Below are positions 1-60,560 of a stretch of 60,560 nt of DNA, one piece after another (the stretch's first letter is position 1; each line of letters begins with the position of its first letter). The position numbers and the translations under genes were made by a program. This DNA comes from an uncultured delta proteobacterium (GTDB lineage: Bacteria; Bdellovibrionota_C; UBA2361; OMII01): positions 1 through 60,560 of the forward strand of contig CAIXKI010000169.1 of NCBI GenBank assembly GCA_903920005.1, given 5' to 3'. Below the pieces are notes generated by a model. The model saw only the letters and a program-made list of their open reading frames with translations, had not been told where the DNA came from and searched no databases.

Positions 1-207
1 CGCAAATATTTTGCACGTCCCCTCATCATGTTCAAGTATTCCCGCGACGATCGAAATGAGCGTTGTTTTGCCGCATCCTGATGGGCCGACGAGCATGAAG
101 AGCTCTCCCGGCTTCACATCTAAATCAACCCCACGAAGCGCGAGGGTGAGATTTCCCTTTTTTCCGTAGCTTTTGGTAATGCCTTGGCACAGGATCGCTG
201 GTTCCAT
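1..207 (-). CDS. ABC transporter ATP-binding subunit (DevA/MacB-type), N-terminal 69 codons only; gene continues past the window edge
   Basis: Minus-strand translation from ATG (207-205) gives MEPAILCQGITKSYGKKGNLTLALRGVDLDVKPGELFMLVGPSGCGKTTLISIVAG with Walker A GPSGCGKTT. It starts 2 nt after the stop of the permease gene. Confidence 0.85.
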   Translation of the reverse strand, partial: MEPAILCQGITKSYGKKGNLTLALRGVDLDVKPGELFMLVGPSGCGKTTLISIVAGILEHDEGTCKIFA

Positions 208-209
208 CT

Positions 210-1370
210 CTAGCTCCTGAAAACGATCCCTGGTTCAAGGCGCAAGACCTTCCAGAGGCTAAAGATTGTTGTAAGGACGGTGATGAGCGTTGTCGCGAGA
301 ACCGTTACCACTGGTATCTGCCAGGGCATGTAAAACGCGAGCTCTGAGTTCTTTGATATGATGCTGGTGAGAGACGCAAGCCCCATGCCGATAGAACTTC
401 CGAGGGTGCCTACGAGCATGGTTTGAAGAATGATCATGATAAAGAGGAGCCCGTTTGACGCTCCCATCGCCTTGAGAATACCGAGGTACCTCATATTGTC
501 AGTGATGAAGCTATAGAACGTTTGTCCTACGATAGCGACTCCAACAAGGAACCCAAGACCAACGGCGATACCAAAATTAATAGGAATGCCGGTGTTCTTC
601 ATGAAGTAGCGGATGGTGACGCTTTTGAACTGAGAACGTGTGTACGCGACGAGTCCAGTTTGTTGATTGATGCGCTTCGCTACGACGCTTAGGTCCGCGC
701 CGGGCTGAGCTTTAGCTAATATGAACGAGAGAAGCTTGCGCTCTCGGGGAGCGAATCGCATCGCGCGAGAATAGGTGGTGTAGACAACGGGCTGAGACTG
801 GAATGTTCGCGTCGTTCGAGCGATGCCGACGACCACCGCTCGGTTGTCGTTTAGTTCAAGGATATCTCCAATTCGAAGGGGTGTCTTCGGGCTTGTTGGT
901 GTTGGACCTGGCTTTGCGAGCTTTCCATTCGCCGCGGCTTCATCCACAATAACAGAGTCCGCGAGGCGAAGATCCGCGACCGTCCCCACCGCCATAACAG
1001 GTGGGCCGCCTACGAGAGTTGAATCATCGAGCCCAATAACGTTGCAGGTTTGAAAGCTTCCGTTCGGTAGTCGTGCGCGGATAGAGCCCTTGTACAACGG
1101 CACTGCCCACTCAACTCCTTGAACTCCGCGGATCTGGAGGAGCTTGGTGTCCTGAAGCGGTTTGATGTCATCAACGAATTGCACCTTTGGATCCATGACC
1201 CAAAGATCTGGCAGAGGTGTATCGAAGAGGAACCCCACGGTTCGCGACATGAGCCCAACGAAGATAGAGCTCTGTTGAGTAATGATAAGTGAGGTTAGGG
1301 CAACGCCAAAGAGCATCGCGAAGAACTTGCCCTTATTTCCCACCAGCATTTTAAGCGCAATCAGATACAC
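210..1370 (-). CDS. ABC exporter permease, FtsX/MacB fold, DevC-like (386 aa)
   Basis: N-terminal TM helix, large extracytoplasmic domain and three C-terminal TM helices. Size and N-terminus (IALKMLVGNKGKF) resemble DevC. GTG start at 1370, alternative ATG at 1349. Directly coupled to the ATPase gene. Confidence 0.75.
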   Translation of the reverse strand: MYLIALKMLVGNKGKFFAMLFGVALTSLIITQQSSIFVGLMSRTVGFLFDTPLPDLWVMDPKVQFVDDIKPLQDTKLLQIRGVQGVEWAVPLYKGSIRARLPNGSFQTCNVIGLDDSTLVGGPPVMAVGTVADLRLADSVIVDEAAANGKLAKPGPTPTSPKTPLRIGDILELNDNRAVVVGIARTTRTFQSQPVVYTTYSRAMRFAPRERKLLSFILAKAQPGADLSVVAKRINQQTGLVAYTRSQFKSVTIRYFMKNTGIPINFGIAVGLGFLVGVAIVGQTFYSFITDNMRYLGILKAMGASNGLLFIMIILQTMLVGTLGSSIGMGLASLTSIISKNSELAFYMPWQIPVVTVLATTLITVLTTIFSLWKVLRLEPGIVFRS

Positions 1371-1411
1371 CCCTCTACTGTACTTGCTCTTCGGGGCGAG
1401 GGGAACTGCGT

Positions 1412-2434
1412 TTACGCCTTATCGCTAGGTCGGATCATGCCGTGAGCGAGGAGATCTTGGATGTCGATTAGTCCGACCGGGAGGTTTTGTTCGTCAACCA
1501 CAAGAAGTTGGTCGATTTTACGTTCTTGGATGATGCGGGCAGCTTCTTGAGCTAATTTGTCTGGGTGAATGGTAATGGGGGTTCGAGAGCAGAGTTCCCC
1601 GATCGGTCTCTTAAGAAACTCAGTATCCTGTTCAAGGCATCGCCGGAGGTTACCGTCGGTAAAGACCCCGACGAGAATACCCTTGTCGTTAACGATACCA
1701 GCCGCGCCTGGGCGACCCTTTGTTTCTGTGATCTGGCGTAGAGCCTTCTTCGTTTCTACCGACTCGTGCACGACGCAGCAGCTATCGCCGGCCCGCATAA
1801 TGTCAGCCACGAGCATGAGTGAGCGTCCTAGATCGCCTCCAGGATGAAATGCCGCGAATTCTTCACGGGAGAAGCCGCGACGTTTCACGAGCGTCATGGC
1901 GAGAGCGTCACCGAGAGCCATCATGACCGTCGTGCTGGTCGTAGGCGCAAGCCCAAGAGGACCTGCCTCAGGGAAGCGACCCGTTTCAATCACTATATCG
2001 CTATGTTTTGCGAGCGTTGAGCTTGAAATGCTTGTAATTGAGATAATGTGACTGCCGTGTTCTTTCAGGGTCGGAAGGAGTCGGACAACTTCAGACGTCT
2101 CTCCGGAGTTGGAGAGGAGGAGCGCTACGTCGTCTTTCGTAAATCGACCGAGATCTCCGTGAACGGCATCCGCGGGATGAAGAAAGAAGCTTGGGAAGCC
2201 GATGCTGGAAAGGGTTGCCGATATTTTTTGCGCTACGAACCCCGCTTTGCCCATGCCCGAGACTACTATGCGCGATCCGGGAGTGAGTGAGAGAATAGCG
2301 GTAACGGCCTGAGAGAATGACTCATCCAGAAGGTCTGCGACTGAGGAGAGCGCGGCGATCTCCTCACGAATGACGGATTGCCCATATTCGATATCGCCTG
2401 CCACGAGAGATCTATGTGAAGCTGCATCGCCCAT
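1412..2434 (-). CDS. kpsF: Arabinose-5-phosphate isomerase (SIS domain + tandem CBS domains), KpsF/GutQ family
   Basis: 340 aa. SIS motifs VVSGMGKAGFVAQKISATLSSIG and LLLSNSGETSEV, with a C-terminal CBS pair (GAAGIVNDKGILVGVFTDGNLRR, LLVVDEQNLPVGLIDIQDLL). Confidence 0.9.
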   Translation of the reverse strand: MGDAASHRSLVAGDIEYGQSVIREEIAALSSVADLLDESFSQAVTAILSLTPGSRIVVSGMGKAGFVAQKISATLSSIGFPSFFLHPADAVHGDLGRFTKDDVALLLSNSGETSEVVRLLPTLKEHGSHIISITSISSSTLAKHSDIVIETGRFPEAGPLGLAPTTSTTVMMALGDALAMTLVKRRGFSREEFAAFHPGGDLGRSLMLVADIMRAGDSCCVVHESVETKKALRQITETKGRPGAAGIVNDKGILVGVFTDGNLRRCLEQDTEFLKRPIGELCSRTPITIHPDKLAQEAARIIQERKIDQLLVVDEQNLPVGLIDIQDLLAHGMIRPSDKA

Positions 2435-2496
2435 AAGGGGTCAGTATATCGTGAGTGACGAGCTTAATCCAACAGTTCAAAAACACACGTTATTTT

Positions 2497-2670
2497 AGCC
2501 GTATGTGCATGTCTGGGCTCTGGATTTACTGGGAAACGTGCGACTCCCTCTGGGATAACATAACTTCTTGGCCGCGTCCGGGTTCCTTATCTGAGGATTG
2601 AGCATAGAATCTCGTCTTGATACGCCAGGAAAGTGCCGCAAAAACGCGACGGCGGAGTTTTGCCTCTTAT
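2497..2670 (+). repeat. Repeat module A, copy 1 (174 bp)
   Basis: Aligns base for base with 13556-13729 in direct orientation, with 5 mismatches by eye. Lies in a gene-free gap. Confidence 0.95.
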
Positions 2671-2840
2671 AAGGAACACCTACTTGTGAGTAAAGCGCTA
2701 CCCGTATTTAGGCCCCACACTACTTCTGCGCCTCTAGCGACTTATCACTTTTGTATGAGGTCTATAGTTCCAGTTCTCAGGCTTAAGTTTGAGGCGTTCC
2801 GCTTCAAGTCTTCTGGCCTTCATTTCTCAAGTCCCCGTTA
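2671..2840 (+). repeat. Repeat module B, copy 1 (170 bp)
   Basis: Its reverse complement recurs at 15280-15448 with a few mismatches. The first 33 nt also recur at 43333-43365. Confidence 0.95.
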
Positions 2841-2854
2841 GTATACTTCTCTTT

Positions 2855-2903
2855 CTTGAAATTTAGCGATGGCCCCGGGGCTTGTTGTCTCTCGTTCGAG
2901 CGA
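2855..2903 (+). repeat. Repeat module C, copy 1 (49 bp)
   Basis: cttgaaatttagcgatggccccggggcttgttgtctctcgttcgagcga matches the reverse complement of 15132-15180 with about 5 mismatches. Confidence 0.85.
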
Positions 2904-3342
2904 GTACTCGACGCTATTATTTCACGGTCCTCAAAGTCGATCGCAACACAGCAATAAACTAGTCGGCCCTATTGGCTATACTGGTGGAACTTGTGAGTAT
3001 TTTGCCGTGTTAAAAATGAGCTGTAAGCTCATTGGGGCTGGTGTATCTCCGACACAAGTAGATTTCTTTACTATTACGACGACCTCAAGGATGAGACCAT
3101 CTTTGGTGGCGCGAAGATATTGGGGAGGAGAGCCCGTCACGATGGGTGAGCGTACACCATAAGGAACGCTCGCCGCTATCGGCAGACCCCTCTCACTGGG
3201 ACATCGCACTTCCGATACGTTCACCTACCTGTTGTAGCCAAACCGATCATGGCCTCTACTAAGACGCTGTTGAGATGCGAGTAATGCTCCCTACACCGTA
3301 CAGCGTGCCAGCCAAATGGGACACATTAAGAATCCGAGACTA

Positions 3343-3591
3343 TCAGCGGTTGAATAAGATTTTACTGAGCGCTCGTATAGGGTACGTGAGCGCAAACAGC
3401 ATACCCCGGTAAAAAAGATGTCGTCGCCGTTGCCGGATAGCTTCCTTCTCCTTGACCTTTCTCACGTAAATCGGCTTTGAACGACGCAAGCCCAACAAAA
3501 CCGATTCGGCGATTCGATCTTCAGAGTCAACAACTGGGACCTCTCCTATTAAAGCTCCCGCGATCACGTTTTCAGCGTCTCTAGCGCGCAT
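3343..3591 (-). CDS. Hypothetical 82-aa protein, last ORF of the MNIO operon (tentative)
   Basis: ATG at 3591 overlaps the DUF692 stop (3581-3583) by 11 nt. Basic, no recognisable domain. Its position is the only support. Confidence 0.35.
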   Translation of the reverse strand: MRARDAENVIAGALIGEVPVVDSEDRIAESVLLGLRRSKPIYVRKVKEKEAIRQRRRHLFYRGMLFALTYPIRALSKILFNR

Positions 3592-4462
3592 TCTGCACCG
3601 CTGTCCGCCGTTTACGCCCTCGGGAGAGCGCCCCTCGCGCTTTATCCAATTCCGCCTTTATTTCCTCGAATGCCGGATAGTTCCCATCACGCTCAAGTAT
3701 GACGGTAAGTGTTTGTGGCACGACCGAGGCCAACTCCTCTAGTAATGTATAAACTTCCTCAGCTACGGGGTGAAGATGATCATCAAGGAAATATTCGCCC
3801 GCTTCATCTGTCGTGGCGTGCCCCCCCGCGATATGCACGTATTTGACATCGGACAGGGGAAATTTGAGCATTTCCGCAAGCCAGTCAGTTTGGAAGTTTC
3901 TGCTGTTCGCGTAAATATTTTCAAGATCAAGAAGCAATTTAACACCGGCGCCCTTGATTATCTCAGTGGTCCACGCTGCCTCACTCATCGTACTACCGAT
4001 GGGGTGATACAAGGTCGCGATGTTTTCGAGGTGAGGGACTGAGCCGATGGCTTTCGCGGCTACATGAACGTTACGTATAGTGCTCTCAACTGTCTCCTCT
4101 GACCACGGTGGCGCCGCTAAATGTCCAAGCTCATGGTCCGTAGTCCTTACAAACGCGAAGTGTTCTGACCAAGCCTCTGGTCCTATAGCGCCAACGACTC
4201 GGGCGACAGCCTCAACGTGCTTTGAACTCACCGCGTAGGTGCTCGCTAATCCCAAACTAACAGCGTGAACGACGATATCAACTTCAGAGGAGAGACGATT
4301 GAAAACTTTTAGTTCCGACTTGCTAAGGTGCGTACAATTTTCAGCGACGACCTCTATGATATCTATCTCTTCAAGTTGTTCAAGGATTCCCACTCCGATC
4401 TCTGGGCGCCAGCCTACTCCAACGCGATCTTCAACCGATTTGTAGCCCTGAAAATCGCTCAT
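3581..4462 (-). CDS. DUF692 / MbnB-like multinuclear non-heme iron oxidative enzyme (MNIO)
   Basis: Family blocks are all present: GVGWRPEIG, IDIIEVVAEN, HAVSLGLAS, WSEHFAF, LENIATLY, LLLDLENIYANS, YVHIAGGH, LDDHLHPV, TVILERDGNYP. The ATG at 4462 overlaps the stop of the upstream gene (TGATG). The track start at 4465 is a TTG one codon earlier. Confidence 0.9.
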   Translation of the reverse strand: MSDFQGYKSVEDRVGVGWRPEIGVGILEQLEEIDIIEVVAENCTHLSKSELKVFNRLSSEVDIVVHAVSLGLASTYAVSSKHVEAVARVVGAIGPEAWSEHFAFVRTTDHELGHLAAPPWSEETVESTIRNVHVAAKAIGSVPHLENIATLYHPIGSTMSEAAWTTEIIKGAGVKLLLDLENIYANSRNFQTDWLAEMLKFPLSDVKYVHIAGGHATTDEAGEYFLDDHLHPVAEEVYTLLEELASVVPQTLTVILERDGNYPAFEEIKAELDKARGALSRGRKRRTAVQNAR

Positions 4463-5316
4463 CAACTACCACAGCCCCCGCACCCGCCACCACAGCCACC
4501 GCCGCCGCAACTACTACCACACGAAGTTCCGCAGCTCGATCCGCTTCCACCCTCAGATTTAAACGCTGACATGAACATATACTCACTCGAAGAGAGAACA
4601 CTTACTCCAAACACAGCTATTAGGAATGAAAAATGACGGTTCTGCGATGGATTCACCAACTCTTTTGTCTGGCTTTTCAACCTACCGAATAGGGTCTTTA
4701 GATCTTTAAGAGCGACGCTTCCCGCTGGTGTATACCAAAGAGGGAACTTCGCGTGAACGACAACTCCCACCACCGCCAGTATCATCAAAAATTCTATATT
4801 GTGCCTTCCGCGTTGAAGCGCAACCAGAATTTTTATCATCGCGAAAGCCAGCAAAGTGCCAATAATTATTATTTTAACTATGACCGACCTCTGTCGCTCA
4901 TCGCCCGACAGAATAAGATGATCATTGACCAGTGGCTGATGAAATAGCTTTTCCGCCACCTCTGCCGATCTTCCAGTCTCAAGTTTCCCAAGCGTCAATC
5001 CCGCAAAACAGTTCTCAAGGATCGCCCTTTCGAGCTGATGAGTGGTGGACGCCAACTGGCCCTTTTGGTACGTAATCGTATCTCCACTTACTTTGGCCGC
5101 CCTACGATGTACGAGCGTGGCCGCCGCCACCTTCACCGCTTCTTTTGGCCCTCCTCTTAGGTACGCGATTTGATACGGGTCAGTCAGCGGACGTCGAACA
5201 CTGCCGCTTTCTCCCAAAGTCCGCCAGAATAGCCAGAGGACCGCACCGCTCGCGACAATAAGCAGCGAGTAGAAAACTAAAAATTGCGGTCCATGCAGAT
5301 CAAATGGGTTAATCAT
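4462..5316 (-). CDS. TIGR04222-type membrane protein with C-terminal Cys/Gly-rich tail
   Basis: The N-terminus MINPFDLHGPQFLVFYSLLIV matches my recollection of the TIGR04222 signature. Several TM helices. The C-terminus is SEGGSGSSCGTSCGSSCGGGGCGGGCGGCGS. ATGA overlap with the upstream gene. Confidence 0.75.
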   Translation of the reverse strand: MINPFDLHGPQFLVFYSLLIVASGAVLWLFWRTLGESGSVRRPLTDPYQIAYLRGGPKEAVKVAAATLVHRRAAKVSGDTITYQKGQLASTTHQLERAILENCFAGLTLGKLETGRSAEVAEKLFHQPLVNDHLILSGDERQRSVIVKIIIIGTLLAFAMIKILVALQRGRHNIEFLMILAVVGVVVHAKFPLWYTPAGSVALKDLKTLFGRLKSQTKELVNPSQNRHFSFLIAVFGVSVLSSSEYMFMSAFKSEGGSGSSCGTSCGSSCGGGGCGGGCGGCGS

Positions 5317-6035
5317 ACAAGCGATTTAATCTGCTCCTTCATGAGAGAGGTAAGTTCGAGGACATCGGAGAGCGCCCGCTTAATCTCGTCAAGGGCGAAG
5401 GTCTTGCCTTCTCTCGCCTCTGACACAACACAGAGACTCATCTTAAATCCATCAGCTCTAATCCCCGCCGCTACCAATTCTAGAGCCTGTTTTGGGCTTT
5501 CAAAAGCCACCCCCCTCATCTCAAGGAACGCGCTCGCTGATGCCCGCAAAGGTGAAACGCTATCCGCTAGAATTTGAGTTAGTTGCTCCGCGCTTTCATT
5601 CCTCAACGCGAAGGCGTAGCGCAGGCGCAAAAGAAGGTTCAGAAGAACCTGCCTCAATCGAGCCACAAGCGCCTCTTTAGAGATCGCCATCGCGGCGAAT
5701 GGATCAGAGCCATACAAAACGCGACGCCGACGAGAGATATCCGAGAACTTGACCGCGAATAATTGCGACGCTGTGGCCAGTTCGCTCTCAAGTAGAAACA
5801 TCACCTGCAGGTCTATCGCCGCCGCGGCAAAGGTAAGAATTGAAGACAACGCGGCCGCGTCGTTTGGGGTGTACGAGCGCGCGACCAAGACAACATTCAC
5901 ATCAGACGTCTTCCGCAGCCGCCCCTCCGCCGCGCTTCCGTACAGAACCACCGAGACGAGCCGATCTCCGAAAACTATTTCAGCTTCACCGACAAACGCG
6001 TCTAGCGCTTTATTGACCCGCTCTGGTAGTTGCAT
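5313..6035 (-). CDS. Pol-beta-superfamily nucleotidyltransferase with helical C-terminal domain (KNTase-like layout)
   Basis: The motif VVLYGSAAEGRLRKTSDVNVVLV is hG[GS]-x(9-13)-D-h-X with Asn in place of the second acidic residue. 240 aa with a helical C-terminal half. First gene of the coupled operon. Confidence 0.7.
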   Translation of the reverse strand: MQLPERVNKALDAFVGEAEIVFGDRLVSVVLYGSAAEGRLRKTSDVNVVLVARSYTPNDAAALSSILTFAAAAIDLQVMFLLESELATASQLFAVKFSDISRRRRVLYGSDPFAAMAISKEALVARLRQVLLNLLLRLRYAFALRNESAEQLTQILADSVSPLRASASAFLEMRGVAFESPKQALELVAAGIRADGFKMSLCVVSEAREGKTFALDEIKRALSDVLELTSLMKEQIKSLV

Positions 6036-6363
6036 ACTAATTTTCTTCCCTTCCGATCACCTAAAATCCTCGGATCGGCCCAACTGTTTTTGTGCTCGCG
6101 CAGCGTTCAAAAAGCTCACCCACTATACAAGCTCTATCTCCACGCGAGCCCCGTTTGTTTCCGACGCCTATGTCCTTAAAAACAATTCGGTCTCCAGGCG
6201 AACGTGCTCTTGCAACGGAGCGCTGGTGACTTGCATCTTGCGGAATTCGAAACGATGCTAATAGGACTTACTCGTGTTCGCTAGTCAATTTATCCGCCTC
6301 AACGCGCGGGCTCTAATTGCTAAGCATGAGAATCGCTTCAAAGCACCGTGGAGAATCCAAAGG

Positions 6364-6498
6364 CCTTCTCTGGTCCTTCTCTGGTACAGGGCAACTCTCG
6401 ATCTCACTGACTCATCCGCACAACAAGCGAAAACCACACAGAAGAATGAGCCGGTTTGGAGTTGCCCTGTACCAGTGGAGCTGGACCAGTGGAGCTGG
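6364..6498 (+). repeat. Palindromic element, copy 1 (17-bp terminal inverted repeats + flanking tandem duplications)
   Basis: CTGGTACAGGGCAACTC (6381-6397) pairs with GAGTTGCCCTGTACCAG (6459-6475). Left flank ccttctctggt x2 (6364-6385). Right flank accagtggagctgg x2 (6471-6498). Confidence 0.95.
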
Positions 6499-6630
6499 CA
6501 TTCGCTGATAGAGAAATGTGTACGTTCTTAAAACATATGATGGCCAGGTTCAGCACGTTGATGAGTAGGTAGAAATCGGGATAACCACAGGAGACTCTTT
6601 TAGTTTCCGATTAGATTTTAAATCATGTAA

Positions 6631-6666
6631 TCATCGGATTTTACCGGGTCATCGGATTTTACCGGG
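6631..6666 (+). repeat. Perfect tandem duplication, 18 nt x2 (tcatcggattttaccggg)
   Basis: Read directly: 6631-6648 and 6649-6666 are identical. Confidence 0.95.
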
Positions 6667-6687
6667 CGGTCTCTGAGTGAAATAAGC

Positions 6688-6698
6688 GGGGGGGGGGG
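6688..6698. repeat. Homopolymeric G11 tract
   Basis: Eleven consecutive G, about 240 bp upstream of the Cys-rich secreted protein gene. Confidence 0.95.
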
Positions 6699-6703
6699 CT
6701 CGT

Positions 6704-6722
6704 ATTCCACTAAAAGTAGAAT
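6704..6722. promoter_or_regulatory. ATTCCAC-TAAAA-GTAGAAT box (imperfect palindrome), candidate operator
   Basis: tattccactaaaagtaga is identical over 18 nt to 43422-43439. It is related to the perfect palindrome at 42341-42361. Intergenic. Confidence 0.4.
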
Positions 6723-6936
6723 ATGTGCGTTTTGCGACATTTTTTTCCATGACAGGCGTCTTCAACATATATTTTTCTCTTAGTTTTGGGCGAACATTAT
6801 GTTTATATCCACCCGACGTAGTGACTGCTTAGAGTGTTTCAACGAGCCGTGGGCGTACGTCGAAGTGAAATCCACGGTGAGTGTATAAAATCTTCAGGCG
6901 CCTATTGGGTGCTTTGGGGAAATTAAATAGAGGAGT

Positions 6937-7356
6937 ATGAGTATGAGATTATTTTATGCAGCTCTCGGACTGGCGGTATCGCTGGTTGCCCTAGCAGGTT
7001 CAACTTCGATAGCGCAAGCAGCTTGCGGAGCGATTGCGGTTTATTCAAAAGGCGGCGCTGTAGAGATATCTGGCCCGACAACGATATGCCCCGAGGGTGC
7101 GGTTCCAGGAGATCCTGGATGCACTGAGGTGCAACAGGGTGCGTGTTGGCCGTGGTCAAAGAAAGTAATTCATACTTGTCCCGGTGGAAGCAAAGTTTAC
7201 GCGTTTGGAGATTGCGCACTATGTGTCTCCGAGAAAACGGGAACTCGAAATGCTGGTATCGCCTGCTGCGCTGCCATCACGACAGCTGGTAAAACTGAAC
7301 GACAGTTATGTGACAACAAGGTCAATAAAACAGCCGATGGTTTAGGCATGCCTTAG
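6937..7356 (+). CDS. Small secreted cysteine-rich protein (139 aa, 12 Cys)
   Basis: AGAGGAG ribosome-binding site before the ATG. Signal peptide MSMRLFYAALGLAVSLVALAGSTSIAQA. 12 Cys in the mature part. Confidence 0.8.
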   Translation: MSMRLFYAALGLAVSLVALAGSTSIAQAACGAIAVYSKGGAVEISGPTTICPEGAVPGDPGCTEVQQGACWPWSKKVIHTCPGGSKVYAFGDCALCVSEKTGTRNAGIACCAAITTAGKTERQLCDNKVNKTADGLGMP

Positions 7357-7476
7357 GCCTATAGGGCATCATGAAGTCAGCAAAACTTTCACGGCTCTTA
7401 CGGCAAAAAGAATGCTGGCTTAATCCCAAGGCGCTGGACTCCGATGAGTCCAGCGCTTACTCGCTGCGGAGGATGT

Positions 7477-9060
7477 ATGTACGCGGGCACCAAAACAAAC
7501 TTTTCCATGCAACTGGCAGGGCTTTCCCTCTTGAGTTTGGCAGGCTGCGCTCGACCTGGAGCGCAAGAAGCTGGGCTAGAGCGCAACAGTGGAACTCTCG
7601 GTCAAGACAGTTCGGCGCGCAGCTCCGTCAGGGTTTCAAATGATGGCAGCGTCTTCTCTCAAGAGTTGATAGCTGCCCCCAAGCCGCAGTTTGAAATACC
7701 CGAACTGAGTCGCGAGGTGCTTTCTGTTTTAGATCCGTCGGCGAGAGAGCCACTTATAGAGCTGCTTAGTAAAAGTCTCTCATCACCGGAAACGATGACG
7801 CCCCACGATTGGGTTGAGGAGATGTCAAATGCTCTCACCGCCGGCGGCATGTCCGAAGGAGAGATCCCGAAAGTGCTCGGCGGCTATGTCGCAAGGGGAT
7901 TATTTCCGCCCGCTCAGTATGTAGAAACTATTACGATCCTTAACAGACGATATCCCGAGGATGCGGCTGTCGCGGGCGCGTTCGCGAAGGTAGCTCTCGT
8001 GGGAACAGATCTACCATCTGCTTCCGTTTTATTCTCCTGGACAAGCTCTGCCGGAGGGAACCTTGGCCTCGATGCTCTCTCGGCGGAGAGATATCAGCGG
8101 TCCGATCCTAGCTGGGCCCCGGAAAACGCATGGGACTTGCCTATCAACGTCAACCTTGTTTTTGATGGATTGATGCCTCAATCTGAGGGTAATCCGCAAC
8201 CTCGCATCTCCCTAACCGGGACGATGGAGGGCTTGTCGGATTCAGGTAAGCTCCTTTGGTCTCGAGACCTAGAGCCGATCGCTTTCACAAATCCGGCATC
8301 CGATCATAATTACGTATCACTTCAGATCCAGGGAGAATCTGACCTTCCTGGCGGGCCGATTACTATTCGGATAACTTACGAAATAGCTCAACAATCCCCC
8401 GAGGGCTTTGAGGACTCCCGGACAAGTCGATTTCGAGGGGAGCACTGGACGAGGTTCGTGCCTGTGACTGAGAAATCAGCTCCTCCCAAAGAAGTTGGAT
8501 ATCGCGAGGTTCCGTTGGGTCTTCATGGACAGAGATTGGAGAATCCCTCAATCTTATCATCCGCGGTGTTTGACGTCGTTTCAGATATCTTAGTGACCAA
8601 CCGAAAAAACCTCTTGGAGAGGCTTAGAGCGGAGGAGCAGCGGGAGTTGCTTCGGCATGAATTAATCGGCAGCCCACTATCGGAAATATCGCTCAGTCAT
8701 GACTCGAAAGGCGCTGCATCAACCTTGGCGCTGCGACGCGAAGGCACCTCCATTTTAGTCTTCGGCGCAACCTGGTGTGGCCCCTGTGGCGCTATCGCTC
8801 CGGAGGTCGAGGCATTCATTCAGAGCAAGAGCACTCATCAAGGCCGCGCCGCTGTGTATCGTTTTTCCGTCGATGACCCAGAGGACTACGGAAAAGCAGT
8901 AAACGGTAAGTACCCAGATGGTGTGATCACACCGAGCCAAGGTGAGGCTCTCACCATCTCCTCCGTTCCCGCTTATGTAGTCACCAAGGATGGAAGAATC
9001 GTTGATTTGGGAGTTTTAGGACCTGGCGACATCGAGCGGCTTGCTGCGCAACATAAGTGA
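7477..9060 (+). CDS. Lipoprotein with C-terminal thioredoxin-fold domain (WCGPC)
   Basis: GGAGGA sits 3 nt before the ATG at 7477. Signal and lipobox MYAGTKTNFSMQLAGLSLLSLAGC. C-terminal ILVFGATWCGPCGAIAPEVEAF. The track start at 7444 is less likely. Confidence 0.8.
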   Translation: MYAGTKTNFSMQLAGLSLLSLAGCARPGAQEAGLERNSGTLGQDSSARSSVRVSNDGSVFSQELIAAPKPQFEIPELSREVLSVLDPSAREPLIELLSKSLSSPETMTPHDWVEEMSNALTAGGMSEGEIPKVLGGYVARGLFPPAQYVETITILNRRYPEDAAVAGAFAKVALVGTDLPSASVLFSWTSSAGGNLGLDALSAERYQRSDPSWAPENAWDLPINVNLVFDGLMPQSEGNPQPRISLTGTMEGLSDSGKLLWSRDLEPIAFTNPASDHNYVSLQIQGESDLPGGPITIRITYEIAQQSPEGFEDSRTSRFRGEHWTRFVPVTEKSAPPKEVGYREVPLGLHGQRLENPSILSSAVFDVVSDILVTNRKNLLERLRAEEQRELLRHELIGSPLSEISLSHDSKGAASTLALRREGTSILVFGATWCGPCGAIAPEVEAFIQSKSTHQGRAAVYRFSVDDPEDYGKAVNGKYPDGVITPSQGEALTISSVPAYVVTKDGRIVDLGVLGPGDIERLAAQHK

Positions 9061-9191
9061 TTGTTCCCCTTCTCTGGTACAGGGCAACTCTCGATCTCAC
9101 TGACTCACCCGCACAACAAGCGAAAACCACACAGAAAAATGAGCCGGTCCAGAGTTGCCCTGTACCATCGGAGCCGGACCATCGGAGCCGG
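9060..9191 (+). repeat. Palindromic element, copy 2
   Basis: GGTACAGGGCAACTCT (9076-9091) pairs with AGAGTTGCCCTGTACC (9151-9166). Followed by accatcggagccgg x2 (9164-9191). Starts on the stop codon of the thioredoxin lipoprotein gene. Confidence 0.95.
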
Positions 9192-9300
9192 CGCGCTTCT
9201 GCGGAACTACTGTCTCCCCTTTTTTTATCTCTGCCGAACGCTCTTTATCCACCCTCCAGGCATGCGCCCGATCCGCGTAGGATTTGCCGTGTGGCTCTAG

Positions 9301-9567
9301 CTATGCCCGCATTTTTCCGAATTCAGGGTTTTCTGCGGCGGTAAGGTCGTACGACCACTGTAAATTGGCCCATGTCTCAGGGTCTGTTCCGAGTGCGCGA
9401 GCAAGTTTCTTTGCCATCGATGCTGAGATGCCTCTTTTGCCCCTACAGATCATGTTAATAACCCCTGCCTCAACGCCGATATGTTTAGCAAGTTGAGATT
9501 GAGTGATACCTCTGTCAGATAGGATATCCTGCAAAATTTCGCCCGGATGAATCGTGTTTGGAAGCAT
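9301..9567 (-). CDS. higA: HigA-family antitoxin (XRE-type HTH)
   Basis: IHPGEILQDILSDRGITQSQLAKHIGVEAGVINMICRGKRGISASMAKKLARALGTDPETWANLQ is the typical HigA/VapI pattern. Lies 9 nt downstream of higB. Confidence 0.9.
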   Translation of the reverse strand: MLPNTIHPGEILQDILSDRGITQSQLAKHIGVEAGVINMICRGKRGISASMAKKLARALGTDPETWANLQWSYDLTAAENPEFGKMRA

Positions 9568-9576
9568 AGCTACTCC

Positions 9577-9873
9577 TTAGTGATAATCCACAATTTCAAC
9601 GTCTAACACCTGACCCTCAACAAACCGAAAGCAGATTCGATGCTGGTCGTTTATCCTAATACTCATTTGACCTTTACGGTCTCCTTTGAGTCTCTCAAGC
9701 TTGAGTCCCGGCCAAGCACGCAAGCTATCTAAGGTGCGGATACTGTCGAGAAAAACGAGTTTCTTGTAAGCCGAATAATGAAGCTCGCTTGGTAACAGCT
9801 TCAATGTTCGTTTGCTCTTCTTTCCATAAGCAATCTCCTCCATTTCTTTATTTTTGAAGGACTTAATCGCCAT
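9577..9873 (-). CDS. higB: HigB-family (RelE-fold) toxin
   Basis: MAIKSFKNK ... LKLERLKGDRKGQMSIRINDQHRICFRF ... VEIVDYH matches the HigB killer-protein pattern. Toxin-first gene order is typical of higBA. Confidence 0.9.
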   Translation of the reverse strand: MAIKSFKNKEMEEIAYGKKSKRTLKLLPSELHYSAYKKLVFLDSIRTLDSLRAWPGLKLERLKGDRKGQMSIRINDQHRICFRFVEGQVLDVEIVDYH

Positions 9874-9887
9874 GTATATAAGTATAC
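9874..9887. promoter_or_regulatory. GTATA-TAAG-TATAC inverted repeat abutting the higB start; candidate HigA operator
   Basis: 5-bp arms, read directly, immediately upstream of the higB ATG. Confidence 0.3.
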
Positions 9888-10147
9888 AGCATGCCTATAC
9901 ACCGTACAAGAATTCAATTTGCATCATCACTTCAGTCAGTTATCGTGAGCCTAGTCATAGCCGTCGGGTTGAAGGGGCAAAGAGCAAGCTCGCCCTGACG
10001 TCGGGGCGCGAAATACTAATCCACCAAACACGCCATACGGTGGTAATGGGCGGGTTCTTGTGCTGACTACTGCAGTTGAAAAACCTGTCGGGGTTCGGCC
10101 GAAGCTGCCTCATTCAGGTGTCCACCGCCATATAGGCGGGCTCAGCT

Positions 10148-10272
10148 ATTGTTCCCCTCTCTGGTACAGGGCAACTCTCGATCTCACTGACTCACCCGCA
10201 TAACAAGCGAAAACTACACAGAAAAATGAGCCGGTCCAGAGTTGCCCTGTACCAGTGGAGAACCAGTGGAGA
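10148..10272 (+). repeat. Palindromic element, copy 3
   Basis: CTGGTACAGGGCAACTCT (10161-10178) pairs with AGAGTTGCCCTGTACCAG (10238-10255). Followed by accagtggaga x2 (10251-10272). The left edge attgttcccct is shared with copy 2. Confidence 0.95.
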
Positions 10273-10318
10273 CCGACGCGCAAGCAGTTTTAACAACTGA
10301 CCTGAGGCGTCTGGGTAT

Positions 10319-11443
10319 TTACGCTGCAGGTTCTGCTCGATCCTTGGGAAGAGGCTTTACGTCTTTACACGCGTAATACGGTGCCTCGTTGATAGGCGCG
10401 CAGATCTGACCCGCTTTGCAACTAGCACAACCTGAATACGTTGAGCATTTCCCCTTATAGCAACCCTCGGTAGGCCCGCAGCAGTTGTTGGCGTTATCTG
10501 CACTTGGACATGGATTGCCACAAGCAGGTGCTGCGGGAGGATCCTGGGGCGGAGGATTATCACCAGCCGGTGAATCGATGGCGCCAGGATTCGGAGCTGT
10601 TGGGGAATCCATCGGATCCGGATTTTGGGCAGGCGGCGAGTCAATTGGGCCAGGATTTAATGGCGGGAAGATGTCGTTTTTCGGACGACACTGTCCAGTC
10701 AACGGATCGCACACCATATCGGTGCCCACGCACGCGTCCTTGCACGCATCGGGTACCGGATCTGGTAGTGGGTCGGGCTTGGGGTCTGGTGCAGGACTAG
10801 ACACCTTTACGCAAGTGAAATCCTGTGGGCAGCCTTTTTCGTCTTTCTTGTTTACGCACTGCTCGCCAGCGGGACAGCTGGATGCTCCGCAGGAGCGAAA
10901 ACTGCATGCGAGACAGCCTGACTTAGATGAGGAGTCACAGGCATACATACAGCATGAAGTACCACCAGAACTATTTGCACATGGCACCTTGGCTTCTCCG
11001 GTGCAGAGGGCGCCGGGATTTGATGGTGGATTCCCTGGGTTGCTCGGTGGAGGTGAGGGAGGAGGCTTATCCCTATCGCAATCGTTGCAAAGATTTACAT
11101 TCTTCGGATAGGGGACTGTTTGAAAGACCGAAGCATCACACGAGGGGTTCAGCCATCGCCTGGTCGCGCGGTCTTTTCCTACGCAATCTATGGTAACGAG
11201 CTTATTGCATCCGTATTTAGCCGGGTTGCTGGCTTTTCTTGCCTCTATCTGCGCCTTAATGTCAACGCAGCCAGGACAGTTTTGAAGGGTGTATAACGTG
11301 ATTACGCAATCAGGCCTTGAAGGGTCCGAACCCACCGCACTAGCCGCGCCGCTGCTAATCACCGGTTGCTGCGCCCTAACACTGCCGCTCACCAATAAAA
11401 GACCTATGCATGCTGCAGCGCTGTACCTGGCTAGACTGTTCAT
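10319..11443 (-). CDS. Secreted Cys-rich / Pro-rich protein with N-terminal glutaredoxin-like CPGC segment
   Basis: GGGGGA ribosome-binding site and ATG at 11443. Signal peptide MNSLARYSAAACIGLLLVSGSVRAQQ. VITLYTLQNCPGCVDIKAQIE, over 40 Cys, and NPxPxDSP repeats. The track start at 11458 is a TTG. Confidence 0.8.
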   Translation of the reverse strand: MNSLARYSAAACIGLLLVSGSVRAQQPVISSGAASAVGSDPSRPDCVITLYTLQNCPGCVDIKAQIEARKASNPAKYGCNKLVTIDCVGKDRATRRWLNPSCDASVFQTVPYPKNVNLCNDCDRDKPPPSPPPSNPGNPPSNPGALCTGEAKVPCANSSGGTSCCMYACDSSSKSGCLACSFRSCGASSCPAGEQCVNKKDEKGCPQDFTCVKVSSPAPDPKPDPLPDPVPDACKDACVGTDMVCDPLTGQCRPKNDIFPPLNPGPIDSPPAQNPDPMDSPTAPNPGAIDSPAGDNPPPQDPPAAPACGNPCPSADNANNCCGPTEGCYKGKCSTYSGCASCKAGQICAPINEAPYYACKDVKPLPKDRAEPAA

Positions 11444-11670
11444 TAAATCCCCCACCAAGATATAAATTCCTGGAAGTAACTTCGGCGCTTATACGTAAAT
11501 CCCTGAGCATTTTTGCCTAATTAGATCGGAGGGCATAACACAATAAAATCGGCATACCTATCAGGGGTATAGCTAATAGTATGAAGCAATGTTCTAGAGA
11601 TCTCAGACTAGTGGAGAGAAGGTGGTAACGGATCAGCAGCCTTCGCCTAAACGTTATCGAAAGAGGTTTT

Positions 11671-12066
11671 ATGTTAAAGACGCGTTCACTATGTGCACTC
11701 ATCGTTGGTATCGGGTTGCTTAGCTCTCACACCAGTGCATGGGCAGAAGACCTCAAAGCCGCAGTGACCGCCACCGATGTTAATGCTGTTCACGCAGACT
11801 GCATGATCCCCCAAAGCTATTATCTTAAATACAAGTTAGATAGGTCCAAAAAGAAGCTTCAATTTGTCGGACAGAAGAAGAAGCTCAGTCGAAACAAATC
11901 AGCAACCTTCGTCACGAGAGTTGTAGATCAGAACGAAGGCGTAGGGCGCTCGATTAGAACGAGCTTCAACCTAAAGCGCAAAACTGTTCAGGTCACAGAA
12001 GATGCCGTGAAGTTGGACAATAGCGGTGGTTCGTGCCGCTTTACCTTCTCTGCTCGGCTTAGTTAG
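11671..12066 (+). CDS. Small secreted protein (131 aa), unknown function
   Basis: AAGAGG ribosome-binding site. Signal peptide MLKTRSLCALIVGIGLLSSHTSAWA. Confidence 0.65.
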   Translation: MLKTRSLCALIVGIGLLSSHTSAWAEDLKAAVTATDVNAVHADCMIPQSYYLKYKLDRSKKKLQFVGQKKKLSRNKSATFVTRVVDQNEGVGRSIRTSFNLKRKTVQVTEDAVKLDNSGGSCRFTFSARLS

Positions 12067-12483
12067 TAGTATTCTTTAACCAATTAGCGGTTAATCGAGA
12101 GAGGCGCGCACAACACCGTCTGCCGCCTTCTCCCCTGCTATTTTATGAAGGACAGGACGATCGATCGCTTTTTCGTAAGTAGCTGAACTGTAGTAGCGGG
12201 CGGATATTTGTTCTGTCGAGATGGGTCAAGCGAGGGTCGAAATGCGAGGTCTGTAGCTCCACGCTATGGTTTCAAGGCTGCAAAGAGAGCGTGGAAGGGC
12301 GAGCTAAGTTTTATGTCTGTTTATGTCTGTAGCCGGGCTACTCAAAAATCCTTGGAGTATCGACTGGTTGAGTTCATCTCTGAAGCGAGCCGAGTCTCGA
12401 GCAGCTGAAATTATCAAGAAAATAGGGTAGTCCGGCTACAATACAAAACTTCTCGGTTAGATACTCCTTAACTTAATGGCGGT

Positions 12484-12512
12484 GACCCTGTACCAGAGAC
12501 ATCCAGAGACAA
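12484..12512 (+). repeat. Partial right end of the palindromic element + tandem duplication
   Basis: gaCCCTGTACC followed by ccagagacat / ccagagacaa. Confidence 0.7.
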
Positions 12513-12535
12513 CTATTGGAAGTGCCACCGCTAAG

Positions 12536-12605
12536 GTACCCTGCACCAACAGCGGGAGCACCAACAGCGGGACCCTGCATCAGCAGCGGGACCAGAAGCG
12601 GGAGG
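12536..12605 (+). repeat. Two degenerate right-end motifs (ACCCTGCACC, ACCCTGCATC), each followed by a tandem duplication
   Basis: accaacagcgggagc / accaacagcgggacc, then agcagcgggacc / agaagcgggagg. Confidence 0.65.
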
Positions 12606-12623
12606 AAGGTAGCGAGCTGCAAA

Positions 12624-13196
12624 CTACTCTTGAGACAAGCGGTCAAGGACCTCGCTGGTAAGAGTGCCCCATTCGGAGACCATTCCGTTTTCAATTATCA
12701 GGTATGCCGGCACGGACGTTAGGCCGAGCGCTCGAAGCTGGCTACTCGAAATGGCACCATCCGGATATCGATCGCGCACCACTTCGGGGAACACAGCTTC
12801 GTCGTCATCAATCGATATTCTATAGACGGTGTCCGTTGAACCACTTCCTTGTATTGCCGACACGAAGCTTTTCACGTGGGGTGCGATGCTGGCACACGGC
12901 TCGCACCACGACGCTCCGAAAAAAAGTATCGACCGCGTATCTTCGCTAAGCAACAGACGGAACGGTTCGCCGGTTTTGGGGTCGTACGCCATCTCTAAAC
13001 TGGCGAGCGAGCGACCGAGAAGAGTTGACCGGGCTGCATGCACCTCTTCAGCATCGATAGCGCGTTTCTGAAGAACATCTTTCGAGTAAAATAGGTGCAT
13101 GCGAGCGAACTCCACCAGCGGGTAGCTCGCTAGAGCGGGATACGGCAACTCCTGCGCCCGCTGCCCAAGGGGCCAAGAACTTCTGGTGCAGCCCAA
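12624..13196 (-). CDS. Thioredoxin-fold protein (WCEPC), paralog of the C-terminus of the 7477-9060 product
   Basis: ILFFGASWCEPCASIAPHVKSF ... YPDGAISSSQLRALGLTSVPAYLI aligns with ILVFGATWCGPCGAIAPEVEAF ... YPDGVITPSQGEALTISSVPAYVV. Start uncertain: TTG at 13196 or ATG at 13100. No signal peptide seen. Confidence 0.75.
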   Translation of the reverse strand: MGCTRSSWPLGQRAQELPYPALASYPLVEFARMHLFYSKDVLQKRAIDAEEVHAARSTLLGRSLASLEMAYDPKTGEPFRLLLSEDTRSILFFGASWCEPCASIAPHVKSFVSAIQGSGSTDTVYRISIDDDEAVFPEVVRDRYPDGAISSSQLRALGLTSVPAYLIIENGMVSEWGTLTSEVLDRLSQE

Positions 13197-13220
13197 CTCG
13201 AAAAACCCCAGTTTTCTTTA

Positions 13221-13272
13221 ATTGTTATAGAGAGTTGATTAGTTGGCCTGCACCAGTGACGGCCAGTGACGG
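13221..13272 (+). repeat. Collapsed or degenerate copy of the palindromic element
   Basis: attgtt-atag-AGAGTTG-attagttgg-CCTGCACC, followed by ccagtgacgg x2. This is the left edge plus the right end without the central part. Confidence 0.6.
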
Positions 13273-13555
13273 CAGCACCTCATCGCGCAAGCACCCACAC
13301 TGGTGCTGGAACTTCGACTCCCACTGGAACTGAAGGTCATCGCGAGAGTGGTAGACTATCTGGTAGAGGGAAGAGGCTTCGGGGGCACGTCTTCTGCAGT
13401 GTTGGAGCTTATCCTTTGCCTTCTCCCACGTCTAGCGCCTGAGCATACAGGCTTGTTCGGGGAGGTGCGGCTAGTGGGTGTGTTGGAATTAGTGAGAAGT
13501 ACGGATAGGGATTTAGGTCAGGCTTCAGAGAGAGCCATGTGCCTGCAGTCACGAG

Positions 13556-13729
13556 AGCCGTATGTGCATGTCTGGGCTCTGGATTTACTGGGAAACGTGC
13601 GACTCCCTCTGGGATAACATAACTTCTTGGCGGCGTCCGGGTTCGTTATCTGAGGATTGAGCATAGAAGCGCGTCTTGATACGCCAGGAAAGTGCCGCAA
13701 AAACGCGACGGCGGAGTTTTGCCTCTTAT
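13556..13729 (+). repeat. Repeat module A, copy 2
   Basis: Direct repeat of 2497-2670. Confidence 0.95.
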
Positions 13730-13746
13730 CATGCAGGGGGCGCGCC

Positions 13747-14919
13747 TCATTGTCTCAGCCACTTATTAAGCAGTCCAAGGTATTCTCGCCACGGAAGAAC
13801 GGTCGCAAGACCTTGCAGCTGAAAGCTTTCGGGCACATCCGCAACGATGTAGCGCGGAACCGTTGGGTGCTCTTCAGCAAAGGCACGCAAGCCAGAGAAA
13901 TACTGCGGTGTAATGACCGACGAAGATTTTATCTCTACGGCTGCTATGAGTTCGCCCCTGTTTTCAATCAACAGGTCAACCTCCTGGTCGTCTTTGGTCC
14001 GCCAGAAGAATATCCTACCATCAATTGAAAGGTATCGCAGCATGCGGTCCGTCTCCAATACGATGAGGTGCTCAAAGAGACGTCCTCGCCGCGTTGCATC
14101 TGGAGATGACCGTAGTTGCCGATCAAGGGCATTGAGCACACCGAGATCAAAGAGATAGAATTTTGGAGTCGAACGCAATCGCCTTCGCACACTCTTACTG
14201 TATGCCTGCAATTTAATACCGATAAGCGTGTCGACTAAAATATCGTAGTAGCTTTGAACTGTTCTTGGCTGAAGCTGCGCCTCACGTGCGACGTTTGAGA
14301 AATTGAGAAGCTCCCCAGATTGTTGGGCAGCGACCTCTAAGAAATGCAGAAAGCCCGGTAGATTTCTCACAAGAGACTCTTGCTGGATCTCTTCGCTTAG
14401 ATACGTAGTAACATAGGCGGTCAATAGATCGATGCGCTCGTCAGTCGATGGCCTCAAAATAATGCTGGGCAGGCTCCCGAACCGTAGCAGTTCGTCGAGT
14501 GTGGTGCGCTCCCCTAGCTCGTGCAGCGTAAGGGGGAATAGGTTTCGCGAGACGGCTCGCCCGCCCAGTAAATTCGCTCCCTCTCGTTTTAGCTTTCTCG
14601 CACTCGACCCTGAGAGAATAAAAACCGTAGCATGCTCATGCATCAATCTTTGCACCTCATCAAGGAGCGCGGGAATCTTCTGCACTTCATCTATAAAGAG
14701 GATCTCAATTCGCTCATCAATAATTTTCCTCTTCGCCTCCGCGTAGAACTGCCCCGGTGAAGCCAAGTATCTGTGAAACACCGTCCGATCTAACAAATTA
14801 ACGGTCCACACCCGACGACCGGCTATGAAGCTCTCGATGAGCGTTGTTTTGCCGGTTTGCCGCGGACCAAACAGGAAAAAACTAATAGAAATAGGTAGGT
14901 TGCATATTCGATGCAGCAT
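13747..14919 (-). CDS. AAA+ ATPase of the DUF4143 / COG1373 type
   Basis: Walker A FLFGPRQTGKTTL, Walker B ILFIDEVQ, 390 aa, with the C-terminal region typical of the DUF4143 family. Confidence 0.8.
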   Translation of the reverse strand: MLHRICNLPISISFFLFGPRQTGKTTLIESFIAGRRVWTVNLLDRTVFHRYLASPGQFYAEAKRKIIDERIEILFIDEVQKIPALLDEVQRLMHEHATVFILSGSSARKLKREGANLLGGRAVSRNLFPLTLHELGERTTLDELLRFGSLPSIILRPSTDERIDLLTAYVTTYLSEEIQQESLVRNLPGFLHFLEVAAQQSGELLNFSNVAREAQLQPRTVQSYYDILVDTLIGIKLQAYSKSVRRRLRSTPKFYLFDLGVLNALDRQLRSSPDATRRGRLFEHLIVLETDRMLRYLSIDGRIFFWRTKDDQEVDLLIENRGELIAAVEIKSSSVITPQYFSGLRAFAEEHPTVPRYIVADVPESFQLQGLATVLPWREYLGLLNKWLRQ

Positions 14920-15131
14920 GGATCAAATAAATACGCCCTATTTGATCTAATGACAAGAGAATTTGCAACTAACTGATTATACACCGTTAAATCATTCAGG
15001 GAGTAGTACTATGAGGCCTCTCCACCGCCGCACTCCCCCATTTTGGTGAACCCCGCATTGAGAGAACCTTGGCTTGCGCGTGCACCAACGTCGAGAACTC
15101 CGCGAGCGCAGCACGCCCGACTGCCTTCAGA

Positions 15132-15180
15132 TCGCTTGAACGAGAGACGACAAGCCCCGGGGTCATCGGTGAATTTCAAG
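15132..15180 (-). repeat. Repeat module C, copy 2 (inverted)
   Basis: Reverse complement of 2855-2903. Confidence 0.85.
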
Positions 15181-15279
15181 GACGAGACAACGTGCGGGGC
15201 TTGCGAGCATGGCGAGCTGCCATCGAGCACGTAAGGCTACAATAAAATTACGAGCTAGCGAGTAATTTCTCACTGTTGG

Positions 15280-15448
15280 TAACGGGCACTTGAGAAACGA
15301 AGGTCAGAAGACTTGAAGCGCAACGCCTCAAACTTCAGCCTGAGAACTGGAACTATAGCCCCATACAAAAGTGATAAGTCGCTAGAGGCGCAGAAGTAGT
15401 GTGGGGCCTAAATACGGGTAGCGCTTTACTCACAAGAAGGCGTTCCTT
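15280..15448 (-). repeat. Repeat module B, copy 2 (inverted)
   Basis: Reverse complement of 2671-2840. Confidence 0.95.
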
Positions 15449-15464
15449 TTGTTTTCACAATCTG

Positions 15465-16460
15465 TCATTTCGCCGGCGACCCCGATTCTAAAATGTCACA
15501 GAGCTCGTCAAGTTGTTCTGATCGGCGACCGGCGGAATGATTGTTAAAAAGTGTCCATTTCATATGCAAGCCTCTGGAGATCGCGTCAAGGATAGACACG
15601 ATAAGGGGAGTCTCCTCTCCTAGCAGCTCTGACGGACTGTGCTCTCGTAAGCCTTCTCGCAGGACATTCGCACACTCGGCGATCCCTCGGGGAAGTCCTG
15701 CTATTTGAAGAGCTGAGCACCCTGCACTTATTGCGTTAGTCGCGTGCACACCATTCTTAAAAAAGCAGGCTTGTAATCCGTGGAGGTGCGATACATGACG
15801 CAACATTCGAGCTACATAGGGGCGGGCTTCTTCGCCCAGCGCCGAGAGAAGCCGGCTTATCGATTCTCCGCTCGCTTCATTCAGCGCCGCGCGCGTAATA
15901 CCAAACACCTCTTCGAGGGCGTATTCGATATGTTTGGTCGCTTGAATTGCAAATCCAATAGCGGTTTGCGCTTGCTTTGCCGGGTCGTGCCGCAAATTCA
16001 TAATGTGGTCGGGCTTAATCTCTCCCGCTATTATGGCAAGTTTTTCCAGTCGGGCGAGATCGAGCGGACAGAGAGCCACCGCTCTCACAAACATTTGCGC
16101 AGCTCGATCATATTGAGCTGGGTTGGGCGCGTATGCCATCCATCCAATGGTATCGAGTGATAACGAGATAGCTTCTCGAAGATCGACTGGAACCGTCTTG
16201 CAAAAATCCTCGCCTCTCCTTGCTCGAACATCCCCAAAGGTGGGGAACCCGCACTCTCGAAGAATAGACCAGGCAAGAGCTATCGCCGCGGCTTGTTGCT
16301 CTGTTTCAATAGATTCGGAACTCAATAGAGATGTGAGCTCTAGTTGTAGATGAGCGATTTGAGACGGCCCAAGGCTAGCTCGGCCAAATTCAGCCTTATC
16401 GCGCGGATCGTGACTTGCCGCTCGCGGTGGTTGCTCGAATTCGTTTCTATGGCTCAACAT
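15465..16460 (-). CDS. Hypothetical protein (331 aa), no recognisable domain
   Basis: Long ORF with only short antisense ORFs opposite it. Confidence 0.6.
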   Translation of the reverse strand: MLSHRNEFEQPPRAASHDPRDKAEFGRASLGPSQIAHLQLELTSLLSSESIETEQQAAAIALAWSILRECGFPTFGDVRARRGEDFCKTVPVDLREAISLSLDTIGWMAYAPNPAQYDRAAQMFVRAVALCPLDLARLEKLAIIAGEIKPDHIMNLRHDPAKQAQTAIGFAIQATKHIEYALEEVFGITRAALNEASGESISRLLSALGEEARPYVARMLRHVSHLHGLQACFFKNGVHATNAISAGCSALQIAGLPRGIAECANVLREGLREHSPSELLGEETPLIVSILDAISRGLHMKWTLFNNHSAGRRSEQLDELCDILESGSPAK

Positions 16461-16864
16461 GGGGGAAATTTAACGTAGAGAATTGGCTTAAGCCAGTAAG
16501 AAGATCCTTCTTGTGATGAAACTAGAGCGATCTGCACCTTTGCGACCTCAAGCTGACAGGGCTAGCTGTTATGGATGTGTTGAAGTGCCACGGGCACGAA
16601 ATATCCGATCTCTAGGAAGTCGTTGGTCGAAGCGTTGTTTAAAAGAAGGTGTCCCGCTGGAAGCAGGAGTGTCTATTACTTTCGATGAGCCACGAGTAAT
16701 GGCGATTGTGCGACGATTTCATTGCGTCCGTGGGAATTCGCTCCGTGGCTTGAAGGTGGTATCGGGCCTCGCATAGTGGCTTTTATGTATGCACAGGCGC
16801 ATTCGCAATCAACGGGAGGTCAGGAAGGAGACAGCCCGTCGTTTAATCCTACTTGGGGGCGCCC

Positions 16865-19045
16865 TTAAGAAATTGAGCGAAACTTAATGCGTAATGAGTT
16901 CCCCACGATAACGAGGTCCGACATCGTCATAAGGAGCGCCCCGGTGAGCGGACTGATAGCGCCACTCGCCGCGAGCGGTACCGTGACCACGTTGTACACG
17001 AGAGCCCAGAAAAGGTTCTGCTTGATTGTGCTCACGGTCAGTCGTGAAAGCTTTATCGCCGCGGGTAGTGCCGCGATAGATCCACCGGTGAGGAGCACTT
17101 GCGATGATTGCATCGCGATGTCTGACGCGGAGCTCAGGGATATCCCCACGTTCGCCTCGGTGAGTGTGGGAGCGTCGTTAATACCGTCTCCGACGAATGC
17201 TGCTGGATATCGTGCTTGAATATCTTGGAGCACCAAGAGCTTTTGCTCCGGGAGCTGTTGCGCGTGAATAGCTTGGATGCCGACTGTGTTCGCGACGATC
17301 TGGCACTTGGTGAGGGTGTCTCCACTGATTAGAGAAGTTGAGCAGCCGAGGGCGTGTAGTTGCTTTATAACTCCTGTAGCCTCCGTTCGAATGGAATCCG
17401 AGATCGTAAAGAATGCGATCGGCGCTCCATTTTTTGTTAAGACGATATCCTCTTGTAGGGAAACTCCAAGGCGAGAGGCGAGGGCCTGCCCCCCACATTC
17501 ATAGAGATCTCCGTTTGCGGTATGACCCGCTAGGCCAATACCCTTCGTTTCGGTTGTTGAAGTGAACGCGAAGTTTTCCTGATCAGGATCCTGAAGTGTT
17601 TTAACGATCGCTTGCGCGATGGGATGTGACGATGTTCGCTGTAGCGCGACAAGGATCGCTTGAGCGGTCTTAGGGCTGAACCCATCGGTTGTGTGCAGTT
17701 CTCCGATTGAGAGTTCGCCGGTCGTAAGCGTTCCTGTCTTATCAAAGGCGATATGTTTGACCTGGCCGAGTCGTTCAAGGGTGTCGCCGCCCCGAATGAG
17801 TATCCCGTTTCGCGCGGCTCTGCCGAGGGCCACCATGATGGCGGAGGGGGTGGCAAGTCCCATGGCGCACGGACACGCTACAACGACGATAGCAAGTCCC
17901 CGTACGATCGCTTGAGCCGGCGTGAGGTCGAAAACGAGAAGTCCTAGCGCTAGTACGAGAACCGATATGGCAAGCACCGTGGGCACGAATACCGCGCTTA
18001 CTGCGTCGCCGATCCTTTGAATGGACGGTTTCTTTTGTTGAGCTTCCCGTACAAGCCGAATGATGCGAGCTAGCGTCGTATCGTCTCCGATGGCGGATGC
18101 CCGCATAACCACAGAGCCGCTTGTTAAGACGGTTCCACCGATGATGCGCTCTCCTTGGTTGTGATCGACGGGTAGTGCTTCTCCGGTGATCATGGATTCG
18201 TCAAAGCTACCAGATCCGCGCTCTATGGTGCCGTCAGTTGGAGTTCGATCTCCTGAATTGATCTGTACGAGATCTCCTACAACGAGCTCTCGGAGCGAGA
18301 TCTTTTCACTCATCTCCCGACCCGATTCGTCACTTCGCAGTCTTACAACTTCCTGAGGCTGAAGGTGTGATAGCTCTTCGATAGCCGAGGTAGTTTTCTG
18401 AACCGCGAGCTCCTCAAGAAGGTGTCCGCCTAATACGAACGTCACAATAGATCCGACCGCTTCAAAAAAGATCAGGTCATGTGAGAAGCCGAATATGAGC
18501 GTAAGCACGCTCGCGCAGTACCCCGCAAGGATGCCGGCAGAGATCAGGACATCCATGTTCGCTACGCCAGCGCGTAGAGAGCGCAGACCGCTTAATCCAA
18601 AGTGTGAGATTCCGATTAAAAACACCGGGGTCATGAGGATGAGCTGAATGATTGGGTCATGAAGCCAATGAATAGAGAAAAACATCCCCACAAGGAGCGG
18701 GAGCGTCAACGCCGCGCTGATGGCTGTTTGAATGTACAGCGCTACGTCCCGACTATGGCCATGAGGGGAGGCGACATCCGATACCGAGTAGCCGAGGCGC
18801 TTAATGCTCTCAACTATCTCTGGCAGCTTGGTGACGTCTTCTATAAGGAAGCTCGTTCTGCCGCTCGCGTAGTCGACCGCCGGTTTTTCGACACCAACTT
18901 TAGTAAGGTGCTTTTCTATAGAGAGCGCGCAGTTCGTGCAGTGGAGGCCCTGTACGTGTAGCGTTACTTCTTGAGCGGGTCTTCGTGGGTCGAAATGGTC
19001 AGATTCCATGCCCAATAGGGTAGCACGATGTCGCCGGAGAGGCAC
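16865..19045 (-). CDS. copA: Copper-translocating P1B-type ATPase
   Basis: HMA domain (GLHCTNCALSIEKHL), CPC motif (VACPCAMGLATP), DKTGTLT and GDGINDAP. Start is GTG at 19045 or ATG at 19009. Confidence 0.9.
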   Translation of the reverse strand: MPLRRHRATLLGMESDHFDPRRPAQEVTLHVQGLHCTNCALSIEKHLTKVGVEKPAVDYASGRTSFLIEDVTKLPEIVESIKRLGYSVSDVASPHGHSRDVALYIQTAISAALTLPLLVGMFFSIHWLHDPIIQLILMTPVFLIGISHFGLSGLRSLRAGVANMDVLISAGILAGYCASVLTLIFGFSHDLIFFEAVGSIVTFVLGGHLLEELAVQKTTSAIEELSHLQPQEVVRLRSDESGREMSEKISLRELVVGDLVQINSGDRTPTDGTIERGSGSFDESMITGEALPVDHNQGERIIGGTVLTSGSVVMRASAIGDDTTLARIIRLVREAQQKKPSIQRIGDAVSAVFVPTVLAISVLVLALGLLVFDLTPAQAIVRGLAIVVVACPCAMGLATPSAIMVALGRAARNGILIRGGDTLERLGQVKHIAFDKTGTLTTGELSIGELHTTDGFSPKTAQAILVALQRTSSHPIAQAIVKTLQDPDQENFAFTSTTETKGIGLAGHTANGDLYECGGQALASRLGVSLQEDIVLTKNGAPIAFFTISDSIRTEATGVIKQLHALGCSTSLISGDTLTKCQIVANTVGIQAIHAQQLPEQKLLVLQDIQARYPAAFVGDGINDAPTLTEANVGISLSSASDIAMQSSQVLLTGGSIAALPAAIKLSRLTVSTIKQNLFWALVYNVVTVPLAASGAISPLTGALLMTMSDLVIVGNSLRIKFRSIS

Positions 19046-19092
19046 CCTTGGTTATCGTCAAAAGCCCCGTGAAGCGGCCGAGAAAGTATAGG

Positions 19093-19656
19093 TTAATTGC
19101 TAAAGCCGCCAGAGGCCCACAGTCCACGCCCATCCTTTTGGCTCTCCTTAAGCGCGGCTTTAAACCGATCGACGTGTTTTACGTTGGGTGGCATCGTCAG
19201 GAGTTGAGCATATCCTCGACTGAGCATCTCTTCATTGATCATGGTGCCGTTTGGTAGGTACGCATAGGCTAGTAAACGGCCATATTTGTCACGTTCTCGC
19301 ACGTCGAATTCGAGGCGAATTTCGGTACCGGGCAGGGCTATCTCTTTCATGGTCTTTGAGGCTTGGCGCCCGAGCTCAATGATCGTTTGAACATCACGAT
19401 TGCTCTTGACTGCTTGTAGTTTAGCTCGAGTGTTTATTCTGCTTTCGGGGGTATCGATGCCGATAAGCCTGACTTTCTCAATCTGACGATCCACACGAAC
19501 GGCGATCGTGTCTCCATCGACGACATAGACGAGCGGGGCTGTTTTAGGAGCAGGGACAGCCCATGCCGCGGAGGAGATAGCGATGCTCGAAAGAATGGCG
19601 AGCGCTTTTTTAACGATGGATCGCCGGAGTTTTGAAAGGGGACGTGAGTCAGGCAT
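19093..19656 (-). CDS. Secreted thermonuclease (SNase-like)
   Basis: Signal peptide, then VVDGDTIAVRV..KVRLIGIDTPE and YGRLLAYAYL. Confidence 0.8.
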   Translation of the reverse strand: MPDSRPLSKLRRSIVKKALAILSSIAISSAAWAVPAPKTAPLVYVVDGDTIAVRVDRQIEKVRLIGIDTPESRINTRAKLQAVKSNRDVQTIIELGRQASKTMKEIALPGTEIRLEFDVRERDKYGRLLAYAYLPNGTMINEEMLSRGYAQLLTMPPNVKHVDRFKAALKESQKDGRGLWASGGFSN

Positions 19657-19772
19657 AGGGGCTCTTCGGTCTTTTAGCGATATATTCGTTATGTTTTCTA
19701 TAGCCTCACATGATGCTCAACGCTAGCGATCAACCGGGCCATCTATCGAAAAAGAGTCCCACAATGTAGTGT

Positions 19773-20654
19773 TTGAGAAATGCATGTATCTCGGGAGTTA
19801 CGGTGGGAGTTATTGCGGCGCTTATAAGCGCATGTACCTCAACAGCGAAGGATTTGGTCAGTAAATCAGTATCGGGCCGAGTTCATCCTGACGTCTCGAC
19901 GTTTGCGTCATTTGCCTACGCGCTACCGTTTTACTTCGTCATCATGATCGGGATGTCACTGTGGGGGGATGAGTCACTCTCCCTCTCGCGGACTTTTCTC
20001 ATGTTGGTAGTGTTGAGAGGGCTCTCCGATGTGTGCGCTGAGGGATGTAAAATGCGCGCATTCGCTCATGGTGACGTCTCCCTAGTAAGCGGGCTCCTCT
20101 CGCTGTCACCTCTTGTTCTGACTATTATCTCTCCGCTCATAACGGGGGACCCTGTGTACCCACGAGAGTATCTGGCTATTGGATGTATCGTGGCAGGGAG
20201 TATTTTGCTCGTTCGTCGAGACAAGACGTCCGGAAAGGTGGCTCAGCCAGTGGCGATTCTGTACGCCTTGGGGGGCTCTCTCGCGTTTGCTCTGAATACC
20301 TGTTTCGATCGTCTCGCGGTAGGTCATGGTGGACCAGTGTTATCGGCTTTTTCCATGACACTCTGCGCGGCCTTGCTGACTCTGCCTGTGTTGCTTCAAC
20401 GGCCAGGGGCTATGACTGAGCTACGCACGAACACTCCGCAGTTCCTCCTTAGAGGTTTGTTCGAAACCGTCTTTATGGTTGCGAAAATGTTCGCGCTGGT
20501 TACGCTCTCCGCTCACGTTGTTGTTGGTCTTACGCGCATGTCGATGTTGCTCACCGTGATAGTTGGTGGCGTGATGTTTAAAGAAGGGGACAGGGCCCGT
20601 AGAATTATCGGGTCCGCGATTATGTATGGCGGACTTCTGCTCCTGGTGTTGTAG
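19773..20654 (+). CDS. DMT/EamA-like polytopic membrane transporter (tentative)
   Basis: 293 aa with about 10 hydrophobic helices. TTG start, so the 5-prime end is uncertain. Confidence 0.55.
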   Translation: MRNACISGVTVGVIAALISACTSTAKDLVSKSVSGRVHPDVSTFASFAYALPFYFVIMIGMSLWGDESLSLSRTFLMLVVLRGLSDVCAEGCKMRAFAHGDVSLVSGLLSLSPLVLTIISPLITGDPVYPREYLAIGCIVAGSILLVRRDKTSGKVAQPVAILYALGGSLAFALNTCFDRLAVGHGGPVLSAFSMTLCAALLTLPVLLQRPGAMTELRTNTPQFLLRGLFETVFMVAKMFALVTLSAHVVVGLTRMSMLLTVIVGGVMFKEGDRARRIIGSAIMYGGLLLLVL

Positions 20655-20718
20655 GAGCTTTTACCCAAGTATTCGCAATACTATTTCACCTACGGGGAAT
20701 CTTCGTGGAGTGGCATAC

Positions 20719-20738
20719 GGGCACCGAGGCCGGTGCCC
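20719..20738. terminator. GC-rich hairpin between convergent genes (no U tract)
   Basis: gggcaccg-aggc-cggtgccc, an 8-bp stem. Confidence 0.35.
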
Positions 20739-20823
20739 CTCCAAAAACCTCTCGAAAATTCCGGGATAGACACTGCCCTAGTGCCCACGACTACGTTACG
20801 CGGAGAATCTATCGAACGGTGCG

Positions 20824-23670
20824 CTAGCAAACCGTAAGGCTTGAGAGCTGATCCTTGTGCGATTGGTTCCACGGAAGCGCCGCAAAGCGTTCCTCTCCAA
20901 GGATGACCCTCTGAAGCATCGCTTGGTATGCTGGTACGCGGTCCGCCCAGGTGTGTTTTGCGCGGCGCGCGTTGATAACGAGCTGTTGATAGACCGAGTG
21001 CCTCTTCGTTGACTCCAACGCCCAGTGCGTAGTGTTGGCGAGAGCCGTTGCCGAATAGTCATTGCAAAGGAATCCATTTCCGGAATTGCTGTCGGCTTTA
21101 TAGTTTTCAATCGTCGCTGAGATTCCGCCAACGTTTCTGCCGATGACAAGGGTGCCCGCTGCCATTGATTCAAGTTGGGTAATTCCTCCTGGCTCAAAGC
21201 GCGATGGCATAAAGAAGAACGTACTCCCGAAGATAATCTCAAGAGCCTTGGCGTGCGGAACATAATCAAAGTGTGAGCAGATACGTCCTGGGTACTTGTG
21301 TTGAAGATATTCGACCGCGTGCCGGAGGTCGTTGGCTGTTTTGTCCCCCTCGGTCATCGGGCCGGCGATGAGAATCTGCGTATCATCGTGTCGAATGAGG
21401 ATATCTTCGAGCATTGAATGATTGCCGTGCGCGACGAAGCCAGAGAGGAGCGAGAGGCCTTTCTGTTCTGCTAATCTTCCGACGAAGCTCATGATTCGAG
21501 CGTCGTCTCGTTGAACTAGGCCGTATCGAGCTTGAATCGCTCCCTTTGTGGAGGCTTTTGCCGCAAGTAATGAATCGATCGAGTCGAGTGCCTGCGGCTC
21601 CAGTCCCGTGAGCGTAGAGAGGTAGCGATTTATCTCTGCTCTGTTGATTCCATTACTAATACCAAACACCTCGCCCTTGCGGTGTTGGAGCACGTAGTCA
21701 ACTCCATCTCCGCCACCAGTGGATACTATTTGTTGAGCGTACGGTTGGCTGACGGTTAGCAGCGCTCCGGATACGTGTTGAGCCGCGGCCATCGTGAAAT
21801 TTATAAGATGTTGGTTGTACGGATCCCTGAACCCAAAGAAGTGGTCGGGTCCAAGTCCGAGCATTGGCCAGAGGTCTTCGTTGCTCAGGTTTACCGGAAG
21901 ACGGCCGTGATAGTCCGCGCCGCCGTTGTGAATCATGTGTATTGTTTTGCAATCCCGGAGCCACTGGACGGATTGATAGCGACCATCCAACGCGGCGAAT
22001 GCTGGAATGCACGCGGTGGTCCAATCGTTAGAGATGACGGCCGAGGGGCGAATTCCGAAGTGGCTTGTTGCGATCGTCTCAAGGGTCGCGCGCGAAAGAA
22101 CGATCGCTCGTCGGAGCTGCTCATCCGCGTAGACGGGCTGATACAGACGGTCAAAAACTGAGGAGTTCGCGAGGAGGAATACTCGGAGACTGCCCTTCTG
22201 CGCGAGGTAAACCTTTATCGGAACAGCTGTTGGTTGGCGACACGTGTGCGTCGTTCCACTCTGGTAGGTAGGACCAATGTGTACGGTAATCGCTCCGACG
22301 TAGATCGGTTTTATCCTCTCACCATCAAGCATGATGCCCTGGGAGAGGGTTTTTTGGGCCGACGCGTGCTTGTTACCGTTCTCGTAGCTATACATCGGAG
22401 TAATAATTGAGACCGGTATGCCTACTCGGCACAGCTCAATAGGTAATCCGGAGATTACTTGGGCCAGCCCTCCGGCCGCGGCGTGCGGGCCCTCCGGTGT
22501 CGCAAAAACAACCTCGCCGACGCCGTAATTAAGGAACATAGACTCGGTCAGAGAAGACGAGGGCGCTCGGTTTAAGACCTGTAGTATCTCGCGCAGATTC
22601 TCTGAAGGGGTTGGGCTCACTTCGGCCAAAAGGGCTCCGAGCCCGATGTGGGGAGCAAGGGTAGAGATATTGTCAATCTGAGCGTCGAGGGTGTGCGGAG
22701 TTTTTATGCTGAGGGAGAGGATTTCGCCCGAAAGCTCGTACATCTCGCGTAGCATCTGATCCCGCTCGCTGGTTATCGCTGAGTCGTCGGACGCAATATA
22801 CATTGCGGCGTCGTCTCTGCCGTGTCGCCCTAACCATACCGGCTCGCTTGAGCCTCGCACCTGAACAAAAACGGTAGCTCCGTACCACCCGTGACTTGGA
22901 ATGTGGATCTGGTGATTAACGGTAGTAAGGCATGTAGCGGAGCAGTGTTTTGTTGGTACCGGTTCGTCTTGCCATGGCGGGGACAGGTCGTCGTAGCTCC
23001 CCCAGTGGAGGAATGTATCGACCTCGAATCCCTCGATAAGGGGGATAGAGAGCTCCGCGCGAATCGTGGCTGTGTTGTCGCTCACGAGAGTCGATACGGG
23101 GCTTACGAGCGACGCCCGCTCTCGAAGAAGTAAAACAGCTCTTTCAAGGAGACTCTCTTGGCGCTCAGGGATGATGAGCGTGGGAGAGTCGTCAAGTTCA
23201 AGCGATAGAGTAGGGGAGATCGTCGCGATCAGGCCGAGGTCAGAGATAGGTCGTACGATGACCTGACGCGTATTCTTGGTCTGAAACTCAAGGTCTCTCT
23301 TAAAGATCCTTAGACTGTCGCCTGGGATCGTTGGTGCGGTGGCTATGATATCTTGTAAGGCGACGTGAAGCTCGCGAGAGGTCTGGGCGCGGAGCGAGCT
23401 AGCGAGTACCCCTGTGATGTTTTGGTGCGTTTGACTGCCGGGCCGAACATCGAGGGCCGTTGGGAGTTGATGCCGACCAAGTTTCTGGACCGAATAGCGC
23501 TGGGATGTGAGGTCGAGGTGAACTTCGGCTTTGATCGGACGCTTAAGGGAGGCAGCGGAATAGGTATGTACCGAGGGCTCTCTAAGTCCCTCAACGAGCG
23601 AGCGATACGCCGCGCAGTTCACCGCAATTTCAAACCGAATAACCTCGGCCTGGTTCATCCCTGAGCTCAT
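20824..23670 (-). CDS. glgA: Glycogen/starch synthase (GT5) with an N-terminal extension of about 400 aa of unknown function
   Basis: The C-terminal half carries AAGGLAQVISGLP, FVGRLAEQKGLSLL and FFFMPSRFEPGGITQLESMAAGT. The N-terminal part has no recognisable motif. Confidence 0.8.
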   Translation of the reverse strand: MSSGMNQAEVIRFEIAVNCAAYRSLVEGLREPSVHTYSAASLKRPIKAEVHLDLTSQRYSVQKLGRHQLPTALDVRPGSQTHQNITGVLASSLRAQTSRELHVALQDIIATAPTIPGDSLRIFKRDLEFQTKNTRQVIVRPISDLGLIATISPTLSLELDDSPTLIIPERQESLLERAVLLLRERASLVSPVSTLVSDNTATIRAELSIPLIEGFEVDTFLHWGSYDDLSPPWQDEPVPTKHCSATCLTTVNHQIHIPSHGWYGATVFVQVRGSSEPVWLGRHGRDDAAMYIASDDSAITSERDQMLREMYELSGEILSLSIKTPHTLDAQIDNISTLAPHIGLGALLAEVSPTPSENLREILQVLNRAPSSSLTESMFLNYGVGEVVFATPEGPHAAAGGLAQVISGLPIELCRVGIPVSIITPMYSYENGNKHASAQKTLSQGIMLDGERIKPIYVGAITVHIGPTYQSGTTHTCRQPTAVPIKVYLAQKGSLRVFLLANSSVFDRLYQPVYADEQLRRAIVLSRATLETIATSHFGIRPSAVISNDWTTACIPAFAALDGRYQSVQWLRDCKTIHMIHNGGADYHGRLPVNLSNEDLWPMLGLGPDHFFGFRDPYNQHLINFTMAAAQHVSGALLTVSQPYAQQIVSTGGGDGVDYVLQHRKGEVFGISNGINRAEINRYLSTLTGLEPQALDSIDSLLAAKASTKGAIQARYGLVQRDDARIMSFVGRLAEQKGLSLLSGFVAHGNHSMLEDILIRHDDTQILIAGPMTEGDKTANDLRHAVEYLQHKYPGRICSHFDYVPHAKALEIIFGSTFFFMPSRFEPGGITQLESMAAGTLVIGRNVGGISATIENYKADSNSGNGFLCNDYSATALANTTHWALESTKRHSVYQQLVINARRAKHTWADRVPAYQAMLQRVILGEERFAALPWNQSHKDQLSSLTVC

Positions 23671-23951
23671 GACACATCCCTGTGTTTGGATGATGAACGA
23701 GGGGAACTAAACGGTGCTTGTCAAAAGGCTTTCTAACGGAATCCTTGCAAGGTTGGTACAAGTCTTCTGAGTTCTAGAATTTGCACCCTGGTTGGGGTTC
23801 GCCAGGAGCTTCGAAATCTGCCTAAACGCCGCATAGTGCCGGGGGTGTTGGTAAGTGTCGTAGGTACCTGATTGCTCACGCAAGGGGCCGGGCCCCTCCC
23901 ATCACCGCGTCGCTGGTGGTGTTGGGGCGGTTGCTAGGGAAATAGATGGGC

Positions 23952-24923
23952 TTACCAATGCTGCTCTGGTTTTGACAGGTAGTTTTGAACGTAATCGGTG
24001 ATGCCCTCTTCAAGCGAGCGCAGCGGCTTGGAGTACCCAGCATCCCTAAGCTTTTGTATCGGGGCTTCCGTGAAGTACTGGTACTGATTGCGCAAATCCT
24101 CTGGCATCTCGATGTATTGGATCGACGGCTCTTTGCCCATCGCGCTAAAGATCGCCGTGAGGAGACTGTTCCAGGAGCGGGCCTTGCCGGACCCTACGTT
24201 AAATAACCCGTTTGCCGTAGGATTTTGTAAAAACCACCACATGATATCGCAGCAATCTTTCACGTATACAAAATCTCTCATCTGCTCGCCGTCTCTGTAC
24301 TCGGACCGATGAGATTTGAAGAGTGAGAAAGATCCCGTCTCCTTAATCGCGTTAAATGCCTTCCAGGCTATGCTCGCCATCGAGCCTTTGTAATATTCGT
24401 TCGGCCCGTAGACGTTGAAGAATTTTAAACCGACGACTTTTGAGAGAATGTTATTCTCTTTAGCCCAGAGGTCCATGCGTTGCTTTGAGTCGCCGTAGGG
24501 ATTTAGAGGTTTGAGTGACTCAAGTCTCGCTACGTCGTCTTCGTACCCTTGCGCGCCATCTCCGTACGTGGCCGCGCTACTTGCGTAGATGTAACGAATC
24601 CCTCGCGCGAGGCAGTATTCCGCGAGTGTCTTTGAGTACTCGACATTGTTTTCTTGCAGATACTCAAGATTCTTTTCGGTGGTACTTGAGCACGCTCCCA
24701 TGTGAACGACCGCTGAGATCCCTTGAGAGAGGGCGTTCCCTCGTACCGAGTCGATGAACTCCTGCTTGCCGATAAATTGTCTATACGACTTGCCCGCAAG
24801 ATTTTTTTCGCGAGCTGGCGATGTTACTTCGTCGACGACGATAACATCTGCTACGCCCTCAGCGTTAAGCTTTGCCACAAAGGCGCTGCCGATAAATCCC
24901 GCTCCACCAGTCACAACGATCAT
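23952..24923 (-). CDS. hldD: ADP-L-glycero-D-manno-heptose 6-epimerase
   Basis: MIVVTGGAGFIGSAFVAKLN, an SDR fold of 323 aa, and YGDSKQ in the catalytic region. Confidence 0.85.
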   Translation of the reverse strand: MIVVTGGAGFIGSAFVAKLNAEGVADVIVVDEVTSPAREKNLAGKSYRQFIGKQEFIDSVRGNALSQGISAVVHMGACSSTTEKNLEYLQENNVEYSKTLAEYCLARGIRYIYASSAATYGDGAQGYEDDVARLESLKPLNPYGDSKQRMDLWAKENNILSKVVGLKFFNVYGPNEYYKGSMASIAWKAFNAIKETGSFSLFKSHRSEYRDGEQMRDFVYVKDCCDIMWWFLQNPTANGLFNVGSGKARSWNSLLTAIFSAMGKEPSIQYIEMPEDLRNQYQYFTEAPIQKLRDAGYSKPLRSLEEGITDYVQNYLSKPEQHW

Positions 24924-25075
24924 ATCTGTAAGGTTACCTGGTATCCCTTGTGCGTGTCCAGTTCGGGAGAAAACACATAAAATTGGGGGGCTCGGGCTTG
25001 CTCTTGGGCGGCTCCCGGTTGGGCGGCGAAGCTTCGGTGTAGACGACCACTCCGATCACCGACTACCATAGAATC

Positions 25076-25819
25076 ATGCCAAGCTCGTCGATGTCCATTT
25101 CGGGCAGTAAGCCCTTTCTGACCGCCCGCTGGGCGAACCTGCTCATGCTTAACTGGGAGGTACCTGCGGCGATGCTTGAGCCCTATCTGCCCCGTGGTGT
25201 TGAGCTTGACCTCTTTAATGGTAAATGTTTCGCGAGTGTTGTCGCGTTCGAGTTTCTTGACACTCGCATTCTAGGGCTCGGGATACCCGGCCATCGAAAT
25301 TTTATCGAGGTTAACCTCCGGTTTTATGTAAAACGAATCGTCGATGGTAAGGAGCGTCGCGGAGTTGTTTTTATCAGTGAGTATGTGCCTTTGTTTTGGG
25401 TCGCGTTTATTGCTCGAGCTCTTTATAACGAGCGATATTCTCGTGTTCCGATGACGATGGACGTAAAAGTCTCTGAAGAAGATCGCGATCTGGAATTTGC
25501 TTGGCGGGCAGGCGGCTCTTGGCATCGTATTCGATCGAATCTGCAAGGCCAACCGCAGGCGCTCGGAACGGGCTCCCAAGAAGAGTTCATCGCCGAGCAT
25601 TACTACGGATACTCACGTCAAAGAAACGGAAGAACCGTGGAGTATCAACTTGAACACCCATCGTGGCGGGTGTGGAAGGATGTGCCGCTATCGTTTGAGT
25701 GGCAACCGGCTCTTTCCTACGGGGCAGCGTGGGGGGTTGTTTTCTCTGATCCTCCGGCGTTCTCTTTTATGGCGGAGGGGTCTGCTGTCTCAGTCTCACA
25801 TGGACGGGTTATTCCGTAG
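25076..25819 (+). CDS. DUF2071 (YqjF-like) family protein
   Basis: FLTARWANLLMLNWEVPAAMLEPYLPRG is typical of DUF2071. 247 aa. Confidence 0.7.
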   Translation: MPSSSMSISGSKPFLTARWANLLMLNWEVPAAMLEPYLPRGVELDLFNGKCFASVVAFEFLDTRILGLGIPGHRNFIEVNLRFYVKRIVDGKERRGVVFISEYVPLFWVAFIARALYNERYSRVPMTMDVKVSEEDRDLEFAWRAGGSWHRIRSNLQGQPQALGTGSQEEFIAEHYYGYSRQRNGRTVEYQLEHPSWRVWKDVPLSFEWQPALSYGAAWGVVFSDPPAFSFMAEGSAVSVSHGRVIP

Positions 25820-25864
25820 CAGCTGTATCTACGGTTGCAAATGCAACGCGGAATTCAGTTGGAG

Positions 25865-25884
25865 GGCCGGCGGCCCCGCCGGCC
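25865..25884. terminator. GC-rich hairpin between convergent genes; member of a REP-like repeat
   Basis: ggccggcgg / ccgccggcc arms. tggagggccggcggccNcgccggc recurs at 60527-60549. Confidence 0.5.
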
Positions 25885-25907
25885 GCGACTGTTCGTTGGC
25901 GCCCCCT

Positions 25908-27857
25908 TTACGGTGCAATTTTTAGAGCCACGCCGAGTCGTCGTCTATCTTCGCCGATCTGTCGTGATTCTGGTGAGTGGACCTGCGACACGGTGAGCGT
26001 CCCCGTCAGGGTATTGGGCGGGATGGTTACATCGAGCTGTTCCCATGCTCCTGGTTCGGAAAGCTCTAGTGTCGCGAGCTGTGTGCCGCTTGATGAGGAT
26101 ATCTTCACCAATTGGTTTTGCCACGGGCTCATTACCGAAAGCTTGATCGTTGTTGGCGCGGTCAGCGAAGTCCTAAAGATCTTGAGCTTGGTGATTCGAC
26201 TGTTAATCCAGCAATGCCCCTCGCGAGAGTCCTCGCACGGTAGGACGTGCGAGTCTCTGTTTAAGATTATTTCGAGTTCTGAAGGGGATGTCGCAGCGAC
26301 TGTCGTAAGAGCTTCTGGAACGACTTTTAGCACCGTGATTGCGGGAGAATGTGGTACTCGCTGTTGCCCCACCTCTCCCGACAGTGAGATGTTTTGAGTT
26401 AGAAAAGAGGGCATCGGATTAGGAATAAGATAGGAAGGGATGGCGATGTAGTCGTACCCTGATTGAATCAGATTCGCGAACGATTGCTTTGTGGGGTCGA
26501 AGGCATCCACTCCGGGTAGTGAAAACAACTCGGGGCGTACTTGAAGTGCCCCAGCGATCGCCACATCGTTCTGTATAGGCCGTACATCGCGTATCCACGA
26601 CGCAAGGGATTCTCGAGAGTCCACGCGTACCGCCTCGCTCACAAGAGCGGAGGACCTTTGGACCTCTGGAGCGATGGTCCCCGCAAAAAGGCCCGAGATA
26701 ATAAAAGATGCCAGGAGGTTTCTTGCCCGCGACCGTGCCGCGTCCTTCCTGATCAGTATCGAACATATAGCCGCGAAGGCGTATCCCGCCGCGATAGCGA
26801 CGTACGGCACGATGACGACCATGTTCCTGGTGAAGTTGGCTTTTTGAAATACCATCAGAGTCGTGTAGAGGAATGGAAAAATGAGAAAGACGATCGCTTG
26901 AGGTGAGCGGGAGCTTAAGAGAAAGCTAACGCCGAGCGCCGCTAGTATCGTACCGAGTAAGCCCACCCCGTCAGTAGTGAGCCAGGAGAGATAAAAGAGC
27001 GCTTGCGCTATGCCTGGCTGAGCGGTGTGTCCCTCGTGGCCAGCCACGCCGTAGTGCCACACCTCATATGAGAGCCCGGACCAAAATTCTTTTGGTGTTA
27101 TCGCCGCATAGGGACAGCCGAGGAGGAATCCGACGAGCGGAAGAACTCCGCACAGAGCGAGCCCTTTGAGAGAACGGTCTTTAAGGATCCACACCGCAAG
27201 CGGAACGAACGCGATCGGAAGGGCGTTGTATTTTGACGCACCAGCGAGACCGGCGCACAGCCCGCTGAGAATCAATTTTCGATAGGTGAAGGAGCGCGCG
27301 GCGCTCATGGCGAACAGGGTGCTCAGGACGCAGAAAAGCGCCATTATGATATCTACGCCTATGATGTGGGAGTTCGCGAGAAATTCGGGCGAGAATGCCG
27401 TAAGGAGCCCGGTGAGAAATATGCCCATCTTGCTCGCGCCCAGTTTCCACGCCATGAGGGACGCTATCAACACGATTGCAAGGCTTGCCGCCGCGCTTAA
27501 GGCTCGGTTCCATCGCAGGACGGCTGGGTGCGATGTTGTGTAGGCGTATCCAGCCAGCCCATAGGGATCTCGTGTGCGAATGTCTTGAACGCTCCGCATC
27601 CGTCCACGAAGTTTTTCGAACGCTACGCTCGCCGCTACGACAGGTAGTCTGAGATAAAAGTGCAGCGATGGTTTGTTGAAGTAGTAGGGATTGGGATCGC
27701 CGCGCTTCGCCATCTCTACGGTTCGGTTGAAGTGGTGGGCGTCATCCTCGTGGTAGAAGTAGGTGTCTGTTGAGAGCACGAGGGGGACGCGAGGCACTAA
27801 TGCTAGAACCAAGATTTGGCAAAGTACTAGGAGTAGTGCTCGCTTCGCTTCCCTCAT
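25908..27857 (-). CDS. GT-C glycosyltransferase, family 39 / ArnT-PMT-like
   Basis: 649 aa with more than 10 TM helices. The first loop DTYFYHEDDAHHFNRT carries the acidic motif. Large C-terminal soluble domain. Confidence 0.7.
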   Translation of the reverse strand: MREAKRALLLVLCQILVLALVPRVPLVLSTDTYFYHEDDAHHFNRTVEMAKRGDPNPYYFNKPSLHFYLRLPVVAASVAFEKLRGRMRSVQDIRTRDPYGLAGYAYTTSHPAVLRWNRALSAAASLAIVLIASLMAWKLGASKMGIFLTGLLTAFSPEFLANSHIIGVDIIMALFCVLSTLFAMSAARSFTYRKLILSGLCAGLAGASKYNALPIAFVPLAVWILKDRSLKGLALCGVLPLVGFLLGCPYAAITPKEFWSGLSYEVWHYGVAGHEGHTAQPGIAQALFYLSWLTTDGVGLLGTILAALGVSFLLSSRSPQAIVFLIFPFLYTTLMVFQKANFTRNMVVIVPYVAIAAGYAFAAICSILIRKDAARSRARNLLASFIISGLFAGTIAPEVQRSSALVSEAVRVDSRESLASWIRDVRPIQNDVAIAGALQVRPELFSLPGVDAFDPTKQSFANLIQSGYDYIAIPSYLIPNPMPSFLTQNISLSGEVGQQRVPHSPAITVLKVVPEALTTVAATSPSELEIILNRDSHVLPCEDSREGHCWINSRITKLKIFRTSLTAPTTIKLSVMSPWQNQLVKISSSSGTQLATLELSEPGAWEQLDVTIPPNTLTGTLTVSQVHSPESRQIGEDRRRLGVALKIAP

Positions 27858-27878
27858 GCGTTCGCGCTCTTGCGGAGG

Positions 27879-28529
27879 TTACACCGATTGGAAAATCTTA
27901 GCTCGGGAGTAGCGCACCTTTTTAAAAGCTGAGGACTGATCATTTGGTGACCGATAGCCAAGCGCGCACGCTACTTTCGCGGAATATCCCTGCTCCGGAA
28001 GGTTCAAGAGCTCGTTGTACTTAGTAGCGTCGATGCCCTCAAGGGGGCACGTGTCGATGCCGAGCATTGAGGCGGTCGAAAGGAGCATTCCGAGCGCAAG
28101 ATACACTTGGTGAGTCGCCCACGCTTCGCATGTCCCGTTCGAGGCGAGCGCGTCGAGGAACCCCTTCATCATTCCGCTATAGTCCGAAAGCGCTGATGTC
28201 GGTACTCCGCGCACTTCAGAGATGTAGTCGATGAATGAGTCAACATCCGATGGACCTACAGATTTTTGAGCCGCGAGTACTATCAGGTGAGAAGCCTCAA
28301 CGATCTGTGGTTGATTCCATGAATGCGGCCGAAGAGCCTCTCGGGTCGTCTTGTCTGTTACTACCACGAACTTCCAAGGCTGAAGACCGAACGAAGATGG
28401 AGCGAGCCGAAGGGACTCCTCAAGGGTGTTCCAATCCTCTGTGGATATCGCGCGGGAGGGGTCGAAGCGCTTTGTCGCGTAGCGCCATAATAGTTGTTTT
28501 TCGAGGAGCTTGTTCATTTCAGTATTCAT
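27879..28529 (-). CDS. Oxygen-insensitive NAD(P)H nitroreductase (NfsB-like)
   Basis: 216 aa. RYATKRFD, LAPSSFGLQPWKF and IDTCPLEGID are family blocks. Confidence 0.8.
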   Translation of the reverse strand: MNTEMNKLLEKQLLWRYATKRFDPSRAISTEDWNTLEESLRLAPSSFGLQPWKFVVVTDKTTREALRPHSWNQPQIVEASHLIVLAAQKSVGPSDVDSFIDYISEVRGVPTSALSDYSGMMKGFLDALASNGTCEAWATHQVYLALGMLLSTASMLGIDTCPLEGIDATKYNELLNLPEQGYSAKVACALGYRSPNDQSSAFKKVRYSRAKIFQSV

Positions 28530-28570
28530 AGGGATTCCTTTTGATAGTGGTGGCGAGATTCTTACACGAA

Positions 28571-29434
28571 TTACTCGGCGTGGGACAGGACTATGAGAGA
28601 TCCGGCGGGGAGGAGACGTTCCGTTGACTCCTCCTTGAGAGATAGAGGCTTAATCTCGATCTCTACTCCTCGGTCATTGTAGGTATCCAGGGCGATGTTT
28701 CGCACCACATCGGAGGTGCTCGCCGTTGAGTGGTTCGTAAAGAATACGCAGCCGGCTTTTGGCGAGAGAATGCTCAACGTGAGGTTCATAATGTCTGGGG
28801 CTTTCTCTTCAAGGGTCCAGGAGTTTGTCTTGGTAACACGACTAAAAGACGGCGGGTCTATGATGACCACATCATAGAAGCTCTCTTTTCTTTGCTCGCG
28901 GGCCATAAATCCGAGCGCGTCATCAACTATCCATCGAATCCTATCGTTCGGAATGTTGTTTAGGGATGCGTTGTGTTTTGCTCGCTCAATAGCTCGCTTG
29001 GCGAGGTCGACGTGCGTGACGGTAACATTTGGCATCTTGGCGCAGAACGCGGTTGCCAGCCCTGTGTAGGCAAAGAGGTTTAGGACGCGAATGGGTCGAG
29101 CGCCGTTGTTTCCGAGTCGCGCAATATGGTCGCGCACTAGGGGAAGATAGAGAGCGTGTTCAGGGAATATCCCGAGTTGTCCGTTAGACATGAGCTCTAG
29201 TTCGATCGTGACTCCCTCGATCTCGACGGCCCACGTGGTAAAGCGGGTATCCGAGAACGCCCAGCGGTCTGGGGGTGAGTATGTCGCGTGAGCGTCTTCC
29301 CACGTGTGCCCCCTCTTTCGACGGGCCCATGCGCTCAAAGACGATGGACGGTCGATCACCTTTGAGCCATAGCGCTCAAGCTTTCTTCCCTCTCCTGAGT
29401 CTACGAGGGTGTATCCCTTTATCTGTGCTGTCAT
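28571..29434 (-). CDS. Class I SAM-dependent methyltransferase (RlmI-like catalytic domain)
   Basis: VLNLFAYTGLATAFCA, VTHVDLAKRAIE and YDVVIIDPPSF. I prefer the ATG at 29434 over the track start at 29548. Confidence 0.75.
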   Translation of the reverse strand: MTAQIKGYTLVDSGEGRKLERYGSKVIDRPSSLSAWARRKRGHTWEDAHATYSPPDRWAFSDTRFTTWAVEIEGVTIELELMSNGQLGIFPEHALYLPLVRDHIARLGNNGARPIRVLNLFAYTGLATAFCAKMPNVTVTHVDLAKRAIERAKHNASLNNIPNDRIRWIVDDALGFMAREQRKESFYDVVIIDPPSFSRVTKTNSWTLEEKAPDIMNLTLSILSPKAGCVFFTNHSTASTSDVVRNIALDTYNDRGVEIEIKPLSLKEESTERLLPAGSLIVLSHAE

Positions 29435-29744
29435 GGTGCGAAGTATTGCACGGGCTCGGCTCTTATTCGACTGGAGGGGCGTAAAATAAGTCGACGCAAT
29501 GGCATAGGATTGTGGGACCTGGAATTCTATAAACCACTGAAATGACAATAGAAAGCGGTGTCATGGACGGGCTCATAAGGCTTCGCGCCGACGGCTGCTT
29601 GGAAAATCAAACGACTCTTAAAAAAGTGCTTTTGAAAAAACGAAGGGCTGTCGATTGCTTTCTTACAGGCAGTAGAGAAGTTGCGCAGTACCAGAAGTAA
29701 AAACGTAGTTGGTAGTACTGAAGTAGCAGTACAAGGAGTTTGCA

Positions 29745-30011
29745 GTGACAAATCGTAGCAAGATAGACGAAGTGCAGTTTTACCTCGATCGTAGTCAAGA
29801 TTCTTTACTCGCGGTGCTTCGCAGCATCGTCGGGAATCCCCGCTTACAAGGTGACGAGCGTCTTAACGCACTCAAGATGATGGGAGACTTTCATCATGAG
29901 GTTGCCAATTTCATCTGGCAGAAGATCTGCGAAGGTGAGAACAGGGGGTATGCCCTTGCGAGTGACGCAGTCGCGGCTGAACGACAGACAGAGACGCACG
30001 AAAATCTGTAA
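29745..30011 (+). CDS. Hypothetical 88-aa protein
   Basis: AAGGAG lies 6 nt before the GTG start. Confidence 0.45.
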   Translation: MTNRSKIDEVQFYLDRSQDSLLAVLRSIVGNPRLQGDERLNALKMMGDFHHEVANFIWQKICEGENRGYALASDAVAAERQTETHENL

Positions 30012-30017
30012 GTGACG

Positions 30018-30857
30018 CTAGTTCGCTTGTAAGGGACCGGAGGTTTCTTCGAATTGTTCGAAGCTCTCGGGGTTTATCCCGCGATGGATAACCTTAAAGC
30101 GAAAAACGTCGCGAAACATACAGAGCGAATCCACGACCAAGTTCACCTTGGAGCCTGGTACGTTCGTCCAATTTATTGGCACCTCTTTCACGGCCAGCTT
30201 GGCTTTGTGTGCCATATACAGTAGCTCCACGTCGAAGCTAAACCTATCCGCACGCTGCCTCTTAAAGAGGAACAGCGCCGCTTTGCGCGTAAACATCTTA
30301 AACCCGCATTGAGTATCCGCGATACTTGGGAGCAGGAGCATATTCACGCATTTATTAAAGATCCTGCCTAATGCTCGGCGATGAATCGAGGTGGTAACCT
30401 TTGTCTCGGTCGACGCGAGCGCGCGCGACCCTATCGCGATATCTCCATCCGTCGCAAGCGCCTTCTCGAGCCGCCCGAACTCCTGAATTGGTGTTGCTCC
30501 GTCCGCGTCCGCAAAGAGTACTTTCGCCCCTCTACTGTTAAGTACGCCGAGACGAACCGCATGCCCTTTGCCGTAATTTTTGGGGAGCTGAATTAAGCGT
30601 ACTTGGTGACGAACGCGCTCAAATTTGCGAACGACTTCGGCGGTTCCGTCTTTGCTTCCGTCGTCGATTACTATGATTTCATAGGAGAGCCCCCGGCGAT
30701 CAAAGTAATCGATCGCGTCGATAAGGGTAGGGGGCAATCTTCGCTCCTCGTTGTACGCCGGTACGACGATGCTGATCTCTATCGGCTCAGAGGTGACCGG
30801 CTGTTGGCCTATCCAGGTATCTATATGCTCAGGGTTGCGCGGAGTTTCAGGGGTCAT
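30018..30857 (-). CDS. Family 2 glycosyltransferase (polyprenyl-phosphate sugar transferase type)
   Basis: ISIVVPAYNEERRLPPTL, IIVIDDGSKDGT and FADADGA. Confidence 0.85.
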   Translation of the reverse strand: MTPETPRNPEHIDTWIGQQPVTSEPIEISIVVPAYNEERRLPPTLIDAIDYFDRRGLSYEIIVIDDGSKDGTAEVVRKFERVRHQVRLIQLPKNYGKGHAVRLGVLNSRGAKVLFADADGATPIQEFGRLEKALATDGDIAIGSRALASTETKVTTSIHRRALGRIFNKCVNMLLLPSIADTQCGFKMFTRKAALFLFKRQRADRFSFDVELLYMAHKAKLAVKEVPINWTNVPGSKVNLVVDSLCMFRDVFRFKVIHRGINPESFEQFEETSGPLQAN

Positions 30858-31060
30858 ATACGGTCAGGAACAGGTTGCTGTGAAATCATATACTAATACG
30901 AGAGCGGTCGATACCCCGCAAGGATTGGCGGCGCCGGATGGGCAGGCCCCGTGGTTCAAAGGGTGCTGATTGGTAGGCGCCCCTTTAGGGCTGCGCCAAC
31001 TGACTGAAGATTGGTATAAAATGTGGATTGAAACCTCTTTTTAGCGGGTCGAAGGACGTA

Positions 31061-32404
31061 ATGCGTTTGCAGGGAATGGTTGGCCAGACATTTTTCGCGC
31101 TGTGTTGGGTGGTTGCTCTCGTCGCCCAGAGCGCCTCTTTGGTTGAGGCCCAGAGCGAACAGAGGATTGATGAGGCAGCCCTGCGGCTTTCCCTTCACGA
31201 GTCTCTTGCTCAGGAGGATGGAGGGAATAGCGATCAACCGGAGGCGCTTGATCCGGACGTCATCGATGAGCAGGTAGCGCGAGTAAGGGAAGGCGACATT
31301 TCCGTTAGGCGATGGATAGAGGATGCGCTTTCGAGGAATCTGCGGTGGATCGACCCTATATGGGGCGGAGCGTATCGGCCGATCGGTGGAAAAGATCTTG
31401 AGGCATCGACATACGAAAAGACTCTCGAACTTCAGGCTGCCTATATTCGCGTATATTCGAATGCGTCTATCCTTTTTCAGAATAACCGATATCGCGATGT
31501 GGCTGTTCGGATAGCTGAATATGCTCTTAGAACGCTTGGCGCGAGCGACGGACATTTCTTTAACAAGCAAACTGGAGCGGTTGGCCCCCGAATGACCGTC
31601 GCGGAATACTTCACCCTTCGGGAGGTGCAACGGCAGAATTACGCGATGCCTGTGTTAGATAGCGACGCGTCCGTGCGAGCAAATGCTCTCATGGTGCAGG
31701 CGTTATGTGATCTCTACACTAGCTCGCTTGACCCACGATTTCTCGACTCAGCAAAAAATGCGATGAAATGGCTGATGACGCGGCACCCTCTCAACACTCG
31801 AGAGCGCTCACTAGTCGGCGGGGCGGTGTATAACGAAACGGAGATAGTTGCGGCGATGCTCTCGATCTATTCAGTGACCGCGGATCGAAGCTGGCTCGAT
31901 GGCGCTCTTGCTCGATTGCTTGTCGTCGCCAGGGGGGCGAAAATTGGAGCCATTGATCCCTCCACGATCGGGAGAGACGTTCGCGTCGTACGAATTGTAA
32001 ATCTCGCCTCTCATTACTCAGGACGGAAGGATCTGCGAGAGTTCGCTGAAAAGTTGAGTGGTCAAATCCAAGCAGCGTCCGGTGCGAAGCATAGCGACGC
32101 TACTGCTGCTATCCTCCTGATGCTTCAAGAGCTTCGGCGTGAGCCGGCGCACATCACCGTTGTTGGAGCAAAAGATGATGGGTCGGCTAGGGCGTTGTGG
32201 CTTCGTTCTTTGAGGCTAGGAGTGCCCTACAGTAGGCGGGAGTGGTTAGATCGTCGTGAGGGGCCGTTGCTCAATTCTGATACGCAGTTCCCCCAATTGC
32301 CAAAGCCCGCGGCCTTCCTATGTGTATATAAGCGATGCTCTTTGCCCCTCTTTACGGATGCTGAGCTAAGCGAGAGAATCGAAGCGACATTTCCCCATTT
32401 ATAG
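31061..32404 (+). CDS. Secreted protein, possibly YyaL/N-acylglucosamine-epimerase-like (alpha/alpha)6 fold (tentative)
   Basis: GAAGGA ribosome-binding site. Signal peptide MRLQGMVGQTFFALCWVVALVAQSASLVEA. DPIWGGAY and helical-repeat character. The CDS is solid but the function call is weak. Confidence 0.55.
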   Translation: MRLQGMVGQTFFALCWVVALVAQSASLVEAQSEQRIDEAALRLSLHESLAQEDGGNSDQPEALDPDVIDEQVARVREGDISVRRWIEDALSRNLRWIDPIWGGAYRPIGGKDLEASTYEKTLELQAAYIRVYSNASILFQNNRYRDVAVRIAEYALRTLGASDGHFFNKQTGAVGPRMTVAEYFTLREVQRQNYAMPVLDSDASVRANALMVQALCDLYTSSLDPRFLDSAKNAMKWLMTRHPLNTRERSLVGGAVYNETEIVAAMLSIYSVTADRSWLDGALARLLVVARGAKIGAIDPSTIGRDVRVVRIVNLASHYSGRKDLREFAEKLSGQIQAASGAKHSDATAAILLMLQELRREPAHITVVGAKDDGSARALWLRSLRLGVPYSRREWLDRREGPLLNSDTQFPQLPKPAAFLCVYKRCSLPLFTDAELSERIEATFPHL

Positions 32405-32412
32405 GCGGTCCG

Positions 32413-32934
32413 ATGCGTGTTGTAAGCTCTGAAATTCTGTACCAAGGTAAGTTGCGAGCGGTGAGAGACACCGTTGAGTATCCGAACGGCTCTTGTCACG
32501 CGCATGAGACTATTGAGCATCCTGGTGCTGTAGTCATACTTCCAATTACAGCGAGCGGGTCAGTGGTTTTTGTTGAGCAGTATCGTCATTCGATTCGTCA
32601 GTCGCTGCTAGAGCTTCCGGCGGGTACCCTTGAAAAGGGTGAGGACCCGGCTGTTTGTGCCTTTCGTGAGCTTACGGAGGAGATCGGTATGGCTCCTGGT
32701 AGCCTTGTCGCGCTTGGAACTCTCTTTCCAGCACCTGGATTTTGCGACGAAATTCAATATCTCTTCTGTGCCAAGGACCTTCGGGAAGAAAAAGCGACGC
32801 CGGACGAGGATGAATTCATAACAATAGTAGAGCTCGATCGTGCGCAGCTTGATGAGGCCATAACTTCCGGAAAGTTAATGGACGCGAAATCTTTAGCTTT
32901 GATTCTTCGAGCGCGGCTCGGGGGGCTTTTGTAG
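32413..32934 (+). CDS. NUDIX hydrolase (ADP-ribose pyrophosphatase-like)
   Basis: Nudix box GTLEKGEDPAVCAFRELTEEIGM. Confidence 0.85.
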   Translation: MRVVSSEILYQGKLRAVRDTVEYPNGSCHAHETIEHPGAVVILPITASGSVVFVEQYRHSIRQSLLELPAGTLEKGEDPAVCAFRELTEEIGMAPGSLVALGTLFPAPGFCDEIQYLFCAKDLREEKATPDEDEFITIVELDRAQLDEAITSGKLMDAKSLALILRARLGGLL

Positions 32935-32942
32935 GAGGCTCA

Positions 32943-33917
32943 ATGGTTTCAATTCTTGGTGGTTCAAAAAAAGCGATAGGGGTCTTTGGCGGCGGGCTCG
33001 TCGTCTTCTGTTCGTTTCTCCTGATGTGGTCAGCTGTGTCGAAGGAGGTTGTGACGGAAGACACGGTGTCTCAGGCGGCGGCAAAAGCGATCGATATTGA
33101 TACGTCTAAGCCGGACCCGACCGATAACGGGAAATTGGTAGTTGCCGCGGGAGAGCTTCAATCCTTTGAACGGTTAGAGGATGAATACCTAAAGCCCGGG
33201 CCGTATCTCGTGCTTTCTCGGCGTGTGGAGATGTTTCAGTGGAGTGAGACGTTGGACCGTGAGGGGGGAGCGCCCACCTACGCTATGGGTTGGTATGATG
33301 GCCAGAAAGATTTTTTCTCGTTCGCGACGCCGGAGGGGCATGAGAATCCCTTGATGCAAGTGAAGCCAGAGACTCGCAAGGTGAGCCAGGTGTCTTTTGG
33401 GCGCTTCGATGGCGCGCAGGTCGTTGGTCACGTAACGAAGTTACGACCGCTAGCACTTACTCCCGAGCTCCTCAAGGAACCGACGCAGGAGATCGTGGAC
33501 AATAAGATCATTATTCGTCGTAACGGAGTTGGAATAAGCCCAGCGCTCGGGGATATTCGAATCTCCTACGAAGTACTTTCGAGAGGTCCCTATACCGTTA
33601 TGGCCGTTCAGGAGGATGAACGGTCACTCCTAAGCGCCTCGCCTCGCTCCGTGCTCGTCATTCAAGAAGGGCTTTTAACAACCGATGATTTCTTAAAGGG
33701 AGTTAAGCGAGAATCTGACGAGTCCTCTCAAGGAGCGCTCTTTATGGGAGGCGGTTTGCTGTTCTTTGGGCTCGTCTCGCTACTCGCTCCCCTGAGGAGC
33801 AAGCTCGATTTGCGTCCTCATATGAATGTTCAAGGCTCGCTTGCGGTGCTTGTCGTAAGCGCAGGGTTTTCGGTATTCGTTATGTTGGCGTTTACGATAC
33901 TTGGATTTCTTCAGTAG
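32943..33917 (+). CDS. TMEM43 / DUF1625 family membrane protein
   Basis: N-terminal TM helix, VEMFQWSE motif and C-terminal TM helices. 324 aa. Confidence 0.6.
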   Translation: MVSILGGSKKAIGVFGGGLVVFCSFLLMWSAVSKEVVTEDTVSQAAAKAIDIDTSKPDPTDNGKLVVAAGELQSFERLEDEYLKPGPYLVLSRRVEMFQWSETLDREGGAPTYAMGWYDGQKDFFSFATPEGHENPLMQVKPETRKVSQVSFGRFDGAQVVGHVTKLRPLALTPELLKEPTQEIVDNKIIIRRNGVGISPALGDIRISYEVLSRGPYTVMAVQEDERSLLSASPRSVLVIQEGLLTTDDFLKGVKRESDESSQGALFMGGGLLFFGLVSLLAPLRSKLDLRPHMNVQGSLAVLVVSAGFSVFVMLAFTILGFLQ

Positions 33918-33995
33918 GAGAGAGGTGGCGGAAATCTCCTCTCTCGGCGGAATTAATGGAAGGAGGAAATGGAAGGGGCTGTGCCGTAAGAACTC

Positions 33996-36900
33996 TCACC
34001 CGCCTTTTGACTCCTGCTCCCCAGGCTGTTGTCGCACGATAGGAACCAACGTGACGCCGCTCTGCTTCCCATCGGCCAAACCGATGTCGTAATTCTCTAT
34101 TGCTTTGCCCTCTTCAAAGCCGAATCTCCGGTACCACCCCCGCACAGGGTTATCTGCGGTCACCAAGCCCCACACCACTTTATCGCTTCCCTCAAAGTTG
34201 AGCGTCTCTCGAAGAAGGATCCCTCCGAGACCGAAGCTATCAACGGTCGGACTCAGGTTCAGGGATCCAAAGTAGGCACGGTCCGACCCATCATCAACGA
34301 AGCGAACGAATCCTTCGATGGTATCGTTTATTTTGAGAAGCCAGAAGCGGGTCCTTGGGTCTCCGAGAGCGGTTGTAAAGGCTTTGAGCGCGTACGCGTT
34401 AAACTGCGGGGAATATATCTCCACGCCGTTATACTCCTGCATAGTGGCCATGCGCTCTCGATCCTCCTGATTGAGGGAGTCTACCGAGACCTGACAGATG
34501 CTTATCTCTCCAATCTTGCTGGGGTCTATGGCGTGGCTACTCACGGCGGCTTTGAAGATCGCCGCGAATACAACGGATTCTCCCTCAACCTGGCGAGCTA
34601 GCTCGACGAAGGGTGTGTCAACTCCCTGGGTGTCGCCCTGTCGATCTCTAAGCATCTTCTCCCAATCGATCAACAAACTATTCGCGCGCTCAAGGGTCTG
34701 TCTCTCCACTTGTCGAAGGAGCGCCGCCTCTTCTGGTGGCGGAAGATTGAGCTTCACGACGTCAAGCTTTGCTGAGGTCGCCGCGTCAACGATACGGAGG
34801 AAGCCCTGTAACGTCGTCTGAAGAGCCTCTTTCGGTAACATAACCGCCAACCCGAGGAGAGCCATCGCTGCCTTCTCATTCTGTGCATATGCGATCATTG
34901 AACGGGCAATCAAGGGAGCTATCTCCTGGTGCTTCGCCAGCCCCTCTCGCAAGAAACCTAAGGTCAAATCGTCGGAGTTTGAGAGGAATCGGAGAAGGTG
35001 GATCTGGCTCGCTCGCGGAATCGTGTTGAGGTCGGTGCAAAGATTGCGCTCGATGATAGTCCTCACCTCCGGATCATCTAGACACTTCATCACCTCTTTG
35101 AATTTCTTCTGATCTCGTCGTTGAAGCACGAGTCCACGAAGCTGCTCTTGAAAATCTGGATCAGCTCTGAACGTCGCCAGAATAGACCTCTTTATATCGA
35201 CCTCGCTGGGTGTCGCGAGACCCTCCCATGGATCCTCACCGCGAGGGGTGCCCCACGATCTTTCCGGATCTGCTCGGAGAAGGCTCTCTCGTTCCCACCA
35301 ACCGATTGGAGGCAGTCCCAGGGATCTAAGATCCGAGCTACCAGGAGGTGTTTCAATGCTCTCAGGACGTGTTTCAATGAAGGCGTCCTGATAATGCGCG
35401 TAAAAATCCCTGACCAAAGATTCAAATTTAGGATCTCCCAACGCCTCGCGGAGATCGTACTCCGTAACATCTACCGGTATCGATGTGAAGGGAAAGAGAC
35501 TCGGATCGGTCGCCATCAGGTCGTAGGAGTGAACGTCAAGCATCTGAAGGCGTGACGATACGTTACCTTCCAGGCGTCGCAACGCAGCCATGGTCGAGTC
35601 GCGCAGCTCCTGCCATGTTTGATCGTTAAGGTGCTCAAATAGAGACGCGGCACGCTCCATGACAGCACGAGAGGTCACGCCCTCGTGATGCGATACCGAT
35701 TCTTTGATGCTCTCCTCGCTATCCTCATACCCGGCTTGGAGGCCGCGCAGGCGCTCTTTAAGGTCAGGGGGGAATTCTCCTTCCGGCGCTACCTCTATAC
35801 CTTTGACGATCTCAACCATAAGGGCAGCTTTACGCGTAACTTCACTCTCAAGGGAAAATTGCTCAAGTAGCGAACTGACCCATTCCCGTCCCTGCCTGTT
35901 CCACGTCTTCGTTCTATCTTCCCAACCGGGAGGAGATGTATTCAGAAGAGCGGCAGAGTCGGCGGCGGAGTCCGACGGATCTTTGAAATTCACCTTTTCA
36001 TCAGGGCGAAACACCTCCTTACGGCCGAGCGAGGCATGCCATTTCTCCTCCTGTGGGGAAAAGCGGTTCATCGGCAGCTCCTGCGGCGGCACATAGTCCC
36101 ACCACAACCTTCTCTCGCTTACAATCCTCTGCAACTCCCCTTGCAAGTCCTGTTCGAAGCGATCGAGCTTTCTGGCCCATACGGCGTGCATATCTTTGAG
36201 CGCGGAGATCCTCTCAAAGGTTATCGAATCAAGCCGCGCATCCCACTCATTTAAAAAAGTCTTGAGCTCCGGAAGTGTGTCGATACTAGGGCACAGGCGG
36301 CTCCACATCGCGACGGCCTGCGGAAGAAGCTCCTCACTACTCCCAACGCCGTCGAGTACGTCTCGAGCGAGTGCCCTCATGACCCTCTCGTGCACCCCCA
36401 ATACCCAAGCGGCTTTGTCCTGTGATGTCGCCCGATCGGGTGGCGCCCATTCAAGAAGGTCCCTTGCTACGCCTTTTGAGAAAGAGGTTTTGGGCGAATC
36501 ATCCCTTCGGGGCGCCGTGGCATATCCCAATGGACGGAGGGTGCCTCCCTCGCATACCAGAACGGAGTCGCTACTCACCCGTCGAAGAACGGTCGCCACC
36601 CCATAGGAGTCGGGGATCGCGTAACATCTCCCCAGTAGCTCCATGTCGGCGCTAACCTGAGCGGACATGCTCTGTCGAACACTACCAAGCGCGACGAGCT
36701 CCCCCGGTTCATGAATCGTTCGAACGATCTGAGAGGCCTGCTGCACCGACACTGTGACACCCTGCAGTATCATCTGCACGATCGGTCGCTTCTCGTGGAG
36801 GATCATCGCCCGTAGAGCAGCACAGATAACGTGAGCTGACCACGAGCCCTCATTACGAGAGACAGCGCTCTTCGCAAGGTCTCCTCGCTCAAGCGCGTCG

Positions 36901-37322
36901 CCCCAAGCCGCAACTGTCTTCAAAGCTGAGACGCATCGCAGCCTCTGCAGCAACGACAGCTTATCAAGAAGAGGGGTCATCAAGGTAGCTAGGCGTTCTC
37001 CAGCGAGGGGTGCCCCCGCTGCGCGGTCGAAGTTGCCGAGCGCCTCTACTATCGCCTCGTAGATTGAACACGCATGTTGACCTCGGGGAGGCTGAAGCCC
37101 CACACGAACCAGGGTAGCGCCCAAATGCTCCATAGGAATGGTCGGATAACGGGTGCCGCCAACCGAGTAATCATCTCCGAAAGCTAATGAGGTGAGAATG
37201 TCGGTAGCGACCGATGCGCGCTGAGAGGTCGCCTCGGTCTCCTGCTCCTGGCCGTTCGTGGGTACACTATCCCCCTGCGAAGCCCTAGGAATTCCGGTTG
37301 TCCTGCCTGGTTTCTCGATCAT
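33996..37322 (-). CDS. Large orphan protein (1108 aa) with C-terminal GNAT acetyltransferase-like domain
   Basis: The last 150 aa or so (FVRFVDDGSDRAYFGSLNLSP...GLGGILLRETL...VRGWYRRFGFEE) look GNAT-like. The first 950 aa or so have no recognisable motif. Confidence 0.65.
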   Translation of the reverse strand: MIEKPGRTTGIPRASQGDSVPTNGQEQETEATSQRASVATDILTSLAFGDDYSVGGTRYPTIPMEHLGATLVRVGLQPPRGQHACSIYEAIVEALGNFDRAAGAPLAGERLATLMTPLLDKLSLLQRLRCVSALKTVAAWGDALERGDLAKSAVSRNEGSWSAHVICAALRAMILHEKRPIVQMILQGVTVSVQQASQIVRTIHEPGELVALGSVRQSMSAQVSADMELLGRCYAIPDSYGVATVLRRVSSDSVLVCEGGTLRPLGYATAPRRDDSPKTSFSKGVARDLLEWAPPDRATSQDKAAWVLGVHERVMRALARDVLDGVGSSEELLPQAVAMWSRLCPSIDTLPELKTFLNEWDARLDSITFERISALKDMHAVWARKLDRFEQDLQGELQRIVSERRLWWDYVPPQELPMNRFSPQEEKWHASLGRKEVFRPDEKVNFKDPSDSAADSAALLNTSPPGWEDRTKTWNRQGREWVSSLLEQFSLESEVTRKAALMVEIVKGIEVAPEGEFPPDLKERLRGLQAGYEDSEESIKESVSHHEGVTSRAVMERAASLFEHLNDQTWQELRDSTMAALRRLEGNVSSRLQMLDVHSYDLMATDPSLFPFTSIPVDVTEYDLREALGDPKFESLVRDFYAHYQDAFIETRPESIETPPGSSDLRSLGLPPIGWWERESLLRADPERSWGTPRGEDPWEGLATPSEVDIKRSILATFRADPDFQEQLRGLVLQRRDQKKFKEVMKCLDDPEVRTIIERNLCTDLNTIPRASQIHLLRFLSNSDDLTLGFLREGLAKHQEIAPLIARSMIAYAQNEKAAMALLGLAVMLPKEALQTTLQGFLRIVDAATSAKLDVVKLNLPPPEEAALLRQVERQTLERANSLLIDWEKMLRDRQGDTQGVDTPFVELARQVEGESVVFAAIFKAAVSSHAIDPSKIGEISICQVSVDSLNQEDRERMATMQEYNGVEIYSPQFNAYALKAFTTALGDPRTRFWLLKINDTIEGFVRFVDDGSDRAYFGSLNLSPTVDSFGLGGILLRETLNFEGSDKVVWGLVTADNPVRGWYRRFGFEEGKAIENYDIGLADGKQSGVTLVPIVRQQPGEQESKGG

Positions 37323-37438
37323 ATTCCCCCCTTGTTATGAGGGGGATTGGGCGCAACGTGCCGTTGCACAGGAACCAAGGCATGAGTAGCGCTCGGCGAG
37401 GAGCACCAGGGGCACAAATACTCAAAAAGAGGGGCTTT

Positions 37439-38728
37439 TTAGTCCCTACTGGCCTTCGTGAGGCCGGCAAGGACGCTCTCGCGAAGCGTAGCCGGAATAA
37501 CCTGCGCGCTCTTTACGGAGTGGGGATCTACCCGACCACCTTTCGATATTTCCCGGAAAATGCCGCGAAGATGATTTCCGTCCAAGGTACCGTCGCACAC
37601 AACACGCTTCAACGAACGAGTTTTTCCCGTACCGGGAGCAAACTCCACGACCGCTCTGATAACATTCCCCGAGGTGATGGCGAAACACGTATGCTTCGAT
37701 GGGAGAAGGTGACTGTCGAGGGTGAGGTGTTGCCGTGAACGCACGAGCTCCTCGACGAGAAAGCCTCGCGCGCGTTGTCGCTGACCGACACTTTCACAGA
37801 CCATGATTTGTAGGGGCTCCGTATCGGTCCCTCGTTTGGGGGGCTCCTGCGCCACCTTCGTGAGAACAGCGAGTCCGCGGTCGCGAAGGGCGATATCGAG
37901 GAATCGGGTCGCGCGCAGCAGTCGCTCGCCAATTCGAGCATGATGACTGAGGAAGAGCCTACTCCCCTCCGGAGTGAGGGACACAGAGGTGCTTCGACGA
38001 TCTGAGCTCTGTGCTTTCTTGAGCAGGAGCCCCCGCAGCTGTAACGAATCGCACTCACGGGAGAGCGAAGAGACCGAAAGCGGAAAATGAGTGACGAGCT
38101 CCTTAAATGAGCATGCACCTCCGCCCCTCCAGAGATCAAAGAGGATCTGGAAGCACGGCAACGACATTCCGGTATCAGCGTAATTTTCGCTCAACATACC
38201 CATGCAGGCCGTCAAACGCTTTAAGGCTGCTACGATATCTCTCTCAACCAGGGCGAACGGACACATATCGTCAGCAAGCGCAGTCACCAACTCCAAGAGG
38301 TCGTGGACCTCTTTTGGGGAGAGTTCCGCCGACAACATTTTGACCAGCTTCACAGACACGACCTCTGCCTCAGAGGCCGCGCGCCGTCCAGTCGCGGTGA
38401 AGAGAATAAACTTCGAACGTCCATCGTTCGATGCGCGCTCACTTTTCACGAGCCCCCGCTTCGTAAGCGCGGCCAACAATCGGGAAACCCGATGCGGCGG
38501 AAAATTAAGGTATCGACTTAACGAGCTCGGAGTGAGGTTAGGAACGCTCACGAGGATTGAGAGCGTCAGCGCGTCAATAGGATCGAGCTCTGACTTGAGC
38601 TCAATCCGTGATTTACGATTGCGCCGCTGAAGGAGAAGCAACATCTCATGGAGGCGAGTACCTATATCTTCAGATTCCAAGCGCATGTGATCAGAATACC
38701 ACGTCAACGGAGAACGCTCTACTGGCAT
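37439..38728 (-). CDS. Tandem MarR-type winged-helix regulator with extra C-terminal domain
   Basis: Two MarR-like units (LTPSSLSRYLNFPPHRVSRLLAALTKRGLV and FPLSVSSLSRECDSLQLRGLLLKK) plus about 130 further aa. Confidence 0.7.
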   Translation of the reverse strand: MPVERSPLTWYSDHMRLESEDIGTRLHEMLLLLQRRNRKSRIELKSELDPIDALTLSILVSVPNLTPSSLSRYLNFPPHRVSRLLAALTKRGLVKSERASNDGRSKFILFTATGRRAASEAEVVSVKLVKMLSAELSPKEVHDLLELVTALADDMCPFALVERDIVAALKRLTACMGMLSENYADTGMSLPCFQILFDLWRGGGACSFKELVTHFPLSVSSLSRECDSLQLRGLLLKKAQSSDRRSTSVSLTPEGSRLFLSHHARIGERLLRATRFLDIALRDRGLAVLTKVAQEPPKRGTDTEPLQIMVCESVGQRQRARGFLVEELVRSRQHLTLDSHLLPSKHTCFAITSGNVIRAVVEFAPGTGKTRSLKRVVCDGTLDGNHLRGIFREISKGGRVDPHSVKSAQVIPATLRESVLAGLTKASRD

Positions 38729-38896
38729 ATAGGTGCACTAGCGTTCCTTCGCTCCCCGTCCACGAAAAACTCTACGTAGGTCAGCCAAGTCGGCCCACGG
38801 GCTGAGAATACCAATCCGCGTCCGCGAGTAGTTAAAAGCATCATCCTGTGCGCAACGCAGGCATTTTTACCAACATACTCAGCATGTTGCAAATTA

Positions 38897-38936
38897 GTTG
38901 TTGCGATATGCAACTAGGTAGTTGGGATATGCAATA
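38897..38936. promoter_or_regulatory. Direct repeat of a TTG(C/G)GATATGCAA half-palindrome; candidate MarR operator
   Basis: ttgcgatatgcaa (38901-38913) and ttgggatatgcaa (38922-38934), 21 nt apart, about 170-200 nt upstream of the MarR gene start. Confidence 0.35.
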
Positions 38937-39161
38937 CTATTCTCGACGCGTTTAGGAAGTACTGACAGCGTTACGCCTAACTATCAGGGGAGCTACGAGC
39001 CGAATGAGTACACCGTGGAGCGACCAGGACATGAGCGGAGAGGAGTTTGTCGCTGAAATACGACGCACGATCTCCCATCTTCTTTCTGACTAGGAGCACT
39101 TTACTGAGGAGAGGAAGCAATGGCCCGCAATTTCTTTCAAGCATTAGAGGAGGAATAATCT

Positions 39162-40145
39162 ATGGGACCTGAAAGTGGACAGACCGGTACTACAGATAGA
39201 GCGCGTGGTACGGGCCAGAGACCAATGGTGGAGCCTCGTGCTTCTATTAATTCAATATCAGCCGTTCGACCACCGTCCATTGAACTTGTAGAGGCACGCC
39301 AGGCACTACTAGACCAAAGCTTCAGAAAACAAGACGGGGGAACCTTCGATCCGGATGGGTTGAGCGCTTCGGCTAAAGCCGACCCCATAGGCCGGGCAAT
39401 ACTTTCGATCCCTGATGGGAGACTCGGAGTGGAGGGCTACTGCGAACTCCAACGACTTTATCCGAATGGCGTCATCCCGGCGGGGACACTCCCCGACCTT
39501 TCAGCTCTCACAAGAAGGAAAGAGCAAGCGGACCCCAACGAAAGACAGATACGCATGATTGTGTGCGGGGGACAGACCGGTGTCGATCAAGCCGCGTTAC
39601 ATATAGCCGAGCGATTAAACTATAAGCGCGGAGGTATCGTTCCGAAAAATAGAGCGACGGCGAGTGGTCGCCTCAACGAACGATTTCCAATGACAGAAAA
39701 TTACAGCTCCAACGTAGATGACCGCACGCAGCACAACTTCACCGGAGCGGATGGAACACTTGCTCTACACAAAACCAACGAAATTGATGGAACGGCTCTA
39801 ACAATCGTGGGGCCTCTTAAAGTTGGACGACCACTATTTGTGGCAAGCCTCGACGAAACGATCACCGATACGCTGGTAGCAAGTTTTGCTGACTGGCTTA
39901 AAGTAAATAATATCCGGTGTCTGAATATCGGAGGCCCACGCCACTCTTATTACGATGACAAACCAGTAAATGGAGATATTCAGCTTGAGGCTGAAACGTT
40001 TATCGCGGAGTTACTGAGTAAAGCCGAGGCTAGTTTGAGGACTGCCCCCCCTTCACTGGATGGCGCGACTTTTAAGCCCCGTTCGTCGTTTAATGGTCTT
40101 AATATGCCCCCTCAGTTAGTACCAGCTCTGATTAGAGCTTCCTGA
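39162..40145 (+). CDS. cpYpsA / SLOG-superfamily protein (formerly 'putative molybdenum carrier') with an N-terminal region of about 130 aa of unknown function
   Basis: GAGGAGGA ribosome-binding site. MIVCGGQTGVDQAALHIAERLNYKRGGIVPKN ... GTLAL ... GTALT ... LNIGGPR. Confidence 0.7.
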   Translation: MGPESGQTGTTDRARGTGQRPMVEPRASINSISAVRPPSIELVEARQALLDQSFRKQDGGTFDPDGLSASAKADPIGRAILSIPDGRLGVEGYCELQRLYPNGVIPAGTLPDLSALTRRKEQADPNERQIRMIVCGGQTGVDQAALHIAERLNYKRGGIVPKNRATASGRLNERFPMTENYSSNVDDRTQHNFTGADGTLALHKTNEIDGTALTIVGPLKVGRPLFVASLDETITDTLVASFADWLKVNNIRCLNIGGPRHSYYDDKPVNGDIQLEAETFIAELLSKAEASLRTAPPSLDGATFKPRSSFNGLNMPPQLVPALIRAS

Positions 40146-40157
40146 TATTTTTTCTTC

Positions 40158-40520
40158 CTAACATAGTCCATCGACCAGCAGATGTTTGGAGCCTCTGGGG
40201 CAGGAATAACAACTCGAAGATGCTCCGGCGTCTTTCTGCGCCTCTTTCGACGCAATGCCAGCTTCTCCTCGCGATATATCCGATAGACACACTTGTGGTT
40301 CACCTGTACCCCCTGCTGTCGTAGCCTTCGCCATAGCAGTCGATAGCCATAGGCTCGCTTTGCCTGTGCGATGCGCTGTATCGCGCGCCAAAGCTTGCTG
40401 TCATCTCGTAACCGCCCCTTGTATCGAAGCGCCGTCAGGGATACCCCAACCAGCCTCGCCGCCCGACGCTCGTGAGCCCCTTGCTCTTCACAAGGAACTC
40501 TACCGCTCGCCTCCGTTCAT
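40158..40520 (-). pseudogene. IS3-family transposase OrfB, frameshifted and 3-prime-truncated fragment
   Basis: PDERRRAVEFLVKSKG is in one frame. HERRAARLVGVSLTALRYKGRLRDDSKLWRAIQRIAQAKRAYGYRLLWRRLRQQGVQVNHKCVYRIYREEKLALRRKRRRK...APNICWSMDYV is in another. There is no catalytic domain. Confidence 0.85.
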
Positions 40521-40789
40521 CGGGCGCTGTCGTATTTTTCGAGGAGAGCCTTTAGCGCGTCAAGGTCAAGCTCCTTGTCAGCCACGATCTTCTTGAGCCT
40601 ACGATTCTCTTCTTCCAGAGTCTTGCGCTTGCGCAGATCGGACAGCTCTAGCCCTCCGTAGCGCTTGCGCCAGTTGTATATCGTCGCGTCGCCTACGCCA
40701 TACTTCCGACACGCTTCCGCTGGCTTACCGGTCGCCTCCACTTCTTTGAGGATCTTAACGAACTGCTCTTCAGTGTATCTCTTCGTCAT
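40517..40789 (-). CDS. IS3-family transposase OrfA (HTH + leucine zipper)
   Basis: MTKRYTEEQFVKILKEVEATGKPAEACRKYGVGDATIYNWRKRYGG ... ENRRLKKIVADKELDLDALK. Confidence 0.9.
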   Translation of the reverse strand: MTKRYTEEQFVKILKEVEATGKPAEACRKYGVGDATIYNWRKRYGGLELSDLRKRKTLEEENRRLKKIVADKELDLDALKALLEKYDSAR

Positions 40790-40833
40790 TCGTTCCTCCT
40801 GGTTAGAGGAAACTCTACATCATTCTGGTACCA

Positions 40834-40850
40834 TTTTTTTTTGGGGGGGG
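40834..40850. repeat. T9 G8 double homopolymer abutting the IS end
   Basis: Read directly. Confidence 0.95.
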
Positions 40851-41055
40851 CAGATCATCCCGAACACAAGTTAATTTCTTAACAGCGTAAATCGTACTTA
40901 ATACCGATCTGTTTTTCATACATCCCTTTGTTGTACCCAGTTAATGAATGCTTACTATTGGAATTTAGGACAAAGAGTTGCGGCGCCCGGAGCCTAAGAG
41001 AAACGCTTTGAGGCTCCAGGATGTGCCTGAGGGCGACACTCCCATCGCGCTCCCT

Positions 41056-42162
41056 TCACTCACCAGCCCCCTTCCGCGAGCTAAAGAAAGCCCCAAGCGC
41101 CCCCTTCACCCCAGAGGCACCGGTGACCAGATACATCGCAACGAAGTGTCGGGAGGCTGCGGACGGCGCTTGGGTTATCGTCTCTGGCCCAAACAACTCT
41201 GGCCGTGATGGGTCCAGTCGCGCTTTAAGATACTCCTGCATGCCGTGCGCTTGAGTCCAGGTGGAGCGTTTGGCACGAGGCACTCGAACGATTCGGGCGC
41301 CCTCGCCTGGATGAACTACTGACCACGGCACATACGGATTACACACTGCAGAGAGTGACAATCGTAACGCCAGAGGAACCTGCATAGCTGCCTCTACCTC
41401 TCGCTGCTCCTCTGGCGAGAGGCCGCAGCGACCGACTCCGAGATAGTACGAAACCGGATCCCCGTCGTTCACGTAGTGAATATATGACGGCCCTGACGGA
41501 TAGAGCGCCGCAGCTCCTCCAAAGGTCTCCACAGTGACCCCTCGAAAGAACCGTTCGAAGCCCTCTGGCGTAAGCTCGTTTTTTAAGATCCGCATACTAT
41601 CGAACAACGCCCGCGAGATAACTAAGGCTCCTTGACTGTGCCCGACAAGATGAAGCGGCGCTGCCTCTTGCGCGGCCTCGAGTATCTTCTCGACCAAGGC
41701 TGCGGTCGTACGATTTTCGAGGATATTTAATCGATCACTTGAGGCTTGTAACGTATCAAGGAACATTCCCTTCGAGAGATTGTAGAGGGGCAAGACATCT
41801 CGACGCGCAGCCTCTGCATACATCTTGGCCCAAACAACGAACTCCTCGGGCTCTTGGTTCATTCCATTGACGACGATCGTTCGCGTCTCATCGCTCTTGT
41901 TCCGGCCGACGCATATCGGCGGTATCTCATCGAGTGGAGTACTGGGGCACACAAAGGTAAGATTGGCGGGTGCTGCCTCTGTACTTGTACTTTCGGCAAT
42001 AACGACAAAGGTACCATCGACCCTTTCGATTCCGCGATCGCCGCTCCACATAAACATTTGGGAGAGCGACTCATCCGGACGGCCTCCGTTTATTAGATGC
42101 GGGACCTGCGGATAATCCTCTTGGCGCGGCGATGTCGATTGAGTACTCGTGATACTGCCCAT
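41056..42162 (-). CDS. Alpha/beta-hydrolase, lipase-like (GHSQG nucleophile elbow), no signal peptide
   Basis: LHLVGHSQGALV and HYVNDGDPV. 368 aa. The N-terminal 90 aa or so have no recognisable motif. Confidence 0.65.
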   Translation of the reverse strand: MGSITSTQSTSPRQEDYPQVPHLINGGRPDESLSQMFMWSGDRGIERVDGTFVVIAESTSTEAAPANLTFVCPSTPLDEIPPICVGRNKSDETRTIVVNGMNQEPEEFVVWAKMYAEAARRDVLPLYNLSKGMFLDTLQASSDRLNILENRTTAALVEKILEAAQEAAPLHLVGHSQGALVISRALFDSMRILKNELTPEGFERFFRGVTVETFGGAAALYPSGPSYIHYVNDGDPVSYYLGVGRCGLSPEEQREVEAAMQVPLALRLSLSAVCNPYVPWSVVHPGEGARIVRVPRAKRSTWTQAHGMQEYLKARLDPSRPELFGPETITQAPSAASRHFVAMYLVTGASGVKGALGAFFSSRKGAGE

Positions 42163-42340
42163 AACGATACCGATACTAGCGTCACCTACTTCGTAACGCT
42201 TCTCTAGGGTAGTATCCCTCCGGCTGTCCCCCTAATCAACGAAAGTCGAGTCCACGGGTCTTTAACAAGCAGACCAGCACACCAAAATGCTGGCTAATCA
42301 TAGGAGTTTCGGCCATCTTCGCAGTAGTAGTCCAAGGGTT

Positions 42341-42361
42341 AATTCTACATAAAGTAGAATT
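42341..42361. promoter_or_regulatory. Perfect palindrome AATTCTAC-ATAAA-GTAGAATT
   Basis: 8-bp arms with a 5-nt spacer. Intergenic. Related to the boxes at 6704 and 43423. Confidence 0.4.
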
Positions 42362-42641
42362 AAAACAGTGCAGGCGTTCCACTACTGATGGGACGAGTGC
42401 CTCACTGCTGGTCAGGCATTTTCTAGGTGCTTTTGGTAGTTTCGCTGCCTGCATTAGGCAACTTACGGACTTACAGAATTATTAGGTAATTCTTTGACTG
42501 AAGCACAGCTATATCGCTGATTGCATAGAGAGAAGTGTCTCCCCTGCCTTTTAGGTAAGGACCTTCATGATTGCCCCTCTTTGTAGAAAAAGAGCGGCGG
42601 GGGGTGTATCCGTTTTTGAAATCGTGACGCCGAGCTGATAT

Positions 42642-43136
42642 TTAGTATGCAGCTTTGCGGACTATTAACGCTCCGTAGAATGGGTCAGCAAAGCGGTCCA
42701 CCAAAAAAAGGTTGGAGGTAACGATGTGAATACCGCGAAGGGAGATCCCGCCCCACGTATCCCTCACATATCCGACTCTATAGGACTGAAGAGCATGCCT
42801 TCCGGCCTCACTAATCGTGAGGTCAAGCTCGCGAAGCAGAAGATTCCTTACATAGGCAATATGCTCGTCTCTATTGGGAAGGCGGCCGTTTAGCTGACGA
42901 GCATATGCTGTCTGCTGCGCCCTTCCCAGACCGAACGTATCATCAGAGAGGATGGTTTGAAAAAATCGGTTGTTTATTCGCAGGTGGTCGACTACGGCGT
43001 TAGCCCCAAGATGAGTCTCAAAGGTTCCGCCGTAATTTCGAAAAGGGCTTTTAAGATGCTGAAGTGAGCTCTCGCTGGCTTCAGGAACTCGCGGGAGATC
43101 TCCGGGTCTCCGATGAGAGGTGCGGTCGGATGTCAT
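42642..43136 (-). CDS. Hypothetical protein (164 aa)
   Basis: ORF only; no recognisable motif. Confidence 0.5.
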   Translation of the reverse strand: MTSDRTSHRRPGDLPRVPEASESSLQHLKSPFRNYGGTFETHLGANAVVDHLRINNRFFQTILSDDTFGLGRAQQTAYARQLNGRLPNRDEHIAYVRNLLLRELDLTISEAGRHALQSYRVGYVRDTWGGISLRGIHIVTSNLFLVDRFADPFYGALIVRKAAY

Positions 43137-43332
43137 AGGATGCTCAGCCTTATTACGCGCGAAATGAAGTTTAGTGTCAGGGTCCCGGTTATAGTGCCGC
43201 CGGCCTTCGACTAAGTTTAGATCTCAAAATCCTATGGTATTCCCATCCCGGATCGCTAGTCACTCCCACACCGCGTAGCTTCCACTGTATGTGGAATGTG
43301 AGGCGAACGGTACTGAAGCATCTCACACAAAT

Positions 43333-43376
43333 AAGGAATACCTACTGGTGAGTAACGCGCTACCCACCAGTAGGTA
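43333..43376 (+). repeat. Fragment of repeat module B (33 nt) forming an 11-bp-stem hairpin
   Basis: aaggaatacctactggtgagtaacgcgctaccc versus B aaggaacacctacttgtgagtaaagcgctaccc (3 mismatches). tacctactggt (43339-43349) pairs with accagtaggta (43366-43376). Confidence 0.8.
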
Positions 43377-43422
43377 ATCCTTAGCCTTTAGGGGCGAACT
43401 TTTCTCGGAAAGTCCGGCCTAT

Positions 43423-43440
43423 ATTCCACTAAAAGTAGAT
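43423..43440. promoter_or_regulatory. ATTCCAC-TAAAA-GTAGAT box
   Basis: Matches the box at 6704-6720. Confidence 0.4.
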
Positions 43441-43613
43441 AAATGCCCAAAAACGTCACCTCGGCTTACTTAGCTGTTTGCATTTTGCAATAATTAGCCT
43501 GAGGTTGTTAAGGCGGTCCCATTGCAGCGACGTTGGGGGTAAACGAAATGCGTGTCCGCTCCGGGACGTCGAATTCAGAAAGCCGTAGTGAAGTTGTGTC
43601 TAAAGGGGGATGT

Positions 43614-44255
43614 ATGAGTGCAGGAATGAATAGGAGAGATGGTAAGGGGTTTGGCGTTACAGGACCCCTTATATTGCTGGCGGGTTGGATCAGCGGAGAC
43701 CTGTATTGTGACTTAACAAAAGGCCCGCGAGATGGAGACGTGGTGGCGAAGAGCAAGCTCGATCAACAGCCACCTGGCGATCTGCAAGGTGCCACCTTAC
43801 CAGGAATTCCTGAAGCGACCATGAGGCAGCTCGCTCATGCAAATACTCCACCCCATCGAGATATCCTCGACCCGGCGAACTGCCCGAGCTCGTACAAACC
43901 ACTTTTAGCCGAATGGTTCAAACAACAGATCGAGGAGTTGAAGTCGGTGCCGGGTAATCCGATACCACAGCCCGCGGAGTATGTGGAACAAGGAAACGAC
44001 AAGATCCTGGCTTGTTGCTTCCGAACAACGGCGCCCGAAGATTTATACTTCGCGAGAATGGTTCAGAAGGATGGATATCAAGAAACAGAAGAAGTTTTGA
44101 TCCCAGCTGCCTTTGAGCACCCGACCCGAATCGTCTCCGAGATAGCAGAGGGCCACAGGTTGCCACTCATTACATTTTACGAGGCGAAGCTTAACCAGTT
44201 GCAAAATGCAGCTAAACCGATTGATCCTGTTGAGGCCAGCCCGAGCGCCGATTAA
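43614..44255 (+). CDS. Hypothetical protein with N-terminal hydrophobic segment (213 aa)
   Basis: AGGGGGA ribosome-binding site 4 nt before the ATG at 43614. The track start at 43533 is a TTG. Confidence 0.55.
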   Translation: MSAGMNRRDGKGFGVTGPLILLAGWISGDLYCDLTKGPRDGDVVAKSKLDQQPPGDLQGATLPGIPEATMRQLAHANTPPHRDILDPANCPSSYKPLLAEWFKQQIEELKSVPGNPIPQPAEYVEQGNDKILACCFRTTAPEDLYFARMVQKDGYQETEEVLIPAAFEHPTRIVSEIAEGHRLPLITFYEAKLNQLQNAAKPIDPVEASPSAD

Positions 44256-44348
44256 TAATAGGAAAACCAATCGCTTTTTTGCACGTAGCTGTTCTGGGGT
44301 CAGCCGCTGTCTCTGGAGCTTAAGAGGATCGAAAAAAGTCCATCGCCA

Positions 44349-45074
44349 TTAGTGAATCTTAGGCTTTAAATCCTCGTCGTCGCGGGAGCCTTTGACCACG
44401 CGTAGGCCCGAGCGATTTTTGAGGCGCTTTAACTTCCAGTTGTAATAGGAGAGTTCGATCTTGCCCTTAACCTCTGTAAGATCAAACCAACGTCGACGAT
44501 ACATATATGAATACGTAAAGAGCGCTGCGAAGAGATCTGGTAGGACGAGGAGGAAGCTACTGAACACGCCTGTGAGGACAACAAAACCAAGACCAATCAA
44601 CGCGAACGTTTTGCCTTGTATCGGCGCCCCCCAAAAATTCAGGAGTTGTCCCGAGTAGGCGGCTCGCAATCCGAACGCGATCCAGATCGTTGTAATGAGA
44701 GAGGACGCGCCGTGATAGGGGACGTCGTAGAGTCCCGGGATAATGGCGAAGAATAGTAACGTGAAGAGCTCCGCGAGGAGCGGGATGCCAAGAATCACTT
44801 TGAGGAAACGCTTCCGTCCCCACGATTGCTCAAGCGCTCCGCCGATGCTGTAGATAATAAGAGCGCCGAAGATGATCTCCATCGGACTCACCGCGACCAG
44901 AAGGGCGGTAAAGGGTCGCCATATCTCCAGACCAAAGAGTGTGCGACTCGGCACTAAGAGGAGTAGGGTGTTATTCAGGATCCCTTGGATAACTGATGCC
45001 CCGACAAGAGCGATGGCGAGCTTGTGGGCGGAGCTGTACAGGGAGAGAGAAGGGAGGAGCGAGAATCGTTTCAT
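44349..45074 (-). CDS. Rhomboid-family-like polytopic membrane protein (possibly non-catalytic)
   Basis: EIWRPFTALLV, GGALEQSWGRKRF and YHGASSLITTIWIAFG resemble the rhomboid WR, GxxxE and GxSG blocks. I could not find the TM6 His. Confidence 0.5.
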   Translation of the reverse strand: MKRFSLLPSLSLYSSAHKLAIALVGASVIQGILNNTLLLLVPSRTLFGLEIWRPFTALLVAVSPMEIIFGALIIYSIGGALEQSWGRKRFLKVILGIPLLAELFTLLFFAIIPGLYDVPYHGASSLITTIWIAFGLRAAYSGQLLNFWGAPIQGKTFALIGLGFVVLTGVFSSFLLVLPDLFAALFTYSYMYRRRWFDLTEVKGKIELSYYNWKLKRLKNRSGLRVVKGSRDDEDLKPKIH

Positions 45075-45148
45075 ACGTCCCCTAGTATAGTTGGCTACCC
45101 TCAGGTGGTGCCAGCTACAAATTCCCGTTCATTAAAAGTATCGGCAGG

Positions 45149-45880
45149 TTACTTTGCGTTTTCGCGTAGTTCGCCGCAGTAAAGCAGACACAGCTTTGAG
45201 CATAATTGGCTCACAACCGCGTGGTCCGAAAGAGGCATTCCAAAGATACGATCCTTCATGGGGGGGAATAGGACCATGGACTGGGCAGTCATACCAACGG
45301 AGTAGGTATTGGCGGTAGCGATGAGCCCGATGTCGTGGGTGGTAAGGTTTCCGTACACGGTCCACGATACGTTCTTGAATTCGGGGAGTTCAAATTCGTA
45401 AAACTTGATCGCCTTACCCGTATTCTCGGCGGCAAGAAGATCTCTGGCCACGTTTTGTTCGATTGAAAGATGGTTCAAGGTGGATGGTGTCATTGTGGGG
45501 ATTATATAAGAAGTCGATGCGTAGGCGTAGGGTGAGGGGCTTTTTAGTCTAAAGGACTCTAACTGGCTGGCGGCTGGCACCGGGGTAGTTTCACGGTGTC
45601 GGTATTGGTAGTGCGATCTTGAGATCCAATAGCGGCGGTCAGTGAACGATTGCGTCCATCCTACTTCATTAAATCGTCCCCAGGCCCTTAGCGCCGAGTC
45701 GACGATAGCAAGTAATTTCGGCCGCCCCGCACTATCAATTATTGTACTTAACTTTGAAACGTAGAGTGCCCCATTCGGATATACCGATCGGATGAAGCCA
45801 GTCTTGATGAAAAGCGGACCCCAGCGGAGAAAAAAGCTTTCTCTACGGCTGAAGTCCGCAAGCTGGTGAACATGCTTCAC
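45149..45880 (-). CDS. Hypothetical protein (243 aa)
   Basis: ORF only. Confidence 0.5.
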   Translation of the reverse strand: MKHVHQLADFSRRESFFLRWGPLFIKTGFIRSVYPNGALYVSKLSTIIDSAGRPKLLAIVDSALRAWGRFNEVGWTQSFTDRRYWISRSHYQYRHRETTPVPAASQLESFRLKSPSPYAYASTSYIIPTMTPSTLNHLSIEQNVARDLLAAENTGKAIKFYEFELPEFKNVSWTVYGNLTTHDIGLIATANTYSVGMTAQSMVLFPPMKDRIFGMPLSDHAVVSQLCSKLCLLYCGELRENAK

Positions 45881-45942
45881 AAGCGATCAGGACGCGCCAA
45901 CACCTACATTGATGCTCTGCGAAGGGAGTGATTTCTCAACTC

Positions 45943-46140
45943 TTAGCCAGCAATGTCTGTTGAAAGAACGGTGAATTTGTCGCTAATGGTGGTTCCTAGA
46001 TTTGATACCGCGGTGATACACGCAACCGCGATCAGTGCCACAAGAAGGCTATACTCAACGAGAGAGGCGCCTCGCTCTCGATTCCCTTTAAAATCATGTG
46101 AGTTGTCAGAGTTGGAATTAGCAGTGCTTTCATTCAACAT
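45943..46140 (-). CDS. flp: Flp/Fap-family type IVb prepilin
   Basis: RERGASLVEYSLLVALIAVACITAVSNLGTTISDKF carries the G/xxxxEY processing motif and a hydrophobic helix. 65 aa. Confidence 0.8.
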   Translation of the reverse strand: MLNESTANSNSDNSHDFKGNRERGASLVEYSLLVALIAVACITAVSNLGTTISDKFTVLSTDIAG

Positions 46141-46611
46141 AACCTTCTCCTTATTTAACCTCTAGACACAGGAAGATCGCTTTCTCCTGTACAGAATAAG
46201 GTTGTGGCATCCCGTCAAAAAGTGTGCGCTGAGCGAATGCTTTTTTTCGCGCTCACGGTATGCAACACCATCTACGCCAAGGAGCATCTGGCAAATCGAT
46301 CGCTAATACTCCCGTTATGTGTGGCTTTTGAGGAAGCCTTCCGATGTACCAACACGTTGGTGACGGATAGTACGATAAAGACACTTTCTATAAATGGCTC
46401 GTCTGCCGAAGCAGAGGCTGAAGGAAGGCCCCAAGGGGTCGTTTTTTTTACGACTGAACTATCATGCCAAATAAAGTGTGAGTGTTGGGTAGGAGCGTTG
46501 GTCGAGCTGGTCTAGAGCGCGGGTAGATAACAGTAGGCGGGCGCGCTGTTCAGAGCTTTGGCGGCTGGGTGCCTATCCCCCTAGATGTATTGATAGTTTT
46601 GGGGCTCCAAC

Positions 46612-46621
46612 GGGGGGGGGG
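46612..46621. repeat. Homopolymeric G10 tract
   Basis: Read directly. Intergenic, about 240 bp upstream of 46858. Confidence 0.95.
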
Positions 46622-46857
46622 AGCGTAGAACGTCGAAATGCGTGGTAGGAATTATGTGTGCGCTTTTGCATGAGCGCACATCCGCAAGGAGGCTTTTTGG
46701 GTAAGAATTGGACTCAATTTGCTAAGATCAAATGGTCGTCAGGGGGCTAGTGTGACGGGTGATCCGTATCAGCTGCGACATTTTGTCGCAGTGATTTTTC
46801 TTAAGAGGGCGCTTACGATGCGCGGCACAATAAGCAAAGAAAGTATGGTGGCCTCGA

Positions 46858-47445
46858 ATGTTTTGTAAATCTTCATCCTCCCCACAGGATAATTCTTCTG
46901 CGGGAACCGCTCCTTCAAGTCCGTTGAGAGGGGAGTCTTATGACCTCTCAACCTGGTCCTTTAGCGATCGCTTGAAAAAGCTTGCGGTAGTTGGAGGAAT
47001 CGCAATGAGTCCTCATATCTTGTGCCTGCTCGGTGGCGGAGGTTTAGTAGGAGGCGGATTCGCCGTGTTAAACTGGTGCGCACATCATTCTTCAGAGCAA
47101 AAAACTAGCGTCGCCCTCACTCGAATGCCTAAGATACCAGTTGATTTTGCTGATTTCTCCGAGGCACGGAGTCGTCAGGCCGCTACTTGTCTTATTACGG
47201 CAGAGCCGGGGTTTCTTCGAATCATTGCTTCTAAGCAGCGTGAGGCTGACGGAAAAGAAATTAAGCTAGCGTTTCTCGAAAACAGTGAGGATGGCCGAGT
47301 TGCCGTAGTCGTCTGCAAAGAGGGAAGTTTGTGTCCCTGTTCAAAGCCGGAGGCTTTTGAGGTGGGGCACAAAGTAGACCTTGCGGCTCCTGAACGATTT
47401 CAGGGACAACATGCAATTTTGAAAGCGCTGTACGGTAGCGAATAG
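46858..47445 (+). CDS. Hypothetical membrane-anchored protein (195 aa)
   Basis: ORF with one Gly-rich hydrophobic helix (VVGGIAMSPHILCLLGGGGLVGGGFAVL). Confidence 0.5.
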   Translation: MFCKSSSSPQDNSSAGTAPSSPLRGESYDLSTWSFSDRLKKLAVVGGIAMSPHILCLLGGGGLVGGGFAVLNWCAHHSSEQKTSVALTRMPKIPVDFADFSEARSRQAATCLITAEPGFLRIIASKQREADGKEIKLAFLENSEDGRVAVVVCKEGSLCPCSKPEAFEVGHKVDLAAPERFQGQHAILKALYGSE

Positions 47446-47461
47446 TGTTGATTGTGAAGTG

Positions 47462-48721
47462 ATGGATCGTCGAAATGAAATAAGGTTGCTGTGGTTATCC
47501 CGCATTCGATGGGCGGCGCTCGCGGCCTATTTCATTGTTTCCGCATTTGCGGTGTTTTTCTTTGAAGTGGATATTCCGCTGGTGCCGATAGGTCTAATTC
47601 TCCTGCTTGGTGCCGTGTCGAATGTGCTTCTCGCTCGGATGCCGTTGCGCTTGAGTGCAATGAGCGACTCGTTAGCGGGCGCGATGATCTCTCTCGATGT
47701 GCTGCTCCTAACCGCGATACTTTATTTCTGTGGTGGCTACACCAACCCGTTCTGTATGATGTTTCTGGCGCACGTCGCTCTCGCCGCGTTTTTTCTGAAT
47801 GCGCGATGGACCTGGGGGGTTTTCGGTATCGCCTCCGCCGCTTTTATCTTTCTCTTCTTCTTTCATGTGCCGGTCTCTCAGTTCTCCATGCATAAGCACC
47901 ACGGTATGGATAGCGGCTTTTCTCTCCATCTTCACGGCATGTTTATCGCGTATTTCGTGATCGGGCTTATTCTGGCCGCGTTTCTAACCCGGATGAGTGA
48001 GGAGATTGACACGCAAGCGAGGGAAATTGACGAGTTGCGGAGTCGCGAACAATTGGAACGCAATTTAAGGGGATTGGCGACGTTAACGGCCGGAGCCGCT
48101 CACGAGCTCTCGACGCCACTCGGGACATTAACTCTTATAGGCGAGGAGCTCTCTCGTGCCCTCAAGGGCAAGCCAGAGTTCAACGATGATATTGTGATGA
48201 TGCAGGAACAGCTTCAGCGATGCGCTTCCATCCTTCAAAGGATGAGAGGACAGAGCGCCGAGCTTCAGGGTGAGGCTCCGGTCACGGTGTCGATAGAGAG
48301 TGTATTGCGGGGGGTAGTTGAAGGAGTGTCGAGCCCGTCGGCCCTGGGGATACGGTGCGACATCACGGCATCTCGACAACTTTACACGCTTCAGGATTCG
48401 CTACTCTCCTCTCTTCGGGCCCTTGTCAATAACGCGTTTCAGGCCTCCTCTTATAGTGAAACAGTGGAACTGGAGGTAGCGGAGGAGGGAGAGAATGTTG
48501 TTTTTCTGGTTCGTGATTCCGGAGTGGGTATGTCTGAAGAGGTCGTTTCGCGATTGGGGGAGCCGTTTTTTACGACTAAAGAACCAGGTCAAGGAATGGG
48601 GCTTGGTATATTTCTTGTGAAGCTATTTGTTGCGCAGGTAAACGGATCCTTTTCGATTTCGTCCCGGTTGGGTGAGGGAACGGAAGTGTGCATGACGATC
48701 CCGAGGAGTTTTCGCGTATGA
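47462..48721 (+). CDS. Sensor histidine kinase, RegB/PrrB-like topology
   Basis: Six N-terminal TM helices, H-box AAHELSTPLGT, and a HATPase domain (VRDSGVGM, GQGMGLGIFL). Confidence 0.8.
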   Translation: MDRRNEIRLLWLSRIRWAALAAYFIVSAFAVFFFEVDIPLVPIGLILLLGAVSNVLLARMPLRLSAMSDSLAGAMISLDVLLLTAILYFCGGYTNPFCMMFLAHVALAAFFLNARWTWGVFGIASAAFIFLFFFHVPVSQFSMHKHHGMDSGFSLHLHGMFIAYFVIGLILAAFLTRMSEEIDTQAREIDELRSREQLERNLRGLATLTAGAAHELSTPLGTLTLIGEELSRALKGKPEFNDDIVMMQEQLQRCASILQRMRGQSAELQGEAPVTVSIESVLRGVVEGVSSPSALGIRCDITASRQLYTLQDSLLSSLRALVNNAFQASSYSETVELEVAEEGENVVFLVRDSGVGMSEEVVSRLGEPFFTTKEPGQGMGLGIFLVKLFVAQVNGSFSISSRLGEGTEVCMTIPRSFRV

Positions 48722-49239
48722 CCCTCGCCACTCTGAAGCGGTTTCTCGTATGTGATGACGACAATGATTTTCGCCGCCGCCTCGTGCGCTCTCTCCGTGA
48801 CCGAGGCTACGAGGTTTATGAAGCGTTTGGAGCTCAGGAAGGACTGCAGAACGCGATTGAATTCGATGTTCAGGCGGTGATTGTCGATCTGCGGATGCCC
48901 GGCGAGTCGGGGCTTTGGTTGGTGAAGGAGCTCGCGGAGAAGATGCCAACGTGTAAGACCGTTGTTTTAACGGGGTTTGGGAGTATCAACACGGCCCTAG
49001 AAGCCGTTCGCCTTGGGGCAATAAACTATCTGACTAAGCCGGCGCCGGTGGAGAAGATTCTACTCGCCTTTTCTCCTGATTCGCGGGCCGAGAACCTAGA
49101 AGCAACAGCTCCCTCACTCGCTGAAGTGGAGAGCGAATATGTGCATCGTGTCTTGGCCGAGCAGGAGGGAAATGTTTCTTCTGCCGCGAAGATCTTGGGG
49201 GTTCATCGGAGGAGTTTGCAGCGCAAGTTGCGCAAGTAG
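48718..49239 (+). CDS. Response regulator, RegA/ActR-like (REC + Fis-type HTH)
   Basis: The ATG overlaps the kinase stop (ATGA). FLVCDDDNDF, VIVDLRMPGESG, VVLTGFGSI, INYLTKP, and C-terminal AAKILGVHRRSLQRKLRK. Confidence 0.85.
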   Translation: MTLATLKRFLVCDDDNDFRRRLVRSLRDRGYEVYEAFGAQEGLQNAIEFDVQAVIVDLRMPGESGLWLVKELAEKMPTCKTVVLTGFGSINTALEAVRLGAINYLTKPAPVEKILLAFSPDSRAENLEATAPSLAEVESEYVHRVLAEQEGNVSSAAKILGVHRRSLQRKLRK

Positions 49240-49389
49240 GCGAGAAGACGGAGGCGAAGCCCTCTTCTTCTAGATGCAACCTAGTTGCGATTAGAGGGGC
49301 GGTCGGGTATGGTGTTGTCGATCTTGAGGTTAGTGGCCCCTTGGGACGCATATGTCTAAGTAGTCACAGGGTGTAGTGGAAGTATTGTT

Positions 49390-51066
49390 ATGTTACCAAA
49401 GTTAAAAACCATCGAACTGATTCAAAAGAACCCCATAGAGAGGGTGAATGATGTGGAGTTGCTTGTTGTGGGGGGTACGCTCGGTTCGGGGAAGACTACT
49501 TTTATAAAGTCCCTGTTCGAGTCTGGACGCTTTGAGGGGAAAAAAGTCGCTATCGTTAATGGCGACTTCGCCGGCGCGAATATGAAGTGGGAAGGGGTGG
49601 AAGCTCCCGACGTTGATAGGTTTCCGTCATACGCGGAACTCTCAGATATTAAGGGTATTACGAGTGGATGTGTTTGTTGCAAATCTCAGGATGAGTTGGT
49701 TCAAGCCGTCAATCACTTTCTCGGACAAAAAGTCGATACCATCGTAGTCGAATGTTCAGGGGTAACAGATCCGCAACGTGTGCGCCTCGCGCTCTGGGAG
49801 CGCCTCCCCATAAAGACGGTACCTCATGTTGTTGCTCTCGTGAATGCGCAGGTATTTGATCAGGGCACGCCGATGGCGCAGGAGGTCTCGATCCTGTGCG
49901 CAGCTTCGGCAGATAGCGTTGGGATAACTCACGTTAATGAAAATACGAAGGACGGAGAGGCCCTCATTCGAAGCCACGCCGCACAAGGCGTCCGAGTGGG
50001 ATTACTTACTGCCGTCGGCGACGTAAGAACTATTGATAAGGTTCAGATCGACGAGGTGCTCGGCTCTTTCGGTGGAATAGGGAGCCTCTCGATGCCGCGT
50101 TTTGTGGATAGAGAAAGAGATTCGGCTTTCGGGGCCCATCGTGCCAATTACAGCCAACTTGTGGTCGTGCTTCATCCCGGTATCTCTGGTGATGAAATTC
50201 AGAGAGGGCTCGCGGAGGCATCCGTTCAAATATGTCGAGCAAAGGGGGTAGTCTGGGACGATCAGAGGGAATGTGATTTCGATTACATAAATGGCCGCAT
50301 CTCCGTGTCTCCACGCCATGCTGCAAGCGCGATTCTGCCAGGTAGAAGCTGGTTGCGAATTGATGCGGCCACCGCAGATTTAGAGGAGAAGCATGTAGCC
50401 TCAATAGGTATACCGCAGTTTTCGCTCGAGTTTGTTGAACGAGTAGGGGAGGCGTATCACTCGGCGGTTAGTAATCCTTATCAGGCAGCGGAGCCCGAAG
50501 CTGATATCGCCTTCTTTCGAGGAGTGGCGCTCCTAAATGCGCTACCCGCTATTCCAGAAGCGTACTCCGAGGTTCGACGAGACGCATATACAGGCTTTCT
50601 GCTAGCGACCATCGGCTATTCAAAATTCCGGGTGTTCCAGGCGCAGCGGCTTCAGGGAGAGGAGTACGCGAATGATGAGAGGGCGCTTCGAGCGCAAGCG
50701 CTTCTGGGGGTCGATTTGGCGCTTGTTGATCACTCGTTGCCAGCCGAGCCAGCCGAGCGAGCCGCTCTGGAGGATTACTTCGGCCATCTTCAGGAGGTGT
50801 CGGCATCCCGATTGTTCTTCGCTGGGGCTCGTTTATTGGCAGAACCACCCTATATTAATGGAAAAGCTGACCTTGGCGATGAAGCCTTTGCGATCTACGC
50901 AAAGCTGATCAGAAACGGCATAGAGGAAGGATTGGCTCGTCAGCAGATCGTTGAAACGATCGAACATCTGATAGAGCGAGGTACGATGATGAAGGCGTTG
51001 GCGCACGCAAACGCGGAGCTCTCGTGGGCTCAGCGAGGAACTCAACTTTTGGATCTATCGAAGTAG
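49390..51066 (+). CDS. COG0523 (CobW/YjiA-type) G3E GTPase with long C-terminal extension
   Basis: Walker A VGGTLGSGKTTF, metal motif GCVCC, and IVVECSGVTDP. At 558 aa it is much longer than I recall for the family. Confidence 0.75.
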   Translation: MLPKLKTIELIQKNPIERVNDVELLVVGGTLGSGKTTFIKSLFESGRFEGKKVAIVNGDFAGANMKWEGVEAPDVDRFPSYAELSDIKGITSGCVCCKSQDELVQAVNHFLGQKVDTIVVECSGVTDPQRVRLALWERLPIKTVPHVVALVNAQVFDQGTPMAQEVSILCAASADSVGITHVNENTKDGEALIRSHAAQGVRVGLLTAVGDVRTIDKVQIDEVLGSFGGIGSLSMPRFVDRERDSAFGAHRANYSQLVVVLHPGISGDEIQRGLAEASVQICRAKGVVWDDQRECDFDYINGRISVSPRHAASAILPGRSWLRIDAATADLEEKHVASIGIPQFSLEFVERVGEAYHSAVSNPYQAAEPEADIAFFRGVALLNALPAIPEAYSEVRRDAYTGFLLATIGYSKFRVFQAQRLQGEEYANDERALRAQALLGVDLALVDHSLPAEPAERAALEDYFGHLQEVSASRLFFAGARLLAEPPYINGKADLGDEAFAIYAKLIRNGIEEGLARQQIVETIEHLIERGTMMKALAHANAELSWAQRGTQLLDLSK

Positions 51067-51069
51067 GTT

Positions 51070-53250
51070 ATGCCCGGCGATCTCTCTCAAGGATGTGGCG
51101 CGAATTGTAATTGCGACCTCAAGGCGGAGACGATGGGCAAGGTCGCCGCTGAGATAGGTCGAGGTGCTGATGCCCTCGCCGTTTTGAGCAAAGCGAAAAA
51201 GTTCGACTTCGGAAAGCCTCCGGGACCGAGCGCTGGAGCTCTTTCTGAGATGGCTAAGTCACCGCCGGGCTTAGGCACTGGAGGCGCCGGCCGGTTAGAG
51301 GGCAATAAGGGTCCTGTGCAAGGCCCTGCTGCGGCCTTCACGGCAGCACCTCCGGTAAACGCAAACTTTCGAACTGAGTCTCCTCAACCGATCCAAGCCA
51401 AAGTGATTGCGACACCGCCGCAGGGATCCAGTATGGATGCAGGCAGTAGGTCGCAAGGTGCGCCTGTGAATCGTACAATGACGCCACCCTTGCAGAGTGT
51501 GGCGAACGCCGCGACTGGAGCTGTTAAAATAGAGGCGCCGCTACCGTCACAGGGTAAAGGAGGCGCGGTCTCTCAGCAGGGAGTAGGTCCCGAAGCGTCA
51601 CCTATCAAGGCTTCTCCTTCCGGGTCCCGAGTCGGCGGAGGTGTCTCTGGGCATTCCTCTACCACTCCATCACCAGAGCGATCCGCTGCTCGCGGCGGCG
51701 AGGCTGCGTTGCGACCCGCAAGTTTGGAGACATCTGGGGGAGTCTCTCGGTCGGAAACGAAGAGTGTTGTTTCTACGGCAGACGCGAAGCGTGAGGGTTC
51801 TTCAAAAGGCACGGCGATCGGCGAGAATGTTCGGCTTTCGCAAGACTCCCCGTCTTCGTCGCGTGCGTCACCTAATGCTGGGGCGCCTTTGTTGGAGCGA
51901 AAGACAGGGTATATAGGTTGGCAAACCGATCGAATGACGACAGGCTCAGAAGTCGCAAGGACGAGTGTGGGTGATCGAGGGAACTCCAGGGAGGCTGTTA
52001 GCTTGAATGCATCGACTCCGGATTCTCGTCGAACCGTCAGTGCTAGTGCGCGTGCAGAATCCTCTACGTCTGCGCAGAGTAGCCGGGAGGCTCGAAAGCA
52101 GGATGTTTTAGAAAGGGAAAGTTCTGGGTCCCCGAGAGGCTCGTTGCCTCGAGAGCAAGGAGAGCGCTTGTCGGCGTCAAGAGTACCTGAATCTCGCCGA
52201 GTAGAGCGAGGAGTCAATGTGGAGCGTGTTTCGGGAGCTCCGACGCAGGGGCTAGAGAAGGGGGGTGTGCCAACAAAGGTTGTGGGTGCGACCCCTTCAA
52301 ATCAGGAACGTTTGGTAAAGATAGGTGTCACTACAGGTTCATCCCAAGAGAGGGGTGCTAGCGCTGCGATGAGGTCTTTAGGGGGAGCGGCTCCTCGCAC
52401 GACGCCACAGAATAGTATTCAAACGGTGCGTGGCGCATTGGGTGCTGGATTCGAAAAAGCAGCTACTCGTGCGGCGCCGTCGACTGAAACAACACCGACA
52501 CGCGCAGCTTCAAATCGAGAGCAGGTAAGGTCGCAGAGAGATAGTGGCCGCAGTTTTGACAAGGGGCGCACTGATTCCAGGTCGGCTGAGTCCCGACAGG
52601 GTGCCAAGGAAGGGCTCAGAGAATCCTCTGGTCTAAGGGGGCGGTTTCGTCCACCGGTTGAGGCTGTCGCTCGGCGAAGTAAGGGAGGTCCAGGCATCAA
52701 CAAGGATCGATCGGCCGTTCGTACTAAAGTTCGAGAGTCGAGGCAGCGTCTTTCTTCCAAGAGAGAGACCCTCGAGACGCGGCGGCTATCGATATTGAAG
52801 CGAGTTGACAAAATTCTCCGGAGAGCGATTCCGAACATCAGAAAATCCGGCCTTGAGTCTCATCTTATGCAACTTGACCTAGCAACTCGCGTCATGGAGC
52901 TTCTCGAAGTAGAGGATTTTCCTGGTGTGTCAGGCTTGCGACCCCGTCGATTTCGTTATCCCGTTCGAGGAAAGGGGCAAAAGCGGAGGGATATAAAAGC
53001 AGAGGAGCAGAAGGCTCGAGACCTGGCACGTAAAGATAAGCAGAAGAAGCAAGCCGGCGTAGAAAGAAAAGGTATCGAGATCTCGGCAGCTATTGGTTCT
53101 AAGCTCGGATCAAAAACGGGCGCCCAGCAAAAAGGCACCAGTTCTAAAAATAATGAGCCGGTAAAGCGATTGGATATCTTTCAGTCGAAAGTAGATGATG
53201 AAGACGACACCGACAAAGATGCTCTGGGAGAATCTTTCGCGAATTTCTAG
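51070..53250 (+). CDS. Low-complexity Ser/Arg/Gly/Ala/Pro-rich protein (726 aa) with N-terminal CGANCNC motif
   Basis: A 2.2-kb open frame starting 3 nt after the GTPase stop. Basic C-terminal region and an acidic tail DDEDDTDKD. Confidence 0.65.
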   Translation: MPGDLSQGCGANCNCDLKAETMGKVAAEIGRGADALAVLSKAKKFDFGKPPGPSAGALSEMAKSPPGLGTGGAGRLEGNKGPVQGPAAAFTAAPPVNANFRTESPQPIQAKVIATPPQGSSMDAGSRSQGAPVNRTMTPPLQSVANAATGAVKIEAPLPSQGKGGAVSQQGVGPEASPIKASPSGSRVGGGVSGHSSTTPSPERSAARGGEAALRPASLETSGGVSRSETKSVVSTADAKREGSSKGTAIGENVRLSQDSPSSSRASPNAGAPLLERKTGYIGWQTDRMTTGSEVARTSVGDRGNSREAVSLNASTPDSRRTVSASARAESSTSAQSSREARKQDVLERESSGSPRGSLPREQGERLSASRVPESRRVERGVNVERVSGAPTQGLEKGGVPTKVVGATPSNQERLVKIGVTTGSSQERGASAAMRSLGGAAPRTTPQNSIQTVRGALGAGFEKAATRAAPSTETTPTRAASNREQVRSQRDSGRSFDKGRTDSRSAESRQGAKEGLRESSGLRGRFRPPVEAVARRSKGGPGINKDRSAVRTKVRESRQRLSSKRETLETRRLSILKRVDKILRRAIPNIRKSGLESHLMQLDLATRVMELLEVEDFPGVSGLRPRRFRYPVRGKGQKRRDIKAEEQKARDLARKDKQKKQAGVERKGIEISAAIGSKLGSKTGAQQKGTSSKNNEPVKRLDIFQSKVDDEDDTDKDALGESFANF

Positions 53251-53307
53251 CTCTGAGTAGGGGAGTCGTGTTTGCTGCCCGTTGGGGCGAAAATACCAAA
53301 GCTGCGG

Positions 53308-54771
53308 TTAACTCTCATACGCCTCGGCAGGATCCTCCCCGTTCAAGAGCGCTCGTATAGCGGGCCCCTTGTTGAAGTGACCATCAAGAACGCCGGCAAG
53401 TCCGATAGTCACTCCGATTACGAGTCCGATGGCGACCACAGATCTCCAGAACCATCGAACCCAGGAGCGACGGCTGAAGCGGCACGCGAACCATAGCGCA
53501 GGCAAAGATACTACGCTAAAGACGGAGATCGCTTCAAAGAGATACCGGGCAGCAGCGAAGATACAGGTGTGGAGATACGCCAGAATCGTAAAGCCAATAG
53601 CCAGACAGGTACCGAAGAAGAGTTTCGCGTTCGTAGGAAACGCGCGCCAGTATATCAGTGTCGCAATGAGGCCTGGAATGAGGAGCGGAGATACCGCGAA
53701 CAGGCCCGTCACGGCGTCGGCGCCAAGATACGTGAGGTCAGAATCTATAAGGCTTCGGGGTGGAAAACGTTTGAAAGAGAGGTACGGAAATTCGGCGACA
53801 AGATATGGCGGTTGTAGAAGAAGATACCATGCTTGCACGGAGAGGAGTCGTGGCTGATTGAGCACGTTCTGAAGAGCGCAGAGAGGTTGTTTTGTGAAGT
53901 CATCGAGGCCTAACTGATATGAGAGGCCAAACTCAAAGATGCTATCGAAACGCGCGTAGTTGTACCAAGCGAGGATAGCCCCTCCAAGAAAAAGGGGTGC
54001 CGCGAAGGTGGCGATAGTTCTCGGCGTTATTTTGCTATCCTTGACCGTAAGGGCGGAGATGCACAGGAGGAGTCCTGCACATAGAGCGACTAGCATGTGA
54101 GTTGGTCGTGAACCGATCGCTGCCAAGGCTGAAACGCCAGCGAGAAGCGCGTACCCACGCGCTGGTCTCTGCGCCGTGAGGCAGCGAATAAGAAAAAAGA
54201 GAGTAAGCAGTTGAAAGAGCATGCCACTTAACGCGGCTACCACATACATTCCTCCTCCGAGTTGGAGAGAGAGGCTTGATCCAAACGCTACATAGAAAAA
54301 CCATGGTAGAAGGCCTCCCGGGGGAGAGAGGTTCAATAATCGGCGAGAGGCGGAGAGGCATGTTGCGCCAAGAGCGACGATGGCGAGGGTCGACAATAGT
54401 ATGATTGCAACGTCGTCCGTCAGAGGGTGATGAAATAGGACGAGGCTTGGAGCGTAGAGGATAAGCGCCGGGATCGGTCCGAAATAGAGAAAATATTTTT
54501 GATTGTACCAAGAGGCATCCCAGATAAAAGATGGATAGCGCCGAGAGTATGGATTGTACGGATCTGGATTTTCGATCAGCTCCTGCTCAGGGACCACATC
54601 GAAATGGAGCTGTTGTTTCAGGAAGGCCTCAGAAAGCAGAACGTAGTTGCTCGGGTCTTTGCTTGGTTCGTATCGAAACTTCGCGAAGGTAGAGCTCATC
54701 CAGAAAAGAAAGAGGGTGCTACTTACGGCTAGGAGCCAGATCGCTATTTTAATGAGATGTCGTGCGTTCAT
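53308..54771 (-). CDS. Polytopic membrane protein (487 aa), possibly a GT-C-type glycosyltransferase
   Basis: More than 10 hydrophobic helices. The function is a guess. Confidence 0.5.
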   Translation of the reverse strand: MNARHLIKIAIWLLAVSSTLFLFWMSSTFAKFRYEPSKDPSNYVLLSEAFLKQQLHFDVVPEQELIENPDPYNPYSRRYPSFIWDASWYNQKYFLYFGPIPALILYAPSLVLFHHPLTDDVAIILLSTLAIVALGATCLSASRRLLNLSPPGGLLPWFFYVAFGSSLSLQLGGGMYVVAALSGMLFQLLTLFFLIRCLTAQRPARGYALLAGVSALAAIGSRPTHMLVALCAGLLLCISALTVKDSKITPRTIATFAAPLFLGGAILAWYNYARFDSIFEFGLSYQLGLDDFTKQPLCALQNVLNQPRLLSVQAWYLLLQPPYLVAEFPYLSFKRFPPRSLIDSDLTYLGADAVTGLFAVSPLLIPGLIATLIYWRAFPTNAKLFFGTCLAIGFTILAYLHTCIFAAARYLFEAISVFSVVSLPALWFACRFSRRSWVRWFWRSVVAIGLVIGVTIGLAGVLDGHFNKGPAIRALLNGEDPAEAYES

Positions 54772-54888
54772 CCGGCCGATACTTCCTCAGTCTCCCGTCA
54801 TAATGCTCGAAAGGGGTGTATGAAGCCCCTCTCTAGGTATACGAAACGTTGCGCTGTTTTTCTATTGGGATAATGCGGGAGGGCGCGA

Positions 54889-56538
54889 TTAGAGCAGTTG
54901 CCGGATAAGGTTGATTCGCTCTCTGAGTTGCTTTTCGGTGCATGCCGTTTGGCTCTTTACCTTTTGTTGAGCATTTATCTGGGAATGGATCTGGGCGTGT
55001 GTGCGGCCTGTCTTTTTGTGAAGCATGTTAACGAGCTTTCGCACCTCAACGGTGAGGAAAGCTTTCTCCTCGGCTCGGGTGCGTTTTTCGTCGAGGCGCG
55101 CTTCGACTTTCTGCGTGACCGCGGAGTGAAGTTCTATAGGTTGGTCTCCCGCAAAGAGGGAGAGTTGATTTCCGTGTACGATAACGGAGTTGAGGCCGCT
55201 ATTGTGAGAGCTCAGGGCCTCCCATGAAGGACGGTCTGGTTTCTCTGTTTGCCGCTCTTCGGCGCGATCGAAGATGTCGTCGTTTTCACCGGTCGGCCGT
55301 ATGCAGTGTCGAATCTCGTTCTCGATCTCTTCGGCTAGTCGAGTGAGCGTTGGATCGGCGGGGAGATAACAGTACGCGACCTGAAGGCATTTGAGGGTTG
55401 GTATGCGGCGAACGATGCGGCCGAGAAACTGCCTGAAGTACATCTTCGTTCGCACAGTCGTTGCGTACACACCGACCCGTAGCCGTGGTATGTCGACCCC
55501 TTCGCTCACCATGTTGCATGCGACGAGCCACGGCTCTGATGAATCCCGAAATCGCTTCAGCTTACGGGCAGCCTCGGTCTCTTCAGAAAGAACAACGACC
55601 GGAGAGGTTTTTGATATTGAAGCCAAGAGCTTCGCGAGCTTTCGGGCTGATGTCTGGTCCGCGGCGACGAGAAGTCCTCCCGCGTTTGGATGCTCTCGAC
55701 GAGTCGTCATGAGCATGTCATGGGCGTCTTTGAGCATCGGCGTAATCCAGCCGCTGTCGCCATCGAGCGCCGCTCTGAGGCGTCGTGATTGCCCGATGTG
55801 GTCGAGTTCATCGGAGAAGAGGGCGTACGCTTCTCCCGCATCGTCTCGCCATCCAACCTCTCCACCATAGGTAAAGAACGCGGTTGGTCGGCATACTCCT
55901 TCCTCGACGGCGCGGCTGTATGAATAAGAATAGTCTGGTACTCCAAAACCAAGGTCGTCGTACGAGACGAACGGTATAGGCGCGTTATCGCTTCTGAAAG
56001 GGGTGCCGCTCAGGCAGATTATAAACTTGGCGTCATGAAACGCTGATCTAAGTCCGTCTCCCCATGAGAGGCCGTCTCCCGCATGGTGGACCTCATCAAG
56101 GATGATGCAGGAGTTTTCGGTAAGGCGACGGAAGAGCCCTGGTTTTTGAGCGACCTGCTGGTAGGTCACAACAAATCCGTTAAAATCTCCAGCCAATATT
56201 CCCGTTCCGTTCGAGAAGGAGCTGTCGAGGTGGAGGTCCATCGAGAGAGCTGATCGGGCCCACTGACCTTTAAGATGCGCGGTAGGCACAACGATACCGA
56301 TCCGTGATGCCCCACGCTTTCTCATCTGATGTAGGGCAAGTACGAGGGCGGCCGTTGTTTTTCCGGCTCCGGGAGTCGCTTCGAGAAGGAGCGTTTTTTC
56401 TCCTCTGAGCACGCAGTCTCTATACGAGCCAAACGCCTCTTGTTGCCAAGGGCGAAGCTTGATCTCGGATCCTATCGATTGTGGAGCGATCTGTACTGCT
56501 GGTGCGGCGGTCATGGAACTCGAAACTACTTCGGACAC
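54889..56538 (-). CDS. Superfamily 2 DEAD/DEAH-box helicase (type III restriction Res-like core)
   Basis: Walker A EATPGAGKT, Walker B ILDEVHH, and motif VI-like FLGRIVRR. Start is GTG at 56538 or ATG at 56514. Confidence 0.8.
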   Translation of the reverse strand: MSEVVSSSMTAAPAVQIAPQSIGSEIKLRPWQQEAFGSYRDCVLRGEKTLLLEATPGAGKTTAALVLALHQMRKRGASRIGIVVPTAHLKGQWARSALSMDLHLDSSFSNGTGILAGDFNGFVVTYQQVAQKPGLFRRLTENSCIILDEVHHAGDGLSWGDGLRSAFHDAKFIICLSGTPFRSDNAPIPFVSYDDLGFGVPDYSYSYSRAVEEGVCRPTAFFTYGGEVGWRDDAGEAYALFSDELDHIGQSRRLRAALDGDSGWITPMLKDAHDMLMTTRREHPNAGGLLVAADQTSARKLAKLLASISKTSPVVVLSEETEAARKLKRFRDSSEPWLVACNMVSEGVDIPRLRVGVYATTVRTKMYFRQFLGRIVRRIPTLKCLQVAYCYLPADPTLTRLAEEIENEIRHCIRPTGENDDIFDRAEERQTEKPDRPSWEALSSHNSGLNSVIVHGNQLSLFAGDQPIELHSAVTQKVEARLDEKRTRAEEKAFLTVEVRKLVNMLHKKTGRTHAQIHSQINAQQKVKSQTACTEKQLRERINLIRQLL

Positions 56539-56662
56539 GTAACGAAGTTACTGTGGTAATCAAACCACCGCGCTCTGTCGAGGGGATAAAAGCGAACGAA
56601 AAAAAATTAAAACTCTTGCGTGAGGGTTGGAACGCTGCATCCCATGGTGCGGGGGCGAAAAT

Positions 56663-56688
56663 AAAAAAGGCCGGCAACTAGGCCGGCC
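56663..56688 (-). terminator. Rho-independent terminator of the 56733-57290 gene
   Basis: The minus strand reads ggccggcc-tagtt-gccggcc followed by TTTTTT, 45 nt after the stop. Confidence 0.8.
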
Positions 56689-56732
56689 TTGCGATAACTT
56701 TCTATCTATGCAGATAGAGAGTTGTTGTCCTG

Positions 56733-57290
56733 TTAGCAGTCATCGTCCTTCTTGATCTTGTCAGCGGTGTTTGCGCCGTTCAGGCCGTGGCCCTCGACCT
56801 CGATACACTGTCCAGCGACCAGACTTTCCTTGGTAAAGTTTCGCCCCCTAAATACAGTTTGAGGGGTTACGGTAAAAGTCTTTCCACCTACGATGAGGAT
56901 GGGATCGACAAAAGAGGCGATCGTTCCCTTAGCCTCTACCTCCGTGCCATCAGGATTGCCATCTCCGTCCCCGTCAGGACTATCTTCGAATTGATCATCG
57001 CCATCATCGACCCCATCGCCATCAGAGTCGATGCTACAAAGGTCGCTGCCTCGGGCTCGTTCATAGAGGTCACTTGCTCCATCGCTATCTGAGTCAGTCC
57101 CGGACTTTTCAAGCGCGGCTTTAAGTTTCTCGCGATCGGCCGCGGAGAGCTTCGCGACGAGCTTTGCGAATTTTGTCTCAGCTCTTGCCAGAGTCTTAGC
57201 CTCAGTACGTGCCGTTTTGTAGTTCGGAGCTGCTTGCGCGGAGGAGCAAAAAGCGGAGACCGCTAGCAGAATAAAAGCGATTCGTTTCAT
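56733..57290 (-). CDS. Secreted protein with thrombospondin-type-3-like Ca-binding Asp repeats
   Basis: Signal peptide MKRIAFILLAVSAFCSSAQA. DSDSDGASD, DSDGDGVDDGDD and DGDGDGNPDG. Confidence 0.75.
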   Translation of the reverse strand: MKRIAFILLAVSAFCSSAQAAPNYKTARTEAKTLARAETKFAKLVAKLSAADREKLKAALEKSGTDSDSDGASDLYERARGSDLCSIDSDGDGVDDGDDQFEDSPDGDGDGNPDGTEVEAKGTIASFVDPILIVGGKTFTVTPQTVFRGRNFTKESLVAGQCIEVEGHGLNGANTADKIKKDDDC

Positions 57291-57433
57291 ATCGTGTGGT
57301 TCCTAAAGAAGTTGATACGCCTTCAACAGGATACGTGAGCTGTTTTGCGTTCACCAGAAATATCTCCGCGTTTATACTCGAGCAAAATGACCGCCTTAAG
57401 CTGCATGGGGTAGAGGGCCATTAAATCAGGTGG

Positions 57434-58627
57434 TTAGGTGATGGTGCTGGGGCGGTGGAAGGGAATCGGAAAGGCGTCGAGGGGGAGTACGGAGGAGCCT
57501 TTTGCTATGACTTGAGCAGCCGCCTCGCCGACCGCGGCGGAATGTTTAAATCCGTGCCCGGAGCACGCCGAGATCGCAAGGCACTGCGGCAGGTGAGGCA
57601 GTCGTCCGATCACGAAATCTGAGTTTGGTGTGACGGTATAGAGGCAGGTCGTATGTCGAATGCACGGAAGAGAGAGGTGGGGCATTCGGTCTTTAATGTA
57701 GTCGTTGAAGAACGTTGTGGTCGCCAGCTCAGGGACTATTCTGTCAACGTGGTCGGGGTCTACTGAGGATTCGTATCGCTCCGAGGCGAGCTTGATTCCT
57801 CCACGTGGCCCGTCGACTGCGGGAAATCCGTATATACCATCCTCCCTATCGCTAAAGGACCAAATGAAAACTGGACATCGCTCCGGAGTGAAAAGCGCGT
57901 GATGCCGCCCCGTCGGAAACCAATGTAAGGTTTGTCGAGTCACGCGGAGAGCTGGAAACGTATCGGGAAAGAGTTTTTGGATCCATGGTCCTGCTGTAAC
58001 GACGATCTGTTCGGCGCTGTAGGTACCCTCGTCTGTGATTACCTCGATCGTTCCGAGAGGGGTCTGTCGAATACCTGATACACGTTGGTTCGTTTTGATC
58101 GTGGCGCCGTGCTTTTGTGCCCCGTGTAGCTGCGTTCGAATACACTCTTCGGGGTTGAGGTATCCGGCTTCATATTCAAAGTAAGCGGATTCATTCGGGG
58201 CCACATTGAATTGGGGGAACCGTTTTCGTAGCTCCTGAGAAGAGAGGATATCGTGCCGAATGCCGTGCTTCTGGGCCGCGGCGATGGTAGTGCCGAGAAA
58301 GTCTGGCTTGTTGTGAAAGAAACCTCTCCGCGAGTTGTCTCCGATAACAAGGCCGCCTACTGGAAAGAGCAGCTTTGTGTTGTGCTCTGTTTCAAGGTCT
58401 CTCCACAGTTCGTGAGAGCGTAGAGCGAACGGGGTGTACCGTTCCCCTTCGCCGATAGCGAGTCGAGTAATTCTAGTTTCACCATGCGACGATCCATGAG
58501 GATGAGGTGGCGCGAATTGGTCGATGCCGAGCACGCGTATACCGGCTTTTGCCAGGTGATAGAGAGTCGCGGACCCCATTGCACCAAGGCCAATAACGAG
58601 AGCGTCGTACGAGGATTCTTTGGACAT
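57434..58627 (-). CDS. solA: FAD-dependent N-methyl amino acid oxidase (monomeric sarcosine oxidase / MTOX family)
   Basis: YDALVIGLGAMGSATLYHLAKAG, PHGSSHGETRITR, and the flavinylation-site-like SACSGHGFKH. Confidence 0.85.
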   Translation of the reverse strand: MSKESSYDALVIGLGAMGSATLYHLAKAGIRVLGIDQFAPPHPHGSSHGETRITRLAIGEGERYTPFALRSHELWRDLETEHNTKLLFPVGGLVIGDNSRRGFFHNKPDFLGTTIAAAQKHGIRHDILSSQELRKRFPQFNVAPNESAYFEYEAGYLNPEECIRTQLHGAQKHGATIKTNQRVSGIRQTPLGTIEVITDEGTYSAEQIVVTAGPWIQKLFPDTFPALRVTRQTLHWFPTGRHHALFTPERCPVFIWSFSDREDGIYGFPAVDGPRGGIKLASERYESSVDPDHVDRIVPELATTTFFNDYIKDRMPHLSLPCIRHTTCLYTVTPNSDFVIGRLPHLPQCLAISACSGHGFKHSAAVGEAAAQVIAKGSSVLPLDAFPIPFHRPSTIT

Positions 58628-58675
58628 ACGGTGTGTGTATCACACCGTGGGCACGTCAGCACCCTGCTAGCGGCG

Positions 58676-59476
58676 TTATGCTCGGATGGCGGGGTCGTTT
58701 GAGGTCTCGAAAAATCTTATGAATCTGTGTAGTGCTCGCACACTCTCGGCTGGATCGGGATGCGGACTCGGACCATACGGGTGATATCGGATCGTGTTTG
58801 GAGAAACGAAGATGTCTTGGTCGGGGCTGTGTTCGGCGTATCTTGAGAACGGCAACCCGTCGGATGGACAGTACGTAATGTGGAACGATTCAAGATCGTC
58901 CCGTCGGGAGATCTTGACCCAGACGTCCCGATATCCACTTCCATCGTCGACCCTTCTGGCAAGACCTCCGGGAACCTCTGGGGTTGCGGAGAGTATTCTG
59001 TTCAACGTATCGCAGGCGGAACGCGCCTCCTGTTCTAGAGAGAGCGGTTTTTGGCTCGGGGAGGTCTTCGTAGGCAATTTTGGGAGCGAGTGCTCGGTTC
59101 CCGAGGTTTCAATCAGATTAGAGAGAGGCGTTACGCTTCGGCCTGTCTCATACGCGATGTCTAAAGGCTTGCTGAGTTTCTGAAACGCCTTGTCGCCCTC
59201 TCCGATCATTTTGTGAAACTTTGCTCCTTGAGGATCGTCTTCATACGATATCCCGTGGCGATCAGAGAGGACTACACTAAAAAGCCGCTCGCCTGTACGG
59301 GCACGTCCCGTGAGACCTATCTTGTCAGCACTGAGAGCGATGACCTGTAGGTCTAGTTTGTTAAGCTTGATAGAGCATGTACCAAAGCGTTCAATCACTT
59401 TGTCCGCACGGTCAAGAAGGTTGCGCGCGTCACGCGTAAGGGGGATGATAGAAGTGTGAGCGGAAACTGCACTCAT
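58676..59476 (-). CDS. Hypothetical protein (266 aa)
   Basis: ORF only. Confidence 0.5.
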   Translation of the reverse strand: MSAVSAHTSIIPLTRDARNLLDRADKVIERFGTCSIKLNKLDLQVIALSADKIGLTGRARTGERLFSVVLSDRHGISYEDDPQGAKFHKMIGEGDKAFQKLSKPLDIAYETGRSVTPLSNLIETSGTEHSLPKLPTKTSPSQKPLSLEQEARSACDTLNRILSATPEVPGGLARRVDDGSGYRDVWVKISRRDDLESFHITYCPSDGLPFSRYAEHSPDQDIFVSPNTIRYHPYGPSPHPDPAESVRALHRFIRFFETSNDPAIRA

Positions 59477-59589
59477 ATGAAAAATGGAAGAAATGCACTG
59501 AAAGATATGTAATCCTGAAGGAGTCCGGCATATGCAAAAGCTTTTTGAGAGCTAGAGACATATGCCGGACTCTTGAAACTGTTGTGGGA

Positions 59590-60030
59590 TTAGCGTCGGA
59601 GAAAGCCACCAATGACATCCGTCACGACTTTCCCACCTGCAGCACCACCAGCCATCCCGAGAGCCTCTTTACCGACGTTGCGTCCAGTAACGGCTCCCAA
59701 GATTGCCCCCTGCGCAGCACCACCAGCACCAGTCACGACCACGTCCTGCACATACTTGCCGGCACCATTACTGGGGGCAGGGGCAGGAGCGGCGACGGGC
59801 TGCACATACTGCACAGCGGCAGGAGCAGCGACGGCAACGGGAGCGGCAGCCACAGGGGCAGCAACAACCGTTTGCACGATCGGCTCCAACACCACGCGGT
59901 GAGGACGACCCTGATACTGCACCACTTCTCCCAAGACGAAGGTCTGAGGAGCAGGGGCAGGAGCAGGGGCCGACTGTTGCGCGAACGCGGTGGCGGTAGC
60001 GGCGATGATAGCGATAATGTATTTTTTCAT
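59590..60030 (-). CDS. Secreted Ala/Pro-rich protein with C-terminal glycine-zipper segment
   Basis: The ATG at 60030 gives the signal peptide MKKYIIAIIAATATAFAQQ. APAPAPAP. C-terminal GAGGAAQGAILGAVTGRNVGKEALGMAGGAAGG. Confidence 0.65.
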   Translation of the reverse strand: MKKYIIAIIAATATAFAQQSAPAPAPAPQTFVLGEVVQYQGRPHRVVLEPIVQTVVAAPVAAAPVAVAAPAAVQYVQPVAAPAPAPSNGAGKYVQDVVVTGAGGAAQGAILGAVTGRNVGKEALGMAGGAAGGKVVTDVIGGFLRR

Positions 60031-60460
60031 GTTGTTCTTTCTTGTGACTGTTACGGCAAGCCTGCTCTTAGAAAACGTTTCACCCAATGGTGAGCGCTTC
60101 CCTTGATGTCAGACTCTTCGTATTTGTCACTGACCGGTCTGGTCCCACAGGAGACCTTGCGAATGGATCTCATGTAGGACCAGGCCGAGCGAGAGAGACA
60201 GACATTGATACCTGATAAAAACCTTAAAAATCTTTCAGTGCTATTTCTCGTTCGTGTGGCGTGTCGTCTACACCAACGAGAAATAGACACCGTACTCTTC
60301 TACCCAATCCAATACTGTAAGAGAGGCTCTCCGTGGATGTCCATGGCTCTAGCCGTCTCGTATGAGTGTTATCTGCACTTTTGGGATAAATGCTTCATTA
60401 AATATTCGACAGCTTTTGGCTAGTTGTTTCAATGGGTTGGGTCGGGTGTCGGGCCCGCGA

Positions 60461-60514
60461 TATTCGTATGATTCGCCCGAACCCGCGTCATTCTACGATT
60501 CGCCCGAACCCGCG
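60461..60514 (+). repeat. 27-nt tandem repeat x2 (core gattcgcccgaacccgcg)
   Basis: The 18-nt cores at 60470-60487 and 60497-60514 are identical. Confidence 0.9.
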
Positions 60515-60526
60515 ACGGTTGTCCCT

Positions 60527-60549
60527 GGAGGGCCGGCGGCCTCGCCGGC
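60527..60549. repeat. REP-like GC hairpin, second copy
   Basis: tggagggccggcggcctcgccggc versus 25860-25883 (1 mismatch). Stem gccggcg / cgccggc. Confidence 0.85.
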
Positions 60550-60560
60550 TTGTCGCAACC

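Follow-up and report, generated by a model that had tools for sequence, protein, structure and literature searches.

Multinuclear iron oxidases of the DUF692 type (MNIOs) rank with the largest enzyme families that modify peptides. In the bufferin (BufA/BufB/BufC) and HvfA/oxazolin systems, which are among the nearest to the locus described here, the products are Cys-derived heterocycles bound for the periplasm, as we presume for our locus too; the precursors of these systems, which are small and soluble, carry Sec signal peptides and are accompanied by a DUF2063-RRE partner (PME-type 1). A Cys-Gly context is found in Buf_EGKCG and oxazolin precursors, which are listed as MNIO substrates in a recent survey (PMC12452194), and characterised MNIOs modify Asp, Asn and Phe as well (PMC12452194). 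The same survey, published from bioinformatics by Leprevost, Jacob-Dubuisson and co-workers (Microb Genom 2025; PMC12452194), has described the pairing of TIGR04222 proteins with MNIOs and has proposed the tail of the TIGR04222 protein as the substrate. Its clusters are mostly from Actinomycetota; short DUF2063-like 'PME-type 2' partners occur in at least 10% of them, many are partnerless, and one third of the genomes encoding a TIGR04222 protein have no MNIO (PMC12452194).

The locus analysed here lies in a stretch of 60,560 nt from an uncultured delta proteobacterium, the whole of which is referred to as the window. Like the clusters of the survey, it encodes a TIGR04222 protein with a C-terminal Ser/Gly/Cys tail and an adjacent MNIO close to the enzymes of the bufferin type, without a DUF2063 gene, and with this C-proximal Cys-rich Ser/Gly segment beside an MNIO it falls into the substrate subset defined there (PMC12452194). 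The TIGR04222-DUF692 pairing and the tail as substrate, as put forward in an earlier note on this DNA, are thus not new; the statement of the note that the pairing has not been characterised biochemically holds, as no such study was found in the literature for any member of the cassette. What is new relative to the survey is the presence of a nucleotidyltransferase (NTase) and of a small NHLP-like partner as cassette members: the text and supplements of PMC12452194 contain no mention of an NTase and no NTase terms, and an NHLP-like small protein is not mentioned in that paper, whose very small 'adjamnio-V' proteins could be the small proteins found here. Unlike in the bufferin and oxazolin systems, the presumed substrate in our locus forms the C-terminal end of a membrane protein that is polytopic and 284 aa long, and the cassette lacks DUF2063 but contains the NTase and a different small protein. 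None of the four products has a DUF2282, Buf or DUF2063 match, which sets the locus apart from the bufferin type, and, in agreement with the earlier note, no MbnC, TglI or DUF2063 partner is matched by any of them at E≤0.1. The reading that we favour, with somewhat better than even confidence, is that the locus is a self-contained, translationally coupled four-gene cassette that makes and matures a membrane-anchored, cysteine-derived peptide.

The four ORFs of the cassette were all found on the minus strand at the positions first reported for them, in the order NTase (240 aa, 5313..6035), TIGR04222 membrane protein (284 aa, 4462..5316), MNIO (293 aa from an ATG, or 294 aa from a TTG at 4465; 3581..4462) and an 82-aa basic protein (3343..3591). 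Their junctions were likewise borne out: the NTase and membrane protein genes are joined by ATGA at 5316-5313, the start of the MNIO gene overlaps the stop of the TIGR04222 gene in TGATG at 4464-4460, and the start of the 82-aa ORF overlaps the MNIO stop by 11 nt (3591-3581). Upstream of the NTase, a block shared with the two closest relatives (6215..6290, minus strand) is a tentative candidate promoter, in which an alignment of the window with loci L009 and L001 brings out TTGACT at 6288-6283 and TATTAG at 6263-6258, separated by a 19-nt spacer; similarity to L009 extends to 6302 in tblastx. This block was not picked up by a generic promoter scan, and the counts of the generic promoter and terminator scan did not exceed those of shuffled sequence. 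An Rfam scan of positions 2400-9600 returned a single match, a spurious miRNA hairpin on a repeat element. The 60-kb window holds no second copy of any cassette gene and no further Gly/Ser/Cys tail. A catalogued defence system was considered and set aside, as PADLOC gave only weak matches to the N-terminus of the NTase (candidate PDC-S09) and none to the other three proteins.

For comparison, 84 non-redundant related loci were used, all of them from metagenome-assembled genomes and distributed over many phyla. The gene order of the cassette recurs in these 84 loci, so that the operon is real, far beyond what chance would produce. The TIGR04222 gene directly follows the NTase gene in all 82 loci that have room for a next gene, and an MNIO adjoins the tail-coding end of the TIGR04222 gene in 68 of 74 (92%). 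A small protein follows the MNIO in the canonical form in 59 loci and in the form seen in the window in four more; it is absent only at contig ends and in locus L059, where the MNIO has a divergent C-terminal extension. Neighbouring cassette genes mostly overlap by 4 nt, and the distances among the NTase, membrane protein and MNIO sequences are correlated (pairwise r 0.77-0.83, a value reached by 0 of 999 Mantel permutations). These results show that the NTase, the TIGR04222 protein, a BufB/HvfB-like MNIO and a basic protein of ~80 aa are co-inherited across many bacterial phyla. The earlier view of the NTase and the small ORF as mere stand-ins for a missing MNIO partner needs correction, since both are constant members of a four-gene cassette. 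Among close relatives, similarity ends at the edges of the cassette and the genomic contexts differ; in a Pfam scan of 138 flanking genes, no family, whether of transporters, proteases, regulators or metal-related genes, recurred in more than 6, and gene context gives no support to the methanobactin-like metal (copper) function once thought plausible for the locus. Five NTase-TIGR04222 loci have no MNIO within 2.3-5 kb, and four of them retain a Cys-rich tail, the exception being L067 with a TIGR04222-like ORF that has no Cys tail; the tail is thus not necessarily dependent on an MNIO beside it.

The assignment of the third product to DUF692 is firm: it scores 210.7 bits with PF05114 MbnB_TglH_ChrH (cut-off 25) and covers positions 2-261 of the 263 in the profile. 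At the motif level, the conserved His/Asp/Glu metal-ligand blocks of the TIM barrel (HxxSL, SxHxxF, EN, LDxxNIYxN, HIAG, DxH and LERD) are kept in an alignment with 3bww. Against the PDB, the enzyme matches 3bww at E 4.5e-18 and TglH at E 2e-7, and the His/Glu/Asp motif blocks align. Its closest models are those of the bufferin and HvfA/oxazolin systems, i.e. BufB (NF050167, 173.4 bits, under the equivalog cut-off of 310) and HvfB (NF003818, 146.6 bits, under the equivalog cut-off of 360). By these profile scores, the enzyme is placed in a separate subfamily, related most closely to BufB and HvfB.

The assignment of the 284-aa protein to TIGR04222 was confirmed as well, with a score of 97.6 bits (cut-off 43) and a match that spans positions 2-228 of the 229 in the profile. 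The protein consists of TM1 (~9-33), a soluble helix-helix-hairpin domain (47-131), TM2 (138-168), TM3 (175-190), a basic loop (191-222), a short hydrophobic helix (223-236) and a disordered tail. Its AF2 model, the secondary structure of which contributed to this layout, has a pLDDT of 86 and returned no fold match in the PDB at E≤0.001 with Foldseek. The C-terminus reads as the earlier note gave it, SEGGSGSSCGTSCGSSCGGGGCGGGCGGCGS. The tail proper, which would be the site of modification, spans residues 254-284 (codons at 4465..4557, minus strand) and contains 7 Cys, all within the last 25 residues and each followed by Gly. Over 75 homologues the tails have on average 5.9 Cys, and the residue after Cys is mostly Gly (88%) or else Ser (11%); G, S and C account for 45%, 30% and 19% of the last 30 residues, among which charged ones are nearly absent. 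All but one of these 75 tails end in CGG(x0-2)CG..., with G276, G278, C279, G281, C282 and G283 invariant, and across phyla no other part of the TIGR04222 protein is as well conserved as the motif of the tail, ...SCGSSCGGGGCGGGCGGCG[SG].

Which side of the membrane the tail faces had been named as a matter for topology prediction. Hydropathy together with K/R counts over the 75 homologues predicts the N-terminus outside, loops 1 and 3 inside and the tail outside: the mean K+R number is 0.2 at the N-terminus and 7.0 in loop 191-226, where the net charge is +4.1. The opposite arrangement, with the N-terminus inside, four full spans and a cytoplasmic tail, is disfavoured, as it would put ~4 K+R inside versus 11 outside. 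The fourth hydrophobic helix has only ~14 residues in the AF2 model, which weakens the assignment of the side faced by the tail; a periplasmic tail was also predicted in the survey (PMC12452194), in agreement with the K+R topology obtained here. An exposed tail would permit its release outside the cell, and it is conceivable, though unlikely, that the TIGR04222 protein is a giant precursor from which an unlinked protease frees the ~30-residue modified tail as a metallophore-like RiPP. The tail is immediately preceded by a short, conserved stretch that includes a basic residue and could serve as the cleavage site; it reads L[YF]P[KR]A in most relatives and AFK[SP] in the clade of the window. 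However, the cassette encodes no protease or exporter and none is enriched beside it, and the membrane part is conserved beyond the needs of a leader, with 22 invariant columns in the protein that include TM and loop residues.

The small protein was examined both in the window and in its relatives. In the window, the 82-aa ORF, which has no NCBIfam or Pfam match, the NHLP-clan models NF038399 and TIGR04509 included, evolves under purifying selection (dN/dS of 0.17-0.18 relative to its orthologues). Its family is small and lineage-specific, with the consensus MRARDAE..LIA..L...IS.S.LLGL.RS.PIYARK..EK and an amphipathic basic C-terminus; two homologues were found initially, and a search of 1.84 billion proteins gave 12 representative clusters. 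It is the positional equivalent of an NHLP-like small protein in the related cassettes. Of 31 of these canonical small proteins, 30 match the NHLP-clan model NF038399, with scores slightly below the cut-off (best E 1.6e-11), and in the PDB their profile matches the N-terminus of nitrile hydratase alpha, LigA and the borosin precursor SonA; by profile comparison, the small protein of most relatives is a stand-alone NHLP-clan leader-like domain. The HMM of the canonical proteins did not match the 82-aa ORF, and hhalign with 4 sequences gave no signal, while a larger profile-profile run gave P 4e-4 and a probability of 35% over 36 columns; furthermore, an intermediate small ORF in locus L091 matches both profiles. 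The link between the 82-aa protein and the NHLP-like domain is only suggestive, and at most the C-terminal helix of that domain would be retained in the window. In L003 and L089 the small protein is fused to the C-terminus of the MNIO. The MNIO of L079 is C-terminally extended too, with a match to the canonical profile that runs partly past the MNIO stop; the extension in L059 is not matched by this profile.

NHLP-clan and LigA-like leader domains dock RiPP precursors onto their modifying enzymes. As the small protein of most relatives is such a leader-like domain and is sometimes fused to the MNIO, it is the likely partner of this enzyme. The models of known NHLP/LigA-like leaders (nitrile hydratase leader peptides, the Os1348 family of NF038399, and SonA) match the canonical small proteins, but unlike these leaders the cassette domain carries no core peptide; its gene lies downstream of the enzyme gene or is fused with it, and the putative core forms part of another, membrane-bound polypeptide. 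The resemblance to leader domains of RiPP precursors also opens another reading, which we regard as quite unlikely, namely that the substrate of the MNIO is the small protein or another molecule and that the tail is an unmodified, flexible Cys/Gly segment, which would act as a linker or as a ligand to a metal or an Fe-S centre. It would suit the loci described above that keep a Cys-rich tail with no adjacent MNIO, the third of TIGR04222 genomes that lack an MNIO, and the fact that MNIOs also act on residues other than Cys (PMC12452194). On the other hand, neither a Cys nor a core past the leader-like domain is conserved among the small proteins, several of which end right after this domain (66-69 aa); their fusion to the MNIO in some loci and the preference of the MNIO for a position beside the tail-coding end also speak against it. 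The earlier proposal of the Cys tail as the MNIO substrate fits the conservation of the tail and the adjacency in 68 of 74 loci, while the chemistry itself is something that we infer.

The remaining member, encoded at 5313..6035 on the minus strand, is a two-domain ANT-fold NTase as judged from its invariant signature, its AF2 model and Foldseek. Its identification as a Pol-beta NTase stays below threshold at the sequence level, where PF18765 (18.9 bits), PF01909 (17.6 bits) and NTase and ANT models of NCBIfam match weakly; the structure, on the other hand, makes the Pol-beta superfamily fold of the model clear. The model has a pLDDT of 92, and its 37 PDB matches at E≤1e-3 are all NTases, led by AadA/ANT(3'')(9) at TM 0.64 and followed by ANT(9), KNTase, HalB and MntA. 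With ANT(3'')(9)/AadA, ANT(9) and ANT(4')/KNTase it shares the same two domains, a Pol-beta NTase and a helical one (TM 0.56-0.67), and by alignment it has the G-S...S-D motif in common with AadA. It differs from these enzymes in its low sequence identity (14-17% to AadA/ANT-3,9 and 9-10% to ANT(9)/ANT(4')), and among ANT models its best score, for ANT(9), is 24.5 bits against a cut-off of 340, which places it outside that family. More than 3500 homologues were found. In 45 diverse members the residues G33-S34...S44-D45-x-N47...E85, K96, R137, R139, R164 and R208 are invariant; unlike in AadA, where SDID aligns with SDVN of our protein, the second metal-binding Asp is replaced by Asn in all 45 sequences. 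In enzymes of this type, the exchange of such an Asp would as a rule be expected to harm function. The invariant active-site-like signature and the confident ANT-like model argue for a working rather than a decayed nucleotide site, and since the NTase is always encoded beside the membrane protein, its context is not that of a resistance gene.

The match of the NTase model to HalB (Foldseek E 2.8e-5, TM ~0.5) and to MntA brings to mind a signalling or anti-phage system like Hailong HalB/HalA, in which the nucleotide product of the NTase would control the membrane protein, with the MNIO and the small protein as accessories. The NTase-membrane protein pair is indeed the invariant core of the cassette (82/82), the cassette occurs in differing genomic contexts even among close relatives, and toxin-antitoxin genes are found in its vicinity, both in the window and in one of the relatives. 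Nevertheless, the top structural matches are two-domain ANT enzymes and not HalB, defence genes are not enriched among the flanking genes, and the conserved Cys tail and the MNIO would be left unexplained, so that we consider this very unlikely.

Under the favoured reading, i.e. the making and maturation of a membrane-anchored, cysteine-derived peptide, the MNIO would use the small protein as its partner, the basic amphipathic C-terminus of which could hold the enzyme at the membrane. By oxidation, the MNIO would then turn Cys-Gly units in the tail into 5-thiooxazole (or oxazolone/thioamide) heterocycles, as its nearest relatives, BufB and HvfB, do with substrates of their own. As the tail is predicted outside but the MNIO, NTase and small protein have no signal peptides, an order of modification followed by translocation must be assumed. 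Since the tail is made last, is almost uncharged and follows a weak fourth hydrophobic helix, it would probably acquire its modification in the cytoplasm and reach the periplasmic face only afterwards. There it would serve as a tethered element that binds metal or is redox-active. The helix-hairpin domain, which lies on the cytoplasmic side between TM1 and TM2, is a candidate for a built-in site at which the cytoplasmic enzymes would dock. The least certain step is that of the NTase, which most likely would transfer a nucleotide to a hydroxyl of the membrane protein or of its Ser-rich tail, or would bind the membrane protein as a nucleotide-dependent chaperone. A more specific proposal, which we consider improbable, is a leader-in-trans RiPP logic, in which the NHLP-type domain, in trans or fused, would activate the MNIO, which would form heterocycles in the leaderless Cys-Gly tail of the polytopic TIGR04222 protein, and the ANT-like D-x-N NTase would nucleotidylylate the same protein (e.g. 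at a Ser of the tail or an invariant loop Thr) as a required step. The four components would thus act on a protein that remains membrane-bound instead of on a free peptide. If true, it would combine a natural 'leader in trans' RiPP logic with protein nucleotidylylation.

How MNIOs that have no DUF2063, MbnC or TglI partner find their substrates is a question raised in the 2025 survey (PMC12452194), and the cassette provides a compact and very widely conserved test case for the recruitment of substrates by such partnerless enzymes. It is unusual in three respects: the apparent substrate is the end of an integral membrane protein, a leader-like domain to which no core peptide is attached is the likely partner, and all related loci examined encode an NTase whose fold is of the antibiotic-resistance type and whose metal site is altered. 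The cassette could bring a new logic of enzyme recruitment to RiPP biology, and solving it would reveal the role of tethered Cys-derived groups at the envelope of many uncultured soil and water bacteria.

On the minus strand, four ORFs encode in turn a nucleotidyltransferase (NTase; 5313-6035, 240 aa), a TIGR04222 membrane protein (4462-5316, 284 aa), an MNIO (DUF692) enzyme (3581-4462, 293 aa when started at an ATG, 294 aa at the TTG before it) and a small protein of 82 aa (3343-3591). Direct reading of the strand found them coupled just as the earlier note had described, by an ATGA at the NTase/TIGR04222 junction (5316-5313), a TGATG at the TIGR04222/MNIO junction (4464-4460) and an 11-nt overlap of the MNIO and 82-aa ORFs (3591-3581); the four-gene observation is real and was annotated correctly. 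The central idea of that note has already been published as a bioinformatic hypothesis. A sequence-based survey (Microb Genom 2025, PMC12452194) reported that MNIO genes are often neighboured by those of TIGR04222 membrane proteins, predicted that the C-terminal Ser/Gly/Cys segments of the latter are periplasmic, described TIGR04222-MNIO clusters without DUF2063, at least 10% with short DUF2063-like 'PME-type 2' partners, and proposed the TIGR04222 tail as a possible MNIO substrate. No nucleotidyltransferase is mentioned in its text or supplements. Our literature search found no biochemical work on TIGR04222-MNIO systems, in line with the earlier note, and no paper tying an NTase to an MNIO cluster. 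What is new here is that four genes make up the system, as a cassette found in many phyla, that an NTase with the ANT fold and a D-x-N site is always among them, and that the MNIO companion appears to be a detached NHLP-type leader-like domain, in whose place the clade of the window seems to carry a derived 80-aa protein.

Six neighbourhoods of NTase homologues contain an NTase, a ~290-aa membrane protein, an MNIO and a ~80-aa ORF in identical order. A one-genome-per-species scan found 195 relatives, the best 80 of which, without exception metagenome-assembled genomes, span the Acidobacteriota, Beta-, Gamma- and 'delta'-proteobacteria, Bdellovibrionota, Chloroflexota, Verrucomicrobiota, Nitrospirota, Omnitrophota and Elusimicrobiota. 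When the relatives' loci were searched in all reading frames with cassette-derived profiles, the NTase gene was followed by a TIGR04222-type gene in 82 of the 82 loci with room for it, and the MNIO gene came directly next in 68 loci and 3.3 kb further on in one; five had none in an available space of at least 900 nt. A small protein follows the MNIO wherever the contig continues, the sole exception being the related locus L059, where the MNIO has a divergent C-terminal extension instead. Junctions in the related cassettes are 4-nt overlaps in the majority, and a reverse start from membrane-protein homologues again placed the NTase upstream. Pairwise distances of the NTase, membrane protein and MNIO are correlated (r 0.77-0.83, reached in 0 of 999 permutations). 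Between the window and its closest relatives (NTase identity 85-87%) similarity stops at the cassette edges, and the most frequent Pfam family in 138 flanking genes occurs at most six times; therefore the four genes constitute the whole conserved system. By Pfam, none of these flanking genes linked a transporter, protease, regulator or metal-homeostasis function to the cassette. An unlinked protease might cut the tail free as a RiPP, a reading that has some support and accounts for the four conserved parts less well than modification of a tail that stays on the membrane protein.

Several related loci depart from the common arrangement. No MNIO lies within 2.3-5 kb of the NTase-TIGR04222 pair in L005, L013, L075, L086 and L067; four of these five keep the Cys-rich tail, and in L067 (Omnitrophota) the TIGR04222-like ORF reads onward without one. 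The tail is apparently frame-shifted in L045. On long contigs, the NTase of L089 (4164-5098), where the MNIO is fused to an NHLP-like domain, is spread over three frames and the MNIO of L090 (5590-6734) over two; these frameshifts could be assembly errors or pseudogenes.

Upstream of the cassette in the window, a ~125-nt repeat occurs in three intergenic copies (6375-6499, 9068-9192 and 10155-10271; 90-91% identical) and contains an inverted repeat of ~17 bp, CTGGTACAGGGCAACTC...GAGTTGCCCTGTACCAG; its sole Rfam match was a spurious miRNA-hairpin below threshold, and the ~125-nt repeat may be a structured RNA or an element of the REP/MITE type. A type II pair of HigB-like toxin (PF05015) and HTH antitoxin lies at 9301-9567 and 9577-9873 (minus). 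Two Cys-rich ORFs with signal-peptide-like N-termini, for which no family match was found, and a 538-aa protein with a C-terminal thioredoxin domain (WCGPC) adjoin the cassette (6937-7356 and 7444-9060, plus; 10319-11458, minus) and are not kept beside it in relatives. Downstream, a MacB/FtsX-type ABC permease and a KpsF-like SIS+CBS sugar-phosphate isomerase (210-1370 and 1412-2434, minus) are ordinary genes without a tie to the cassette in other genomes.

The second product belongs to TIGR04222, as first supposed (97.6 bits vs a cut-off of 43). Its AlphaFold2 model (pLDDT 86), for which a structure search found no relative in the PDB, comprises TM1 (residues 9-33), a soluble domain of two helix-helix-hairpin units (47-131), TM2 (138-168), TM3 (175-190), several short helices (197-236), the last hydrophobic and of only ~14 residues, and thereafter a disordered tail. 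Family-wide, K+R averages 0.2 in the N-terminus and 7.0 in the loop 191-226 (net +4.1), which favours a predicted topology with an external N-terminus, cytoplasmic loops 1 and 3 and, provided that helix four crosses the membrane, an external tail, matching that of the survey (PMC12452194). The C-terminus reads SEGGSGSSCGTSCGSSCGGGGCGGGCGGCGS; all seven Cys in it precede a Gly. In 75 homologues, the last 45 residues contain 5.9 Cys on average (less than 2 outside the tail), the residue after a tail Cys is Gly in 88% and Ser in 11%, Gly makes up 45%, Ser 30% and Cys 19% of the final 30 residues, where charged residues are nearly absent, and 74 of the 75 end in a CGG(x0-2)CG motif; in an independent alignment the terminal G-x-G-C-G-G-C-G columns are invariant. 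Some close relatives (P0152, P0168, P0220 and others) weakly match PF20990 (DUF2207_C), which hints that the membrane core may be related to DUF2207 family members.

The third product is a DUF692 enzyme, with a full-length PF05114 match (210.7 bits vs a cut-off of 25) and the usual His/Glu/Asp motif blocks retained in alignment to PDB 3bww; it scores below the equivalog cut-offs of its nearest models, BufB (173 bits vs 310) and HvfB (147 vs 360). That the tail stays unmodified and the MNIO acts elsewhere has some support, and explains the four conserved parts less well than its action on the tail. None of the four products matched a DUF2063, MbnC or TglI-type partner, as originally noted. The canonical small protein of most relatives forms one family in 59 loci (consensus MS..FE.FLARLYTD..AR..FL.DP..EA..AGLS..E..AL..IDR.GL.MAA.SF..KR, then a basic tail); of 31 members compared, 30 hit NF038399, a model of the NHLP clan, just short of its cut-off (best E 1.6e-11), and 15 hit TIGR04509. 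PDB entries found with the family's profile are the nitrile hydratase alpha N-terminal region, the borosin precursor SonA and LigA domains. Its members lack a conserved Cys or core-like extension, and several end directly after the domain. The domain is joined to the MNIO C-terminus in L003 and L089, Rosetta-stone evidence suggesting that the small protein works with the MNIO. The MNIO is also extended in L059, without a match to the canonical profile, and in L079, where the match runs partly beyond the MNIO stop.

The window's 82-aa product matched no library family and not the canonical profile; its type has only 12 representative clusters in 1.84 billion proteins, and a dN/dS of 0.17-0.18 indicates purifying selection. 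An intermediate protein in L091 matches both profiles through a shared ID.VGL..S.P.Y.KKR helix, and profile-profile comparison gave P 4e-4 with a probability of only 35%. The 82-aa protein is positionally, and probably also functionally, equivalent to the canonical one, and possibly a truncated derivative of it. In the 388-aa representative P0243, the window-type protein occupies residues 1-78 before a larger part with a hydrophobic segment; the fusion may be natural, or the gene call may have read through.

The first product, also called a nucleotidyltransferase in the earlier note, gave weak matches to that class by sequence. Its AlphaFold2 model, built from 45 homologues, is confident (pLDDT 92), and its top PDB matches are the two-domain AadA/ANT(3'')(9), ANT(9) and KNTase (TM 0.56-0.67). 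A Hailong-like pair of NTase and membrane effector has some support; HalB and MntA rank behind the aminoglycoside nucleotidyltransferases as structure matches, and such a pair accounts for the four conserved parts less well than a tail-modifying cassette. The family has more than 3500 homologues, and in 45 diverse ones G33, S34, E37, R41, S44, D45, N47, E85, K96, R137, R139, R164 and R208 are invariant. With this nucleotide-site signature and conserved Glu85, which may correspond to the catalytic base of ANT enzymes, genuine transfer of a nucleotidyl group to one of the membrane protein's hydroxyls is favoured; the second metal-binding Asp of AadA aligns with N47, and with this Asp-to-Asn change the NTase may instead have a non-catalytic binding role.

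BufB and HvfB perform heterocyclising chemistry on their own substrates. The data show which genes make up the cassette, in what order they stand and that they are inherited together, as well as their family and fold assignments and the conservation of the tail. We propose that the MNIO would heterocyclise the Cys-Gly units of the tail with the small protein as partner, whose basic amphipathic end may be a membrane adaptor, that the loop-1 domain in the cytoplasm may serve to recruit the enzymes, and that the NTase would transfer a nucleotidyl group onto a membrane-protein hydroxyl. Because the MNIO, NTase and small protein lack export signals and the tail is predicted outside, modification would precede translocation, an order that fits the tail's extreme C-terminal position and near absence of charge. 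At the periplasmic face, the modified tail would then present a tethered metal-binding or redox group.

Follow-up and report, generated by a model that had tools for sequence, protein, structure and literature searches.

Here we report the identification of a family of palindromic repeats in a 60,560-nt contig of an uncultured delta proteobacterium (hereafter, the window). Because the tips of these elements also flank, in related genomes, a RAYT-like gene with HUH and tyrosine motifs, we propose that the repeats are probably REPIN-like non-autonomous hairpins, formed as inverted doublets of the end sequence of an HUH (Y1 tyrosine) gene family of a freshwater Bdellovibrionota clade. This reading would extend REPIN/RAYT-type biology to Bdellovibrionota and to a divergent enzyme architecture, in which an HUH domain is joined to a conserved Cys-containing domain and several paralogs each have their own matching tips. 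The element ends carry anchored duplication arrays, which point to a probable in vivo cleavage site without experiment; the arrays differ even among near-identical strains, and time series of lake metagenomes could therefore be used to measure domesticated-transposase activity in nature. Element ends and module replacement in an island of secreted Cys-rich proteins and thioredoxins also suggest a testable route for the shuffling of accessory genes in predatory bacteria.

Results

Palindromic elements of the window

The window contains three near-identical, co-oriented full palindromes (115-135 bp), which align as direct copies at positions 6375-6499, 9068-9192 (91% identical to the first) and 10155-10279 (82%, ungapped). 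The 16-mer GGTACAGGGCAACTCT occurs six times on both strands, against 0.2 occurrences expected, and all six lie inside the three full copies. The tip CCCTGYACCA is clustered at 6382-13370, and elsewhere in the window there are only three one-mismatch chance matches. All elements, including solo and diverged ends, are intergenic and confined to 6.4-13.3 kb. The alignment, the 16-mer count and the tip scan of the 60 kb thus bear out the preliminary description of three near-identical co-oriented copies restricted to about 7 kb.

Copy c1 (6364-6498, forward strand) consists of two left anchored units of CCTTCTCTGGT (6364-6385), an 85-nt core ACAGGG...CCCTGT (6386-6470) and two right anchored units of ACCAGTGGAGCTGG (6471-6498); its counterpart in the related locus L011 (13089-13179) has identical duplications. 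Copy c2 (9060-9191, forward strand) has a left extension, ATTGTTCCCCTTCTCTGGT, whose first base is also the final one of the thioredoxin stop codon (TGA at 9058-9060), as had been described earlier, followed by a core at 9079-9163 and two right units of ACCATCGGAGCCGG (9164-9191). The L011 orthologue of c2 has one more left unit (CCCCTTCTCTGGT, twice). Copy c3 (10148-10272, forward strand) has its core at 10166-10250 and two right units of ACCAGTGGAGA at 10251-10272.

Further elements on the forward strand are diverged or incomplete, and the partial right ends previously noted at 12484-12512 and 12536-12605 proved real. A solo right end of a second subfamily (CTCCTTAACTTAATGGCGGTGACCCTGT; 12464-12512) is followed by ACCAGAGACAT / CCAGAGACAA units, and the paired form of this subfamily is found in L013 at about 5150-5300. 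Two degenerate tips (CCCTGC; 12539-12605) come next, the first followed by two units of GCACCAACAGCGGGA with the boundary CCCT^GC (here and below, the caret marks the boundary) and the second by two imperfect units. The sequence at 13221-13272, formerly taken for a collapsed copy, belongs instead to a complete, diverged short member at about 13174-13273, with a left tip CTGGTGCAGCCCAAC (13183-13197), a right tip GTTGGCCTGCACCAG (13242-13256) and two right anchored units of CCAGTGACGG (13253-13272).

The full elements carry the tips CTGGTACAGGGCAAC / GTTGCCCTGTACCAG, and the arms CTGGTACAGGGCAACTCT are not self-complementary and contain the tetranucleotide GTAC or GTGC. Of the two stems described previously, the outer one is confirmed as 17-19 perfect pairs without bulges (fold z-scores of -3.2 to -6.6), and the inner stem of the full copies folds only weakly. 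The cores measure 85-87 nt and comprise five unrelated interiors between identical tips, with a variable spacer, the tips being all that the subfamilies have in common. Copy number is low, at about 6-8 elements per genome equivalent. A tRNA scan of the sequence found none, promoter and terminator scans gave nothing above the shuffled expectation, and a scan of viral contigs for paired tips found none.

Element tips flank a RAYT-like gene family

The element tips recur on both sides of a gene of 311-322 aa in every locus examined, these loci (L024/L062, L056-L061 and L063-L089) being from related MAGs and not from the window's own genome. At 66-200 nt upstream of the gene is the left tip, TGGTRCA-NNN-CAAC, and at 180-300 nt downstream the right tip, GTTG-NNN-TGYACCAG; a tip of exactly the window type stands on the left in L062/L063 and on the right in L072/L073. 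The variable triplet of the left tip matches that of the right tip in about half of the gene loci (CCCC/GGGG, GCCC/GGGC, ACCC/GGGT).

The encoded proteins have an invariant N-H-x-H motif and the residues Y120...N124-P125 ('Y..LNPVRAGL'). The NCBIfam family REP_Tyr_transpos is matched by all 46 members across the whole 146-position profile, weakly, at 26-30 bits against a curated cut-off of 80 bits, and the Pfam family Y1_Tnp is matched, also weakly, in only 7 of the 46. Since a PDB sequence-profile search with the protein family gave no match, a comparison of folds was needed. An AF2 model (pLDDT 88) shows a predicted RAYT-like fold, with the top Foldseek match to 4ER8_A (E 4e-5, TM 0.71, rmsd 2.5), the E. 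coli RAYT in complex with a REP hairpin, followed by the TnpA proteins of IS608, ISDra2 and IS200. Beyond the HUH domain, the proteins have a conserved Cys-containing C-terminal domain of about 180 aa. The family was seen only in Bdellovibrionota-type MAGs, including carriers of the window element family (for example JBIJBE01, JBKCMS01 and JBIIEK01), at 2-6 diverged paralogs per MAG (63-80% identical). We describe it as a newly recognised family of predicted RAYT-like (HUH tyrosine) transposases in freshwater Bdellovibrionota.

Neither the window nor the island loci of sister strains contain a RAYT-like gene. In the metagenomes where the window's population occurs, several RAYT-like paralogs are present at similar depth; contigs of the runs X1-X4 matched the L062 gene at a threshold of at least 80% over a 50-nt piece only, and contigs were recruited by a second paralog, L073. 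From this co-occurrence within samples, this organism's genome may have such a gene.

The bracketing of this gene bears on another origin of the repeats, namely an ordinary MITE of a DDE (TIR) insertion sequence, for instance of the IS630/Tc1 type, moved by a DDE transposase with duplication of TA in CTGG-TA-CCAG. Such a MITE would fit the long and perfect terminal inverted repeats, the subfamilies alike in their tips only, the low copy number and the fact that CTGGTACCAG is a perfect palindrome after removal of CAGGG...CCCTG. However, none of the loci has a DDE transposase between such tips, the HUH/Y1 gene being the sole gene repeatedly bracketed, and a search of 22 loci for clean presence/absence (empty) sites and target-site duplications found none. 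Moreover, neither CTGGTACCAG, the hypothetical empty target, nor TGGTACCA is enriched, and the supposed flank CTGG/CCAG is conserved in all subfamilies, as expected of a part of the repeat. We consider a DDE origin very unlikely; the locally amplified MITE suggested as a fallback in the preliminary description nevertheless came near to the reading proposed here, a non-autonomous element of REPIN-like type.

Tandem duplications anchored at the element tips

The element ends in the window carry perfect two-copy tandem duplications of 10-15 nt anchored at CCCTGT^ACCA, a feature absent from the preliminary description. Perfect anchored duplications of 9-18 nt were found on 48 of 133 distinct tips (36%), compared with 0.63% of random positions. 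They start exactly at ...CCCTGT^ACCA or ...CT^G: perfect duplications begin at GT^AC in 22 of 30 GTAC-type tips and at CT^GC in 7 of 13 GTGC-type tips. Unit number varies between orthologous copies in strains that are 99% identical, with one unit in the window and two in L011, and with two, three and three in L012, L014 and L015, respectively; from these differences, the duplication process is recent and recurrent. We know of no earlier description of such anchored arrays, with duplications of 9-18 nt, in REPs, and a search of the literature for Bdellovibrionota repeats and for tandem duplications at MITE ends returned nothing relevant.

The duplications look like the scar of HUH nicking and rejoining. 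Alternatively, the palindromes might be passive, serving as structural or regulatory DNA or RNA (stabilisers of mRNA 3' ends or protein-binding sites), with duplications arising where a polymerase stalls or slips at the foot of the hairpin and no dedicated enzyme. The strong hairpin, the position of some copies directly 3' of genes and two perfect tandem duplications in the island that do not adjoin a tip (6631-6666 and 12310-12330) agree with this explanation, to which we attach very little probability. Against it, the boundary of the duplications is fixed by sequence (GT^AC or CT^G) in subfamilies with stems of unequal length, it lies 4-6 bp inside the stem and not at its base, and the gene unit of 1.3 kb likewise has anchored arrays at its two ends, with no local hairpin partner for the tips there. 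The structured 3'-UTR RNA proposed earlier as one such role likewise found no support: no U/T tract follows the hairpins, an Rfam search in gathering and E-value modes gave only sub-threshold miRNA-hairpin noise (Rfam has no attC family), and metatranscriptome contigs cover higBA and not the elements, at a depth of 2-3x that is too shallow to exclude an RNA. Among other candidates, CsrA-binding GGA arrays were inconsistent between copies, staggered cuts of the TnpB/Cas12 type would fall at the wrong position, and a tRNA-like CCA end was considered and dropped.

For the REPIN-like hairpins proposed here, each strand of single-stranded DNA would fold into a long hairpin, and the RAYT-like enzyme, encoded elsewhere in the genome, may nick it on the 3' side of its foot, at ...CCCT^GT^ACCA, becoming linked to the 5' end and leaving a free 3'-OH. 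The chemistry of duplication might then follow one of two routes, either extension of the 3'-OH by 9-18 nt before rejoining, or exchange between strands cut at two nearby sites. Each would add one copy of the flank and so build up anchored arrays of tandem units.

Comparison with REPIN-RAYT and IS200/IS605 systems

In REPIN-RAYT systems (REPtrons), REP doublets are associated with TnpA_REP of Groups 2 and 3, mainly in Gammaproteobacteria, and canonical RAYTs are single-copy and vertically inherited. Their cuts in single-stranded REP DNA fall next to the hairpin at a CT (or CA) dinucleotide. The elements described here are similar in being extragenic hairpins of about 100 bp with two inverted conserved arms and a variable spacer, and in the recurrence of their arm sequence, in related MAGs, on either side of an HUH/Y1 gene whose product has RAYT motifs and a predicted RAYT-like fold. 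Their tandem multimerised units also recall BIME arrays. On the other hand, the protein is twice as long, has an extra C-terminal domain and falls far below the RAYT family cut-off; the genomes have several diverged paralogs instead of one and only a handful of elements, and the phylum differs. In canonical REPs, GTAG precedes an arm that is itself a short palindrome (PMC8266576), in contrast to the tips found here, which are non-palindromic, 14-19 nt long and have GTAC or GTGC. CT is the canonical RAYT cleavage dinucleotide, and a change of the guide from GTAG to GTAC shifted in vitro cleavage to GT or GA (PMC8266576); the putative cut beside the hairpin in our elements, as deduced from the arrays, would similarly be at CT or GT. 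For GTGC-type tips, however, the guide rule predicts GC^, whereas CT^ and CA^ are observed, which counts against the REPIN-RAYT reading. The absence of any clean insertion polymorphism from the loci searched also counts against it, and the mobility of the elements is thus putative.

Members of the IS200/IS605 family and their PATE derivatives resemble the present system in having a Y1 HUH enzyme, in the lack of a detectable target-site duplication and in the single-strand hairpin substrate that would be expected. The ends of IS200/IS605 elements are distinct subterminal hairpins without terminal inverted repeats, in contrast to the gene flanks here, which are mutual inverted repeats; the paralogs here are old and not recent transposed copies.

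Elements in a hypervariable genomic island

All elements of the window lie in a hypervariable island (3068-15451), which is bracketed by inverted copies of a non-coding B repeat (2671-3067 and 15132-15448) and is located between a conserved kpsF/MacB side and a side with a 331-aa protein and a Cu-ATPase. The gene calls of the preliminary description for a thioredoxin (7444-9060), HigA/HigB (9301-9873) and a Thioredoxin_8 protein (12624-13196) were confirmed, and the Cys-rich ORFs of the island have no Pfam family. An AAA_14/DUF4143 ATPase was considered as the acting nuclease and rejected, as it goes with the A/B repeats and not with the tips.

Across lakes, the island is rebuilt between its conserved flanks, and the breakpoints fall at element ends. 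The higBA module (9192-10147, reverse strand; HigA at 9301-9567 and HigB at 9577-9873) forms an anchor block between c2 and c3 that is conserved, at 97-99% identity, throughout the strains sampled. Its edges (window 9191-10159) are identical in 11 loci, in agreement with the earlier claim that the elements delimit cassette-like units, and these units vary between strains; the right edge of c2 at position 9191 is a synteny breakpoint in all other strains, and the left edge of c3 at 10157-10159 forms the second border. Element ends are thus the junctions at which gene modules, among them higBA and the Cys-rich secreted proteins with thioredoxins, differ between strains. The elements may help to rearrange the island in which they sit.

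The elements had earlier been compared with attC sites of an integrase-less integron array (CALIN), in which an IntI from another part of the genome would act on the folded bottom strand to excise and insert gene cassettes. As in integrons, homogeneous, co-oriented hairpins of species-specific sequence stand between gene units that include a toxin-antitoxin pair, their ends are conserved while their interiors vary between genomes, and variation at the level of cassettes is seen at their borders. Nevertheless, GGGCAAC and GTTGCCC each depart from the RYYYAAC/GTTRRRY consensus at 2 of 7 positions; the perfect stem lacks the extrahelical bases and unpaired spacer of the bulged attC architecture, and its pairing runs 8-12 bp past the putative R boxes. 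Element orientation is mixed at the same locus in the sister strains L012, L014 and L015, ORFs lie on both strands, and breakpoints and duplications occur at GT^AC or the outer element edge, not at G^TT. No tyrosine recombinase is encoded in the window, no integrase/IntI being found among its ORFs of at least 150 aa or the shorter island ORFs scanned, and the tips are associated with an HUH enzyme instead. An attC/CALIN origin is therefore extremely improbable, and palindromic arrays beside toxin-antitoxin genes should not be annotated as CALINs on AAC/GTT triplets alone. Xer/dif-like sites were also rejected, as there is no 11-6-11 dyad.

Short repeats at the borders of exchangeable modules between conserved flanks are known as Neisseria dRS3/NIME, Correia elements and Acinetobacter pdif modules. 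The arrangement here is alike, but the sequences are unrelated, and the known examples rely either on enzymes (IS110-like, DDE or XerCD) or on homologous recombination; we know of none with anchored duplication arrays. A further possibility, which we regard as unlikely, is that the REPIN-like hairpins and the RAYT-like enzyme form an HUH-based single-strand system for gene-module exchange, integron-like in function and unrelated in mechanism. A segment with an element on each side would be excised and inserted at the CT^GT^AC site of another element, and past enzyme activity would be legible in the genome from the anchored unit arrays. Such exchange would explain why the same two flanking elements enclose three different cargos in three strains. 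At the short element (13174-13273), the window, L011 and L014 mutually diverge within about 8 nt of its left end.

Palindromic elements and their copy number

A repeat search of the window recovered a 125-nt repeat in three direct copies of the same orientation (6375-6499, 9068-9192, and 10155-10279), in agreement with the preliminary description of near-identical, co-oriented palindromes limited to one region. For the arm GGTACAGGGCAACTCT there are six occurrences, one per strand in each copy, versus 0.2 expected, and outside 6382-13370 the 10-mer tip CCCTGYACCA is matched only by three chance hits with one mismatch each. Of the two-stem fold proposed earlier, folding confirmed the outer stem, which is perfect over 17-19 pairs in each of the three copies, and gave an interior that is only weakly structured. 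The copy described as collapsed at 13221-13272 is instead a complete, diverged short element at about 13174-13273, and the partial right end at 12484-12512 is indeed an end, but one belonging to a second element subfamily (solo end, 12464-12512). Pfam searches bore out the genes named earlier, matching a thioredoxin domain (7444-9060), HigA and HigB (9301-9873), and Thioredoxin_8 (12624-13196), while no family was matched by the Cys-rich ORFs.

In X1, the metagenome best matching the window, word depth was 42.6 for the element core versus about 6-7 for unique island DNA, and in a second metagenome (X3) it was 160-435 in element bins versus 51 for higBA. These ratios correspond to roughly 3-8 element copies per genome equivalent, not hundreds. 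Copies also occur on at least three contigs of a related MAG, JBIJBE01; one of these copies is 95% identical to the window copy at 9060-9191, although the genomes differ by 15-20%.

Variation of the island between strains

All elements lie in a hypervariable island (3068-15451). The conserved sequence on either side of it shares about 80-83% identity with a Bdellovibrionota MAG from Lake Mendota (L021). Contigs from several lakes (L011-L020) encode an identical HigA and share both flanks, one with genes for EamA, SNase, Cu-ATPase, and a 331-aa protein, the other with KpsF, MacB, and ABC genes. The content between these flanks is rebuilt strain by strain; among it are TrbC/VirB3 remnants, IS110 and IS91 fragments, an M50 peptidase, an MbnB-type RiPP cassette, AAA_14/DUF4143 ATPases, and thioredoxins, with 0 to 4 elements per island in both orientations. 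The higBA block (9191-10159) is 97-99% identical everywhere, and its borders are exactly the outer edges of the copies at 9060-9191 and 10148-10272. Between the same pair of elements, of the 10148-10272 and 13174-13273 types, the window, L011, and L014 each have a different cargo, and divergence between the sequences starts 8-12 nt outside the tips. Since the higBA block and the three cargos break at element ends, the cassette-like variation at element borders noted earlier is real. Module replacement may be caused by a RAYT-like enzyme, or by plain homologous recombination between element copies.

The accompanying reading of the array as a CALIN, an integrase-less cluster of attC sites, is rejected, while the observation that elements delimit cassettes stands. 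GGGCAAC/GTTGCCC does not fit the RYYYAAC/GTTRRRY consensus; the stem pairs perfectly, without extrahelical bases or an unpaired spacer, and extends well past the supposed R boxes; orientation is mixed among sister strains; and the G/TT position is never a breakpoint or duplication site. No integrase or transposase domain was found in ORFs of at least 150 aa across the 60 kb, nor in the shorter island ORFs scanned.

In the islands of other strains (L012-L014, L016, L018, L019, about 9060-9370; L013 6348-7121; L020 2703-3434), TrbC/VirB3 remnants adjoin higB, and IS110-type and IS91-type transposase fragments are also present, which suggests that a conjugative element has decayed here and that higBA was its addiction module. 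The window's own island contains a RiPP-like cassette (3581-6035) that encodes an MbnB/TglH/ChrH enzyme (3581-4465) and a membrane protein whose C-terminal tail is Cys/Gly-rich (4462-5316), followed by a weakly matched nucleotidyltransferase-like ORF (5313-6035). Genes adjoining elements mostly encode small secreted Cys-rich proteins of no Pfam family, paired with thioredoxin-fold proteins (window 6937-7356, 10319-11458, and 11671-12066; L045 4109-7500; L005); one in L045 has a thrombospondin-type WSxWS...C motif and lies next to a large subtilase.

Tandem duplications anchored at the element tips

Every end in the window carries, immediately outside ...CCCTGT, a unit of 10-15 nt perfectly duplicated in tandem (two copies), a feature that the preliminary description did not mention. 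The duplicated sequence varies by copy (ACCAGTGGAGCTGG, ACCATCGGAGCCGG, ACCAGTGGAGA, and others, each twice; on the left side of the copy at 6364-6498, CCTTCTCTGGT twice). Counting duplications with a period of 8-20 that start at most 2 nt from the boundary, we found them at 48 of 133 distinct tips versus 0.63% of random positions, with a period of 11-14 in 41 of the 48. Perfect duplications at GTAC-type tips begin between CTGT and ACCA in 22 of 30 cases and between CT and GT in five, and those at GTGC-type tips between CT and GCACC in 7 of 13. The longest arrays have at least five units, e.g., (CGAATTGGT)n in L013, and nested, fully templated units of 11, 14, and 13 nt in L014 indicate that new units join beside the tip. 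Orthologous copies differ in unit number (one in the window versus two in L011, inside a 99%-identical 7.4-kb block; 2/3/3 in L012/L014/L015), and thus the process is recurrent and recent. Anchored duplications are a property of the element family. In L045, at about 3860-3900, CTCTCTCCTGGTACC stands twice in tandem, followed by CTGTACC; these two almost coreless tips look like an element vestige or footprint.

A RAYT-like gene family bracketed by the element tips

Scanning representative genomes with the 17-nt arm revealed three solo ends in the MAG JBKCMS01 (L024), about 100 nt upstream of a 322-aa ORF that weakly matches NCBIfam REP_Tyr_transpos over the full profile length (E 6e-6). The 139 relatives of this ORF are 311-322 aa long, and one bears the source label RayT; the N-H-x-H motif and Y...NP ('Y..LNPVRAGL') are invariant, and the C-terminal half is conserved and Cys-containing. 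All 46 members tested matched REP_Tyr_transpos, every score lying below the curated cut-off. A confident structure model (pLDDT 88) has as its best PDB match 4ER8, the E. coli RAYT bound to a REP hairpin, followed by the IS608, ISDra2, and IS200 transposases. Among representative genomes, the family is limited to Bdellovibrionota-type MAGs, with 2-6 diverged paralogs each; in L041 (2707-3946), a full-length paralog directly adjoins an N-terminal fragment of another, to which it is 25% identical.

In every locus read, the gene has a left tip, TGGTRCA-NNN-CAAC, 66-200 nt upstream and a right tip, GTTG-NNN-TGYACCAG, 180-300 nt downstream, and roughly half of the loci have the same variable triplet in both tips. 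A tip exactly of the window type forms the left end in L062/L063 and the right one in L072/L073, and the window elements are therefore inverted doublets of the gene's end sequence. REPINs are likewise inverted doublets of the REPs that flank a RAYT (bioRxiv 10.1101/2021.07.10.451892; PMC8266576), to which the window elements correspond in their relation to the gene-flanking tips; however, arm structure, tetranucleotide, protein architecture, gene copy number, and element abundance all differ from canonical REP/RAYT systems. We consider it probable that the window repeats are a REPIN-like family associated with a RAYT-like HUH enzyme of Bdellovibrionota that is divergent and present as several paralogs. 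Neither the window nor the sister island loci contain the gene; in the latter, its sole trace is a C-terminal-domain remnant of a distant paralog (L017 5844-6113, equal to L020 5772-6041). Samples containing the window's population contain several RAYT-like paralogs at similar depth, a co-occurrence by which the window's genome may carry the gene as well.

Characterised RAYTs cleave at CT (or CA) adjoining the hairpin, leaving a 3'-OH and a 5'-phosphotyrosine and allowing strand transfer, and changing the guide GTAG to GTAC shifted in vitro cleavage to GT or GA (PMC8266576). The enzyme considered here would nick each strand 3' of the hairpin foot, and limited extension of the 3'-OH ahead of rejoining could add one unit; alternatively, units might be gained by exchange between two nearby cut sites. 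Duplication boundaries at GTGC-type tips are not predicted by the guide rule. We looked for a clean insertion polymorphism of the element and found none, so that its own transposition stays putative. The duplications add to the REP/RAYT picture a scar, unusual and informative, where cleavage probably takes place.

Other repeats

A second, non-coding repeat family consists of segments A (174 nt) and B (about 400 nt), present in the window at 2497-3067, 13556-13729, and 15132-15448, and in L001, L011-L021, and L027. Upstream of kpsF is an A-B pair; A is repeated directly and B inverted, so that inverted B copies stand on both sides of the variable island. Every island variant has multiple copies of this family, which is 80-93% conserved between species and often found beside an AAA_14/DUF4143 ATPase gene; in the L017/L020 variant, which has no intact elements, the paralog remnant adjoins a B repeat. 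A conserved non-coding block at 12144-12330 (88% to L045 5303-5468, 86% to L041 1-119) terminates in a perfect 10-nt tandem duplication (TTTATGTCTG twice). The perfect 18-nt tandem duplication at 6631-6666 is recent, as it is absent from contigs of the metagenomes X2 and X3, and a G10 run at about 6688-6697 differs in length among samples. Elsewhere in the window are an unrelated pair of 116-nt inverted repeats, 72% complementary and 9 kb apart (45794-45909 and 54989-55104), and, at its end, 2.3 copies of a 27-nt tandem repeat (60454-60516).
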